From Cyanophora paradoxa CCMP329 (Eukaryota; Plantae; Glaucophyta), in contig QPMI01000163.1 of assembly GCA_004431415.1 (NCBI GenBank), positions 1 through 64,000 on the forward strand: a stretch of 64,000 nucleotides of DNA, given 5' to 3'. The position numbers and the translations under genes were made by a program. Under the pieces are notes generated by a model that was given only the letters and a program-made list of their open reading frames with translations, searched no databases and was not told the origin of the DNA. Below, piece by piece: positions 1 through 64,000 of the stretch. The first letter of the stretch is position 1; each line of letters opens with the position of its first letter.

Positions 1-13
1 GGGGGCGGGGCAG

Positions 14-382
14 GGCCCGCTGTGGAGCGCGGGGGAGCTGGCGGAGCAGACGCGGTGCGACCACGGCTACTCGCGCGCCTCCCCGGCGGTGGCCTTCCTC
101 TTCGAGGTCCTCTGCGAGTTCTCCCCCGCCCAGCAGCGCGCCTTCCTCAAGTTCATCACCGGCTCCCCGCGCCTCCCCGTCGGCGGCCTCCGCGGCCTCC
201 GCCCCCGCCTCACCGTCGTCCGCAAGCAGTGCGAGGGGGGCGCCTCCCCCGACGACTACCTCCCGTCGGTGATGACGTGCGTGAACTACCTGAAGCTGCC
301 CGAGTACAGCTCCAAGGCCGCCTGCCGCCGCAAGCTCCTCCAGGCCATCGCCGACGGCCAGGCCTCCTTCGACCTCTCCTAA
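14..382 (+). CDS. 3' terminal exon of a HECT E3 ubiquitin ligase (TRIP12/UFD4/UPL3 type); gene starts upstream of window
   Basis: Translation DHGY...[20 protein letters not shown]...LTVVRK...[21 protein letters not shown]...GQASFDLS* is the HECT C-lobe with catalytic Cys; CAG acceptor ends at 13. Confidence 0.93.
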
Positions 383-736
383 CCCCGCCCCGCACCCGCA
401 CCCGCCCCCGCCCCAGCCCGCCCCGCCCCGTCCCCTGTACGTGTACCCTAGATATAGCTATCCAGTCCTCCGAACACGACCACCGCGATCCCAGCGCCCG
501 GGATCCAGCCATCGGCACCGCGCCCGCGCTTCGAAAGGGCGTGCGTTGCGTAGCGAGAGGAAAGGGACGGGACTTGGATCGATCAGTTATCAGATACAGG
601 TATGGTGTACCGCATAAAATACTGCGAGATGCGCGCTGAAACTGCTTGCTAGCGCTGCTGATCCTATTGAAGCTACGTATACGTGCACGGTCCTATATGA
701 AGCTGGTCGACGGCGGCGCGGGGGGCCACGCGGGGC

Positions 737-2030
737 TCAGCGGAAGGCCAGCCCCGGGCCGGCCAGCGCCGCGAGCGCCTGCGCCGCCTCCGCTTCCCGC
801 GCCGCGTCCGCCGCCATCGGCCCGTGCGGCTCGTCTGCCCGACGTCAGCACCCCGCCGGGCCCCGCGGCACCTCCCCGTCGGCGCGGCGCACCGAGGCCG
901 TAGATGCGGGGGAGGAGCTCGCCGCAGTAGAAGGGGTGCGGGCGGGGGCCGCCGTGGAAAGGTGGGAGCACCGGGGTGGCCCCCGCGGGGCGCGCCGGGG
1001 GCGCCGCGGCGGGCTCGTACCCCTGGAAGGGCTCGGGCTTGACGGGGCTCCAGCTGCGCGCGTACGCGGGGCCCGGCTGCGGCGAGGGCGTCTCCTCATG
1101 GGGCCCCGGCGTCCCCGCCTGCTCGTCCTCCGACCCCGACCCGCTCGACGAGGCCGAGGCGGCGGCGGCGAGGCGGCGGCCCCCCGAGCCCTTCCTCCTC
1201 AGCGCGCTGTTCCACCGGTTCTTGATGTTGTTGTCCGACCGCCCCGGCATCCGCCTGCTGATCTCCGCCCACTGCGAGCGCGCTCAGGGCGGGGCGAGCC
1301 TGAGGCGCGAGGCGCCGGCGAGCGCACTTTGTTCCCGAATTGCGCGTGGAGGGCGATGAGCAGGCGGTCTTCCTCTGCGGGCGCGTCGGTGCGCGATTAA
1401 GGGAGAGTGCGAAGCCAGGACCCACCGGCGGTCCATGCCGTCTTCGAGATGTCGGGGCTGCGTGGGGGGGCGTGACTCGTGAGCGAGGAAGTGCAGCAGC
1501 AGCGGTCGGCGGTGACGGCCACCTCAGGTGGTTCAAGAAGCGCTCCCGTGCTTGCTTCCCTGCAAAGAGCTTTGGCACGAGCACTGCGGCGCTGCAAGCA
1601 GTAACCGACCTGTCCGTTGCGTGCCGATGTGCTTCTCGAGCTCGCTGGCAACCACACACCTGCGCAGGTCCAGTCAGAGACTCGGCGAGGAAACGATGAG
1701 TGCTTCTGCGCGCTTAGACTACGCGCGCAAACGGAATGCCAGATTCCCGCGGCGTGAACGGTCGAACTAGAAGATGACGTAGGCTCCAAGGGGTCAAAGA
1801 GCGCGCTCACCAGGACTTTGTCCCAAGACGGTAAACGAGATCAAAGAGGAGGTTGTCTTCTTCGGGACTCCTGCAGGCGCCGGAATGAGCGAAAGATTCC
1901 CCCGTGACCCAAGCGCCGCGCGATCCCGCGCGCGCCCTCCGGCCACCGGAACGCACCAGCCGACCTTGACACGACGCACAGGAGCCTTTACGCTCTGTCT
2001 GACGCGGGAAGCGCGCGTGTGGTGTTCCAT
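737..2030 (-). CDS. R2R3-type Myb transcription factor (spliced, ~8 exons)
   Basis: Spliced model MEHHTR...KVGW|SPEEDNLLFDLVYRLGTKSW|CVVASELE...RTG|KQARERFLNHLS|PDISKTAWTAE|EDRLLIALHAQFGNK|WAEISRRMPGRSDNNIKNRWNS; GT-AG introns. Confidence 0.88.
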
Positions 2031-2033
2031 CCT

Positions 2034-2438
2034 GTCCTCGTGCGAAACCACTTCGATTCGGAGGTCTCAAAGTTGGACTTTATCCCTTGCGCGGGAGCCG
2101 AGATCTGCTGCGGATGGACGTGGAGAAGCGTAAGAGGGCGTCCCGCAGAGGCAGATAACGGAAGTGGCGAAACGGGCGCTCGCATATGCATGCTCGCGTC
2201 TTCGGCCGTTTCGGTGCCGGGCGGGACGCACCGGCGAGGAGCGGCCGCGGCTGCAGCAGGACCCGAGGACCGAGGCCGAGGGAAGGATGCTTTCCGCGAG
2301 CGCAAACGCAAGGCTGCAGCTGGGGAGGCGTTGAGGCGTTGAGGCGTTGAGGCGTTGGAAGCGGGGATTCGGGAAGGCTTGAAGGGCTCCGACTTCAAGC
2401 CTTGCGAGGTCCGAACCCCCCCCCCCCCCCCTCGCGAT
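2034..2438. repeat. ~400-bp repeat R, left copy, directly upstream of the Myb ATG
   Basis: Reverse-complement match to 31614-32001; partial direct copy at 8728-8988. Contains 4x 8-mer GAGGCGTT, an 11-bp perfect hairpin AAGGCTTGAAG/CTTCAAGCCTT (2374-2403) and a poly-C run. Confidence 0.85.
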
Positions 2439-2451
2439 TCCAAGGTTAACG

Positions 2452-2456
2452 TACTA
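2452..2456. mobile_element. Probable transposon excision footprint TA-C-TA
   Basis: Copy 1 reads gttaacg TA C TA cgtaaacag where copy 2 reads gttaacg TA [GAG...16.3 kb...CTC] TA cggtaaacag. Confidence 0.7.
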
Positions 2457-3036
2457 CGTAAACAGCGCCTATTAAATTGGGTAAGTTGAGTGCAGCTTGA
2501 GCTTTCATGCTGGAGTGACGCGATGTTCAGACGTTTTTTTGCAGGCGCGCGCGTACCGGTACCGCGGCGTACGTACGTCTCGGAAGATGAAATTAAACAG
2601 CTAGAGCCTATATGATATATATAGTTATAGCTATAGCTAGAGCTTAAAATTAAATCTTGCGTGCATATATATACAATAATTATATACTTAAAGGCGCTTT
2701 TTATAATTGATTCGTGCGTTTTTAATTCAAAGAAAATTCGGTCGGAAATCTGACCTTTTCAGACCTTTCGGGTTCGCACGTGCTAGTAATAGCTACCAGG
2801 TACCGGTGAAGCTTTCAAGTTTCCGGATCACGATCGCGATCGAGCGCGATCGCGAGCGTTAACCGTTAGATCGGAGACTGCAGCCTCGTGCACGATCATG
2901 ATGACAGCAGCAGCGGACTCGTGCACGATCAGCCTGCAGCCTGCAGGCTGCAGGCCGCAGTGCAGGCTAGCGCTATAGCGGCGCCCTCGTGCATGATCAT
3001 GATCATGATCACTGCAGCGGACGCTATCTTAGCTAG

Positions 3037-6000
3037 CTAGACGAGGAAGGTGCGGACGCCGGGCGGGGGCGCGTCGGGCGGCTCCTCGGGGGCGTGCCGC
3101 TGCAGCTCGAGCAGCGCCGCCGTCTGCTCGAGCAGCGTCACTGCGTCCCTCGCCCTCCCCTTGGCCCCCGGCGGCGGGGGTGGCGCCCCGCCCGTCGGCT
3201 TGAGCAGCTCGACCTCGGGCGCTGCGCGCTCCTGCTCGGGCCGCTCGCGACGCTCGGGCGCGCGCGGGGCGCCCTGCTTGGCGGGGAGCTTGAGCTTGGA
3301 GACCGTGGGGCGCGCGGTGCGGGCGCCCCCGCCGGCGTGGCCGCGCCTCAGGGCGCGGTAGAGGTCCTCGGCGCGGGCCTGGGGCGCGGCAGGCGTGAGG
3401 CGCGCGGGGCGGGGCGGGGCGGGGCGGCGGGGCGCGGGGGCGGGCCTCCCAGACGCTCGTGATGCCTTTGGAGACGGCGCTCGCCATCTCCACGATCTGC
3501 GCCCCCGCCGGGTCACACCGGCCGCCCCGCCCCGGCGTCCCCGCACCGCGCACCTTGGCGGTAACGGAGGAGCGGCGGGGGCGGGGGCGGCGGCCGGTGG
3601 CGGGGCTCGGGGAGCCACCCTCGCTCCCCTCGCTTCGTGCCGTCGAGCGCCCCGAGCGCGCCGTCGAGCGGCCGGTGCGGGCCGTCGGCGGCCCCGAGGC
3701 GGCCCCGAGCGCGCGAGGGGGATCTCGACGCTGAGGCGCAGCGAGTGGCGCCGCCCCGCCGGCTCCTCGCTGCGGCTGCGCCGGCGCTGCAGCAGGGCGC
3801 TCCCCGCCGCCTCCCCATCGCCGCCCTCTGGCTCCTCGGCGGCGATACTGACGCGGCGGCGGCCGTGCGGCTGGCCGGCGAGCTCGGGGCGCCCAGGGGC
3901 AGAGGGTGCGCCACCGAGGAGCGCCGGGGGGGCGCTGGGCGTGGGGGAGCCCTCGGGGAGGCCGAGCCGGCGTTCGCGGCGAGGAGGCTCGCGCGGCGAA
4001 AGGTGCGCCCCGCGGGGCCGTGCAGCGCGTCCGCCGAGCGCTCCCGCTTGCGCCGCTCCTTCGCCACCAGCCGCGCCAGGCCGGCCCCGCGCCGCGCCCA
4101 CCGCCCGCCCCCTCCTCCTCCTCCTCCTCGCTCTCGCTCTCGCTCTCCGCCGCTGCCGTCACCGCCGGCGCCAGCGCACGCCACAGCGCTGCCCGCTCCG
4201 CCGCCGCCGCCTCCGCCACTCGCCGCCCTCGGCCGCCGCCGCCTCCGCAGCGGCGGCGGCGGCGGCGGCCTTTGCCTTGGCGTCGGCCTCGGCTGCGGCG
4301 GCGTCGGCGGCGCGCTCGGCGTTGGCGGCTCGGTAGAGGCGCGTCGCGGAAAGGAGGCGGGAGGCGAGGAGGAGGGCGGGACCGGCCCCGCGAGCCCCCG
4401 CACCGCCCCGAGCAGCGCCGGCGCCCCAACGGGGGCCGGGGCGGCCTCAGGGGCGGCGGGGGTGGGGGAGGCCGCGCGGGCGGCGTCGAAGGCGGCTGCG
4501 AGGAAGAGGCCGACGTCGCGCACGTCCTCCTCGGGCCGCGGGCCCGCCCGCCGCCCCCGCCGCCCCTCCGCGAACCACCGGCACACGAGCAGCACGTGCC
4601 AGAGCTCCCCCAGCAGCGGGCCCGGGCCCGTCGCCCACTCCGCCTGCTCCGCCGCCGCCGCCATGCGCGCCGCGATCGCCGTCTCGCTCGTGTGGCGGAG
4701 GCCGAGGGTGAGGGGCGGGGGCGGGGGCGGCAGCGTGTGGAGCGGGGCGCGGGTGGCGAGGCGGAGGGACTCGACGAGGCGGGCGGCGGCGGGGGCGAGG
4801 CGCTCGGCGGCCTCGCGGGCGCGCTGCGGGAGGTTTGCCGCCGCGCGCCACTGCCGCTCCAGCGCCGCCACCTGCGCCCGCTCCTCCGCCCCTGCCCGTG
4901 CCCCTCCTCCTCCTTCTCCGTCTCCTTGGCCGCCGGCGCGGCGCCCCCCTCGAGGGCTCGGGCCCCGCGGGGCGCGCCAAGTGCACGTAGGCGAGGCTCG
5001 GCGCCGACGCCGCCGGGCGCAGCGCGCGGGAGGAGGAGGCCGCCGCCGCCGGCCCCCCGCCGCCCCGGCGAGCTGCGGGGCGGACGGGGCGGCAGCGAGG
5101 CCCCGGGCGGGAGTCACGGGCGGGCGCCCGCTGCAAGAGGTCGTGAGCGCACGAGGGCGTGCGGGGGCGGGACGGCCGCACTGTGGGGGGCGAGGGAGGT
5201 GCCCGAGGCGGAGCGGGGCGGGCGGCGCGCGGCGTCGGGCCCCGGAAAAGATGAGCAGGGGCGGGGCGGGATCCGCGTCGGCGGGGCGCCCCGGGGCGGG
5301 AGGCAGCCGCCGCGCTCGAGGACGGCCGCCGCGCCGCCGGCCCGCGCCAGCAGCTGCGCCCGCCCCGACTGCCGCCCCGTCCCCGCCGAGAGCGGCCGTA
5401 TCACCGGCCCCGGCGCCGGCGGGGCGAGGGCTGGCCGCGCGACGGCGCTGCCGGGGCGGTTCGTTCGGGGGCACTCCCCGGGCGGTGCGTGCCGGCGGAC
5501 CGGGGCCGGGCGGAGGAGGGGCGGTAGAGGGGGTGCCGGGGCGCGGGGCGAGCGGGGCGGGGAGCTGGGCGGGGTGGCCGCGAGGGAGGCGGCGAGGGTG
5601 GCGGGGGCCGGCCCTTGGCGGGGGGCGCGATGGCGGGCGGGAGGGGCAGCTTCAGCTTGAAGCCGGCGGCCGCTGCGGGGCGCGTGAGGGGCGCGGGGCG
5701 GCGGGGCGGGCGGGGGCGGCAGGCGGCACCGGATGCGACCTTCTGGCCGGGGAGGGCGTGCGGCCCGAGAGGCGACGGGGCCTCCCCCGCCACGGCGCCC
5801 CCGGCCCCTGCCGCCCCCATGCCGTCAGAGAGCGGGCGACGGGATCAGGGAAGCGGGGGCGCACAGAAGCAGCGGAGCGGGGTGCCGGCGGGAGCGCTCC
5901 CCGGGGGAGCGGGGGCGCTGGGGGCCGGTGTTGCGGCGAGGCGGTCGGCGGCGGCGGCGAGGAGGCGGAGGCGGGCGGGGTCGGGCGCTGCGCCGGCCCC

Positions 6001-7137
6001 CGCCACAAGGGAGGCGCGCTTGGAGGCGACGCGGCTGAGGCCCCGGCTCGGGCCCTCCGCCCCCTCCTTCGGCGAGGCCTCCCCCCGCGGCGCCGGCGGC
6101 GGCGGGGCGGGGGCGGGGCGGCGGCGCGGGCGCGGGCGGCCTCCTTCAGGCGGCGCCGCAGGACGGTGGCGGCCTCGCCGGCGGCGACCTCTGCGGGGCG
6201 GGGGCGTGAGGGGCGGGGCCGGGGAGGCGCGAGGGGGCGGGGCGGGGCGGGGCGGACCCTCGAGGGCGCGGTAGCGGAGGCGGCGGCGGGTGCCGCGGGG
6301 CCCGACCTCGAGGTACGTGATCCGCTCGAAGACGATCTCGAGGACGCGCGCGTACTCCCCCGCCGTCACCTCCCCGGCCCAGGCGTCCGCCATCTCGAAG
6401 AGGCTCAGGCGGAAGCGGTCGGCGTTGAGCTCATCGTGCGCCCCGCTGTCCAGCTCCCAGTCCTCCTCGGCCACCGCCGCCGCCCGCGCCGCGTCGAAGT
6501 GCCTGCACGCCTGGTCAGCGAGGCCCCGAACTTTCAGAACACAACCGAGCGCGCTTGTTCAGCGCCTTGTAAAGCAGGTTATGGAACTTGAGGTACTCCG
6601 CCTTGCTCACGCGCCCCAGCCCCTCCTCGTCCGTCACGCGCCAGAACCGGCTCAGGATGCCGGCGATGCCCGGATCAAATCTGATCGACTCGCGGAGGAG
6701 CAGGTCCTTCTGCGTATAGACCCACTCGGAGCGCTGCCGGCCCCGTTCGTAGTAGCGCCGCAGCTCCTCCAGCAGCGTCGGCAGCTGCGGCGCCCCGTCG
6801 TGAGCCCCGGCCCGCCCCGCCGCACACTCCAGGCGAGAGGCGCGCCTCCTTCCCAGGCTCCGCGGGCAGGCTCCGCGCCCGCCGCCGCGGCTTCCGCGCG
6901 CCATCCCTTGTCCTGGCCGAGCGCGGCGCCGCCGCCTCCACGAGCCGATTGAGGTCCTTCTCCGACGCGCTCCGCTGCAGCGGGTGGTACCTGCAACGCC
7001 GCCCTCAGCCCCGGCCCGGGGGGGCCGGGGCGAGCGCAGACGCACCGGCTAAAGGAGAAGTTCTGCGACCGCAGCCGAGCGAGGAGGCGGATGTCCTGCT
7101 TTCCCAGCGAGCCGAGGGAAAACCGCCGCAGCGTCAT
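3037..7137 (-). CDS. Uncharacterised protein with N-terminal EF-hand-like domain and long low-complexity C-terminus (spliced), copy 1
   Basis: ESIRFDPGIAGILSRFWRVTDEEGLGRVSKAEYLKFHNLLYKALNK|HFDAARAAAVAEEDWELDS...FRLSLFEMADAW resembles a protist EF-hand family (DxxGxGxVSKxEY; AEEDW-x-D; LFELAD-x-W); C-terminal exons approximate. Confidence 0.65.
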
Positions 7138-7581
7138 GGCGGCAAGCTAGCAAGCAGATCTAGAATGAATTGCAGTCGTTGACTGAGGCCAATAGCGCTA
7201 CTGGACGCATGGTTGGGAAGCAGACATGCGGCCCGCTGAACTCAAGTCTCAAGGGGCCGGCTCAGGTCAACAAGCTTAGCTATGGCCAAATCTCGTCAAG
7301 GAAGTGCAAGGCTGGCGCCCGGTGCTATCGCTGCTCCTCAAACTGCGAACGAAGCTGCTCTTCGGGCTGGGGTACCGCACGGCGCAGCTCAGCTGTTTGT
7401 TGTTTAGTCTTCGATTCAGCGCAGCTAGGCCGCAGCTAGACGCGTCGCAGGCCGTGTCACGATGCAGCATAGCCCCGACACGTGCGCCGCATTCGCCGGC
7501 GTCGGCGCGCTGAACCCGGCACGCGCGCCGACGAGCTCCGAGCCTGCGCCGCGATCCATCTGCAGCGTCGCTCCACGCGCC

Positions 7582-8601
7582 ATGGCCAGCGCGGCACCGT
7601 CAGCAGCGCGGGGTTTCATCGCCCTGCGGGTCGCGCCGCGAGTCGCGCCGCGAGTCGTGCGGCCCGTACGAGTACCGACCCGTTTCCAATGGTGGCATCA
7701 AGAGCGGTCGAGCACCCGCCGGTCGTGTCGCTGCGGGCAAGAAGCGGCGGCGACGGGGCGCTGCAGGGCGGGTCCGGCGCCGGGGCCAAGCGGCGTGCCG
7801 GACGCGCTGCGGGAAGTGGTGGAAGTCAGCGACGAGGAGGGTTTCCGCCTGGGGCTCGCCCCGCTGCCGTGCACGGTCGAGCGGGAGGTGCCCGCCCAGG
7901 CGCTCGCCCCGGAGCTTGGCGCGGAGGCGCGCTTCGTGCTGCTGCGGCCCGTCTCGCGGGTCGCCGAGGTCTACGCCCTCCTCGGGGGCGACGAGGGCGA
8001 CGCCGAGCTCGTCGACGGTCCGCCCCGCCCACCCTGCCCCCTGCCCCTGCCCCTGCCTGGCCGCGCCGGCCGACGCAGGGGGCGGCAGTGGCGGACGAGC
8101 TGATGGGCGAGATCGCGCCGCTGGCGAACGCCGTCCTCTGGGCGCGTCACGGCGCCCGCTTCGCCCGCACCGCCATCGTCCCCACCATCCTCGGCCCGCC
8201 CCCGCGCCCCGCCCGGCCCCGCGCAGCGTCGCGAACTGCGGCAGCTGAGGCGGGGGGGCGCAGGGCGGCTGGGGCGCGGGGCGGGGGGCCGGGTGCTGGC
8301 GGAGGGCGGGGCGGGGGACGGGGAGGAGCACGCGCACGTGGCGAGCTTCGAGCACTCCGTCTCCGGCGTGCACGTGGCGCGTCCCCTGCCGGGCCGAGCC
8401 GGCGGCTGCGGGGCTAATTACGAGCAGCCGGGGGACGATGGCCAGCCGATGGAGGTCCACGTCCTCGCGCCCCTCGCCGCCCCCTGGCTCTACGGCGCCC
8501 GGCCCCGCCCCGGCGGCCCCGTCCGCCTCCTCAGCCCCGCCGAGTACCGCGCCCACGGCCCCGCCCTCGAGGCGCACCTCTTTCCCCCGCCGGACGCCTG
8601 A
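7582..8601 (+). CDS. DUF3727-family protein of cyanobacterial type with putative plastid transit peptide, copy 1
   Basis: VSDEEG..LPCTVERE..FVLLRPV..EVYA..ANAVL..ARTAIVPTILG..HVASFEH..LAPLAAP..RLLSPAEY..GPALEAHL matches recalled DUF3727 motifs; Ser/Ala/Arg-rich N-terminus MASAAPSAARGFIALR. Confidence 0.75.
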
Positions 8602-9003
8602 GGCCTGGCCGGGGGGCCTCGGAGGGCCCCGCGCCTGCCCCAACGCCTCACCGCCACCCCCATGGCCCGCTGCAGCTGAGCGTCGCGTCACTCCGGCATG
8701 GACCCCCAAGCGCTTCCAACAGCATATGCGCTCGCATATGCATGCTCGCGTCTTCGGCCGTTTCGGTGCCGGGCGGGACGCACCGGCGAGGAGCGGCCGC
8801 GGCTGCAGCAGGACCCGAGGACCGAGGCCGAGGGAAGGATGCTTTCCGCGAGCGCAAACGCAAGGCTGCAGCTGGGGAGGCGTTGAGGCGTTGAGGCGTT
8901 GAGGCGTTGGAAGCGGGGATTCGGGAAGGCTTGAAGGGCTCCGACTTCAAGCCTTGCGAGGTCCGAACCCCCCCCCCCCCCTCGCGATTCCAAGGTTAAC
9001 GTA

Positions 9004-12000
9004 GAGCCTTCTCATCGCTTCGGCGATCGCTAGGCCCTGGTACCGAGTACTCCGGGGCGATCGCTAGCGCGAACCGTCGGACGACGGACGCGGCGCCGGC
9101 GATCGCTTGAAAAAGGCCCCGGCCCGATCCGAGCCCATGGCCGGCGGGCATAGTGAACATAGTGCCAAAACGTCGCCCCGAAATCACGGTTTTTAGAAGG
9201 ATCGGAAGAAAGCGCGCCCAGGCAGGTCCGAGGGGCGGTTCCGGGACGGACCTACTGGCTCAGAGCTGCTTGCGCTGGGCCCGCCGGGCGACGCCATAGT
9301 TGAGAGCTCGAGTCCCTGCGTGCCGCCTTACAGCTGCCGAGGATGGGGCGACGGCTGCAGAATTCGAAGATGAGTACCTCGGACAAGCGAAAGCGTGTAG
9401 CTAGCGCGCCGCCGGCGCCGCGGGTGAGCCGATGAAGCAAGCGATGTGTACTCCTCGCGTGCACGGGCGCGGCGAAGACGCCTGCGGGGCGGGCGTGGCG
9501 CCGCGGGGCTGAGCACGGCGTGCGCGCGGACAGTGCGCATGCGCAGCGGACGGAATTCGCGCGCTGCATGCATGGCCGGGCGCGCGGAAGTTCCTTTTTT
9601 TTCCTATTCTTCCCCCTGCGCTTCTCCCCCCTGTTCATTCCCCCTAAGCTAGCCACCGGTGGCTAACTTGCGATCGAAGGGTACAGAGTTCGGCCTCGTG
9701 AAATTGATCTCATACAAAACCAACGATGTCGTAGAACCCTAGACTATAGCTGCATGCGGAATCAGGCTATCTGCAGTCCTACAAAAGCCTTGCACAGCTG
9801 CAGTAGCCCTTTTGCCTGCTCTTCGTTCGCGAAGATGTCAGGACGCCCCGCGCGGGGCGCGCGGAACCACTCTGTGGACGCGACCACAAATGGTGCGCAT
9901 GCTGTCGGATCGCGCAGGTGGTGGCCACTGCACACCACCCGACCCCAGCGCGCGCAGGGAGAACAGGACCTCCAGGACCCGGTCGACCCAACACTTCGCT
10001 TTGAATGTAGACCCGGCGGTCGTGCCCAGCCCGTTGTTACTTTTGCGAGCGTCTCGACTCGAGCGCCACCTAACAGCATATTGAGAGCAGAATCGCAAGA
10101 TAAGTTGCAGTAAGAAACGCACCGAGCTCAAGAATTGCAATTGCTTCAAAGCATTGAGCTCGTCCAGGGTCCGATCCCGGCAGTCAGGGGCGGGAGCTCG
10201 ACGCTGGCGGCCGGCTCGTCGTCGTCGAAGAGGGGCCGCCTGTGTAGGGCGGCCCAGCCCCTGGCGCCCTGTGAACGAAGAAGCAAAGGAGAGAGCCGCT
10301 CAGGACTCGGAAAGTAAAGAAGCTCAGAGGAAAGACGCTCGCCTTGTCGGAGTCCCGCCCCTCCCCCGCACCCCGGAGTCGGGCTTGACGTTGTAGTTCT
10401 CGAGGAGGGGGCGGACGGCGCCGGGGTACATGAGGACCGCCTGCCGCAGGAGGGCGGCGGCAAGGGCCGCGGCAGAGGGCGGGGCGGCGCCGGCGAGGCG
10501 GGGTCCAGCGTGTGCGAGAAGAGGCGCCGGAGGACCTGCCGCGCTTCAGTCTTAGAGGAGATTCGGAGGGGCGCAGGGCACCGGCTCGTCGACGGGCGCG
10601 GCGCCGCCGTCCCGCGCCACGCGCATGAGCGCGTACGCTGCGAGCCCGGCTCGGCGCCAGGAAAAAAGGGGGGAGAGGCTAAGTGGGGGTACCCGAGGAG
10701 TTGAGGGCGATGGGGAGGAAGAGGGGCGGCTCCCGCCTCGAGAGGGGCGGCTCCCGCACGAACGAGGCGGAGCGCCCGGGGAGCGCCGGCGCCGCCACCA
10801 GCTCCAGAAGGAACTTGTACTCCCTGAAGAAAAATGAGGTGGGGGGGGGGAAGTTGGGGGGGGGAAGGTTATGGGGTACCTGGCGCGGAGGGCGAAGTAG
10901 TCGATGCACTGGAGCACCCCCATCAGGTCACTGTCGGGGTCCAGCGCAAGCAGCAGCTTGGCCGTCTCTGGAGGTACGACGTTCGGTTCGAATCCGAGTA
11001 GGGGGGAAGCGGTCGAGGGGTACCGAGGGAGGTGCGGGAGCAGCCGCCGCGAATGAGCATCTGCAGGCGCCGGAAGACCAGGCCCTGGGGGGTGGCGGGG
11101 TGAGTCCGGAGGAGGGTACAGGTTATCCTCGGGGGTACAACGGGTTCTCTGCGCACTTGTTCTCCATGACTGCGAAGTCAAGGCGGCAGGCGCCGCTCGC
11201 CGGCTTGAACTGCGGGTGCCTGCCGGGGACGGAGCTCAAAACCAAGTGAACGAACTGCGGCGCAACGCATCCTCCACCCCGCCGCGCCCGTGCCCGCGCC
11301 CCGCCCCGCACCAGGCTGCCTCGAGGCAGTAGAGGGCGCGGTCGAGGAGCTCGGTCGCCGCGTCCAGCTCGCCGCTGTACTTGTAGATCTGAGGCCGGCC
11401 CGCCGGCTTCAGGCCCCCGGGCCAGGCTTCGTGTGCTCGGGGGTTCGTGTGCTCGGGGGAGGGGCGGGCCCGGGGCCCGGGGCAGGGCCGGGGGAGGGCG
11501 GGGCCAGGGGAGGGCGGGCCGGGGCCCGGGCGGGCGGGGGAGGGGCACGCCCGGGCCCGGGGCGGGGCCGGGGGAGGGGCGGGGCCGGGGGGAGAGGCGG
11601 GGCTGGGGAGAGGGGCGGGGCCGGGGGAGGGGCGGGGCCGGGGGAGGCGGAAGGGCGGGGGCGGGGCCCTCCGAAGAGGGCTGGGAGAGGGGAAGGAGGT
11701 CCACGTCCTCTCTTCCCCCCGAAGAGGGCACTCCGGGGGTAGGGAGGTCCGCCTCCTCTCTCCGGGGGTCAGCATGCTGCGGAGACGGGCATAAGACACC
11801 GAAAACCAGCGATCGCTTGGCCAATGAGAAGGCTGTGGACGTCAAGCCCGCGGCGACCGTTAGAACTGAGAACACAGAAGCGATCGCCGGCCCAGCAGCT
11901 CTTTGTTAGAGATCGGATCCGCTGGGTATGGCGCCGAACACAAAGCGATCGCCGAGCAATGAGAAGGCTCTATGCGCGGGGCAGAGATGTAGCGATCGCA

Positions 12001-15000
12001 TTGAATAGAGAATCTCTATGCGAGCATGCCCACAGCGCTACGGGAGGCGGGCACGCACTGCAGGCGTTGGCGTTGGCTGGTGCGACGAACTTGAAGCAGC
12101 TCCTGCGCAAGCGATCGCCGGTCAGCTCTGAGCCTTCTCATCGCTTCGGCGATCGCTAGGCCCTGGTACCGAGTACTCCGGGGCGATCGCTAGCGCGAAC
12201 CGTCGGACGACGGACGCGGCGCCGGCGATCGCTTGAAAAAGGCCCCGGCCCGATCCGAGCCCATGGCCGGCGGGCATAGTGAACATAGTGCCAAAACGTC
12301 GCCCCGAAATCACGGTTTTTAGAAGGATCGGAAGAAAGCGCGCCCAGGCAGGTCCGAGGGGCGGTTCCGGGACGGACCTACTGGCTCAGAGCTGCTTGCG
12401 CTGGGCCCGCCGGGCGACGCCATAGTTGAGAGCTCGAGTCCCTGCGTGCCGCCTTACAGCTGCCGAGGATGGGGCGACGGCTGCAGAATTCGAAGATGAG
12501 TACCTCGGACAAGCGAAAGCGTGTAGCTAGCGCGCCGCCGGCGCCGCGGGTGAGCCGATGAAGCAAGCGATGTGTACTCCTCGCGTGCACGGGCGCGGCG
12601 AAGACGCCTGCGGGGCGGGCGTGGCGCCGCGGGGCTGAGCACGGCGTGCGCGCGGACAGTGCGCATGCGCAGCGGACGGAATTCGCGCGCTGCATGCATG
12701 GCCGGGCGCGCGGAAGTTCCTTTTTTTTCCTATTCTTCCCCCTGCGCTTCTCCCCCTGTTCATTCCCCCTAAGCTAGCCACCGGTGGCTAACTTGCGATC
12801 GAAGGGTACAGAGTTCGGCCTCGTGAAATTGATCTCATACAAAACCAACGATGTCGTAGAACCCTAGACTATAGCTGCATGCGGAATCAGGCTATCTGCA
12901 GTCCTACAAAAGCCTTGCACAGCTGCAGTAGCCCTTTTGCCTGCTCTTCGTTCGCGAAGATGTCAGGACGCCCCGCGCGGGGCGCGCGGAACCACTCTGT
13001 GGACGCGACCACAAATGGTGCGCATGCTGTCGGATCGCGCAGGTGGTGGCCACTGCACACCACCCGACCCAGCGCGCGCAGGGAGAACAGGACCTCCAGG
13101 ACCCGGTCGACCCAACACTTCGCTTTGAATGTAGACCCGGCGGTCGTGCCCAGCCCGTTGTTACTTTTGCGAGCGTCTCGACTCGAGCGCCACCTAACAG
13201 CATATTGAGAGCAGAATCGCAAGATAAGTTGCAGTAAGAAACGCACCGAGCTCAAGAATTGCAATTGCTTCAAAGCATTGAGCTCGTCCAGGGTCCGATC
13301 CCGGCAGTCAGGGGCGGGAGCTCGACGCTGGCGGCCGGCTCGTCGTCGTCGAAGAGGGGCCGCCTGTGTAGGGCGGCCCAGCCCCTGGCGCCCTGTGAAC
13401 GAAGAAGCAAAGGAGAGAGCCGCTCAGGACTCGGAAAGTAAAGAAGCTCAGAGGAAAGACGCTCGCCTTGTCGGAGTCCCGCCCCTCCCCGCACCCCGGA
13501 GTCGGGCTTGACGTTGTAGTTCTCGAGGAGGGGGCGGACGGCGCCGGGGTACATGAGGACCGCCTGCCGCAGGAGGGCGGCGGCAAGGGCCGCGGCAGAG
13601 GGCGGGGGCGGCGCCGGCGAGGCGGGGTCCAGCGTGTGCGAGAAGAGGCGCCGGAGGACCTGCCGCGCTTCAGTCTTAGAGGAGATTCGGAGGGGCGCAG
13701 GGCACCGGCTCGTCGACGGGCGCGGCGCCGCCGTCCCGCGCCACGCGCATGAGCGCGTACGCTGCGAGCCCGGCTCGGCGCCAGGAAAAAAGGGGGGAGA
13801 GGCTAAGTGGGGGTACCCGAGGAGTTGAGGGCGATGGGGAGGAAGAGGGGCGGCTCCCGCCTCGAGAGGGGCGGCTCCCGCACGAACGAGGCGGAGCGCC
13901 CGGGGAGCGCCGGCGCCGCCACCAGCTCCAGAAGGAACTTGTACTCCCTGAAGAAAAATGAGGTGGGGGGGGGGGGAAGTTGGGGGGGGGAAGGTTATGG
14001 GGTACCTGGCGCGGAGGGCGAAGTAGTCGATGCACTGGAGCACCCCCATCAGGTCACTGTCGGGGTCCAGCGCAAGCAGCAGCTTGGCCGTCTCTGGAGG
14101 TACGACGTTCGGTTCGAATCCGAGTAGGGGGGAAGCGGTCGAGGGGGTACCGAGGGAGGTGCGGGAGCAGCCGCCGCGAATGAGCATCTGCAGGCGCCGG
14201 AAGACCAGGCCCTGGGGGTGGCGGGGTGAGTCCGGAGGAGGGTACAGGTTATCCTCGGGGGTACAACGGGTTCTCTGCGCACTTGTTCTCCATGACTGCG
14301 AAGTCAAGGCGGCAGGCGCCGCTCGCCGGCTTGAACTGCGGGTGCCTGCCGGGGACGGAGCTCAAAACCAAGTGAACGAACTGCGGCGCAACGCATCCTC
14401 CACCCCGCCGCGCCCGTGCCCGCGCCCCGCCCCGCACCAGGCTGCCTCGAGGCAGTAGAGGGCGCGGTCGAGGAGCTCGGTCGCCGCGTCCAGCTCGCCG
14501 CTGTACTTGTAGATCTGAGGCCGGCCCGCCGGCTTCAGGCCCCGGGCCAGGCTTCGTGTGCTCGGGGTTCGTGTGCTCGGGGGAGGGCGGGCCCGGGGCC
14601 CGGGGCAGGGCCGGGGGAGGGGCGGGGCCAGGGGAGGGGCGGGCCCGGGGCCCGGGGCGGGGCCGGGGGGAGGGGCACGCCCGGGGCCCGGGCGGGCCGG
14701 GGGAGGGGCGGGCCGGGGGGAGAGGCGGGGCTGGGGAGAGGGGCGGGGCCGGGGGGAGGGGCGGGGCCGGGGGGAGGCGGAAGGGCGGGGGCGGGGCCCT
14801 CCGAAGAGGGGCTGGGAGAGGGGAAGGAGGTCCACGTCCTCTCTTCCCCCCCGAAGAGGGCACTCCGGGGGGTAGGGAGGTCCGCCTCCTCTCTCCGGGG
14901 GTCAGCATGCTGCGGAGACGGGCATAAGACACCGAAAACCAGCGATCGCTTGGCCAATGAGAAGGCTGTGGACGTCAAGCCCGCGGCGACCGTTAGAACT

Positions 15001-18000
15001 GAGAACACAGAAGCGATCGCCGGCCCAGCAGCTCTTTGTTAGAGATCGGATCCGCTGGGTATGGCGCCGAACACAAAGCGATCGCCGAGCAATGAGAAGG
15101 CTCTATGCGCGGGGCAGAGATGTAGCGATCGCATTGAATAGAGAATCTCTATGCGAGCATGCCCACAGCGCTACGGGAGGCGGGCACGCACTGCAGGCGT
15201 TGGCGTTGGCTGGTGCGACGAACTTGAAGCAGCTCCTGCGCAAGCGATCGCCGGTCAGAGAGCCTTCTCATCGCTTCGGCGATCGCTAGGCCCTGGTACC
15301 GAGTACTCCGGGGCGATCGCTAGCGCGAACCGTCGGACGACGGACGCGGCGCCGGCGATCGCTTGAAAAAGGCCCCGGCCCGATCCGAGCCCATGGCCGG
15401 CGGGCATAGTGAACATAGTGCCAAAACGTCGCCCCGAAATCACGGTTTTTAGAAGGATCGGAAGAAAGCGCGCCCAGGCAGGTCCGAGGGGCGGTTCCGG
15501 GACGGACCTACTGGCTCAGAGCTGCTTGCGCTGGGCCGCCGGGCGACGCCATAGTTGAGAGCTCGAGTCCCTGCGTGCCGCCTTACAGCTGCCGAGGATG
15601 GGGCGACGGCTGCAGAATTCGAAGATGAGTACCTCGGACAAGCGAAAGCGTGTAGCTAGCGCGCCGCCGGCGCCGCGGGTGAGCCGATGAAGCAAGCGAT
15701 GTGTACTCCTCGCGTGCACGGGCGCGGCGAAGACGCCTGCGGGGCGGGCGTGGCGCCGCGGGGCTGAGCACGGCGTGCGCGCGGACAGTGCGCATGCGCA
15801 GCGGACGGAATTCGCGCGCTGCATGCATGGCCGGGCGCGCGGAAGTTCCTTTTTTTTCCTATTCTTCCCCCCTGCGCTTCTCCCCCCTGTTCATTCCCCC
15901 CTAAGCTAGCCACCGGTGGCTAACTTGCGATCGAAGGGTACAGAGTTCGGCCTCGTGAAATTGATCTCATACAAAACCAACGATGTCGTAGAACCCTAGA
16001 CTATAGCTGCATGCGGAATCAGGCTATCTGCAGTCCTACAAAAGCCTTGCACAGCTGCAGTAGCCCTTTTGCCTGCTCTTCGTTCGCGAAGATGTCAGGA
16101 CGCCCCGCGCGGGGCGCGCGGAACCACTCTGTGGACGCGACCACAAATGGTGCGCATGCTGTCGGATCGCGCAGGTGGTGGCCACTGCACACCACCGACC
16201 CCAGCGCGCGCAGGGAGAACAGGACCTCCAGGACCCGGTCGACCCAACACTTCGCTTTGAATGTAGACCCGGCGGTCGTGCCCAGCCCGTTGTTACTTTT
16301 GCGAGCGTCTCGACTCGAGCGCCACCTAACAGCATATTGAGAGCAGAATCGCAAGATAAGTTGCAGTAAGAAACGCACCGAGCTCAAGAATTGCAATTGC
16401 TTCAAAGCATTGAGCTCGTCCAGGGTCCGATCCCGGCAGTCAGGGGCGGGAGCTCGACGCTGGCGGCCGGCTCGTCGTCGTCGAAGAGGGGCCGCCTGTG
16501 TAGGGCGGCCCAGCCCCTGGCGCCCTGTGAACGAAGAAGCAAAGGAGAGAGCCGCTCAGGACTCGGAAAGTAAAGAAGCTCAGAGGAAAGACGCTCGCCT
16601 TGTCGGAGTCCCGCCCCTCCCCCGCACCCCGGAGTCGGGCTTGACGTTGTAGTTCTCGAGGAGGGGGCGGACGGCGCCGGGGTACATGAGGACCGCCTGC
16701 CGCAGGAGGGCGGCGGCAAGGGCCGCGGCAGAGGGCGGGGGCGGCGCCGGCGAGGCGGGGTCCAGCGTGTGCGAGAAGAGGCGCCGGAGGACCTGCCGCG
16801 CTTCAGTCTTAGAGGAGATTCGGAGGGGCGCAGGGCACCGGCTCGTCGACGGGCGCGGCGCCGCCGTCCCGCGCCACGCGCATGAGCGCGTACGCTGCGA
16901 GCCCGGCTCGGCGCCAGGAAAAAAGGGGGGAGAGGCTAAGTGGGGGTACCCGAGGAGTTGAGGGCGATGGGGAGGAAGAGGGGCGGCTCCCGCCTCGAGA
17001 GGGGCGGCTCCCGCACGAACGAGGCGGAGCGCCCGGGGAGCGCCGGCGCCGCCACCAGCTCCAGAAGGAACTTGTACTCCCTGAAGAAAAATGAGGTGGG
17101 GGGGGGGAAGTTGGGGGGGGGAAGGTTATGGGGTACCTGGCGCGGAGGGCGAAGTAGTCGATGCACTGGAGCACCCCCATCAGGTCACTGTCGGGGTCCA
17201 GCGCAAGCAGCAGCTTGGCCGTCTCTGGAGGTACGACGTTCGGTTCGAATCCGAGTAGGGGGGAAGCGGTCGAGGGGGTACCGAGGGAGGTGCGGGAGCA
17301 GCCGCCGCGAATGAGCATCTGCAGGCGCCGGAAGACCAGGCCCTGGGGGGTGGCGGGGTGAGTCCGGAGGAGGGTACAGGTTATCCTCGGGGGTACAACG
17401 GGTTCTCTGCGCACTTGTTCTCCATGACTGCGAAGTCAAGGCGGCAGGCGCCGCTCGCCGGCTTGAACTGCGGGTGCCTGCCGGGGACGGAGCTCAAAAC
17501 CAAGTGAACGAACTGCGGCGCAACGCATCCTCCACCCCGCCGCGCCCGTGCCCGCGCCCCGCCCCGCACCAGGCTGCCTCGAGGCAGTAGAGGGCGCGGT
17601 CGAGGAGCTCGGTCGCCGCGTCCAGCTCGCCGCTGTACTTGTAGATCTGAGGCCGGCCCGCCGGCTTCAGGCCCCCGGGCCAGGCTTCGTGTGCTCGGGG
17701 GTTCGTGTGCTCGGGGGAGGGGCGGGCCCGGGCCCGGGGCAGGGCCGGGGGAGGGGCGGGGCCAGGGGGAGGGCGGGCCCGGGGCCCGGGGCGGGCCGGG
17801 GGGAGGGCACGCCCGGGCCCGGGGCGGGGCCGGGGGAGGGGCGGGGCCGGGGGGAGAGGCGGGGCTGGGAGAGGGGCGGGGCCGGGGGAGGGGCGGGGCC
17901 GGGGGAGGCGGAAGGGCGGGGCGGGGCCCTCCGAAGAGGGGCTGGGAGAGGGGAAGGAGGTCCACGTCCTCTCTTCCCCCCGAAGAGGGCACTCCGGGGG

Positions 18001-21000
18001 GTAGGGAGGTCCGCCTCCTCTCTCCGGGGTCAGCATGCTGCGGAGACGGGCATAAGACACCGAAAACCAGCGATCGCTTGGCCAATGAGAAGGCTGTGGA
18101 CGTCAAGCCCGCGGCGACCGTTAGAACTGAGAACACAGAAGCGATCGCCGGCCCAGCAGCTCTTTGTTAGAGATCGGATCCGCTGGGTATGGCGCCGAAC
18201 ACAAAGCGATCGCCGAGCAATGAGAAGGCTCTATGCGCGGGGCAGAGATGTAGCGATCGCATTGAATAGAGAATCTCTATGCGAGCATGCCCACAGCGCT
18301 ACGGGAGGCGGGCACGCACTGCAGGCGTTGGCGTTGGCTGGTGCGACGAACTTGAAGCAGCTCCTGCGCAAGCGATCGCCGGTCAGAGAGCCTTCTCATC
18401 GCTTCGGCGATCGCTAGGCCCTGGTACCGAGTACTCCGGGGCGATCGCTAGCGCGAACCGTCGGACGACGGACGCGGCGCCGGCGATCGCTTGAAAAAGG
18501 CCCCGGCCCGATCCGAGCCCATGGCCGGCGGGCATAGTGAACATAGTGCCAAAACGTCGCCCCGAAATCACGGTTTTTAGAAGGATCGGAAGAAAGCGCG
18601 CCCAGGCAGGTCCGAGGGGCGGTTCCGGGACGGACCTACTGGCTCAGAGCTGCTTGCGCTGGGCCCGCCGGGCGACGCCATAGTTGAGAGCTCGAGTCCC
18701 TGCGTGCCGCCTTACAGCTGCCGAGGATGGGGCGACGGCTGCAGAATTCGAAGATGAGTACCTCGGACAAGCGAAAGCGTGTAGCTAGCGCGCCGCCGGC
18801 GCCGCGGGTGAGCCGATGAAGCAAGCGATGTGTACTCCTCGCGTGCACGGGCGCGGCGAAGACGCCTGCGGGGCGGGCGTGGCGCCGCGGGGCTGAGCAC
18901 GGCGTGCGCGCGGACAGTGCGCATGCGCAGCGGACGGAATTCGCGCGCTGCATGCATGGCCGGGCGCGCGGAAGTTCCTTTTTTTTCCTATTCTTCCCCC
19001 TGCGCTTCTCCCCCTGTTCATTCCCCCTAAGCTAGCCACCGGTGGCTAACTTGCGATCGAAGGGTACAGAGTTCGGCCTCGTGAAATTGATCTCATACAA
19101 AACCAACGATGTCGTAGAACCCTAGACTATAGCTGCATGCGGAATCAGGCTATCTGCAGTCCTACAAAAGCCTTGCACAGCTGCAGTAGCCCTTTTGCCT
19201 GCTCTTCGTTCGCGAAGATGTCAGGACGCCCCGCGCGGGGCGCGCGGAACCACTCTGTGGACGCGACCACAAATGGTGCGCATGCTGTCGGATCGCGCAG
19301 GTGGTGGCCACTGCACACCACCCGACCCCAGCGCGCGCAGGGAGAACAGGACCTCCAGGACCCGGTCGACCCAACACTTCGCTTTGAATGTAGACCCGGC
19401 GGTCGTGCCCAGCCCGTTGTTACTTTTGCGAGCGTCTCGACTCGAGCGCCACCTAACAGCATATTGAGAGCAGAATCGCAAGATAAGTTGCAGTAAGAAA
19501 CGCACCGAGCTCAAGAATTGCAATTGCTTCAAAGCATTGAGCTCGTCCAGGGTCCGATCCCGGCAGTCAGGGGCGGGAGCTCGACGCTGGCGGCCGGCTC
19601 GTCGTCGTCGAAGAGGGCCGCCTGTGTAGGGCGGCCCAGCCCCTGGCGCCCTGTGAACGAAGAAGCAAAGGAGAGAGCCGCTCAGGACTCGGAAAGTAAA
19701 GAAGCTCAGAGGAAAGACGCTCGCCTTGTCGGAGTCCCGCCCCTCCCCGCACCCCGGAGTCGGGCTTGACGTTGTAGTTCTCGAGGAGGGGGCGGACGGC
19801 GCCGGGGTACATGAGGACCGCCTGCCGCAGGAGGGCGGCGGCAAGGGCCGCGGCAGAGGGCGGGGGCGGCGCCGGCGAGGCGGGGTCCAGCGTGTGCGAG
19901 AAGAGGCGCCGGAGGACCTGCCGCGCTTCAGTCTTAGAGGAGATTCGGAGGGGCGCAGGGCACCGGCTCGTCGACGGGCGCGGCGCCGCCGTCCCGCGCC
20001 ACGCGCATGAGCGCGTACGCTGCGAGCCCGGCTCGGCGCCAGGAAAAAAGGGGGAGAGGCTAAGTGGGGGTACCCGAGGAGTTGAGGGCGATGGGGAGGA
20101 AGAGGGGCGGCTCCCGCCTCGAGAGGGCGGCTCCCGCACGAACGAGGCGGAGCGCCCGGGGAGCGCCGGCGCCGCCACCAGCTCCAGAAGGAACTTGTAC
20201 TCCCTGAAGAAAAATGAGGTGGGGGGGGGGAAGTTGGGGGGGGGAAGGTTATGGGGTACCTGGCGCGGAGGGCGAAGTAGTCGATGCACTGGAGCACCCC
20301 ATCAGGTCACTGTCGGGGTCCAGCGCAAGCAGCAGCTTGGCCGTCTCTGGAGGTACGACGTTCGGTTCGAATCCGAGTAGGGGGGAAGCGGTCGAGGGGT
20401 ACCGAGGGAGGTGCGGGAGCAGCCGCCGCGAATGAGCATCTGCAGGCGCCGGAAGACCAGGCCCTGGGGGGTGGCGGGGTGAGTCCGGAGGAGGGTACAG
20501 GTTATCCTCGGGGGTACAACGGGTTCTCTGCGCACTTGTTCTCCATGACTGCGAAGTCAAGGCGGCAGGCGCCGCTCGCCGGCTTGAACTGCGGGTGCCT
20601 GCCGGGGACGGAGCTCAAAACCAAGTGAACGAACTGCGGCGCAACGCATCCTCCACCCCGCCGCGCCCGTGCCCGCGCCCCGCCCCGCACCAGGCTGCCT
20701 CGAGGCAGTAGAGGGCGCGGTCGAGGAGCTCGGTCGCCGCGTCCAGCTCGCCGCTGTACTTGTAGATCTGAGGCCGGCCCGCCGGCTTCAGGCCCCCGGG
20801 CCAGGCTTCGTGTGCTCGGGGTTCGTGTGCTCGGGGGAGGGCGGGCCCGGGGCCCGGGGCAGGGCCGGGGGAGGGGCGGGGCCAGGGGAGGGCGGGCCCG
20901 GGGCCCGGGCGGGGCCGGGGGAGGGGCACGCCCGGGGCCGGGCGGGGCCGGGGGAGGGGCGGGCCGGGGGGAGAGGCGGGGCTGGGGAGAGGGCGGGGCC

Positions 21001-24000
21001 GGGGGAGGGCGGGGCCGGGGGAGGCGGAAGGGCGGGGGCGGGGCCCTCCGAAGAGGGGCTGGGAGAGGGAAGGAGGTCCACGTCCTCTCTTCCCCCCCGA
21101 AGAGGGCACTCCGGGGGGTAGGGAGGTCCGCCTCCTCTCTCCGGGGGTCAGCATGCTGCGGAGACGGGCATAAGACACCGAAAACCAGCGATCGCTTGGC
21201 CAATGAGAAGGCTGTGGACGTCAAGCCGCGGCGACCGTTAGAACTGAGAACACAGAAGCGATCGCCGGCCCAGCAGCTCTTTGTTAGAGATCGGATCCGC
21301 TGGGTATGGCGCCGAACACAAAGCGATCGCCGAGCAATGAGAAGGCTCTATGCGCGGGGCAGAGATGTAGCGATCGCATTGAATAGAGAATCTCTATGCG
21401 AGCATGCCACAGCGCTACGGGAGGCGGGCACGCACTGCAGGCGTTGGCGTTGGCTGGTGCGACGAACTTGAAGCAGCTCCTGCGCAAGCGATCGCCGGTC
21501 AGAGAGCCTTCTCATCGCTTCGGCGATCGCTAGGCCTGGTACCGAGTACTCCGGGGCGATCGCTAGCGCGAACCGTCGGACGACGGACGCGGCGCCGGCG
21601 ATCGCTTGAAAAAGGCCCCGGCCCGATCCGAGCCCATGGCCGGCGGGCATAGTGAACATAGTGCCAAAACGTCGCCCCGAAATCACGGTTTTTAGAAGGA
21701 TCGGAAGAAAGCGCGCCCAGGCAGGTCCGAGGGGCGGTTCCGGGACGGACCTACTGGCTCAGAGCTGCTTGCGCTGGGCCCGCCGGGCGACGCCATAGTT
21801 GAGAGCTCGAGTCCCTGCGTGCCGCCTTACAGCTGCCGAGGATGGGGCGACGGCTGCAGAATTCGAAGATGAGTACCTCGGACAAGCGAAAGCGTGTAGC
21901 TAGCGCGCCGCCGGCGCCGCGGGTGAGCCGATGAAGCAAGCGATGTGTACTCCTCGCGTGCACGGGCGCGGCGAAGACGCCTGCGGGGCGGCGTGGCGCC
22001 GCGGGCTGAGCACGGCGTGCGCGCGGACAGTGCGCATGCGCAGCGGACGGAATTCGCGCGCTGCATGCATGGCCGGGCGCGCGGAAGTTCCTTTTTTTTC
22101 CTATTCTTCCCCCTGCGCTTCTCCCCCCTGTTCATTCCCCCTAAGCTAGCCACCGGTGGCTAACTTGCGATCGAAGGGTACAGAGTTCGGCCTCGTGAAA
22201 TTGATCTCATACAAAACCAACGATGTCGTAGAACCCTAGACTATAGCTGCATGCGGAATCAGGCTATCTGCAGTCCTACAAAAGCCTTGCACAGCTGCAG
22301 TAGCCCTTTTGCCTGCTCTTCGTTCGCGAAGATGTCAGGACGCCCGCGCGGGGCGCGCGGAACCACTCTGTGGACGCGACCACAAATGGTGCGCATGCTG
22401 TCGGATCGCGCAGGTGGTGGCCACTGCACACCACCCGACCCAGCGCGCGCAGGGAGAACAGGACCTCCAGGACCCGGTCGACCCAACACTTCGCTTTGAA
22501 TGTAGACCCGGCGGTCGTGCCCAGCCCGTTGTTACTTTTGCGAGCGTCTCGACTCGAGCGCCACCTAACAGCATATTGAGAGCAGAATCGCAAGATAAGT
22601 TGCAGTAAGAAACGCACCGAGCTCAAGAATTGCAATTGCTTCAAAGCATTGAGCTCGTCCAGGGTCGATCCCGGCAGTCAGGGGCGGGAGCTCGACGCTG
22701 GCGGCCGGCTCGTCGTCGTCGAAGAGGGGCCGCCTGTGTAGGGCGGCCCAGCCCCTGGCGCCCTGTGAACGAAGAAGCAAAGGAGAGAGCCGCTCAGGAC
22801 TCGGAAAGTAAAGAAGCTCAGAGGAAAGACGCTCGCCTTGTCGGAGTCCCGCCCCTCCCCCGCACCCGGAGTCGGGCTTGACGTTGTAGTTCTCGAGGAG
22901 GGGGCGGACGGCGCCGGGGTACATGAGGACCGCCTGCCGCAGGAGGGCGGCGGCAAGGGCCGCGGCAGAGGGCGGGGGCGGTGCCGGCGAGGCGGGGTCC
23001 AGCGTGTGCGAGAAGAGGCGCCGGAGGACCTGCCGCGCTTCAGTCTTAGAGGAGATTCGGAGGGCGCAGGGCACCGGCTCGTCGACGGGCGCGGCGCCGC
23101 CGTCCCGCGCCACGCGCATGAGCGCGTACGCTGCGAGCCCGGCTCGGCGCCAGGAAAAAGGGGGGAGAGGCTAAGTGGGGGTACCCGAGGAGTTGAGGGC
23201 GATGGGAGGAAGAGGGGCGGCTCCCGCCTCGAGAGGGGCGGCTCCCGCACGAACGAGGCGGAGCGCCCGGGGAGCGCCGGCGCCGCCACCAGCTCCAGAA
23301 GGAACTTGTACTCCCTGAAGAAAAATGAGGTGGGGGGGGGGAAGTTGGGGGGGGGAAGGTTATGGGGTACCTGGCGCGGAGGGCGAAGTAGTCGATGCAC
23401 TGGAGCACCCCATCAGGTCACTGTCGGGGTCCAGCGCAAGCAGCAGCTTGGCCGTCTCTGGAGGTACGACGTTCGGTTCGAATCCGAGTAGGGGGAAGCG
23501 GTCGAGGGGTACCGAGGGAGGTGCGGGAGCAGCCGCGCGAATGAGCATCTGCAGGCGCCGGAAGACCAGGCCTGGGGGTGGCGGGGTGAGTCCGGAGGAG
23601 GTACAGGTTATCCTCGGGGTACAACGGGTTCTCTGCGCACTTGTTCTCCATGACTGCGAAGTCAGGCGGCAGGCGCCGCTCGCCGGCTTGAACTGCGGGT
23701 GCCTGCCGGGGACGGAGCTCAAAACCAAGTGAACGAACTGCGGCGCAACGCATCCTCCACCCCGCCGCGCCCGTGCCCGCGCCCCGCCCGCACCAGGCTG
23801 CCTCGAGGCAGTAGAGGGCGCGGTCGAGGAGCTCGGTCGCCGCGTCCAGCTCGCCGCTGTACTTGTAGATCTGAGGCCGGCCGCCGGCTTCAGGCCCCCG
23901 GGCCAGGCTTCGTGTGCTCGGGGTTCGTGTGCTCGGGGAGGGCGGGCCCGGGGCCGGGGCAGGGCCGGGGGAGGGCGGGCCAGGGGAGGGCGGGCCCGGG

Positions 24001-25318
24001 CCGGGGCGGGCCGGGGGAGGGGCACGCCGGGGCCGGGGCGGGGCCGGGGAGGGGCGGGCGGGGGGAGAGGCGGGGCTGGGGAGGGGCGGGGCCGGGGGAG
24101 GGGCGGGGCCGGGGGAGGCGAAGGGCGGGGGCGGGCCCTCCGAAGAGGGGCTGGGAGAGGGGAAGGAGGTCCACGTCCTCTCTTCCCCCCGAAGAGGGCA
24201 CTCCGGGGGTAGGGAGGTCCGCCTCCTCTCTCCGGGGGTCAGCATGCTGCGGAGACGGGCATAAGACACCGAAAACCAGCGATCGCTTGGCCAATGAGAA
24301 GGCTGTGGACGTCAAGCCCGCGGCGACCGTTAGAACTGAGAACACAGAAGCGATCGCCGGCCCAGCAGCTCTTTGTTAGAGATCGGATCCGCTGGGTATG
24401 GCGCCGAACACAAAGCGATCGCCGAGCAATGAGAAGGCTCTATGCGCGGGCAGAGATGTAGCGATCGCATTGAATAGAGAATCTCTATGCGAGCATGCCC
24501 ACAGCGCTACGGGAGGCGGGCACGCACTGCAGGCGTTGGCGTTGGCTGGTGCGACGAACTTGAAGCAGCTCCTGCGCAAGCGATCGCCGGTCAGAGAGCC
24601 TTCTCATCGCTTCGGCGATCGCTAGGCCCTGGTACGAGTACTCCGGGCGATCGCTAGCGCGAACCGTCGGACGACGGACGCGGCGCGGCGATCGCTTGAA
24701 AAAGGCCCCGGCCCGATCCGAGCCCATGGCCGGCGGGCATAGTGAACATAGTGCCAAAACGTCGCCCCGAAATCACGGTTTTTAGAAGGATCGGAAGAAA
24801 GCGCGCCCAGGCAGGTCCGAGGGGCGGTTCCGGGACGGACCTACTGGCTCAGAGCTGCTTGCGCTGGGCCCGCCGGGCGACGCCATAGTTGAGAGCTCGA
24901 GTCCCTGCGTGCCGCCTTACAGCTGCCGAGGATGGGGCGACGGCTGCAGAATTCGAAGATGAGTACCTCGGACAAGCGAAAGCGTGTAGCTAGCGCGCCG
25001 CCGGCGCCGCGGGTGTGGGCTGCCGCGGGATCGCATTGAATAGAGAATCTCTATGCGAGCATGCCCACAGCGCTACGGGAGGCGGGCACGCACTGCAGGC
25101 GTTGGCGTTGGCTGGTGCGACGAACTTGAAGCAGCTCCTGCGCAAGCGATCGCCGGTCAGATGCGCGGGGCAGAGATGTAGCGATCGCATTGAATAGAGA
25201 ATCTCTATGCGAGCATGCCCACAGCGCTACGGGAGGCGGGCACGCACTGCAGGCGTTGGCGTTGGCTGGTGCGACGAACTTGAAGCAGCTCCTGCGCAAG
25301 CGATCGCCGGTCAGACTC
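9004..25318. mobile_element. Head-to-tail array of a ~3.13-kb non-autonomous, TA-flanked TIR DNA element (units start 9004, 12130, 15260, 18388, 21504; partial unit 24596-25015; extra terminal modules 25029-25318)
   Basis: Left end GAGCCTTCTCATCGCTTCGGCGATCGCT (9004-9031) is the inverse of AGCGATCGCCGAGCAATGAGAAGGCTC (11944-11970); TA on both outer sides (9002-3, 25319-20); repeated subterminal GCGATCGC; no transposase ORF seen. Confidence 0.85.
10185..11720 (-). pseudogene. TCF25: Captured, intron-containing internal fragment of TCF25/Rqc1; repeated in each full unit (~13310-14840, 16440-17970, 19570-21080, 22680-24185)
   Basis: YSGELDAATELLDRALYCLEAAW|HPQFKPASGACRLDFAVMENK|..VFRRLQMLIRGGCSRTSL|ETAKLLLALDPDSDLMGVLQCIDYFALRAR|EYKFLLEL..LLRQAVLMYPGAVRPLL follows the TCF25 motif series; no start, frame broken after ENK. 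Confidence 0.85.
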
Positions 25319-25909
25319 TACGGTAAACAGCGCCTATTAAATTGGGTAAGTTGAGTGCAGCTTGAGCTTTCATGCTGGAGTGACGCGATGTTCAGACGTT
25401 TTTTTGCAGGCGCGCGCGTACCGGTACCGCGGCGTACGTACGTCTCGGAAGATGAAATTAAACAGCTAGAGCCTATATGATATATATAGTTATAGCTATA
25501 GCTAGAGCTTAAAATTAAATCTTGCGTGCATATATATACAATAATTATATACTTAAAGGCGCTTTTTATAATTGATTCGTGCGTTTTTAATTCAAAGAAA
25601 ATTCGGTCGGAAATCTGACCTTTTCAGACCTTTCGGGTTCGCACGTGCTAGTAATAGCTACCAGGTACCGGTGAAGCTTTCAAGTTTCCGGATCACGATC
25701 GCGATCGCCGAGTCGAGCGCGATCGCGAGCGTTAACCGTTAGATCGGAGACTGCAGCCTCGTGCACGATCATGATGACAGCAGCAGCGGACTCGTGCACG
25801 ATCAGCCTGCAGCCTGCAGGCTGCAGGCCGCAGTGCAGGCTAGCGCTATAGCGGCGCCCTCGTGCATGATCATGATCATGATCACTGCAGCGGACGCTAT
25901 CTTAGCTAG

Positions 25910-28900
25910 CTAGACGAGGAAGGTGCGGACGCCGGGCGGGGGCGCGTCGGGCGGCTCCTCGGGGGCGTGCCGCTGCAGCTCGAGCAGCGCCGCCGTCTGC
26001 TCGAGCAGCGTCACTGCGTCCCTCGCCCTCCCCTTGGCCCCGGCGGCGGGGGTGGCGCCCCGCCGTCGGCTTGAGCAGCTCGACCTCGGGCGCTGCGCGC
26101 TCCTGCTCGGGCCGCTCGCGACGCTCGGGCGCGCGCGGGGCGCCCTGCTTGGCGGGGAGCTTGAGCTTGGAGACCGTGGGGCGCGCGGTGCGGGCGCCCC
26201 CGCCGGCGTGGCCGCGCCTCAGGGCGCGGTAGAGGTCCTCGGCGCGGGCCTGGGGCGCGGCAGGCGTGAGGCGCGCGGGGCGGGGCGGGGCGGGGCGGCG
26301 GGGCGCGGGGGCGGGCCTCCCAGACGCTCGTGATGCCTTTGGAGACGGCGCTCGCCATCTCCACGATCTGCGCCCCCGCCGGGTCACACCGGCCGCCCCG
26401 CCCCGGCGTCCCGCACCGCGCACCTTGGCGGTAACGGAGGAGCGGCGGGGCGGGGCGGCGGCCGGTGGCGGGGCTCGGGGAGCCACCCTCGCTCCCTCGC
26501 TTCGTGCCGTCGAGCGCCCCGAGCGCGCCGTCGAGCGGCCGGTGCGGGCCGTCGGCGGCCCCGAGGCGGCCCCGAGCGCGCGAGGGGATCTCGACGCTGA
26601 GGCGCAGCGAGTGGCGCCGCCCGCCGGCTCCTCGCTGCGGCTGCGCCGGCGCTGCAGCAGGGCGCTCCCGCCGCCTCCCCATCGCCGCCCTCTGGCTCCT
26701 CGGCGGCGATACTGACGCGGCGGCGGCCGTGCGGCTGGCCGGCGAGCTCGGGGGCGCCCAGGGGCAGAGGGTGCGCCACCGAGGAGCGCCGGGGGGGCGC
26801 TGGGCGTGGGGGAGCCCTCGGGGAGGCCGAGCCGGCGTTCGCGGCGAGGAGGCTCGCGCGGCGAAAGGTGCGCCCCGCGGGCCGTGCAGCGCGTCCGCCG
26901 AGCGCTCCCGCTTGCGCCGCTCCTTCGCCACCAGCCGCGCCAGGCCGGCCCCGCGCCGCGCCCACCGCCCCGCCCCTCCTCCTCCTCCTCCTCGCTCTCG
27001 CTCTCGCTCTCCGCCGCTGCCGTCACCGCCGGCGCCAGCGCACGCCACAGCGCTGCCCGCTCCGCCGCCGCCGCCTCCGCCACTCGCCGCCCTCGGCCGC
27101 CGCCGCCTCCGCAGCGGCGGCGGCGGCGGCGGCCTTTGCCTTGGCGTCGGCCTCGGCTGCGGCGGCGTCGGCGGCGCGCTCGGCGTTGGCGGCTCGGTAG
27201 AGGCGCGTCGCGGAAAGGAGGCGGGAGGCGAGGAGGAGGGCGGGACCGGCCCCGCGAGCCCCCGCACCGCCCCGAGCAGCGCCGGCGCCCCAACGGGGGC
27301 CGGGCGGCCTCAGGGGCGGCGGGGGTGGGGAGGCCGCGCGGGCGGCGTCGAAGGCGGCTGCGAGGAAGAGGCCGACGTCGCGCACGTCCTCCTCGGGCCG
27401 CGGGCCCGCCCGCCGCCCCGCCGCCCCTCCGCGAACCACCGGCACACGAGCAGCACGTGCCAGAGCTCCCCCAGCAGCGGGCCCGGGCCCGTCGCCCACT
27501 CCGCCTGCTCCGCCGCCGCCGCCATGCGCGCCGCGATCGCCGTCTCGCTCGTGTGGCGGAGGCCGAGGGTGAGGGGCGGGGCGGGGGCGGCAGCGTGTGG
27601 AGCGGGGCGCGGGTGGCGAGGCGGAGGGACTCGACGAGGCGGGCGGCGGCGGGGGCGAGGCGCTCGGCGGCCTCGCGGGCGCGCTGCGGGAGGTTTGCCG
27701 CCGCGCGCCACTGCCGCTCCAGCGCCGCCACCTGCGCCCGCTCCTCCGCCCCCTGCCCGTGCCCTCCTCCTCCTTCTCCGTCTCCTTGGCCGCCGGCGCG
27801 GCGCCCCCCTCGAGGGCTCGGGCCCCGCGGGGCGCGCCAAGTGCACGTAGGCGAGGCTCGGCGCCGACGCCGCCGGGCGCAGCGCGCGGGAGGAGGAGGC
27901 CGCCGCCGCCGGCCCCCGCCGCCCCGGCGAGCTGCGGGCGGACGGGGCGGCAGCGAGGCCCCGGGCGGGAGTCACGGGCGGGCGCCCGCTGCAAGAGGTC
28001 GTGAGCGCACGAGGGCGTGCGGGGCGGGACGGCCGCACTGTGGGGGGGCGAGGGAGGTGCCCGAGGCGGAGCGGGGCGGGCGGCGCGCGGCGTCGGGCCC
28101 CGGGAAAAGATGAGCAGGGGCGGGGCGGGATCCGCGTCGGCGGGGGCGCCCCGGGCGGGAGGCAGCCGCCGCGCTCGAGGACGGCCGCCGCGCCGCCGGC
28201 CCGCGCCAGCAGCTGCGCCCGCCCCGACTGCCGCCCCGTCCCCGCCGAGAGCGGCCGTATCACCGGCCCCGGCGCCGGCGGGCGAGGGCTGGCCGCGCGA
28301 CGGCGCTGCCGGGGCGGTTCGTTCGGGGGCACTCCCCGGCGGTGCGTGCCGGCGGACCGGGCCGGGCGGAGGAGGGGCGGTAGAGGGGTGCCGGGGCGCG
28401 GGGGCGAGCGGGGCGGGAGCTGGGCGGGGTGGCCGCGAGGGAGGCGGCGAGGGTGGCGGGGGGCCGGCCCTTGGCGGGGGCGCGATGGCGGGCGGGAGGG
28501 GCAGCTTCAGCTTGAAGCCGGCGGCCGCTGCGGGGCGCGTGAGGGGCGCGGGGCGGCGGGGCGGGCGGGGGCGGCAGGCGGCACCGGATGCGACCTTCTG
28601 GCCGGGGAGGGCGTGCGGCCCGAGAGGCGACGGGGCCTCCCCCGCCACGGCGCCCCGGCCCTGCCGCCCCCATGCCGTCAGAGAGCGGGCGACGGGATCA
28701 GGGAAGCGGGGGCGCACAGAAGCAGCGGAGCGGGGTGCCGGCGGGAGCGCTCCCCGGGGAGCGGGGCGCTGGGGGCCGGTGTTGCGGCGAGGCGGTCGGC
28801 GGCGGCGGCGAGGAGGCGGAGGCGGGCGGGGTCGGGCGCTGCGCCGGCCCCGCCACAAGGGAGGCGCGCTTGGAGGCGACGCGGCTGAGGCCCCGGCTCG

Positions 28901-29984
28901 GGCCCTCCGCCCCTCCTTCGGCGAGGCCTCCCCCGCGGCGCCGGCGGCGGCGGGGCGGGGCGGGGCGGCGGCGCGGGCGCGGGCGGCCTCCTTCAGGCGG
29001 CGCCGCAGGACGGTGGCGGCCTCGCCGGCGGCGACCTCTGCGGGGCGGGGGCGTGAGGGGCGGGGCCGGGGAGGCGCGAGGGGGCGGGGCGGGGCGGGGC
29101 GGACCCTCGAGGGCGCGGTAGCGGAGGCGGCGGCGGGTGCCGCGGGGCCCGACCTCGAGGTACGTGATCCGCTCGAAGACGATCTCGAGGACGCGCGCGT
29201 ACTCCCCCGCCGTCACCTCCCCGGCCCAGGCGTCCGCCATCTCGAAGAGGCTCAGGCGGAAGCGGTCGGCGTTGAGCTCATCGTGCGCCCCGCTGTCCAG
29301 CTCCCAGTCCTCCTCGGCCACCGCCGCCGCCCGCGCCGCGTCGAAGTGCCTGCACGCCTGGTCAGCGAGGCCCCGAACTTTCAGAACACAACCGAGCGCG
29401 CTTGTTCAGCGCCTTGTAAAGCAGGTTATGGAACTTGAGGTACTCCGCCTTGCTCACGCGCCCCAGCCCCTCCTCGTCCGTCACGCGCCAGAACCGGCTC
29501 AGGATGCCGGCGATGCCCGGATCAAATCTGATCGACTCGCGGAGGAGCAGGTCCTTCTGCGTATAGACCCACTCGGAGCGCTGCCGGCCCCGTTCGTAGT
29601 AGCGCCGCAGCTCCTCCAGCAGCGTCGGCAGCTGCGGCGCCCCGTCGTGAGCCCCGGCCCGCCCCGCCGCACACTCCAGGCGAGAGGCGCGCCTCCTTCC
29701 CAGGCTCCGCGGGCAGGCTCCGCGCCCGCCGCCGCGGCTTCCGCGCGCCATCCCTTGTCCTGGCCGAGCGCGGCGCCGCCGCCTCCACGAGCCGATTGAG
29801 GTCCTTCTCCGACGCGCTCCGCTGCAGCGGGTGGTACCTGCAACGCCGCCCTCAGCCCCGGCCCGGGGGGGCCGGGGCGAGCGCAGACGCACCGGCTAAA
29901 GGAGAAGTTCTGCGACCGCAGCCGAGCGAGGAGGCGGATGTCCTGCTTTCCCAGCGAGCCGAGGGAAAACCGCCGCAGCGTCAT
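25910..29984 (-). CDS. EF-hand-like protein, duplicate copy 2 (apparent frameshifts)
   Basis: Near-identical to 3037-7137; many single-base losses in G/C runs (error or decay). Confidence 0.6.
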
Positions 29985-30428
29985 GGCGGCAAGCTAGCAA
30001 GCAGATCTAGAATGAATTGCAGTCGTTGACTGAGGCCAATAGCGCTACTGGACGCATGGTTGGGAAGCAGACATGCGGCCCGCTGAACTCAAGTCTCAAG
30101 GGGCCGGCTCAGGTCAACAAGCTTAGCTATGGCCAAATCTCGTCAAGGAAGTGCAAGGCTGGCGCCCGGTGCTATCGCTGCTCCTCAAACTGCGAACGAA
30201 GCTGCTCTTCGGGCTGGGGTACCGCACGGCGCAGCTCAGCTGTTTGTTGTTTAGTCTTCGATTCAGCGCAGCTAGGCCGCAGCTAGACGCGTCGCAGGCC
30301 GTGTCACGATGCAGCATAGCCCCGACACGTGCGCCGCATTCGCCGGCGTCGGCGCGCTGAACCCGGCACGCGCGCCGACGAGCTCCGAGCCTGCGCCGCG
30401 ATCCATCTGCAGCGTCGCTCCACGCGCC

Positions 30429-31445
30429 ATGGCCAGCGCGGCACCGTCAGCAGCGCGGGGTTTCATCGCCTGCGGGTCGCGCCGCGAGTCGCGCCGCGAG
30501 TCGTGCGGCCCGTACGAGTACCGACCCGTTTCCAATGGTGGCATCAAGAGCGGTCGAGCACCCGCCGGTCGTGTCGCTGCGGGCAAGAAGCGGCGGCGAC
30601 GGGGCGCTGCAGGGCGGGTCCGGCGCCGGGCCAAGCGGCGTGCCGGACGCGCTGCGGGAAGTGGTGGAAGTCAGCGACGAGGAGGGTTTCCGCCTGGGGC
30701 TCGCCCCGCTGCCGTGCACGGTCGAGCGGGAGGTGCCCGCCCAGGCGCTCGCCCCGGAGCTTGGCGCGGAGGCGCGCTTCGTGCTGCTGCGGCCCGTCTC
30801 GCGGGTCGCCGAGGTCTACGCCCTCCTCGGGGCGACGAGGGCGACGCCGAGCTCGTCGACGGTCCGCCCCGCCCACCCTGCCCCCTGCCCCTGCCCCTGC
30901 CTGGCCGCGCCGGCCGACGCAGGGGGCGGCAGTGGCGGACGAGCTGATGGGCGAGATCGCGCCGCTGGCGAACGCCGTCCTCTGGGCGCGTCACGGCGCC
31001 CGCTTCGCCCGCACCGCCATCGTCCCCACCATCCTCGGCCCGCCCCCGCGCCCCGCCCGGCCCCGCGCAGCGTCGCGAACTGCGGCAGCTGAGGCGGGGG
31101 GGCGCAGGGCGGCTGGGGCGCGGGGCGGGGGGCCGGGTGCTGGCGGAGGGCGGGGCGGGGGACGGGGAGGAGCACGCGCACGTGGCGAGCTTCGAGCACT
31201 CCGTCTCCGGCGTGCACGTGGCGCGTCCCCTGCCGGGCCGAGCCGGCGGCTGCGGGGCTAATTACGAGCAGCCGGGGGACGATGGCCAGCCGATGGAGGT
31301 CCACGTCCTCGCGCCCCTCGCCGCCCCCTGGCTCTACGGCGCCCGGCCCCGCCCCGGCGGCCCCGTCCGCCTCCTCAGCCCCGCCGAGTACCGCGCCCAC
31401 GGCCCCGCCCTCGAGGCGCACCTCTTTCCCCCGCCGGACGCCTGA
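30429..31445 (+). CDS. DUF3727-family plastid protein, duplicate copy 2 (three 1-bp homopolymer deletions)
   Basis: Near-identical to 7582-8601; deletions near 30470, 30630 and 30830. Confidence 0.6.
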
Positions 31446-31613
31446 GGCCTGGCCGGGGGGCCTCGGAGGGCCCCGCGCCTGCCCCAACGCCTCACCGCCA
31501 CCCCCATGGCCCGCTGCAGCTGAGCGTCGCGTCACTCCGGCATGGACCCCCAAGCGCTTCCAACAGCGCCAACGAATTCGGGTAAAGCGGTCCGTTTTTT
31601 TCCGGAGTGTCCG

Positions 31614-32001
31614 ATCGCGAGGGGGGGGTTGACCGGACCTCGCAAGGCTTGAAGTCGGAGCCCTTCAAGCCTTCCCGAATCCCCGCTTCCAACGCCTCAA
31701 CGCCTCAACGCCTCCCCAGCTGCAGCCTTGCGTTTGCGCTCGCGGAAAGCATCCTTCCCTCGGCCTCGGTCCTCGGGTCCTGCTGCAGCCGCGGCCGCTC
31801 CTCGCCGGTGCGCCCCGCCCGGCACCGAAACGGCCGAAGATGCGAGCATGCGAGCGCGCGTTTTGCAACGCCCGTTATCCGCCCCCGCGGGAGGCCCTCT
31901 TACGCTTCTCTTCCTCCCTCCGCTGCAGATCTCGGCCCCGCGCAAGGGAGCACGTCCGGGATCCAACTGACGAGACCTCCGAAGTGGACTCGCACGAGGA
32001 C
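31614..32001. repeat. Repeat R, inverted and diverged copy
   Basis: Reverse complement of 2034-2438 with substitutions and indels; 3x rather than 4x 8-mer; same hairpin. Confidence 0.85.
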
Positions 32002-33128
32002 TCCAGATCTGCAGCTGCATACGCGGCTCTATAGCTAGCTATAGCCGCTGAGCTATAGATCTCGGCCCGGAATGTTGATCATACAATCATCGAATTCGCC
32101 ATATGGCATGCCCATGCTCATGCTGCGCCGCTCATGCGGGGCCCCGCGCCAGCGCCGACGTCGACGTTGGACACTAATCATGATCATGATCATCGGATCA
32201 CAATCAAGATCCGATGACTTATGATCAGTGATGATCATGAGTGACGAGCTCCGAGGCTCCCCCGACCCCTCCGAGGCTCGCTCGGCGATGCCCGGCCCAT
32301 AGCTCTTCACGTGCACTGAGCCTCGGAGTTCAAGGCCTCTTCAAGGCCCTGAGGCCCGGCGGCCTGAGGCTTGATCTCGAAGTCCGGCGGCCTTTAACTA
32401 GTAAGCCCTTGAAGGCTTGATCATGATCGATATCATGAAGCCTTGAAGCCTTGAAGCCCCGCGACCAGAGCCCGTGTTCCGGTGAACTTTAAAGCCTTGA
32501 AGCCTCACTGCTCAGGGCCGCCGGTCCTGATTGGCATCCGAGCCTCGGAACTCGCCGGGAGCTCGCGATCGGTGCATTCAAAATGATTTAAACTTTGAAA
32601 GCTTGAAGCCTTTCAAGTTTGGAGCCGCTGCCAGGCTGATCATGAGCCCCGTACGTCCCGCCCGGACCATCATGGCATCATGGCCGGGCATCGTGATATG
32701 CGCCGCGCGGCGCGCGACTCCATTATAATTATGAAACTTGAAATTTCCGCTTGATTGAAAGCTCGCCGCGAGTCGAATGACAGCTGCATGCGCAGGTCAC
32801 CGGGTAAAAGCTACGGCTGACTTCGAAATGCGTCGCGATCGGTGCCATGGCGAGCATTTGGATTCTGAATTCACCGCGACAACGTGAACGAGTCTCTACT
32901 ATGTATTGTGGGGCAATCCAAGCCCTGGAGGAGCACGGGGGTGAGAGTGAAAGGGCAAACGGTCGGCGAAGGGGTGAAGGCAGGGAGGACGGAGGCGCTG
33001 AGCAGGGGGCGATCGCGAGCAAGGAGGGGGAGAGGGGCGGGGCGACGCGGGGCGGGGCGGGGCGAGGGCCGAGTGGGGGGATGGGGAGGGGGCCGGGGAG
33101 GAGGTGGCGGTGGAGCCGAGGGGAGGGG

Positions 33129-35515
33129 TCAGTGGCGCCCTATGCTCTTCGCGTACCTGCGCCGCCGCGCGTGAGGGCCGAGGGCGGGCGGGGGCGGCGG
33201 GGCGCGGGGCCGGCGCACTCGATGCGGATGCCGCCGCGGTCGGAGCTGGGGAGCTCGAAGCCCTGCAGCAGCGACATCGCCTGCGCGCTGCACGCCGCGT
33301 CCTGCGCCACGTCAGCGCTCGCCCCCGCGCCCCCGCACGCCCCGCCCCCACTCCTCCTCGAGACGCGCTCTCAGGCGCCCGTGCAGGGGCGGCGGGGCCG
33401 GCGGGGGCGGGGGCGGGGGCGGGGGCGCCGACCTGGAACTCGACGAAGGCGAAGCTCTGGGCGCCGCGGGCGGTGAAGCGGAGGCCGCGGTAGCCGTAGC
33501 ACCGCTCGAAGAGCTTCCGCACGTCCTCCTCCGTCGTCCGCGACCCCACGTTCGCCACGAACAGCGACGGGCCCGCCCCCGGCTGCCCCCCCGGCCCCCC
33601 CGCAGCCCCGCGCCCTCCCCCGCCGCCCATCGCGGGACCCATCCCCGCCCCGCTGCCCATGCCGAGCGGGGCCCCTCCCAAGCCGCCGCCCCGCCGAAGC
33701 CGCCGCCGCCGGGAGCTGGGGGGCGCCCCATAGGCGGGGGCCTGCTGGGCGGGAGCGCCCCCGGGACCACGGGGGCGGCCTGCGGCGGTTGCAGGCCGGC
33801 GGCCGGCTGCTGAAGGGCCGCTGCCAGGATCGCCGCCGCCGCGCTGGGCCCGCCGGCTGCCCGGCCAGCCCGCCCTGCAGCTGCTGCGGGCCCCCGCCTC
33901 AGCGCGGGCGCGGAAGAGGGCTTGGGGTGGGGGACCTTGAGGAGGTCGCCCTGGGGGCCCCCGACGGCGCCCCTGCCGCGCGGTGGGCGAGCGAGGTCAC
34001 GCGGGGCGGGGAGGGGCGGGCGGGCGGGGCGGGCACGCACGGGCCTGCTGGAGGGCGGCGAGCTGAGAGAGGAGCTGCAGCACCTGCACGCCCGCCGCCG
34101 CGCCCTGCCCGACGTCAGCTGGACGCTCCGGCGGGCGCAGGCGGGCGGGGCCGCGCGGGGCCGCACCGCCGGCTGCGCGGCCTGCTGCACGCCGGCGAGG
34201 GTCTGGAGCAGCGTCCCCAGCGGGTCGGCCGCCGCCGGGGCGCCGCCCAGGCCCAGCTGCCCCGGGGCGGCCCCGAAGCCCCGAGGGCGCCGCCGAGGCC
34301 GAGCGCCGGCCCGAGCTGCGCCCCGAGGGGGACTGCGCGAGGGCCCCGCCATGGGCGCGCCCCAGGCTGCCCCCGCCGAGCCCATCCCCATCCCCGCCCC
34401 GCCCCCTGCCGCCGCGTCGCCGGGCGGGCCTTGGCGGGCGGGGGGGGGCGTGCGGGGGCGTGGGGGCACCTTGGAGGGCGCCGGCCATGGCAGCGGCGAG
34501 GCTCTGCACGGAGCTCATCCCGCCCGCCCCGAGGCCCGCCGCGCCCGAAGAGGGCCCCGGCCCCCGGCGCCCCGCCCGGCGGGCCCCAGCCCCTGCTGCT
34601 CGCCGGCGGGGGGCCACCTGCGCGCGCCCGGCGTGCGACTCAGCGGAGGGCGCACCGCCGCGGGCGTGCACGAGTGCGGGGCGTGAGGGCCCAGGCCGGG
34701 AGCGCGGCGTGTCCCAAGCCGTGGGGCACCGGGAGGCGTGCAAAGCCTCTTGAAAGGGAGGGGTGCAAAGGCCCCGGGGAAAGGGATGGCGCAGAGGCAC
34801 TGACCACTGCCGCGGCCCGGCTCGTTTGGTCGCCGAATAGCGCCCTGGTTGGCCTGCCCGGTGCGTGCAAGCGGCGTCGGCGCGCGCCGGCGTGCAATGC
34901 AGCGTGAGACAGGGACCTTGGCAAGCTCAATCTTCAGCTTCAGTGACGAGTGGGGATCAAAGTGCAGTCCCTGAAATGCGCGTCCCGATGCGAGGTGAGC
35001 AGGAGGTGGCGGCAGACGGACGGTGTTGGCGGCAGCGATGGACGGCATGCCGCACAGTGTTCCGCGGGCAATGGTGCGGGAATGGGGCACGCAGCCCGCT
35101 CTGCAGCTAGACACGAGTCTTCGATTGGACAGACTCGGCTACACACCTGGGCCCGATCTCGCGCCTCGATTGCTGCCTGATGAGTCTCGAACGAAACGAA
35201 CGCGATGGGCTGCAGGATGCGCGCGCGCAAGGCTCGAGTGAGGGCGATGCGCGAAAGGCAACTGCCGCTCGCACCTTCCCGGCGAAGTTGACGACACTGT
35301 CCGTGTATCCATCGAACTGCCGGAAGAACAGATACACTGCGGAGGCCAGTTAGCACCAACCACGGTGCGGGGAGAGCGCTGCGAACCCTCGCGTGCTCGA
35401 ACATCTTCCGGCAAACCCGACACGTACTGCGCCGCCGGCTTTGAGCAGGCAAAAACGAAGAGAACCGTACAGGAAACCGCACCAGCGTCCGGATATCACG
35501 CTCGTCCTCCCGCAT
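33129..35515 (-). CDS. Two-RRM RNA-binding protein (RBPMS/Cpo/Mec-8/Scw1-like), spliced
   Basis: RRM1 IRTL|YVSGLPEDVRARE|VYLFFRQFDGY..|PIAFVSFETHQAAIEARDRAQ|GLHFDPHSSLKLKIELAK; RRM2 SLFVANVG..FAFVEFQ|..AMSLLQGFELPSSDRGGIRIE|YAKS. Confidence 0.88.
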
Positions 35516-35756
35516 TCTGCTGTTGCGCTCGACCTTCGGGGGTAGAGAGAGCTTTCTTGGGGGTAGACTCGCAAGTCTCCTCTCGGCGACCGTTCGTATA
35601 CGCGGGTCACGGCTTAGCTCCGGCCCAGCTATAGCTAGCGCAATCGCTGTGCCGCAATCGCTAGCGCAGTGCTGTGAACAATTGGCCATAGTATTATCTG
35701 CAATTGCGAGTTCCTGATTGGCGGGACCGGCGCTGTTAAGAGTGGCGGGGCCGGCG

Positions 35757-38700
35757 CTAGCGGAAGCTAAAGTTGATGCGGCGGCGCTCATGTTCGCGCT
35801 CGAGCGCCACGTCCGCCACCACCGCTGCGCCCCCCCGCGTCGTCAGACTAGATCGGGGGACCGGGCGGGGAGGGGGAGATCGAGGGCTCGCCCTTCTTGT
35901 AGGCCTCCCACTGCTGGCTCTCGTGGTACCGCTCGTAGAGCTGCTCGAGCGTCGGGCGCCGCGCTGCGGCCTCCTCCGCCGCCCGCCGCGCCGCCCTGCT
36001 CGCACGTTCAATCAGAGAAGGGGGAGAAAGAGAGAGGGTGGAGAGGGGGATGGCGGCGGGGCGCACTCGCTGAAGAAGTAGAACTCGGTGCGGTTAAGGG
36101 AGAGGAGGGTGGCCTCGGGGGAGGTCACGGTGGCGCGCAGGTCCCAGCGGACCCCCCGCGACGACCACTCCGTCGCCAGCAGATGCTCCCCGATCGTGTC
36201 CATCCGCCCCGCCTGCCACCCCGGCACCAGCGCCGCCCCCCGCCCCTCCCCCGCCCCCTCCCCGACCAGCCCGTGCAGGCGCTGCCAGCCGACCTCGAGC
36301 GCCGACTTGCGGCGCCCCTGCCGCCCGGGCACCGCCACCTGCACCGACGCCCGCCGGCCGCCCCCCACCGAGGAGCCCCGCGCGCCCGCCAGCGAGCCCG
36401 GCGCCGGCGGCTGCGGCGGCGACGACGGGCCGGCGCCCCGGCGGAGGGCGGCCGCTCGGGGGCCCCCGCGGAGAGGGATTGCCGCCGTGACCCCGGCGAC
36501 GGCGGCGGCTGCGGCGGCGGCTGAGGCTGGGGCTGGGGCGGAGGCTCCGGGAGGGCGCGGCGGGGGCCTCCGGGTTGGGGCGGAGGGGCGGTGGAGGGGG
36601 CGCGCGGGAGGGCTTGCGGCGGGGCGGGGAGGAGGGGGGCCGGGGCGAGGGGGCGGAGCGCGGGGAGGGTGCGGGGCGCGGGGAGGGGGCGGGGCGGGAG
36701 GGGCCGGGGCCGGCGGGGAGGGGCACGAGCTTCTCGACGTCGAGGGTCCCCGCGTAGACCACGAAGAAGTTCAGCGCTGCCGCCCCGCCCCTGACCCGTG
36801 AGGCACCGGCCGGCGGGGGCGGGGCGGGGCGGGGCGGGGCGGACCGGGCTCGCCGACGTCGACGACGCGCTCGTGGCGGCGGAAGGTGAGGGGCTTCATG
36901 ACGAGGGCCACCTTCCGGAGGTCCTCGGCGGGGAGGGCCCGGAAGAGCGGGGAGGAGCGCAGGAAGTCGGTGCGGCGGGCGAGCTCCGCCTCGTGCATCG
37001 AGCGCAGGCAGCGGCGGTACTCCTCGGCGGAGAGGCGCAGGAACTCGGAGGCCTCCGTCGTCACCACCGTCGCCGACCGCACGCCCTCCTGCAGCAGCGC
37101 GATCTCGCCCACCTGGCCCCCCGGCGCGTGAGCGGCGCCCAAGGCGGGGCGGGGCGGGGGCGCGGGGGAGCGGACGACGTGGCCGGCCTCGACGCGGCCG
37201 ATGAGCTCGAGCTCGTTGGAGGGGGCGAGGGGGAGGCGCGAGGGGTCCTTCTTGAGGACGACGCAGGAGCCCGAGAAGACGACGAAGAACTCCTCCGCCG
37301 CCTCCCCCTGCTGCACCAGCACCTGCAGCGGGGCTCCGCGCTGAGCGCGCGGGGCGGGGGCGCGGGGCGGGCGGGGGCGGGCGCCTGGTCGCGGTCGAGG
37401 GCGACGAGGCGGACGCAGCGGGCGACCTCCCGCACCGCCTCCTCCGACACCCGGCTGAAGATGTCGATCCCTGCCCGCCCCGCCCCCCGGGCCCCTCAGC
37501 CCCGCCCGCCCCGGCGCGAGCGGGGAGCGCCGGCACCGGCGAGGGCGTCGGCAAGGACGCGGAGGTCCTCCTCGGTGCGCTCCTCGGCCGGCTTGCTCGT
37601 CGCCCGCTTCACCGCCTGCCGCAGCGCCACCGTCTTGAAGAACTGCGCCCCCTCAGCAGCGCCGGCGCGCAGCGCGGCTCGGGGGGGCCTGGCGGGCGGG
37701 GGCGGGCCTTGTTGAGGGAGGCGGCGGCGGAGGGGCGGTTGAGGGCCCGGAAGCGCGCCTCGAGCGAGGCCGGCGGCCGGTACTGCAGCGCCCCCTCGAA
37801 GGGCCGGCCCCGCGCCACCGCCGTCTCCGCCGCGTGCCTGCACGCCCTCCTCTCAGGCGGGGCGCCACGGCGCGGGGGCGCCGGGGGGCGGCGGGGCGCG
37901 CCTCCACTTGGCCTTGGCGCCCTCGAAGCGCGAGAAGTCGCTCGGCAGCTGCCGCCGGCGCGCGCGGCGTGAGAGGGGGTCGCAGGAGCGGGCCGGGGCC
38001 GGGGCCGGGGCCGGGGCGGACGGGGGCCTTGGCGAGGAGGAAGGCGTCGGTGTAGGCCTCCATGCTCGCCTTCATGTCCCCGCCCGCCGGCACGCCAGCG
38101 CCCGCTGGTGCGCCACGTCCTGCCCGCCCCTCGGCGCACGCCCGGCGGCGGGGCGGGGCGGCCTCGGGGCGCACGGCGGCGGAGACGAGGGCGCCGGCGA
38201 GGGCGCCGCAGCGCTCGTTGTCCTGCAGGGCCCGCGGCAGGTTCCCCAGCTGGATGAACACCCCGCCCGGTTGTACAGCGCCAGCGGCGACTCCGGCCAC
38301 GCCTGCCGCCGCCCCCCGTGAGGCCGGCCGCCGGGCGGGGCGGGGCGGGGGGCGCGCACGCGGAGGGCCTCCTCGAAGTCGGCGCGGGCGGCGGCCCAGT
38401 CGCCGGCAGCGACGCGGCAGAAGCCGCGGTTCAGCAGGGCCCCGAAGAAGCGCTCGTCCAGCCGCAGCGCCTCCGTGTACGCCTCCACCGCCCCGTCCAG
38501 GTCCGCGGGGCTCGCCGTCATCCGCTCGTAGCCCCGCAGGAAGGGGCCCCGGGCGCGCCGCACGCGCAGCCGCAGGAGCGCCGTGTCCCCCGGCTTGACC
38601 ACCTTGAAGAGGCGCTGGAAGGTGAGCGGGTCGAGCGGGTCGGCCCGCGCCGCGCTCGCCAGCGCCCGCTCCTCGCTCCGCACCACCCGCTTCGGCTCCT

Positions 38701-39289
38701 CCGCCCGCGGGAACGAGAACTTGCTGCCGCGGCGTGAGACGCCCGCCACGGGGCCGGCGCGCGGGGCTCAGCGGCTCACAAGAAGTTCCGCCGGTCGAAG
38801 TGGTCCTTGGGGGGACCCGAGGGCCTCGCAGTCTGCGCCCCGCGCGCCGACGGCGAGGCCGGAGGCGCCGCGTCCCGCGCCGTCGCCGGCCGCCGCGGCG
38901 GCGACTGCCGCCCCTCCTCCTCGCCGCCGGGCAGCGCCGGCGCCTCCGGCAGCAGCCGGCTCGTCTCCGGCCCGGCCGAGGGCCACGACGGCGCCGCGCT
39001 GCTTGGCCTCCCAAAGCGCAACTTCCGGAAGGTCTTCAGAAACCCGGCCCCGTAAACAGAAGCAGAAACGGCCTGCTCGCCGCCGTGGGCCGCATGCACG
39101 ACGCCCGCGCTCTTCGGCCGCCTAGCTGTGAACCTCGCCCGGCTAGCCTGATACTTTGGAACCTGCAGCGAGCATGAGGCAGGCGCCAGCGGGGGCAAGG
39201 TCGCGGAGCGGGCGGACTGGCGAAGCCTTGCCGTCGGCGTCGTCCTCCAGAACCTGGGCCAGCCAGAGGGGGGGCACTGGGTGCTTCAT
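35757..39289 (-). CDS. TPR-repeat plus cyclic-nucleotide-binding-domain protein, spliced
   Basis: TPRs (DLDGAVEAYTEALRLD..ALLNRGFCRV; ALYNRAG); cNMP domain (LVQQGEAAEEFFVVFSGSC..VGEIALLQEGVRSATVVT) and second cNMP start (FLRSSPLFRAL); ends approximate. Confidence 0.75.
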
Positions 39290-39513
39290 GTTTTGAGGCC
39301 TACAAGCTAGGACGCGATGTCCGATACGAGGGCGAGCCCGGCAGTCGCCCGCGCAAGGGGTTCGGAACCGGCTGCGACGTAGGGCCGGGCGCGCTGAAAA
39401 CACGCTCCCGCTTCTAGCTAAGCTCGTCTCAGCATCTTGGTTCCTGGCAGTCTTGCAGCCCGGAGTCGAGGTGTTTGCGAGGGGGGGAATAGAAACGGAG
39501 TACAGTGATTCAG

Positions 39514-41422
<1,909 letters not shown>

Positions 41423-41556
41423 CCGGCCAGCTCCCAGCCCCTCTCGAACACGCGTGCACGTGCAGCGTCGCATGGATTGAGGGGGGACGCCGTTGGAGGG
41501 GCGGGATGATGGGGGAAGGTACGAGGGAAAAGGGGGCGGGGGGCGGGGCGGGGGCG

Positions 41557-43002
41557 CTAGGGGGCGGAGGCGGGGCTCGGGGGGTGCGTGGCGCGGAGGC
41601 GCTCGACGTCGCGGAGGGCCGCCCTGAAGCACCCGAAGTTGTGCTCCAGCAGGCCCGCCTGCGCCCCGCGTCGGCCCCCGCGCGGCGCGGGGCGCGGGGC
41701 GCGGGGCCGGCGGGCACCCGCTGGAGCATCTCCTCGCGGAGGATGCAGACGAGGGCCTGGTACCTGGGGCCGGGTCGGGCGCGCCTCGGGGCGGGGCGGG
41801 GCGGGGCGGGGGGGGGCGGACTGGGAGACGTGGCGGAGGTAGAGGGCCATGCCGTTGTTGAGCTTGATGACGGAGGCCGAGGCGGCGTCGAAGGCGAGGG
41901 CGTCCCCCTCCTCGTGCGCCCCGTAGATGCACGAGACGTCGATCACCACGTCGATCATGTCGCTGCACAGCTCGTACGACTGCATGTCCACCGGCGAGCT
42001 GTCCGTCGCGATGTACACCTTGCTCAGCACGTCGAACAGGAATGCCTTCTCGATCCGGCAGTTCTGCGGGGGGAGTTGGGCGGGGGCCGGGGAGGGCGGG
42101 GAGGGGGCGGGGGTGGGGGCGGGGGGCGGGCCTGGGTGAGGAGGTCGAGGAGGTTCTCGAGGGTGGCGAGCTCCGGGGTGAGCTTCTGCACGACCTTGCT
42201 CATCGCCTCGAAGACCGAGTGGTCGTAGATCGACGTCAGGTAGTACGAGATGTAGATCGACTCCAGCCCCGCGTCCGCCAGCTCCTCCGTCGCCTTCTGG
42301 TAGATGTCCCGCTGGCACTCTGCCCCGCCCCCCGCGCCACCGTGAGCCCCGCCCCGCGCCCCTGCCCCGCGCCGGCGCCCCGCACCGATTTTGTGGTCGT
42401 CCGAGAGCCCGTCCACCTTGTGGATGAAGACCTCGATGTTCACCCTCGGGTTCGCCTGCGCCGCCGCGCCCTTTCGCACCCCGCCACCGCGGCGCGGCCA
42501 GGGGGCGCACCTTGTGCGCCTTCTTCACCGTCGAGAGAAGGCGGCCCACGGCTTCGCTGTACTCATCCTGCGCGCTCCTCCGGCTTAAAAACGCGGCACA
42601 CTCGCAGCACTCGCGCGGCCCGCGCCTGCGCGTCGATGACGAAGACGATAGAGCTGCAGGGGGCGAACTCCGCCTCCGTGTCGGCCTCAGTGAACTCCAT
42701 GCGCCCCGGATAGTCCCACACTTGGAACTCCATGAATGCGCCGTTCGATATCTCTGCGCGGCAGTCGGCCGCCGCGCCGGCGCGCGCTGCAGGAGCTGCG
42801 CACCGTTCTTAAGGACTTTCGTGCTACTGTCGAGGAGCAGAGAGTCGTGCGGGCTCATCTTCTGAAACACGACTTTCGATATAGAGGTCTTGCCGGATCG
42901 CGGCAGCCCGAGGAGCGAGATCCTGGGCCTGAAGCTCCCCCTGCGCGGCGGCTGTAAGCGGCGGCGAGGTGAGGCAGCGTATGTGCAGCGGCAAACGTAC
43001 AT
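41557..43002 (-). CDS. RRAGC: Rag GTPase C/D (Gtr2), spliced
   Basis: [117 protein letters not shown]. Confidence 0.95.
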
Positions 43003-43355
43003 GAGAGCGACTTCGAAGCGCCAGGAGCCCGCGACGGGCCGCGAGACCGGGTACGGGCGCAGAGCGTAAAGACGGGGTAGAGGCTCGCCCAGCCGCCAGC
43101 GCAGCGGTGGCTCGCGAGTCGGCGCCCTCTCCGGTGTAGGAACTTCTATACGCGGTCTTAGCTTTCTCGAAAGCACCGGCCCTTTACACACCGTAAGAAA
43201 CCAACGACACAGCAACCCCCCGCGTATCTGGAAGCGAATCAGACTGTTGTTTGTGAAGACTGCGACCCCTCAGGAGGTGTTCACGCATTGCCGACTGGAG
43301 CCGCACTCGGCGTTAACTGGGATCGCCAAGCCGCGCGTGGCGCGCTACCCGCCAC

Positions 43356-44641
43356 ATGGTCTGCGCTTGAACCGTTATCCCGATTCGCGTGCAGCTAACT
43401 GTGCCGCTGCCACCGCTGCTACTAGCATGCCTACGGGGCGATTATCAAGGTCGCTGTCCTGGAGGCTGCAACTGGCGGTGCGTTACTGAGGGATGAGTCC
43501 GCAAGCTCAGTCAGCTCTCCTCATCCACTTCTTGCGCTCTTACGCAGTGTGCTTGTTCGAACGGGAGCGCGAGGGGCACAAAAGCTCGAAGGACTTGACC
43601 GGCTTGATACGAGCATTCGTTCAATTCAGCCGCGAGATTGACACAGGCAGTGCGTATACTCATCTCTCTCAGTACCTTCTTCGCGCGCCAGAGGCTCACG
43701 CCGAGCCTTCAGATGTATCCCGCGTGCTCTTCCAGCGAACAGAGACCCCCTGCAGGCCAGTGCCCGGTAGCTACAGACGGACGAAGGTGCTTTTGCGAGC
43801 ATCTGTCGGGCTGTCGTGCGGCCAGTGACTGAGACGCGGCGCAGCCATCGCGGTCCGTGTACGCAGCATCACCAACGCCGTTCAACCTCACGACACCGAG
43901 GACAGCGCCAGCGGCATCCACGCTGGCCGCCGCGTCGGCAGCCGCGCAGCAGCAGGACCTTTCCAGCATAGAGATGGTGTGCGCGAGGGACTCGCGCATC
44001 ATCATCGCAGTCTTCCACGACCGCTCGGTCCAGGTTCGCGCGCCCCCGAGCCGCCCGACGCGCGAGCTCTGACCCGGCCCCCGCCCCCGCCTCGCAGACG
44101 CAGGACGCGCAGCGCTTTGCGCACATGATGCTCCACGAGGTGCGCGCCGCCACCCGCCCGCCGCCCGCGCGGCGGGCTCGCGCGGCTCACGGCGCTGCAG
44201 TTCACGGTCGCGTACGGAGCGGGGCTGGACACGATGAAGGCGCTGCTGCGGAGTGTGGCGTCGGGGTCGGCGTCGGCGGAGGAGGCGGCGCAGATCACGG
44301 GGCGCTTCGCCGACTTCGAGGGGACCGTCGCGGCCTTCACGGAGCGCGTCTTCCGCTCCTCCACCGCGCACGCCCCCGCCCAGCACGCCCCCGCCTCCTC
44401 CAGCGACCACTCGGGGCCCTCCACGCCGGAGGCTGCGCGCTCGCCCTCCCCTTCCACACCGCCCCCCGGCCACGCCTCCCCGTCCTTCGTCCGCCTCTCC
44501 CTCAACGACCCCCAGACCCCCAACGGCTTCGGCCGCTCCTCGCCCCCGCCCGGACAGGAGCAGTCCCCCGGCAAGCAGCAGCAGCACACCGATACGTGGC
44601 CGCCCGAGATCGACTGCGACTGGCCCCCCGACTTGACCTGA
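43356..44641 (+). CDS. Uncharacterised protein, possible longin/roadblock-like fold, spliced
   Basis: Model M|HAYGAIIKVAVLEAATG|VCLFERE..LTGLIRAFVQFSREIDTG|DVSRVLF..IEMVCARDSRIIIAVFHD..FAHMMLHE|FTVAYG; consistent GT-AG introns; fold call is pattern inference. Confidence 0.6.
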
Positions 44642-44992
44642 TCTCAGGACACCCCACATCCTTTCGAGCATATGCAGTTCTGTTCTAGTTGAGTACTATT
44701 CGCAGTAGTTTCAGCAAGGCGTTGTTCAGGCATTCACAGCCAAAAACGTTCGCTATCAGCATGCGTCGCTGCGCATGCTGGGATCCGGGATGATGCTCGG
44801 TCGGGCCGTCTCCCCGGGTGCTCGGCGAGCGTCAGTGGTGCAGCGATCAAGATACGGCACTGTGACATGTTCAACCCTAGCGCCTAATGCTGCGTTAAAC
44901 AACCTGGATTCTAGTAATCTAATCTAATCCGATCTCTACTGCAAAGAAGAAGTCTCCTGGTCCGAAATGCGCCCTGCGACCGTGTCTTACTC

Positions 44993-45547
44993 TCACTTCT
45001 TGCCCTCGCGTGCTTCTCTCCGCGTTGCTTCTTGCAGGAGCTGTCGGAGAGCGTCGGCTGCGGCACGCGCCAACGCAGGGGCGGGCGCACCTCTACGTCT
45101 ATGTCGGCGGGAGGTAGCTGAACGTAACGGACGACCGAACCGCGAATGAAGCAGTTCTTGACGGACATCTGCGCGAGCATGGCGGGTGAGGACGAGGGCG
45201 GCAAGGGCGGACAATGGCGCAGACACCGCCGCCCCAGTTCGCAGCTAGAGCGCGCGAATCGAACCATGTGCGGGTGCTTGATCTCGTCGAGGACTTTGAT
45301 GTTGTCCAGCTTCAGGTTCAGGAACTGATCCACGGAGTGCAGGGTGCCGCGAATGGCTAGGTCATTCTTCAGCTCTACGATCACCTCTTTACCGACCAGG
45401 GTCTTGAATATGGAATAGAACAGCTGCGCAGGATCGCGTGAGCAGGGTTCTCGGCGCGGACGGAGAGGGGCGGGCGCCCGGCGTTCGACGGACGCCAGCA
45501 CGGTCTGGAAACGCAGAGCTGGCACAGGAGGGCGAAGGGCGCACCAT
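44993..45547 (-). CDS. LSM2: U6 snRNP Sm-like protein LSm2, spliced
   Basis: M|LFYSIFKTLVGKEVIVELKNDLAIRGTLHSVDQFLNLKL..HPHM|MSVKNCFIRGSVVRYVQLP..|LLQEATRRE. Confidence 0.96.
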
Positions 45548-45595
45548 CTTCGACCAGCTCTTTTTTCCGCACCCGGGTACAGCGCGATCGCAGCG

Positions 45596-46605
45596 ATGTC
45601 GCGGCCCCTGCTCGCAGCCTTGCTGCTGGGCTGCTTAGGGTGAGTGCTTCTCCCCTTCCCTTTAATACACTCACTGGCCCGCGCAGGCTCGCCATCGCAT
45701 CGAAGGACGTGGCGGTCGGCGCCCCTAGCGGCATTGGCGCTCTGCTGTTCAACGTCGACGGGCGTGTCGTCGGGCCGGGTGCGCAGCCGCCTCGGTTCGC
45801 GCTCGTAGCCGCCTCATTGTACCACAGCATCTCTGCGGCTCGCGCCGCTGAAGATCCTCATCGACGGCGGTAGCTATTCCGCGATCGTGCGCGCCGATGG
45901 ATCGTTCACAGTATATCCTTGCTGCCGCCGCTTCCCGCCGCCTCTCTGCATCCCCGCGCATAGCTGAGCACCTTGACCGGCCCTCGCCTCACGCATGACG
46001 TCCCGGCTGGCACTCACCTCGTCGAGGTAGTCTGCACGGAGTTCTTCTTCCCGCCGGTGCGGGTCCCAGGGAGCGCCACGCGCTCTCCCGTCGCTGAGGC
46101 TGCCCCCCGCAGATTCGCGTGGACATCAGCGCCAAAAGCAAGAAGATCAAGGCCGCGTACGCCGATGAGATGCGTGCGGCCGCGCAGTACCCGCTCCTCA
46201 TGGAGCCCATCCGCCGCAATGGCTACTTCGAGGCGCGTTCGCCGCTGGCTAGCTCTCCGCCCTCAGGCCGACGCTCACCGCGCCGGCGCAGGTGAGGGAA
46301 GAGCTCAGCCTGCTCGGGATCGCGCGGCAGCCCTACTTCCTCGTGACCGTCATCATGCCCTTGGGCCTCATGCTCCTCATGAAGTTCCTCGGTGCCCCGC
46401 GCTGCCCCGTGCCGCCCGCGCGGCGCGTGGCGCGCGCTGCTGATCGCGCCGCGCAGGGCCCGAGATGAAGGCGGCGCAGGCGGAGCTGGCGGGAGGGGAC
46501 GGCAGCGCGCCCGTCCCGCAGGGCCCCACGTCGCAGGACCTCCTGGAGTCCATGTTCTCCACAGCGTCCGCGCCCCGGCTCACGTCGGGCCGCGCCAATA
46601 GATGA
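45596..46605 (+). CDS. EMC7: ER membrane protein complex subunit 7, spliced (includes one U12 intron)
   Basis: Signal peptide; VRADGSFTV|HDVPAGTHLVEV..FFFPP|IRVDIS..YPLLMEPI..YFE|VREELSLL..; C-terminal TM segment. Confidence 0.88.
45913..45992 (+). other. U12-type (minor spliceosome) AT-AC intron
   Basis: 5' ATATCCTT, branch CACCTTGAC (45969-45977), 3' CAC; removal restores EMC7 frame GSFTV-HDVPAG. Confidence 0.9.
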
Positions 46606-46867
46606 TGCGAATTCCGTATGTAGGACAATAGATAACCCACGTCAGCAGACTCGGACTGCGGGCGCTGCATGCACTGTAGAGGCTGGGACGTGGAATTCGG
46701 TCACAAGGGCGATGGGGGGCGGGGGCTAACGATCGTGGGGCGGTGGCAGGGCCGGAGCCGACAGCAGTGGCCGAGAGGAAGGCGGGTGGGGCAGTGGGTG
46801 CCAGCAGGCAGTGGGAGGGGGCGAGGTCGGCGGGGAGGGGGCGAGGGGCCGGGGTGCGGGCGGGCGC

Positions 46868-49402
46868 TCAGTCCCAGAACTTGATGGTGCCGTCCCAGCC
46901 GCATGTGGCGACCTTGCTGGTCTCCAGCGGGTGCCACGCGGCGCCGATGCAGACCGCGCCCTCGTGCGCCTTGATCGTCCTGCGCCGCGTCGGCCGCCCG
47001 CCCGGCAGCGTCGCGCGCGCGGGGAAGGGGCGATGCGCACCGGAAGACCTTGCAAGTCTTCCAGTCCCAGAACCAGAGCTTGCCGTTCGCGTCGCCCGAG
47101 TAGACGAAGCTGGGCGGGCGTCGGCGTCGGCCAGGGCCGCCAGCGGAAGCGGGACGTGGGGAGGGGCCCGGGCGCACCGGCCATCCGGGGAGACGCCGAC
47201 CTGGCAGGCGAAGCCGGAGACGAGGTGGCCGCGGAAGACCTTGCGCTTGTTGATCTTGAAGCGGTCGCGAGCGCCGTACACCAGGATCTGGTTGTCCAGC
47301 GACTGCGCCAGGAACCACTTGCCTGCCGGCCGCTCGTGGGGGTCGCGGGGCGCAGGGCGCGGGGCGGGGCGGGGCTCACCGTTGGGGTGGAGGTCGATGG
47401 AGGGCATGGAGTGCATGTGCGGCTCGGCGATGTACTTGATGACGACGGGGATGCCCCACTCCCAGCTGCGCGCCCTCCACGTGAGGGACCGCCTGCAAGA
47501 CGGGGCGGGGCAGGGCGGGGGCGGGGCGGACACGCGGAGCGTCTTGTCGTCGGAGCTGGAGACGAAGCGGCGGTTGTCGTCGACGAAGGTGACCGTGTTG
47601 ACCTGCGAGAGGTGCTGGTCGTACTCCAGCGTCGGGATGTCCTTCTCCGTGCTCCACTGCGCCCCGCCCCGCGTCGGCGCCCGCCCTGCCCTGCCCCGCC
47701 CCGCCCCGCCCCGCCCCGCCCCCCGGCGCGTCTGTCTGACCTGGTAGAGCCGCTTGTCGTTGCAGCCGACGACGAACTCGGTCTGCTTGTCGGCGTCGGG
47801 GTGGAACCGGACGACGTTCGCCACCTTGCCGTTCGTGAAGGACTTGATGCACTGGCCCGTCTCCGTGTCCCACAACTTGATCATCTTGTCGTGTGCGCAG
47901 CTCAGGAACCTGCGGCGCGCTCAGTAGGCCGCCCCCGCGGGAGCCGGGGCGCCGGCCGCCGCACTTGCGCCCGTCGTGGCTGAAGCAGATGTCCTTGAGG
48001 GGCTTCGTGTGCCCCATGTACGTCCGCATGCACTTGCGGGAGCCGTAGACGTCCCAGATCTGCGGCCGGCGTGAGCGGGGGGCGCGGAGGGGGGCGGCAG
48101 GGCGGGGGCGGCGGGGGGCGCGCCTTGATCTTCGTGTCCATGCCCGCCGAGAGGAGCAGGTGGCCGTACGTCGGGAAGAACTGGATCCTCTGGATCGCCT
48201 TGGTGTGGCCCACCCTGCCGCGCGCGTGAGCGCTGGCTCCGGCAGCCGCCGGCGGGCGGGCGGGCGGGCGGCACCAGGTGTGGACGAGCTGCTTGGGGAT
48301 GTAGCACTCGTCCGGGGGCATGTCCTTGAGCTCGCTGGGCTTCTCTATCCAGGAGCGGCCCTGGTAGTCGACCTCCGAGTCGCCGTGGAATATCGTGCTG
48401 TCCTTCGCCTCCGCGAACGCCTCCTCCTTCGCCTTCTTGATCGAGTCGAGGTACATCTTCTGTTCCTCCTGCGCGCCGCAACGAGCAGCGGTCAGCGGCC
48501 CGCCGCCCTCGCCCGCTGCTACGCGGCGAACCGACAGGTCCACGTTCGACATCTTCTCTTTCCGCTCGATCTCGAAGTGGTAGGGCGCCCAGGGACCGAG
48601 GAACGTTTCCACTGCCGACGCGTCCCCCGCGGGAAGCTTCCTTTTCTTGTTGGCCTTCTCTTTTTCCTCCCGCGACTCTTTTGTATCGTAGACGCTCAAG
48701 CCTGCGATGAGCCTCAGGAAAACAACAGCGGCACTCCAGAAGAGAAGCACCTTTGAGCGGGTTCGCTGTAGACGCGGGCAGCTCTCCTTGCTCAGCTAGA
48801 TATGCTTCTGCGTTGGCGCTGCATTTCGGGCGGGCCGTAAGCAAGCCGGGCGAGTGCCTCGAGTGCCAGCAAAAGATGGAGGGCACCGGTTGTACGCGCG
48901 TTCCGCCTCATCGAAAACGGTTTCGTTCATCGCATACTTCTCCACGTAGCCTGTCAGCGTGTTTTTGAAGCCTTTGCTCATGCTGTCTGCGCGGAAGGGG
49001 TGCTGCGGGCCCGCGACGGGGGCCCAGAGCTGATCAACCCTGGCGGAGACCGCAAGTCAGCGATTCAAGCACACACGAGCTCGGAAAGGAAAGCGCGTCG
49101 CACTTCGGGTTGTAGTGGATGAGGCTGCGAGTCGGGTCTGCTGCATGCTTGTCGCGCAGCAACTGCGCAGGCGAAAGCGAAGCCCGCATTGGCGGCGGCA
49201 CGACGGCGTGCGGGAAGTAATGCCTCGCGCAATGCAGCGTTCGAGGGAAGAGAGCCCAAGGAAATACGGGCCGACAGGGGCGACGCACGTCATTGTCGAG
49301 AATCGTGGGCGCTGTATTGACTTTTAGGGACAGTGCGGTCGAGGTGGAAGGCTGGGCGGGCGCGTCCTCCCCATCGCTCCCGTAGCCGGTGAGCAGGTCC
49401 AT
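46868..49402 (-). CDS. CDC40: Pre-mRNA splicing factor CDC40/PRP17 (WD40), spliced
   Basis: [110 protein letters not shown]. Confidence 0.96.
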
Positions 49403-49541
49403 GAAAGGTGCCGCTTTATGATAAGCAGGAGTTGCCGCTGATTTTACAGGAGATCACAAACACAGCGAAGGTCTACGGCGACGAAGGCACGAACACTGCT
49501 GTACCCGGCGCAAAAAAAGTCTCGCGGCGCAGCGAGGAAAG

Positions 49542-50109
49542 ATGAACCACAGGCGGAACCTGCGAAAGTTCGGGCGCGACAGCAGCCATCGCCTGGTGCG
49601 GGGATTGCATAGCTACCGGGCGGCACGGCGGGGATCTGCCGGCGGACCGCCACCGCCGCGCCGTCGCAGCCGTCGTGTCCGTGATCTGACGCGCGTGCGC
49701 TCTCCCTGCGCAGGCGATGCTGAAAAACATGGTGAAGAACCTGGTGCGCCACGAGCGCATCCAGACCACCCTCGCGAAGGCGAAGGACACACGCCGCGTC
49801 GCGGAGAAGGCAATCACTACAGCAAAGAAGGGCACAGAGCATGCGCGCAACCAGCTGATGGGCTTCTTCTGGCACGACACGAGCGTCGTTGACAAGCTGA
49901 TGACGGACATCGCCCCTCGCTTCGCTGAGCGGGAGGGCGGCTACACGCGGATCATCAAAGCGCCGAACAGGAGAGGAGACTGGGCGCCCATGGCGTTCAT
50001 CGAGTATGTCGAGCGACCAGGCGTCGTGCAGCGCGAGGTTGTGCAGGCCCGGCTGGCAGCGGCGAAGAAGGATGACCAACAAACGCCCGGGCAGCAGCTT
50101 GTTCCGTAG
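49542..50109 (+). CDS. MRPL17: Organellar (probably mitochondrial) ribosomal protein bL17, one intron
   Basis: MNHRRNLRKFGRDSSHRL|AMLKNMVKNLVRHERIQTTLAKAK..IAPRFAEREGGYTRIIK..RRGDWAPMAFIEYV. Confidence 0.9.
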
Positions 50110-50335
50110 ATTTATTTATCTCTTCTTCAGCTTGCGCAATCGTACAGGACCCTTTTTCGCTACATCGCAACGGGCAGAATGGAGAATTCGAAGATCTAGA
50201 CACGGGGCCGCGGCGCCGGGCCGGGAGCGGAAATGGAACCAGAGGATCGAGGGGCGGGGGGAGGGCGGGGGGCGGGGGGGTCCTTCAGAGCAGCTGCAGC
50301 TGCAGCTGGATCCGCACTACAGCTGAACACGTAGC

Positions 50336-51539
<1,204 letters not shown>

Positions 51540-51655
51540 TCAATCAACTTAGCGCGCTCAAGGCGATCGCGTGCGGCGACAGTTCGGCCTCGCCCGCGAA
51601 GCGGGTCGAGCGATCCTCTTTCTAGCAAGAGAACACTCTCTTGAAGTCTGAGGAT

Positions 51656-54600
51656 ATGTTCGGAGCACAAAAACCCGCCACCTTCGGGTTCGGCGCCACG
51701 ACCGCCGCTCCTGGTACGCGCCTTGCAGCTCAGTTAGCGCATAAGCGCGTTAGCATGCGTTCTTCTTCGTGCGTGCGCCGCGAAAGAGCCGCTCTCACTT
51801 CCCTGACCCGCGCAGCTTTCGGGGCGACGGCGCCGGCATTCGGACAGCCGCAGCAGACCGCCTTTGGGCAGCCTGCGCAGCCTGCTGCGCCGGCATTTGG
51901 ACAGCCCACACCTTCCGCTTTCGGGCAGACCACAACACCGGCATTTGGCGCGAGCACAACTCCAGGTTCGCACCGCAGCGCCTGCAATGTGAATGGTCGC
52001 ATCGCATGCAGGCGCTTATTTCCGACAATCGTCAACGATGTAGGATTCGGAGCGACGCAGCCGGCCTTCGGGACTTCCTTCGGCGGCACGACATCCACCT
52101 TCGGGCAGCCTGCGACCACGTCGACTTTCGGCGCTCCGGCAACAGGTTTCGGCGCCACCACATCTGCCTTTGGCACGAGCACTCCTGGTCCGCCTTGGCG
52201 AAAGGATGCATTCGATCGCGTTCTGACCATGTGCTCAGCTCCTGCCTTCGGCGCAACTACCACACAGCCAACAACCTTCGGGTTCGGCGCGACGCAGCCG
52301 ACAGCTACTCCCGCTGCGTCCCCGTTCGGCGCTTCGACCTCAACTTTCGGAACCACGACGACAGCTTTCGGCACAACCGCGGCCCCTGCTTTCGGCGCGT
52401 CGACCACTACACCCGCCTTTGGTGCTTCGACGACTCCATCTCCCTTCGGGCAGAGCACTACGAGTGCCTTCGGCAACACCACGAATGCTTTCGGAGCGGC
52501 GACAACAACGCCGGCCTTCGGAGCCAGCACCGGAACGACGACGGCTTTCGGAGCCTCGACTGCAGGCACCTCTTTCTTTTCTTTCATTCCAAACCGGGGC
52601 GGAGCTCCTTGCTGACGCGCCCTCGCAGCATCCCCGTTCGGGGCGAAGCCGACGACTGGTTTCGGCTTCGGGACGCAACCGAGCACCTTCGGGGCGGCAC
52701 CGGCGACGTCCACCTTCTCGACGGGCTTCGGGACGACGACAGCACAGACGCCGGGCCTGTTCGGGCAGCCGGCTCAGCAGACAACGGGTGGCCTGTTCGG
52801 CGCGGCAACGCAGCAGCCGTCGGCCTTCGGCGCGTCGGCGTTCGGGGCGCAGCCGGCGTCGCAGGGGACGGGCAACCCGAAGTACCAAGAGACGAGCGAG
52901 CAGGACCCGAACAACCCGGCGGGGGGGATCCTGCGCCAGACGGCGATCACCGTGATGCCGGCCTACGCGCAGAAGTCCTTCGAGGAGCTCCGCTGGGAGG
53001 ACTACCAGATGGTCAAGGCCGGCCAGAAGCAGTGGGGCCAGGTCGCCGGGCCCTCCACGGGCGGCCTCTTCGGCGCCACCTCCACGCCCGGCTTCGGCGC
53101 CACCGCCAGCCCGTTCGGCGCCCCCGCCGCCACGTCGACGCCCTCTCTCTTCGGCGCCCCCGCCACGCCCGCGCCGTCTCCCTTCGGGGCCACGGCAGGG
53201 ACGACCTCCGCGTTCGGGCAGCCGGCGCAGCCGACGCAGCCGGCGGCCGGCGGCTTCTCGTTCGGACAGCAGCCGGCGCAGCAGCAGACTTCGGCCTTCT
53301 CGTTCGGGCAGACGCCGGCGGCCACCTCGACGCCCTCCTTCTCGTTCGGGCAGACGCCGGGGCAGCAGCCTCAGCAGCAGCAGAGCACCCTCGGGACCTT
53401 CTCCTTCGGTACCTCAACCACCCCTGCGGTACGCAGCCCGCCCCGCCCCGCCCCGCCCCGACACAGTCGCCCCGCTGACGCGCCCCCGCCCCGCAGGCCT
53501 CGCCCTTCGGCACCGCAACGACCCAGCCGGCGGCGGGCGCCGGGGGCTTCTCGTTCGGGACGGGGCAGGCGGGGGCGCAGCAGCAGCAGCAGAAGTCGCT
53601 GTTCGGGACACCGACGACGACGGGGACGACGGGCGGCTTCGGCTTCGGCACGACGACGCCCGCGACCACCACGCCCTCCTTCTCCTTCGGCGGCGCCACC
53701 TCCACACCCTCTTTCCGTGCGCACCCCCGGCCCCCCGCCGCCCGCGTCGCCGCTGACGACGCGCGGGCAGAGCCGGCCTCGGGCGGGCTCTTCGGGATGT
53801 CCTCGCCGGCGCAGCAGGCGCCGGCGACGGGCGGGCTGTTCGGGGGCGCGACGGGCTCGACCTTCGGGACGACGACGCCGTCGACCACCGGCGGCCTCTT
53901 CGGGACCACCGCCACCACCACCCCCTCCTTCAGCTTCAACCTCTCCCAGCCCGCCGCGCAGCAGCAGGCCCAGCAGCAGTGCGGCCTCCGCTTTCGCGCC
54001 GCCCCTCCCGCGCTCGCCTCACCGCCCCCGCGCAGGCCGCAGCCGGCGCCGACGGTCACGTCCAACCCCTTCGGCAGCAACCCACTCTTCGCCGCCGCTG
54101 CCGCGCCGGCCCCGACGCCGACGCTCGGCCTCGCCGGGGCGGCCTCGGGGGCGGGGAGCGGCCCCGTGGGCCTGAGCCAGAAGCAGGCGGTCAAGGTGAG
54201 CACGCCGCTGGCGTACAAGTCGACGCCGCGCTCGACGGTGAAGATCACGCCCCGCGGCGCCTCCCGCTCCGCCGCCAAGTCCGCCCTCTTCGACGGCGCC
54301 GACGGGGCCCCCGCGGCCCCGGGGGCCGCCTTCCCCAGCCCCGAGATGTTCGTGCCGCGCATCAGCAAGAAGACGCTCGTCATCGAGGGGCCCCTGGGCG
54401 GGCCCGACTCCTCCCCCGGCCCCGCCGACCGCACCTCCGGCGCCGTCCTCGACCTCGCCGCCACCCCCGGCGGCAGCGCCGGCGATAAGGCCAAGGGGCC
54501 CGCCGTCACCTCCCCCACCGGTCCGTGCGGCGCCGCGGGCCCCCTCTGGGCGCCCGTGCCGACGCGGGGCGCAGCGGAGGAGTTGGCGACGCCGGTTGCC

Positions 54601-57600
54601 AAGTCGCGGACGCAGATGCGCGAGCTGACGATCAACGGCACGACTCCGGGCGACACGCCCGGCCCCGCCAACGGGGACGCCACGCCCCTGCGCAGCGCCG
54701 AGAAGACGCCGGCCGGCCCGAGCGGCGTGGACAAGACGCCAGCCTCGCGGGGCAAGCAGCCGGCCGGCGGCGTGGTGCGGCCGACGCCGCGGCGTGCGGG
54801 CCGGGCGGCGGAGCCGGAGGCGCTGCTGCGGGAGCAGGAGAAGCGCCTCTCTAAGGGCTCGCCCAAGCTCTTTCCGGAGGGGGCGCTCATCACGACGGAG
54901 CCGACGATGGAGGAGTTCGCGCGGATGTCGTCGGAGGAGCTGGCGCACGTGAAGAACCTCAAGGTCTCCCACCCGCACGCCGGCTACATCCTCTGGCCCG
55001 AGGCGGACGTCCGCGGCGTCGACTTCGCCAAGGTCATCCTCTTCAACCCCGAGAAGAAGCAGGTCGAGGTCTACCCCGACCTCGACTCTAAGCCCCCGCG
55101 TGCGTCCCCCCCCCGCCCCCGCCCCCGCCCCGGCCCCGCTGAGGCCGCCGCGCAGGGGGCGAGAAGCTGAACCGGCGGGCGACGATCGTGCTGCACGGGC
55201 TCTTCCCGAAGCGGCGGGACGACCCCGAGGCGGCGCGCAAGTACCGGGAGAAGCTGGAGCTCTCGTGCTCCAAGGTGGACGCCAGGTTCGGGAGCTACGA
55301 CCCGGCGACGGGCGAGTGGGTCTTCCACGTCGAGCACTTCTCCAAGTACGGCCTCCTCGACGACGAGGACGAGGACCTGGACGAGCCGGCCCCGGACCCC
55401 CGCCCCCTCCTCGCCCGCGCCATCCCCCTGCCCCCCTCCGACGACGAGGAGGAGGGCGAGGGCGAGGGGGCCGAGGGCAGCGCCGCCGCCCCCGGCCGCC
55501 GGGCCGGCTCCTGGGGGCCCGACGTCCCCATGGCCGTCCCCGTCGCCTCGTACGGCGACGAGGAGGGGGCCCCCGAGGCGATGGTGCGCCCCCGCGCGCC
55601 CACCGCACTCCGCCCCGCCCCCGCCGACCGGGGCGGCAGGTGACGGAGGACGAGGAGCCGGCGCCGCTCGCCGTCGGCCCCGCCGAGGCCGACGCTGGGG
55701 CGGACGGGGGGCGCGGTGCGGGCTTCTTGCCCCGCCAGCTCGGCCTCGACGCTGCCAAGCTCCAAGTCATGAAGGTCCGCCCCGCCGCCGGCCCCCGGGG
55801 CGCCTTCTCTAGCGTAGCTTGATGAGATGGACTTCTGTGGTCTTCCTAAGGGCTCGGCCCCCGGATTTGTTCCCGCGTTGGGCCTATGAATAGAATTGAA
55901 CACCTCGTTTTACGCTTTACACGAACTACAAGAACTAAACACGCCTCTAGCCTCAACTCACTTCTTTCCCCACCCTCACTTCTTTCCCCTGGGAGCACGC
56001 CGCTGACTGGCCGCCGCGGTAGGCGTCTTTTTTTGGGCGAGGGGAGGAGGCGGCGGCGCGGAGGCCTGACGCGGAGGCGCGGGACTCGCTTCGCCTCCTC
56101 CCCGACCACGGTGCCCCCCGCGGCGCGCGCCACCCCCTCCCGGCCGGCGCCTTACCCGCCCGTGCCGACAGACGACGAGGGGCGCGGACGCGCGGCCGCC
56201 CGCCCCCGCCTGAGCGGCGCCAGCCTGGCCCTCGTGCCGCGGGGCCCGGCATCGACGCCGCAGCGGGCGCTGCTGCGCTTCCCCCGACGCCGTCGCTTGA
56301 TGCGCGGGTGACGGCGCCGCGCATGCTGCCCGTCCCGCCGACCGCTCGCTGGCGGCGCGCCGGAGCGCCTCTGGGCGGACGCCGGCCTCTCGATGGGCCG
56401 CTTCGCGCGGGTCGCGTGGGGGCCCGGGGGCGCCTGGCGCTGGTGCGGCCGGGGCACAGGCCCGACCGCGTGTGCGCGGCGACGGTGACGGTGGCGCGGG
56501 TGACGTGCGGGCCGGCGGAGGCCGTCGGCCTCCCCCGCGAGGCCGCCCTTGCCTTCCACGAGGCCCTCCTCACCGTCAGCCACCAGCACAGCTCCCGCCG
56601 CGACGACGGTCCGCCCCGCCCCGCCCCGCCTCCCCGTCGCCTCCCGCCCGCTCACCCGCGTCGCTCCGCAGGCGCCTTTGCGCTGCCGAGCGGGGCGGCC
56701 GCGATGACGCCCGTGCTGCGGGCGTACGCGCAGCGGATGGCGGACGCCGCCGCGCAGCTCGAAACGCTCGGTGCCGCGGAGGCCGCCGCCGCCGCCCGCC
56801 ACGGCGCGCTCGCCTGGCGCCTCATCGACGCCCTCTGGGGGGAGCAGACGGGTGCCCCTCGGCCCGCTCACGCCGCCCGCGCCGCTGACGGAGCGCGCAG
56901 AGCCGCCAGCACCGGCCGGGGGCGCGTCGGACTACGTGGAGGAGCTGCGGCGGCGGTTCGCCCTCACGCGCTGGCTCAAGGAGGCCGTCGAGGAGGCGGC
57001 GCGGGGCGACGCGGGGGCGGCGGCGGCGCGCAAGGACCACGTGCAGGCGGCGCTGGCGCACCTCTCGGGGCGGCAAGTGCGGGAGGCGTGCGAGGCGCTG
57101 GCGGCAGGGGGCGACGCGGTGGCGGCGGCGATGGCGGCGCAGGCCGGCGGCAGCGAGCGCGTGCGCGAGTACGTGCGGCAGCAGCTCGACGTCTGGCAGC
57201 GCAGCGGCGTCGCCGGCCGCATCAGTGCCGACCGCATCCGCCTCCTCAAGCTCCTCTCGGGAGACACGACGGTCCTCCCGTGCGCCCCGCTCCGCCTCCT
57301 GCCCCGCCCGCGCCCTGACGGCTGGCCAGGCTGCTGGACTGGAAGCGAGCGCTGGGGGTGCACCTGTGGTACGGCGTGCCGACGAACGCGCCGCTCGCGC
57401 GGGCCCTGGAGGCCTACGACGCGGCGGTGGCGGCCGGCCGCTCCCGGCCCGCCCTCCCCCCGCCCCTCGAGGAGCCCCTGCTCGCCGCCGCCCGCCCCCG
57501 CGGCCTCGTCGCCGCCCTGGCGCCGGGCGAGGCCCTCCCGGGGCCCCCGCGGGGCGCGAGGACGTGCTCGCGCAGCTGCTGCGGCTGTACGCGTCGGGGC

Positions 57601-58715
57601 GGCGCGGGCGGGGGCGGGGAGGCGGCGGCGCTGGACGTGCCCCGCATGCTCTCCTCGGAGGCGGCCTCGGGGTGGCCGCTGGACGCGGCGCTGGGCTGGC
57701 ACGTGCGGCAGGCCCTCGAGGCCCTCGCCGTCCTCCCCGCCAACTGCCTCGGGGACGCCCCGCACCTCGCCTACGCCGCCCAGCTCGAAGCCGCCGGGCT
57801 GCAGGCGTGGGCCCTCTACCCCGCCCTGCACCTCCCCGACGCCCCGCGCCGCGAGGCCGCCGTCGCCGAGCTCGCGGCCCGCCACGCCCCGCGCTGGAGG
57901 AGCGGGAGGAGGCCGGCGAGGCCGGCGAGGCGCGCGCGCGGGCGCGGGCGCTGGTGCTGCGGGGCCTCGGCGTGCGGGAGGAGACGCTGCTGCGGGGCGA
58001 GGCGGCGCTGGCGCGGAGCCGCTGGGGCGCGGCCCTCGAGGTCGAGCGGCTGCTCGCGTGCTGCGAGTACCGCGCGGCGCACGCGGCGCTTGTCCAGCGC
58101 CTCGCGCCGCGCGTCGTGGCGCGGGACGACCCCGCCGCCCTCGCCCGCCTGCGCGACCTGCTGCTCGCCCTCGAGCACAACGCGGCGGGGGCCCTCGGGC
58201 GCGAGTGGGAGGTCGAGGCGCGTGTCGAGGGCGAGCGGCTGCCCGGCGGCGCCGTCTGGCTCGACTACGCCCTCCTCTCCGAGCAGCTGCAGCCGCGGCT
58301 GCGGGCCCTCGCCGAGGGCCAGGCGGGCGCGGCGGAGGCCCTGGGCCCTCCTCGAGCGCGCCCAGCGCCTCGCCGAGGCCCTCGCCCAGCGCGAGCCAGG
58401 CCCCCAGCCGGCCGACCTCCACGTCCGGTCCGCCCCGTCCTGGCCCCCGCCTGCGCGGCTCTCGCGTGGCGGCGCCCCTGACGCCCTCGCCGCTGCAGGT
58501 TCTGCCTGGCGGAGATGTCGACGAGGGCGGCGCAGAACCTGCTGAAGATCCGGCGCGCGCTGGCGCTCGCGGCGGGGCGGCCGGCGCTCGAGGGCTCGCG
58601 GGACGTGGCGCGCCTGCTGCCGGGCCTCACGGCGCTGCCGGACAGCCACCGCCTCGAGATCGTGCGGCAGCTCTCCGCCGACCTCGTCGCCGCCCGCCCC
58701 GCCGCCCGCGCCTGA
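51656..58715 (+). CDS. NUP98: Nucleoporin Nup98-Nup96 precursor, spliced
   Basis: FG repeats; GLEBS (GTGNPKYQ..ITVMPAYAQKSFEELRWEDYQ); autoprotease domain ending WVFHVEHF^SKYGL (cleavage at 55340/55341); LGLDAAKLQVMK|ASFF; Nup96 motifs (LDWKRALGVHLWYG, YAAQLEAAGLQAWALY). Several homopolymer frameshifts at 57.5-58.4 kb. Confidence 0.92.
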
Positions 58716-59380
58716 TCACCGCCACCTACTTCCCCTCCTGCCCCTCTCCCCCGACCCTCCTGCCGTAGCCAGCGAGTCGTTCATGATTCAACAGTCATCA
58801 GGAAATGTGATCGTGAATTTATGAGTAGACTTCGCCCCTGCGCAGGACGCGCACGCGCACATGCTAAGAAGCTAATTATATGAACGGAACAGGGACACTG
58901 CAGTTAACGTTGCACTGCCCCTGGGCCTTTTCATTCGTGGGCGTTTTTCCTCGCAGGAACATCGCGCTGCGCTTCTTCTCCGGCGTGGACGCGGGGCGGA
59001 GGATGAAGCCCGTGCGGCTCGCCCCGCTCGGGCCGCTGCCCTCTCCGGCGCCGGCACCGGCTGCGCATGCCCCGGCGGTGGCCGCGGCCGGGCCCGCGGC
59101 AGGCCCCTCGAGCTCGTCGCCTGCAGGCCCCGCGCCAGCAGGCCCCTCCTCGTCCCATCATCGTAGTTTGTAGGAACCCCAGGGGGAGTGCACGCCCCCC
59201 TTCAGAGGGCCCTGCCGCGTCGTCCGCGGCTTCTCGCCCCGTAGGTAGCACCGCCGCTTCTAGCTCGCGTTGTCCGCAGCTAGTATGCCCGTGTTATCAA
59301 TGTGCACATGCGGGTCCCTACCTGCTCTCCCGCACTGCAGCTGCGGCAGCCGGACGTCGACCGGCCACTCGCACTCGTCT

Positions 59381-60247
59381 TCAGAAGTCAGACGTCGGCC
59401 TCCGCTTGAAGTGGGATCCGGAGCCGGAGCCGGAGCCGCTGCCCGGGCCGGCCTCGAGGAGGAGCTGGGCGGCGAAGTCGCCGTCCTCCACCTCCGTTAC
59501 GCTCTCCGTCCCCAGCGCCCGCGCCAGCCGCGCCGCCAGCATGTGCTTGCACTGCGCCCGGTGCCCGTCAGGGCGACACGAATGCGCAGCGCGCGGCCGC
59601 GGACGGACGTAGAGAGCTTCTGGCCTCGCCACGCTCAGATTCATGAACGCCTGGCGCGCGCGTGGGCGCGGGCGCGGCCCGGGACAGGCGAAGGCGAACG
59701 TCGACGCCCGCACCTGGCACGAGCAGTAGCGCGCGAGAACGACGTAGTAGGCGCGATCGTGGCCAATGACCTGCATGGGCGATTAGATCGCTCGAGCTCG
59801 CGCGAGACCGAGAAAAGCGAGCGCTCGCCCTGCTGAAACACCGGCCCGTCCTCCTCGCCACAACACGCTCCACCGCGGGCCTTGCCATCGCGTTTGAACT
59901 CTGTTTCTTGTCTAAAATCTCAAGTGCGTGCTCGAGACTCCGCGGAAAGAGCGGGATCAGCCTGAGCGAGGGCTTGCATCAGCAGCGCGCCAGCTAGCTG
60001 CATAGCAATGCCGGGCGCTGGGATCGCACTTCTCGAGAGCTGCATCGTCAACTGCGGCAGGGCGTCAGCAGCAACAAGCGTACGCGATGGAGCAGCTGGG
60101 CGCACGCTCTCCACGCGCCTCGATCTCCCGGAAGACCTCATCGGCCGCCGCGCGGAGCTGCGCACGGTTTACTCGCGCGCGACAACTCGCGCTGCGCCCG
60201 CAGACCTTCTCGTCTAACTGTAGTGATTCCGCGTTCGAATCCTCCAT
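59381..60247 (-). CDS. ZSWIM7: SWIM zinc-finger protein ZSWIM7/SWS1, spliced
   Basis: ..[31 protein letters not shown]|[19 protein letters not shown]|AFMNLSV..EALY|[10 protein letters not shown]: CxC-x-CKH SWIM motif in ZSWIM7-like context. Confidence 0.85.
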
Positions 60248-60618
60248 TTCTCGGCCTCGTGCATCGCGCGGCTGCTGAGCCGCGAACGCTTGCGAGAGAG
60301 AAGACTGATTCACTCGTGGGCCTGCGCCTTCAAGCGGCTGTCCGCTGATCTACAGCCAACGCGAACGGCGCGCTGTTGTGCCAGCGTCGAGGTCTGCCGT
60401 AACTTCGAGGCGTGTACCCCAACGCTGGATAGACGCCTGTACCCCATTCCACGAAGCTCAGAAGCTGATTGGTCCAGCAGCGAACGCGGTCGAGTGTCGT
60501 ACGAAGGCGCTCCGCCGGCCCTCGCCTTCAAAACGCCCGCGATGCGCCGCTTTAGTCATTCGCAATTTGCGAAGCGCGCGCCAGCGCAGGAACAACAGCG
60601 ACCAGCTAAGCGATCCTT

Positions 60619-61448
60619 ATGGGCCCGATCCTCTCCCGCGCCTTCGGCCGACTCTTCGGCGGTCCCCGCGACTACCGCATCTTGCTGGTGGGCCTCGACA
60701 ACGCCGGTGCGCTCGGCACGCCTAGCTAAGCGCTGGCCGCGGCTGACCTTGCCCGCGCCGGGACGGGCAGGTAAGACGACGATTCTCTACAAGCTTCGCC
60801 TCGGGGAGCTTGTGACGACCATCCCGACGATCGGCTTCAACGTGGAGCAGGTCGCGTACAAGAACATCTCCTTCACCATGTGGGACGGTGCGCCCCGCGC
60901 GCTGCCCGGCCGGCCTCCAGCTCGAGCTCTGGCCTGCGGCGGCCAACGCGGGGTGCGCGCGCAGTGGGCGGGCAGGACAAGATCCGGCCGCTGTGGAAGC
61001 ACTACTTCAACGGGTCGCACGCGGTGATCTACGTGGTGGACTCGGCAGACCGGGACCGCATGGACGAGGCGCGCGACGAGCTCGCGTACATGCTCAAGTC
61101 GCCCGAGCTCGAGGGCGCCGTGCGCCAGCGCCCGCCCGCTGCGCCGCCGCAGCGCCTGACGCGCCCCGCAGGCCGTCCTCGTCCTCGCGAACAAGCAGGA
61201 CCTGCCCGGCGCCCTGAACGCCGCCGACGTGACCAGCCGCCTCGACCTGCCCAAGAGCCGGCGGTGGTTTGTGCAGGTCCGCTCCGCCCGCCGCCCCCGC
61301 CCGCCGCGGCGCCCCCGCGCTGCACGCGGCGCGCTGACCGGGCAGCGGGCAGAGCTGCTGCGCCAAGACGGGGGAGGGGCTGTACGAGGGGCTGGACTGG
61401 CTCGCGGCGGCGCTGAAGACGTCCCCCAAGTTGAGGGCCGGCGCCTGA
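60619..61448 (+). CDS. ARF: ADP-ribosylation factor family GTPase, paralog 2 (4 introns)
   Basis: Same model as 50446-51270; visible protein difference LDLPK vs LDMPK. Confidence 0.93.
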
Positions 61449-61924
61449 TCCTGCCGCGTGCAGCCTGGCGGCCCCCGTACCCGCGGCCGCTCATGTACGA
61501 TAGTGCACCCTGTACAGACTGCAGCTTCCTCCAGGCCCTTCTTTGAATGTAAATGTACATGTGCGTCATGATCACGTATACGTACATGCGCACTGCGGCA
61601 TGTAATCTTGCGCATGCAACTTGCAATTGGCAATATTTTTAATTGCAATCGATCGAGCTCGAGCTCAGCTCCCTCCGTCGACGTCGGGCCTCCGAGGCCC
61701 TGAGGGGGTCCGAGCGCTAGTAGCCGCTGAGCTCGAGCGCTAGCTCTAGCGCTAGCCTCGAGCTCGCGATCGATATCGGAGGGGGTCCGAGGGGCTCCGC
61801 GGGGAGTACACAGTTCTTTTCGCCACCGCAAACTCAGGATGCGTTCTGGGCCGCAAAGCAATTCGCTATAGCCGCTCAGTCGTGCAGTCTGAAGGGCATT
61901 CTTACACCAAACCGAACAAGAACC

Positions 61925-64000
61925 ATGGCGACCCGCGCGGTCTTCGCCCTGCTCCTAGTAACCGTCGCCGTCGCGCACGCCGGTAAGCTCCCGGCGCGAA
62001 CGCTCAGCCGCTCGCAAAAGTGCATTCGTCTGGAACACCTTATCTCTCCGCAGGTTACGCGGCCGACCCGCCGGCGAGCTTCTATGACGACTCGCACAAC
62101 CAGCACATGCAGAAGCAGGCGCCGGCGTTCGTGCAGCACAAGCAGGCGCCTGTGCAGCAGCAGGACCAGAGTGCGCCCGCGGCTGCCCGCCTGCGGCCAC
62201 CGCTCTCGCGCGCGCTTGTTGGCGACTGCGGGCTCTGCGCGCTCCCTCGCGCTCGCTTCGCTGCGCAGATGTGATCAAGCCTACGCCGATCGTGCCGACC
62301 GTGCAGCGTACGTCGCCCAGCGGCTCTGCCTCTCCTGAGCCGTGGCCAAAGGCTGACACGAGCGGCTCGTGCGCAGCCCCCCCGCCCACGGCGACGCCCA
62401 CAGCGACGCCCACGGCGACACCCACAGCGACGTCCACGGCGACGCCCACAGCGACGCCCACGGCGACGCCCACAGCGACGCCCACAGAAACTGCCATCCG
62501 TTCGTTTATTTCTTCGGATGCCTGTCCACTGCTTGCGGTCGACAAGCCGCCAATAATCCGATCCACTGCAGCAACTGAGACCCCAACGGAGACCCCCACC
62601 GCGACCGCGACGCCGACAGCGACTGCCACGGCGACTGCCACTCGTGCGGCCTTGCGCCCTCGCTTCGCCCTGATTGCGAGGGCTTGGAGGCTGACTGGCG
62701 GGTCCGCCGCAGCAACTGAGACCGCCACCGCGACCGCGACGCCCACGGCGACTGCCACGGCGACCGCCACTCGTGCGGCCTTGCGCCCTCGCCTCGCCCT
62801 GATTGCGAGGGCTTGGAGGCTGACTGGCGGGTCCGCCGCAGCAACTGAGACCGCCACCGCGACCGCGACGCCGACAGCGACTGCCACGGCGACCGCCACT
62901 CGTGCGGCCTTGCGCCCTCGCCTCGCCCTGATTGCGAGGGCTTGGAGGCTGACTGGCGGGTCCGCCGCAGCAACTGAGACCGCGACGCCGACGGCGACCG
63001 CCACGGCTACCGCCACTCGTGCGGCCTTGCGCCCTCGCCTCGCCCTGATTGCGAGGGCTTGGAGGCTGACTGGCGGGTCCGCCGCAGCAACTGAGACAGT
63101 CACTGCAACCGCGACGCCCACAGCGACTGCCACTGCGACTGCCACGCCCACGGCGACTGTCACCGTGACTGCCACGCCCACGGCGACTGTCACTGCGACT
63201 GCCACGTCCACGGCGACTGTCACTGCGACTGCCACGCCCACGGCGACTGCCACGGCGACTGCCACGCCCACGCGTACGGCGACTGCCACGGCGACGCCCA
63301 CAGCGACTGCCACGGCGACTGCCACGCCCACGCGTACGGCGACTGCCACGGCGACGCCCACGGCGACTGCCACTGCGACTGCCACGCCCACGCGTACGGC
63401 GACTGCCACGGCGACGCCCACCGCGACTGCCACTGCGACTGCCACGCCCACGCGTACGGCGACTGCCACGGCGACGCCCACCGCGACTGCCACTGCGACT
63501 GCCACGCCCACGCGTACGGCGACTGCCACGGCGACGCCCACCGCGACTGCCACGGCGACTGCCACGCCCACGCGTACGGCGACTGCCACGGCGACGCCCA
63601 CCGCGACTGCCACTGCGACTGCCACGCCCACGCGTACGGCGACTGCCACGGCGACGCCCACCGCGACTGCCACGGCGACTGCCACGCCCACGCGTACGGC
63701 GACTGCTACGGCGACGCCCACCGCGACTGCCACGGCGACTGCCACGCCCACGCGTACGGCGACTGCCACGGCGACGCCCACCGCGACTGCCACGGCGACT
63801 GCCACGCCCACGCGTACGGCGACTGCTACGGCGACGCCCACCGCGACTGCCACGGCGACTGCCACGCCCACGCGTACGGCGACTGCCACGGCGACGCCCA
63901 CCGCGACTGCCACGGCGACTGCCACGCCCACGCGTACGGCGACTGCCACGGCGACGCCCACCGCGACTGCCACTGCGACTGCCACGCCCACGCGTACGGC
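61925..64000 (+). CDS. Secreted mucin-like Thr/Ala/Pro-rich glycoprotein (runs off window), spliced
   Basis: Signal peptide MATRAVFALLLVTVAVAHA; (PTAT)n and TATATATATPTRTATATATP repeats. Confidence 0.8.
62644..63087 (+). repeat. Four near-identical 69-bp introns (62644-62712, 62773-62841, 62902-62970, 63019-63087)
   Basis: GTGCGGCCTTGCGCCCTCGC...GGCTGACTGGCGGGTCCGCCGCAG repeated at periods 129, 129, 117 bp. Confidence 0.9.
63241..64000 (+). repeat. 60-bp coding minisatellite (>=12 copies)
   Basis: Successive 60-nt lines are near-identical (..gccacgcccacgcgtacggcgactgccacggcgacgccca). Confidence 0.95.

Follow-up and report, generated by a model that had tools for sequence, protein, structure and literature searches.

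A head-to-tail array of a TCF25-carrying element without a transposase in Cyanophora paradoxa, with features reminiscent of Helitron2-type rolling-circle transposons

Transposons of glaucophytes are, to our knowledge, essentially undescribed. According to the 2019 genome paper, unknown repeats make up 11.5% of the C. paradoxa genome (PMC6704402). Helitrons and IS91 are characterized by a precise start and a sloppy stop (PMC5148889; PMC3627910), and the Helitron2/HINE layout comprises a 5′ repeat at 0–4 nt from the end, palindromic sub-terminal repeats, an internal microsatellite, a 3′ stem-loop, tandem copies and circles (PMC3627910, PMC4067079, PMC5148889). Rolling-circle replication of a circle was proposed for the arrays of Bari1, which, like those of hobo, shed bases of the terminal inverted repeat (TIR) at their joints (PMC5932611).

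We analyzed a window of 64,000 nt from C. paradoxa CCMP329 (positions 1–64,000 of contig QPMI01000163.1), in which an earlier note made from the sequence alone had pointed out a gene-capturing element, of the TA/TIR type, amplified in tandem. The head-to-tail array of 16 kb, devoid of a transposase and with part of the host gene TCF25 as cargo, was confirmed to be real.

Organization of the array and asymmetry of its ends

Self-BLAST and repeat finding recovered the five units of ~3.13 kb plus a partial sixth that had been noticed before (Table 1), starting at positions 9004, 12130, 15260, 18388, 21504 and 24596 of the window. Units differ from each other by 7–18 substitutions, most of them within the G-rich minisatellite, and by 20–44 gap columns, nearly all of which are 1-nt indels. 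The 5′ boundary is exact and identical at all six joints; the 3′ boundary shifts slightly, by a few bases, with four different ways of ending. Joints between units read GGTCAGA/GAGCC (four joints) or GGTCAG-CTCT-GAGCC (one joint), contain no copy of the flanking target and are not flanked by TA, while the 3′ edge of the array is made of 5′-truncated pieces that all have a common 3′ end. In total, the array holds three distinct types of joint, together with unit-specific variants of the minisatellite. The breakpoint of the sixth unit (~9423) coincides with a deletion joint that recurs in other genome copies present in contigs of public runs.

Table 1. Positions in the window of the array, its units and modules, and its insertion site (a slash marks a joint)
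Feature	Position	Strand	Remarks
Paralogous uninterrupted (empty) site	2445–2465		Reads ..AACGTA/CTACGTAAAC..; joint 2453/2454
6.55-kb tandem duplication, first copy	2176–8727	+	Second copy (8728–9003 plus 25318–31567) carries the array; 11 substitutions and 41 mostly 1-nt indels
Whole inserted array	9004–25317	+	Five full units, truncated sixth and extra tails; self-BLAST and repeat finding; missing at paralogous joint 2453/2454
Unit 1 (3126 bp)	9004–12129	+	Sole unit with 3′ end ..GGTCAG+CTCT preceding the next unit
Units 2–5 (3130, 3128, 3116 and 3092 bp)	12130–24595	+	Each ends ..GGTCAGA, directly followed by the 5′ end of the next unit
Sixth unit, truncated	24596–25015	+	420-nt 5′ terminal domain only
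13-nt filler, 5′-truncated tail (25029–25161) and full tail (25162–25315/6)	25016–25316	+	Period 154, 1.9 copies, 100%
5′ terminal inverted repeat	9004–9031	+	Small palindromic hairpin and first GGCGATCGCT motif inside
5′ domain conserved family-wide	9004–9423	+	GGCGATCGCT at 9023, 9057 and 9099; summed contig depth ~20,000–42,000 vs ~107 for flanking two-copy DNA
Captured TCF25 gene fragment	10215–11460	-	At least 8 exons, 7 GT-AG introns of 46–92 nt; Pfam PF04910, spliced RNA contigs, exon frames, PF04910 gene models
G-rich minisatellite	11454–11667	+	Periods of 17 nt and related lengths; immediately precedes the 3′ domain; varies more among units than any other part
Degenerate, older copy of the 3′ module	11808–11902	+	Second 5′-end-like inverted repeat and second ..CAGCTCT motif; module alignment
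Subterminal inverted partner of the 5′ end	11944–11970	-	158 bp from the 3′ end of the unit; repeated in every unit
3′ tail	11972–12129	+	6-bp stem hairpin (12006–12020), small GC hairpin ~20 nt from the end, terminal AGCGATCGCCGGTCAG motif

An imperfect TIR of 27/28 bp had been attributed to the element. The left end does have an inverted partner, which aligns to it with one mismatch and one gap, but this right arm is internal instead of occupying the end of the unit. The ends of the element are therefore asymmetric, because the 5′ repeat starts at the first base, while its partner stands 158 bp short of the 3′ end and is followed by a tail whose genome-wide abundance equals that of the 5′ end. 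Likewise, the tail belongs to the element, since it forms the edge of the insertion when compared with the empty site and its summed depth is that of the left end (~44,900 vs 42,650 in run X1 and 12,200 vs 14,100 in run X2; these and all other depths are only rough, being taken from Logan assembled contigs of four public runs). The true ends have in common only the 4–5 terminal bases (AGAGC..GCTCT) and a displaced 11-nt CGGCGATCGCT. Additionally, the GGCGATCGCT motifs are oriented, with three copies on the left and three complementary copies on the right, and the 27-nt left end occurs six times in the window, where none is expected. A palindrome with a 6-bp stem sits 35 nt downstream of the 3′ inverted repeat. 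The hairpin predicted at the 5′ end of the unit (ATCGC-TTCG-GCGAT plus GCCT/AGGC) was no better than those of shuffled sequences, and the folding of predicted hairpins was likewise not better (z from -0.06 to -0.5); the sole exception was the tail-to-head joint, which juxtaposes two 11-nt inverted motifs and folds better than shuffles (z -2.8).

In agreement with the earlier note, Pfam searches of the unit's eight largest ORFs detected no transposase domain; a RepHel ORF was found neither in the unit nor among the window ORFs scanned. A protein search with the 111-aa ORF over the right end retrieved no match, and the unit was also negative for Rfam families and tRNAs. When unit 1 was compared with the remainder of the window by low-stringency BLAST, the only matches were G-rich and of low complexity, and no further member of the family appeared. 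The left-end 27-mer had no exact match in JGI metagenomes; a degenerate 18-base pattern gave 120+ single matches, in soil/bacterial contigs, which were rejected as relatives given that BLAST of both ends produced one 27-nt chance match only.

Insertion site, abundance and captured cargo

The array interrupts the second copy of the tandem duplication, and the first copy supplies a paralogous empty site. In silico excision of 9004–25317 regenerates the paralogous sequence apart from two extra bases (CT) and a 1-nt indel. TA is present at both outer flanks, at 9002–9003 and 25319–25320, as the earlier note had indicated; however, the sequence does not show it to be a target duplication made on insertion, because both TAs already occur in the empty site (TA-C-TA; ACGTA-CT-ACGTA), within a palindrome. 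At this one locus, the outer flanks can be parsed as no duplication, or as a TA, TAA or ACGT(A) duplication with a footprint at the empty site, and the insertion joint falls between A and C within the palindrome, in a locally AT-rich site. No direct repeat of 8–11 bp flanks the array, whereas Pack-MULEs are characterized by a 9–11 bp target duplication and long TIRs. Long ORFs in the duplicated 6.3-kb block had no Pfam match. The portion preceding the empty joint (2176–2453) has the words GGCGTTG and CTTGAAG in common with the tail of the element, but a relationship between them was rejected, their local alignment being no better than those of shuffles.

The tail-to-head joint (12125 to 9003) was found in contigs of all four public runs, with rough depths of 8,059 (X1) and 3,124 (X2) vs ~54 and 27 per single copy. 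From these contig depths, we estimate roughly hundreds of copies for the termini, some 100–150 for the tail-to-head joint and 11–32 for the interior of the element. The interior is at 11–12 copies in run X2 and 20–32 in X1, an about two- to three-fold difference between these DNA runs. Gene models from the 2019 PacBio assembly also cross the joint, on two contigs: they begin in the left end, run through the tail and continue into TCF25 exons, seven of these models being on tig00000215 and the other two on tig00000663, corresponding to the locus studied here. Given the high copy number of this joint, and with arrays found on two or more contigs of a second assembly, amplification head to tail seems to be characteristic of the family and not a one-off. 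The family is abundant and transcribed, and it appears to have been amplified recently.

The host cargo proposed for the array proved to be an intron-bearing fragment of TCF25: one ORF of the unit matches Pfam Tcf25 (PF04910, E 1.4e-5), exon-bearing ORFs having been searched one by one, and RNA contigs from public runs indicate that it is transcribed and spliced. The description as a Pack-type family was also borne out, since the ends of the element are conserved, the host gene fragment that it has captured retains introns and no transposase accompanies it. The TCF25 piece would have been captured at the DNA level, with retention of its introns, and would now move along with the element. The family moves host exons into chimeric spliced transcripts, and the reference annotation contains dozens of spurious TCF25-like models created by its arrays.

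Possible origins of the array

We tentatively interpret the array as a rolling-circle concatemer of a non-autonomous, gene-fragment-carrying element resembling Helitron2/Helentron, for which we infer both the rolling-circle chemistry and the enzyme. A trans-acting Rep/helicase would nick precisely at the 5′ end and peel one strand off; replication would frequently overrun the 3′ end and continue round a circular copy, so that the product would be a head-to-tail multimer whose integration would leave no clear target duplication. A circular intermediate had already been suggested, and an intermediate in the form of a circle or concatemer can reasonably be inferred. The precise 5′ and variable 3′ boundaries fit the pattern of Helitrons and IS91 and, as in Helitron2/Helentron, the 5′ repeat lies within 0–4 nt of the end, at base 1, and has a predicted hairpin. 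The asymmetric ends, the 5′-truncated pieces at the 3′ edge of the array, the duplication of the 3′ module within the unit, the abundance of the tail-to-head joint and the 2019 gene models that cross it are also in favor, as is the restoration of the paralogous sequence, without a clear duplicated target, upon removal of 9004–25317. Conversely, the element starts with G (or AG) and not with T/TC, it has no CTRR 3′ end, and its target is A/C in a palindrome instead of TT or A/T. Other observations against rolling-circle replication are the 3′ inverted repeat at 158 nt from the end (published, 20–60 nt), the length of the repeat (27 nt; published, 8–15 nt), the lack within the window of a RepHel partner with these ends and the predicted hairpins, which, the joint excepted, do not surpass shuffles. 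The flanks can also be read as duplications with a footprint at the empty site (TA, TAA or ACGT(A)), and opposed sub-terminal GGCGATCGCT arrays are seen more typically where DDE transposases bind.

These motifs would be candidate transposase binding sites if the family moved by cut and paste, as a TIR element whose DDE transposase were Tc1/mariner-like (TA), PIF-like (TAA) or from an undescribed superfamily, which we regard as a live but less likely alternative. Tandems would then originate by double insertion or circle re-insertion, with the inner joints losing a few terminal bases, grow by unequal exchange and be mobilized as composites via the intact outermost ends. The opposite orientation of the motif arrays at the two ends agrees with this, as do the short true terminal repeat and 11-nt CGGCGATCGCT at both ends, the TA (or TAA, or ACGT) on both outer flanks and an empty site resembling a duplication plus footprint (TA-C-TA / ACGTA-CT-ACGTA). 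Additionally, the full ..CTCT end is kept only by unit 1 and the outermost 3′ end, being absent from the other inner joints, and the internally deleted sixth unit with its filler DNA resembles an abortive gap repair. However, the right arm of the long inverted repeat does not reach the end of the unit, the 3′ boundary is variable and the 5′ boundary never is, and no transposase appears among the eight largest ORFs; moreover, inner joints contain no target duplication, although the double-insertion model predicts one (PMC5932611). In the filled copy, the palindrome of the site already stands on the right-hand side of the element and was therefore not made by excision, TSD lengths of 2, 3, 4 or 5 all fit, and the scheme requires insertion, duplication of at least 9.7 kb and then excision, that is, one event more than a simple insertion. 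A Tc1/mariner-like TA/TIR assignment, as advanced in the earlier note, is not supported in that form, given the asymmetric repeat, the co-amplification of the tail with the left end, the inner joints without TA and the two TAs already in the empty site.

Near-identity of the units, the 6.55-kb tandem duplication of the neighborhood itself and the two- to three-fold interior difference between X1 and X2, expected of unstable arrays, would suit single-copy transposition by any mechanism followed by slippage or unequal sister-chromatid exchange unrelated to transposition. We consider this quite improbable: every joint is at the exact first base of the element, which random breakpoints would not produce, the joint (roughly 100–150 copies) far exceeds the interior (11–32), and the 2019 assembly has arrays of the same element on two or more contigs. 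Expansion of one unit by the assembler is highly improbable, even if units differ mostly by 1-nt homopolymer indels of the sort that is typical of noise in a long-read consensus, because the joint and its multi-copy depth are found in independent short-read runs of 2019 and 2024, the 2019 assembly has multiple adjacent gene models, and there are three distinct joint types as well as unit-specific minisatellite variants. The abundance of the joint, its two 11-nt inverted motifs, which form the only fold that beats shuffles (z -2.8), and termini matching no family tested could also indicate an undescribed eukaryotic element, neither Helitron nor classical DDE, that moves via the head-to-tail joint (circle/dimer), akin to bacterial IS30/IS3-type (IS)2 intermediates or to a tyrosine/serine recombinase element. 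We know of no enzyme for such an element, and deem it improbable given that rolling-circle or cut-and-paste transposition accommodates all its features and that captured cargo and duplication of the 3′ end are classic for rolling-circle elements. It is distinctly doubtful, if slightly less so, that the family represents a novel type of DNA transposon in eukaryotes, perhaps confined to glaucophytes, combining DDE-style oriented arrays and inverted repeats with obligatory head-to-tail joint intermediates, be it an undescribed superfamily or a Helitron lineage that has diverged strongly and acquired both new termini and a new target rule.

Overall, the element looks more Helitron2/Helentron-type than TA/mariner-type. 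The family builds multi-kilobase arrays, with an estimated copy number that differs between the two DNA runs compared, and offers a testable case for the conversion of whole transposons into tandem arrays, an open point in the origin of satellite DNA. Should a Rep/helicase partner be found, the third lineage with primary plastids would be added to the range of Helitron2-type elements, here with unusual ends.

Comparison with described elements

Non-autonomous Helitron2/Helentron elements (HINE, DINE-1, Chlamydomonas Helitron-1N/CRe, Fusarium FoHeli) resemble the Cyanophora element in having inverted repeats that are terminal at 5′ and subterminal at 3′, palindromic repeats, an internal micro- or minisatellite, a 3′ stem-loop region and no coding capacity, as well as tandem copies or joined ends, capture of gene fragments and no clear target duplication (PMC3627910, PMC4067079, PMC5148889). 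The Cyanophora element differs in the longer repeat (27 instead of 8–15 nt), the more distant 3′ repeat (158 instead of 20–60 nt from the end), the G/AG start in place of T, a target that is not T-rich, the oriented GGCGATCGCT arrays at both ends and the lack of a linked RepHel partner. It does not match canonical Helitron1, defined by 5′-TC, 3′-CTRR and A/T insertion, since its ends are GAGCC.. and ..GGTCAG(A), with A and C as flanks.

With Pack-MULE and Pack-CACTA elements it shares conserved ends round intron-bearing host gene fragments, chimeric spliced transcripts and many copies, whereas it shows asymmetric ends, head-to-tail arrays and, at this locus, no target duplication of 9–11 bp or 3 bp. 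Similarities to Tc1/mariner, including the Drosophila Bari1 arrays, are the TA by both outer ends, the inverted repeat of roughly 27 bp, joints short of a few terminal bases and a partial element at the end of the array (PMC5932611). Unlike Tc1/mariner elements, with inverted repeats at both extremities, its 27-nt right arm is internal and the tail is part of the mobile unit; also, TA occurs twice in the empty site already, there is captured-gene cargo and no DD(E/D) transposase was seen. Dimers formed by double insertion (hobo, P, R1; McGurk and Barbash 2018) likewise give head-to-tail arrays with copy-number variation among strains, but the target-site copy that defines them is missing from the Cyanophora joint, which is far commoner than the interior. 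Finally, one-ended rolling-circle transposition of IS91/ISCR, which are bacterial, parallels the Cyanophora array in its exact origin end, variable termination and tandem multimers.

Organization of the array and of its units

Self-comparison and multiple alignment confirmed the five units of about 3.13 kb plus a partial sixth that an earlier note had described. After unit 6 come a 13-nt filler, a 5′-truncated copy of a unit end (its last 133 nt) and a full copy of the last 154 nt; these 3′-edge pieces have a common 3′ end and are 5′-truncated. Units differ by 7–18 substitutions, clustered in a G-rich minisatellite, and by 20–44 gap columns, nearly all of 1 nt in homopolymers, which look like long-read consensus noise.

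The 27/28-bp imperfect TIR of the earlier note exists as an inverted repeat (one mismatch and one gap), but its right arm is not terminal: 158 nt of tail, ending in AGCGATCGCCGGTCAG, lie beyond it. A 6-bp-stem palindrome in the tail and a small GC hairpin ~20 nt before the unit end fold no better than shuffled sequence. The right-hand region is an old duplication, with a 3′ module (left-end-like inverted repeat, spacer and ..CAGCTCT motif) present twice per unit. The palindrome GCGATCGC occurs eight times per unit, confined to the unit ends (54 in the window vs 5.1 expected), and its extended form is oriented, with three copies of GGCGATCGCT at most 105 nt from the left end and three of the complement AGCGATCGCC at most 250 nt from the right end.

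The 5′ boundary does not vary by a single base among the six units. The 3′ side does vary and reads GGTCAGA/GAGCC at four unit joints, GGTCAG-CTCT-GAGCC at the first, GGTCAGA/TGCGCGG at the tail-tail joint and GGTCAGA-CTCTACGG at the outer end of the array; the left boundary is therefore precise and the right one loose.

Features of the window (details inside the unit are given for unit 1)
Feature	Position	Remark
Units 1–5, starts	9004, 12130, 15260, 18388, 21504	3126, 3130, 3128, 3116, 3092 bp
Unit 6, start	24596	420 nt
Inverted repeat arms	first 27–28 nt of unit; 11944–11970
Tail palindrome	12006–12020
3′ modules	11808–11902; 11944–12129
G-rich minisatellite	11454–11667
TCF25 introns	10268–11310	minus strand; seven, GT-AG
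Block T	2176–2453; 8728–9003
Block X	2454–8723; 25318–31567
Filler at T+X duplication joint	8723–8728	short
Inverted T copy	31621–32001	86.5% identical; closes the region
Inverted repeat, ~390 bp	2034–2423 / 31621–32001	86.5%
RNA contigs of spliced gene	6553–6786; 7044–7352	inside duplicated block
Self-complementary tract	32043–32795
PRP17 ORF	46868–47884	minus strand; 337 aa
Inverted repeat, 1.1 kb	50336–51431 / 60457–61558	96.7% identical, ~9 kb apart
Nup98-96, Pfam matches	53797–55170; 56771–58768	flanked by 1.1-kb repeat
Nested minisatellites	62383–64000 (window end)	periods 12/24, 117/129, 60 nt; 60-mer, 15 copies, 96%

The insertion site

Blocks T and X are tandemly repeated as a 6.55-kb segmental duplication, with 11 substitutions and 41 indels, most of them of 1 nt, between its copies. 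In the first copy X follows T directly (..AACGTA/CTACGTAAAC..), whereas the second carries the array exactly at this joint (..AACGTA[array]CTCTACGGTAAAC..); comparison of the two thus places the insertion at 9004–25317, with a margin of two bases (CT) and one 1-nt G indel, a type of difference that separates the X copies 41 times. The duplicated block contains an expressed, spliced gene, and the ~390-bp inverted repeat bracketing the duplicated region and the array includes a microsatellite of four GAGGCGTT and a poly-C run.

The TA reported on both outer flanks is present if the array end is set at 25318, but as a duplication it is weakened: the empty site already reads TA-C-TA, inner unit joints lack TA, and the site itself is palindromic (TTAA-CGTA-C-TACG-(G)TAAAC) and can be parsed equally as a TA, TAA, ACGT or ACGTA duplication plus footprint, or as no duplication. 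Evidence for a target rule comes from this one locus, which cannot settle it. Without the array, the filled copy reads GTA-C-TAC-G-GTA. This pattern, NNN-C-revcomp(NNN)-G-NNN, occurs 23 times in the non-redundant window (5.1 expected), and spacer-less XYZ-revcomp-XYZ 162 times (52 expected). The filled copy also has the site palindrome, to the right of the element, so the palindrome did not originate by excision of the array element; another transposon, active earlier, may have left it as a scar. The self-complementary tract, dense in short self-complementary words, holds 14 of the 23 within 750 bp and resembles a build-up of excision footprints or of templated micro-insertions.

Captured TCF25 exons and copies across the genome

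The claim of host cargo held: one minus-strand ORF of the unit matches Pfam Tcf25 (E 1.4e-5), RNA-derived contigs from two runs skip seven short introns, and the exon translations correspond to the conserved TCF25 core. A spliced 925-nt contig runs from TCF25 exons across 10215 into element-specific sequence, while a second contig leaves the unit at 10215, which is probably the edge of the captured fragment, the second contig being a candidate for the parent TCF25 gene. The introns (46–92 nt) and G+C content (62–84%) of the window match the published figures for the genome, in which GC is 67.6%, introns average 86 bp and unknown repeats make up 11.5% (PMC6704402).

A protein search with an exon-bearing ORF as query matched 15 gene models of C. 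paradoxa; PF04910 is present in 13. Within the length range covered by searches with such ORFs, which does not take in the full-length parent TCF25 gene, that gene was not found. In the independent 2019 PacBio assembly, TCF25-like genes lie on tig00000215 (seven, spaced two or three genes apart between g18617 and g18632), tig00000663 (g2936 and g2937), tig00020908 (two adjacent, g15311/2) and tig00000344 (g24281); their number, twelve, is consistent with the copy number estimated from depth in the 2019 run. As tig00000663 also carries PRP17, g2936/g2937 represent the array locus of the window. On tig00000215, g18623, g18629 and g18632 contain 60–80 residues not encoded by the window in any frame, so this array is most likely a second locus; otherwise it would be an alternative haplotig.

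Most models encode a left-end minus-strand peptide, then a tail-encoded peptide and then TCF25 exons, and consequently cross the tail-to-head joint. About a dozen chimeric models of this kind stand in the reference annotation (EukProt C. paradoxa); given their chimeric course, the TCF25-like models are annotation artefacts of the element. The PRP17 exons in the window are 100% identical to the C. paradoxa EukProt protein tig00000663_g2951; the 3′ exons are separated by small in-frame, stop-free introns and read as one ORF, a layout that can mislead ORF-based annotation of this genome.

Summed k-mer depths of Logan contigs in two public DNA runs, X1 (2024) and X2 (2019); all values are rough
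Sequence	X1	X2	Reading
Block X (present twice here)	107	53	~54 / 27 per copy, taken as baseline
Block T (present three times)	146	70	consistent with block X baseline
Left end	42,650	14,100	hundreds of copies
Tail	44,900	12,200	hundreds of copies
TCF25 interior	1,080–1,730	290–330	~20–32 / ~11–12 copies
Tail-to-head joint 12125→9003	8,059	3,124	~100–150 copies

Judged by contig depth, the termini thus recur elsewhere in the genome, and the tail-to-head joint is present in all four runs. A deletion joint at ~9423, the break point of unit 6, also occurs elsewhere in the genome, indicating that 9004–9423 is a conserved 5′ domain of the family.

Nature of the element

Our tentative preference, held at somewhat less than even confidence, is for a rolling-circle element, because the ends are asymmetric, with an exact start and a loose stop, the 3′ modules are duplicated and 5′-truncated, an internal minisatellite is present, gene capture is at the DNA level, there is no clear duplication, and one precise head-to-tail joint is abundant. 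The array itself would arise by rolling-circle concatemer formation. A cut-and-paste element, which we consider less likely but a serious rival, would account for the oriented motif arrays at the unit ends and the palindromic flanks of the array, but its defining target copy is absent from the joint and the right arm of the long inverted repeat is internal; the Tc1/mariner-type TA/TIR character once proposed is not supported in that form, the inner joints being devoid of TA. A new mechanism appears quite improbable, and purely secondary local duplication slightly more so. An assembly artefact is very improbable, as gene models of the 2019 assembly independently cross the tail-to-head joint.

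Under the cut-and-paste reading, our element resembles the arrays of Bari1 and hobo, in which joints lose terminal bases (PMC5932611); the target copy in the joint is missing here. All the traits listed for the rolling-circle reading fit non-autonomous Helitron2/Helentron elements (PMC3627910, PMC4067079, PMC5148889). Our element differs from these in that it has no canonical end motifs, its distances and lengths fall outside published ranges, its target is not T-rich, its hairpins are weak and it has no known partner; its class is not proven. Gene capture and tandem arrays have been described before for Helitrons and Helentrons (PMC3627910, PMC4067079, PMC5148889); the termini and target of our element are new, as is its host lineage.
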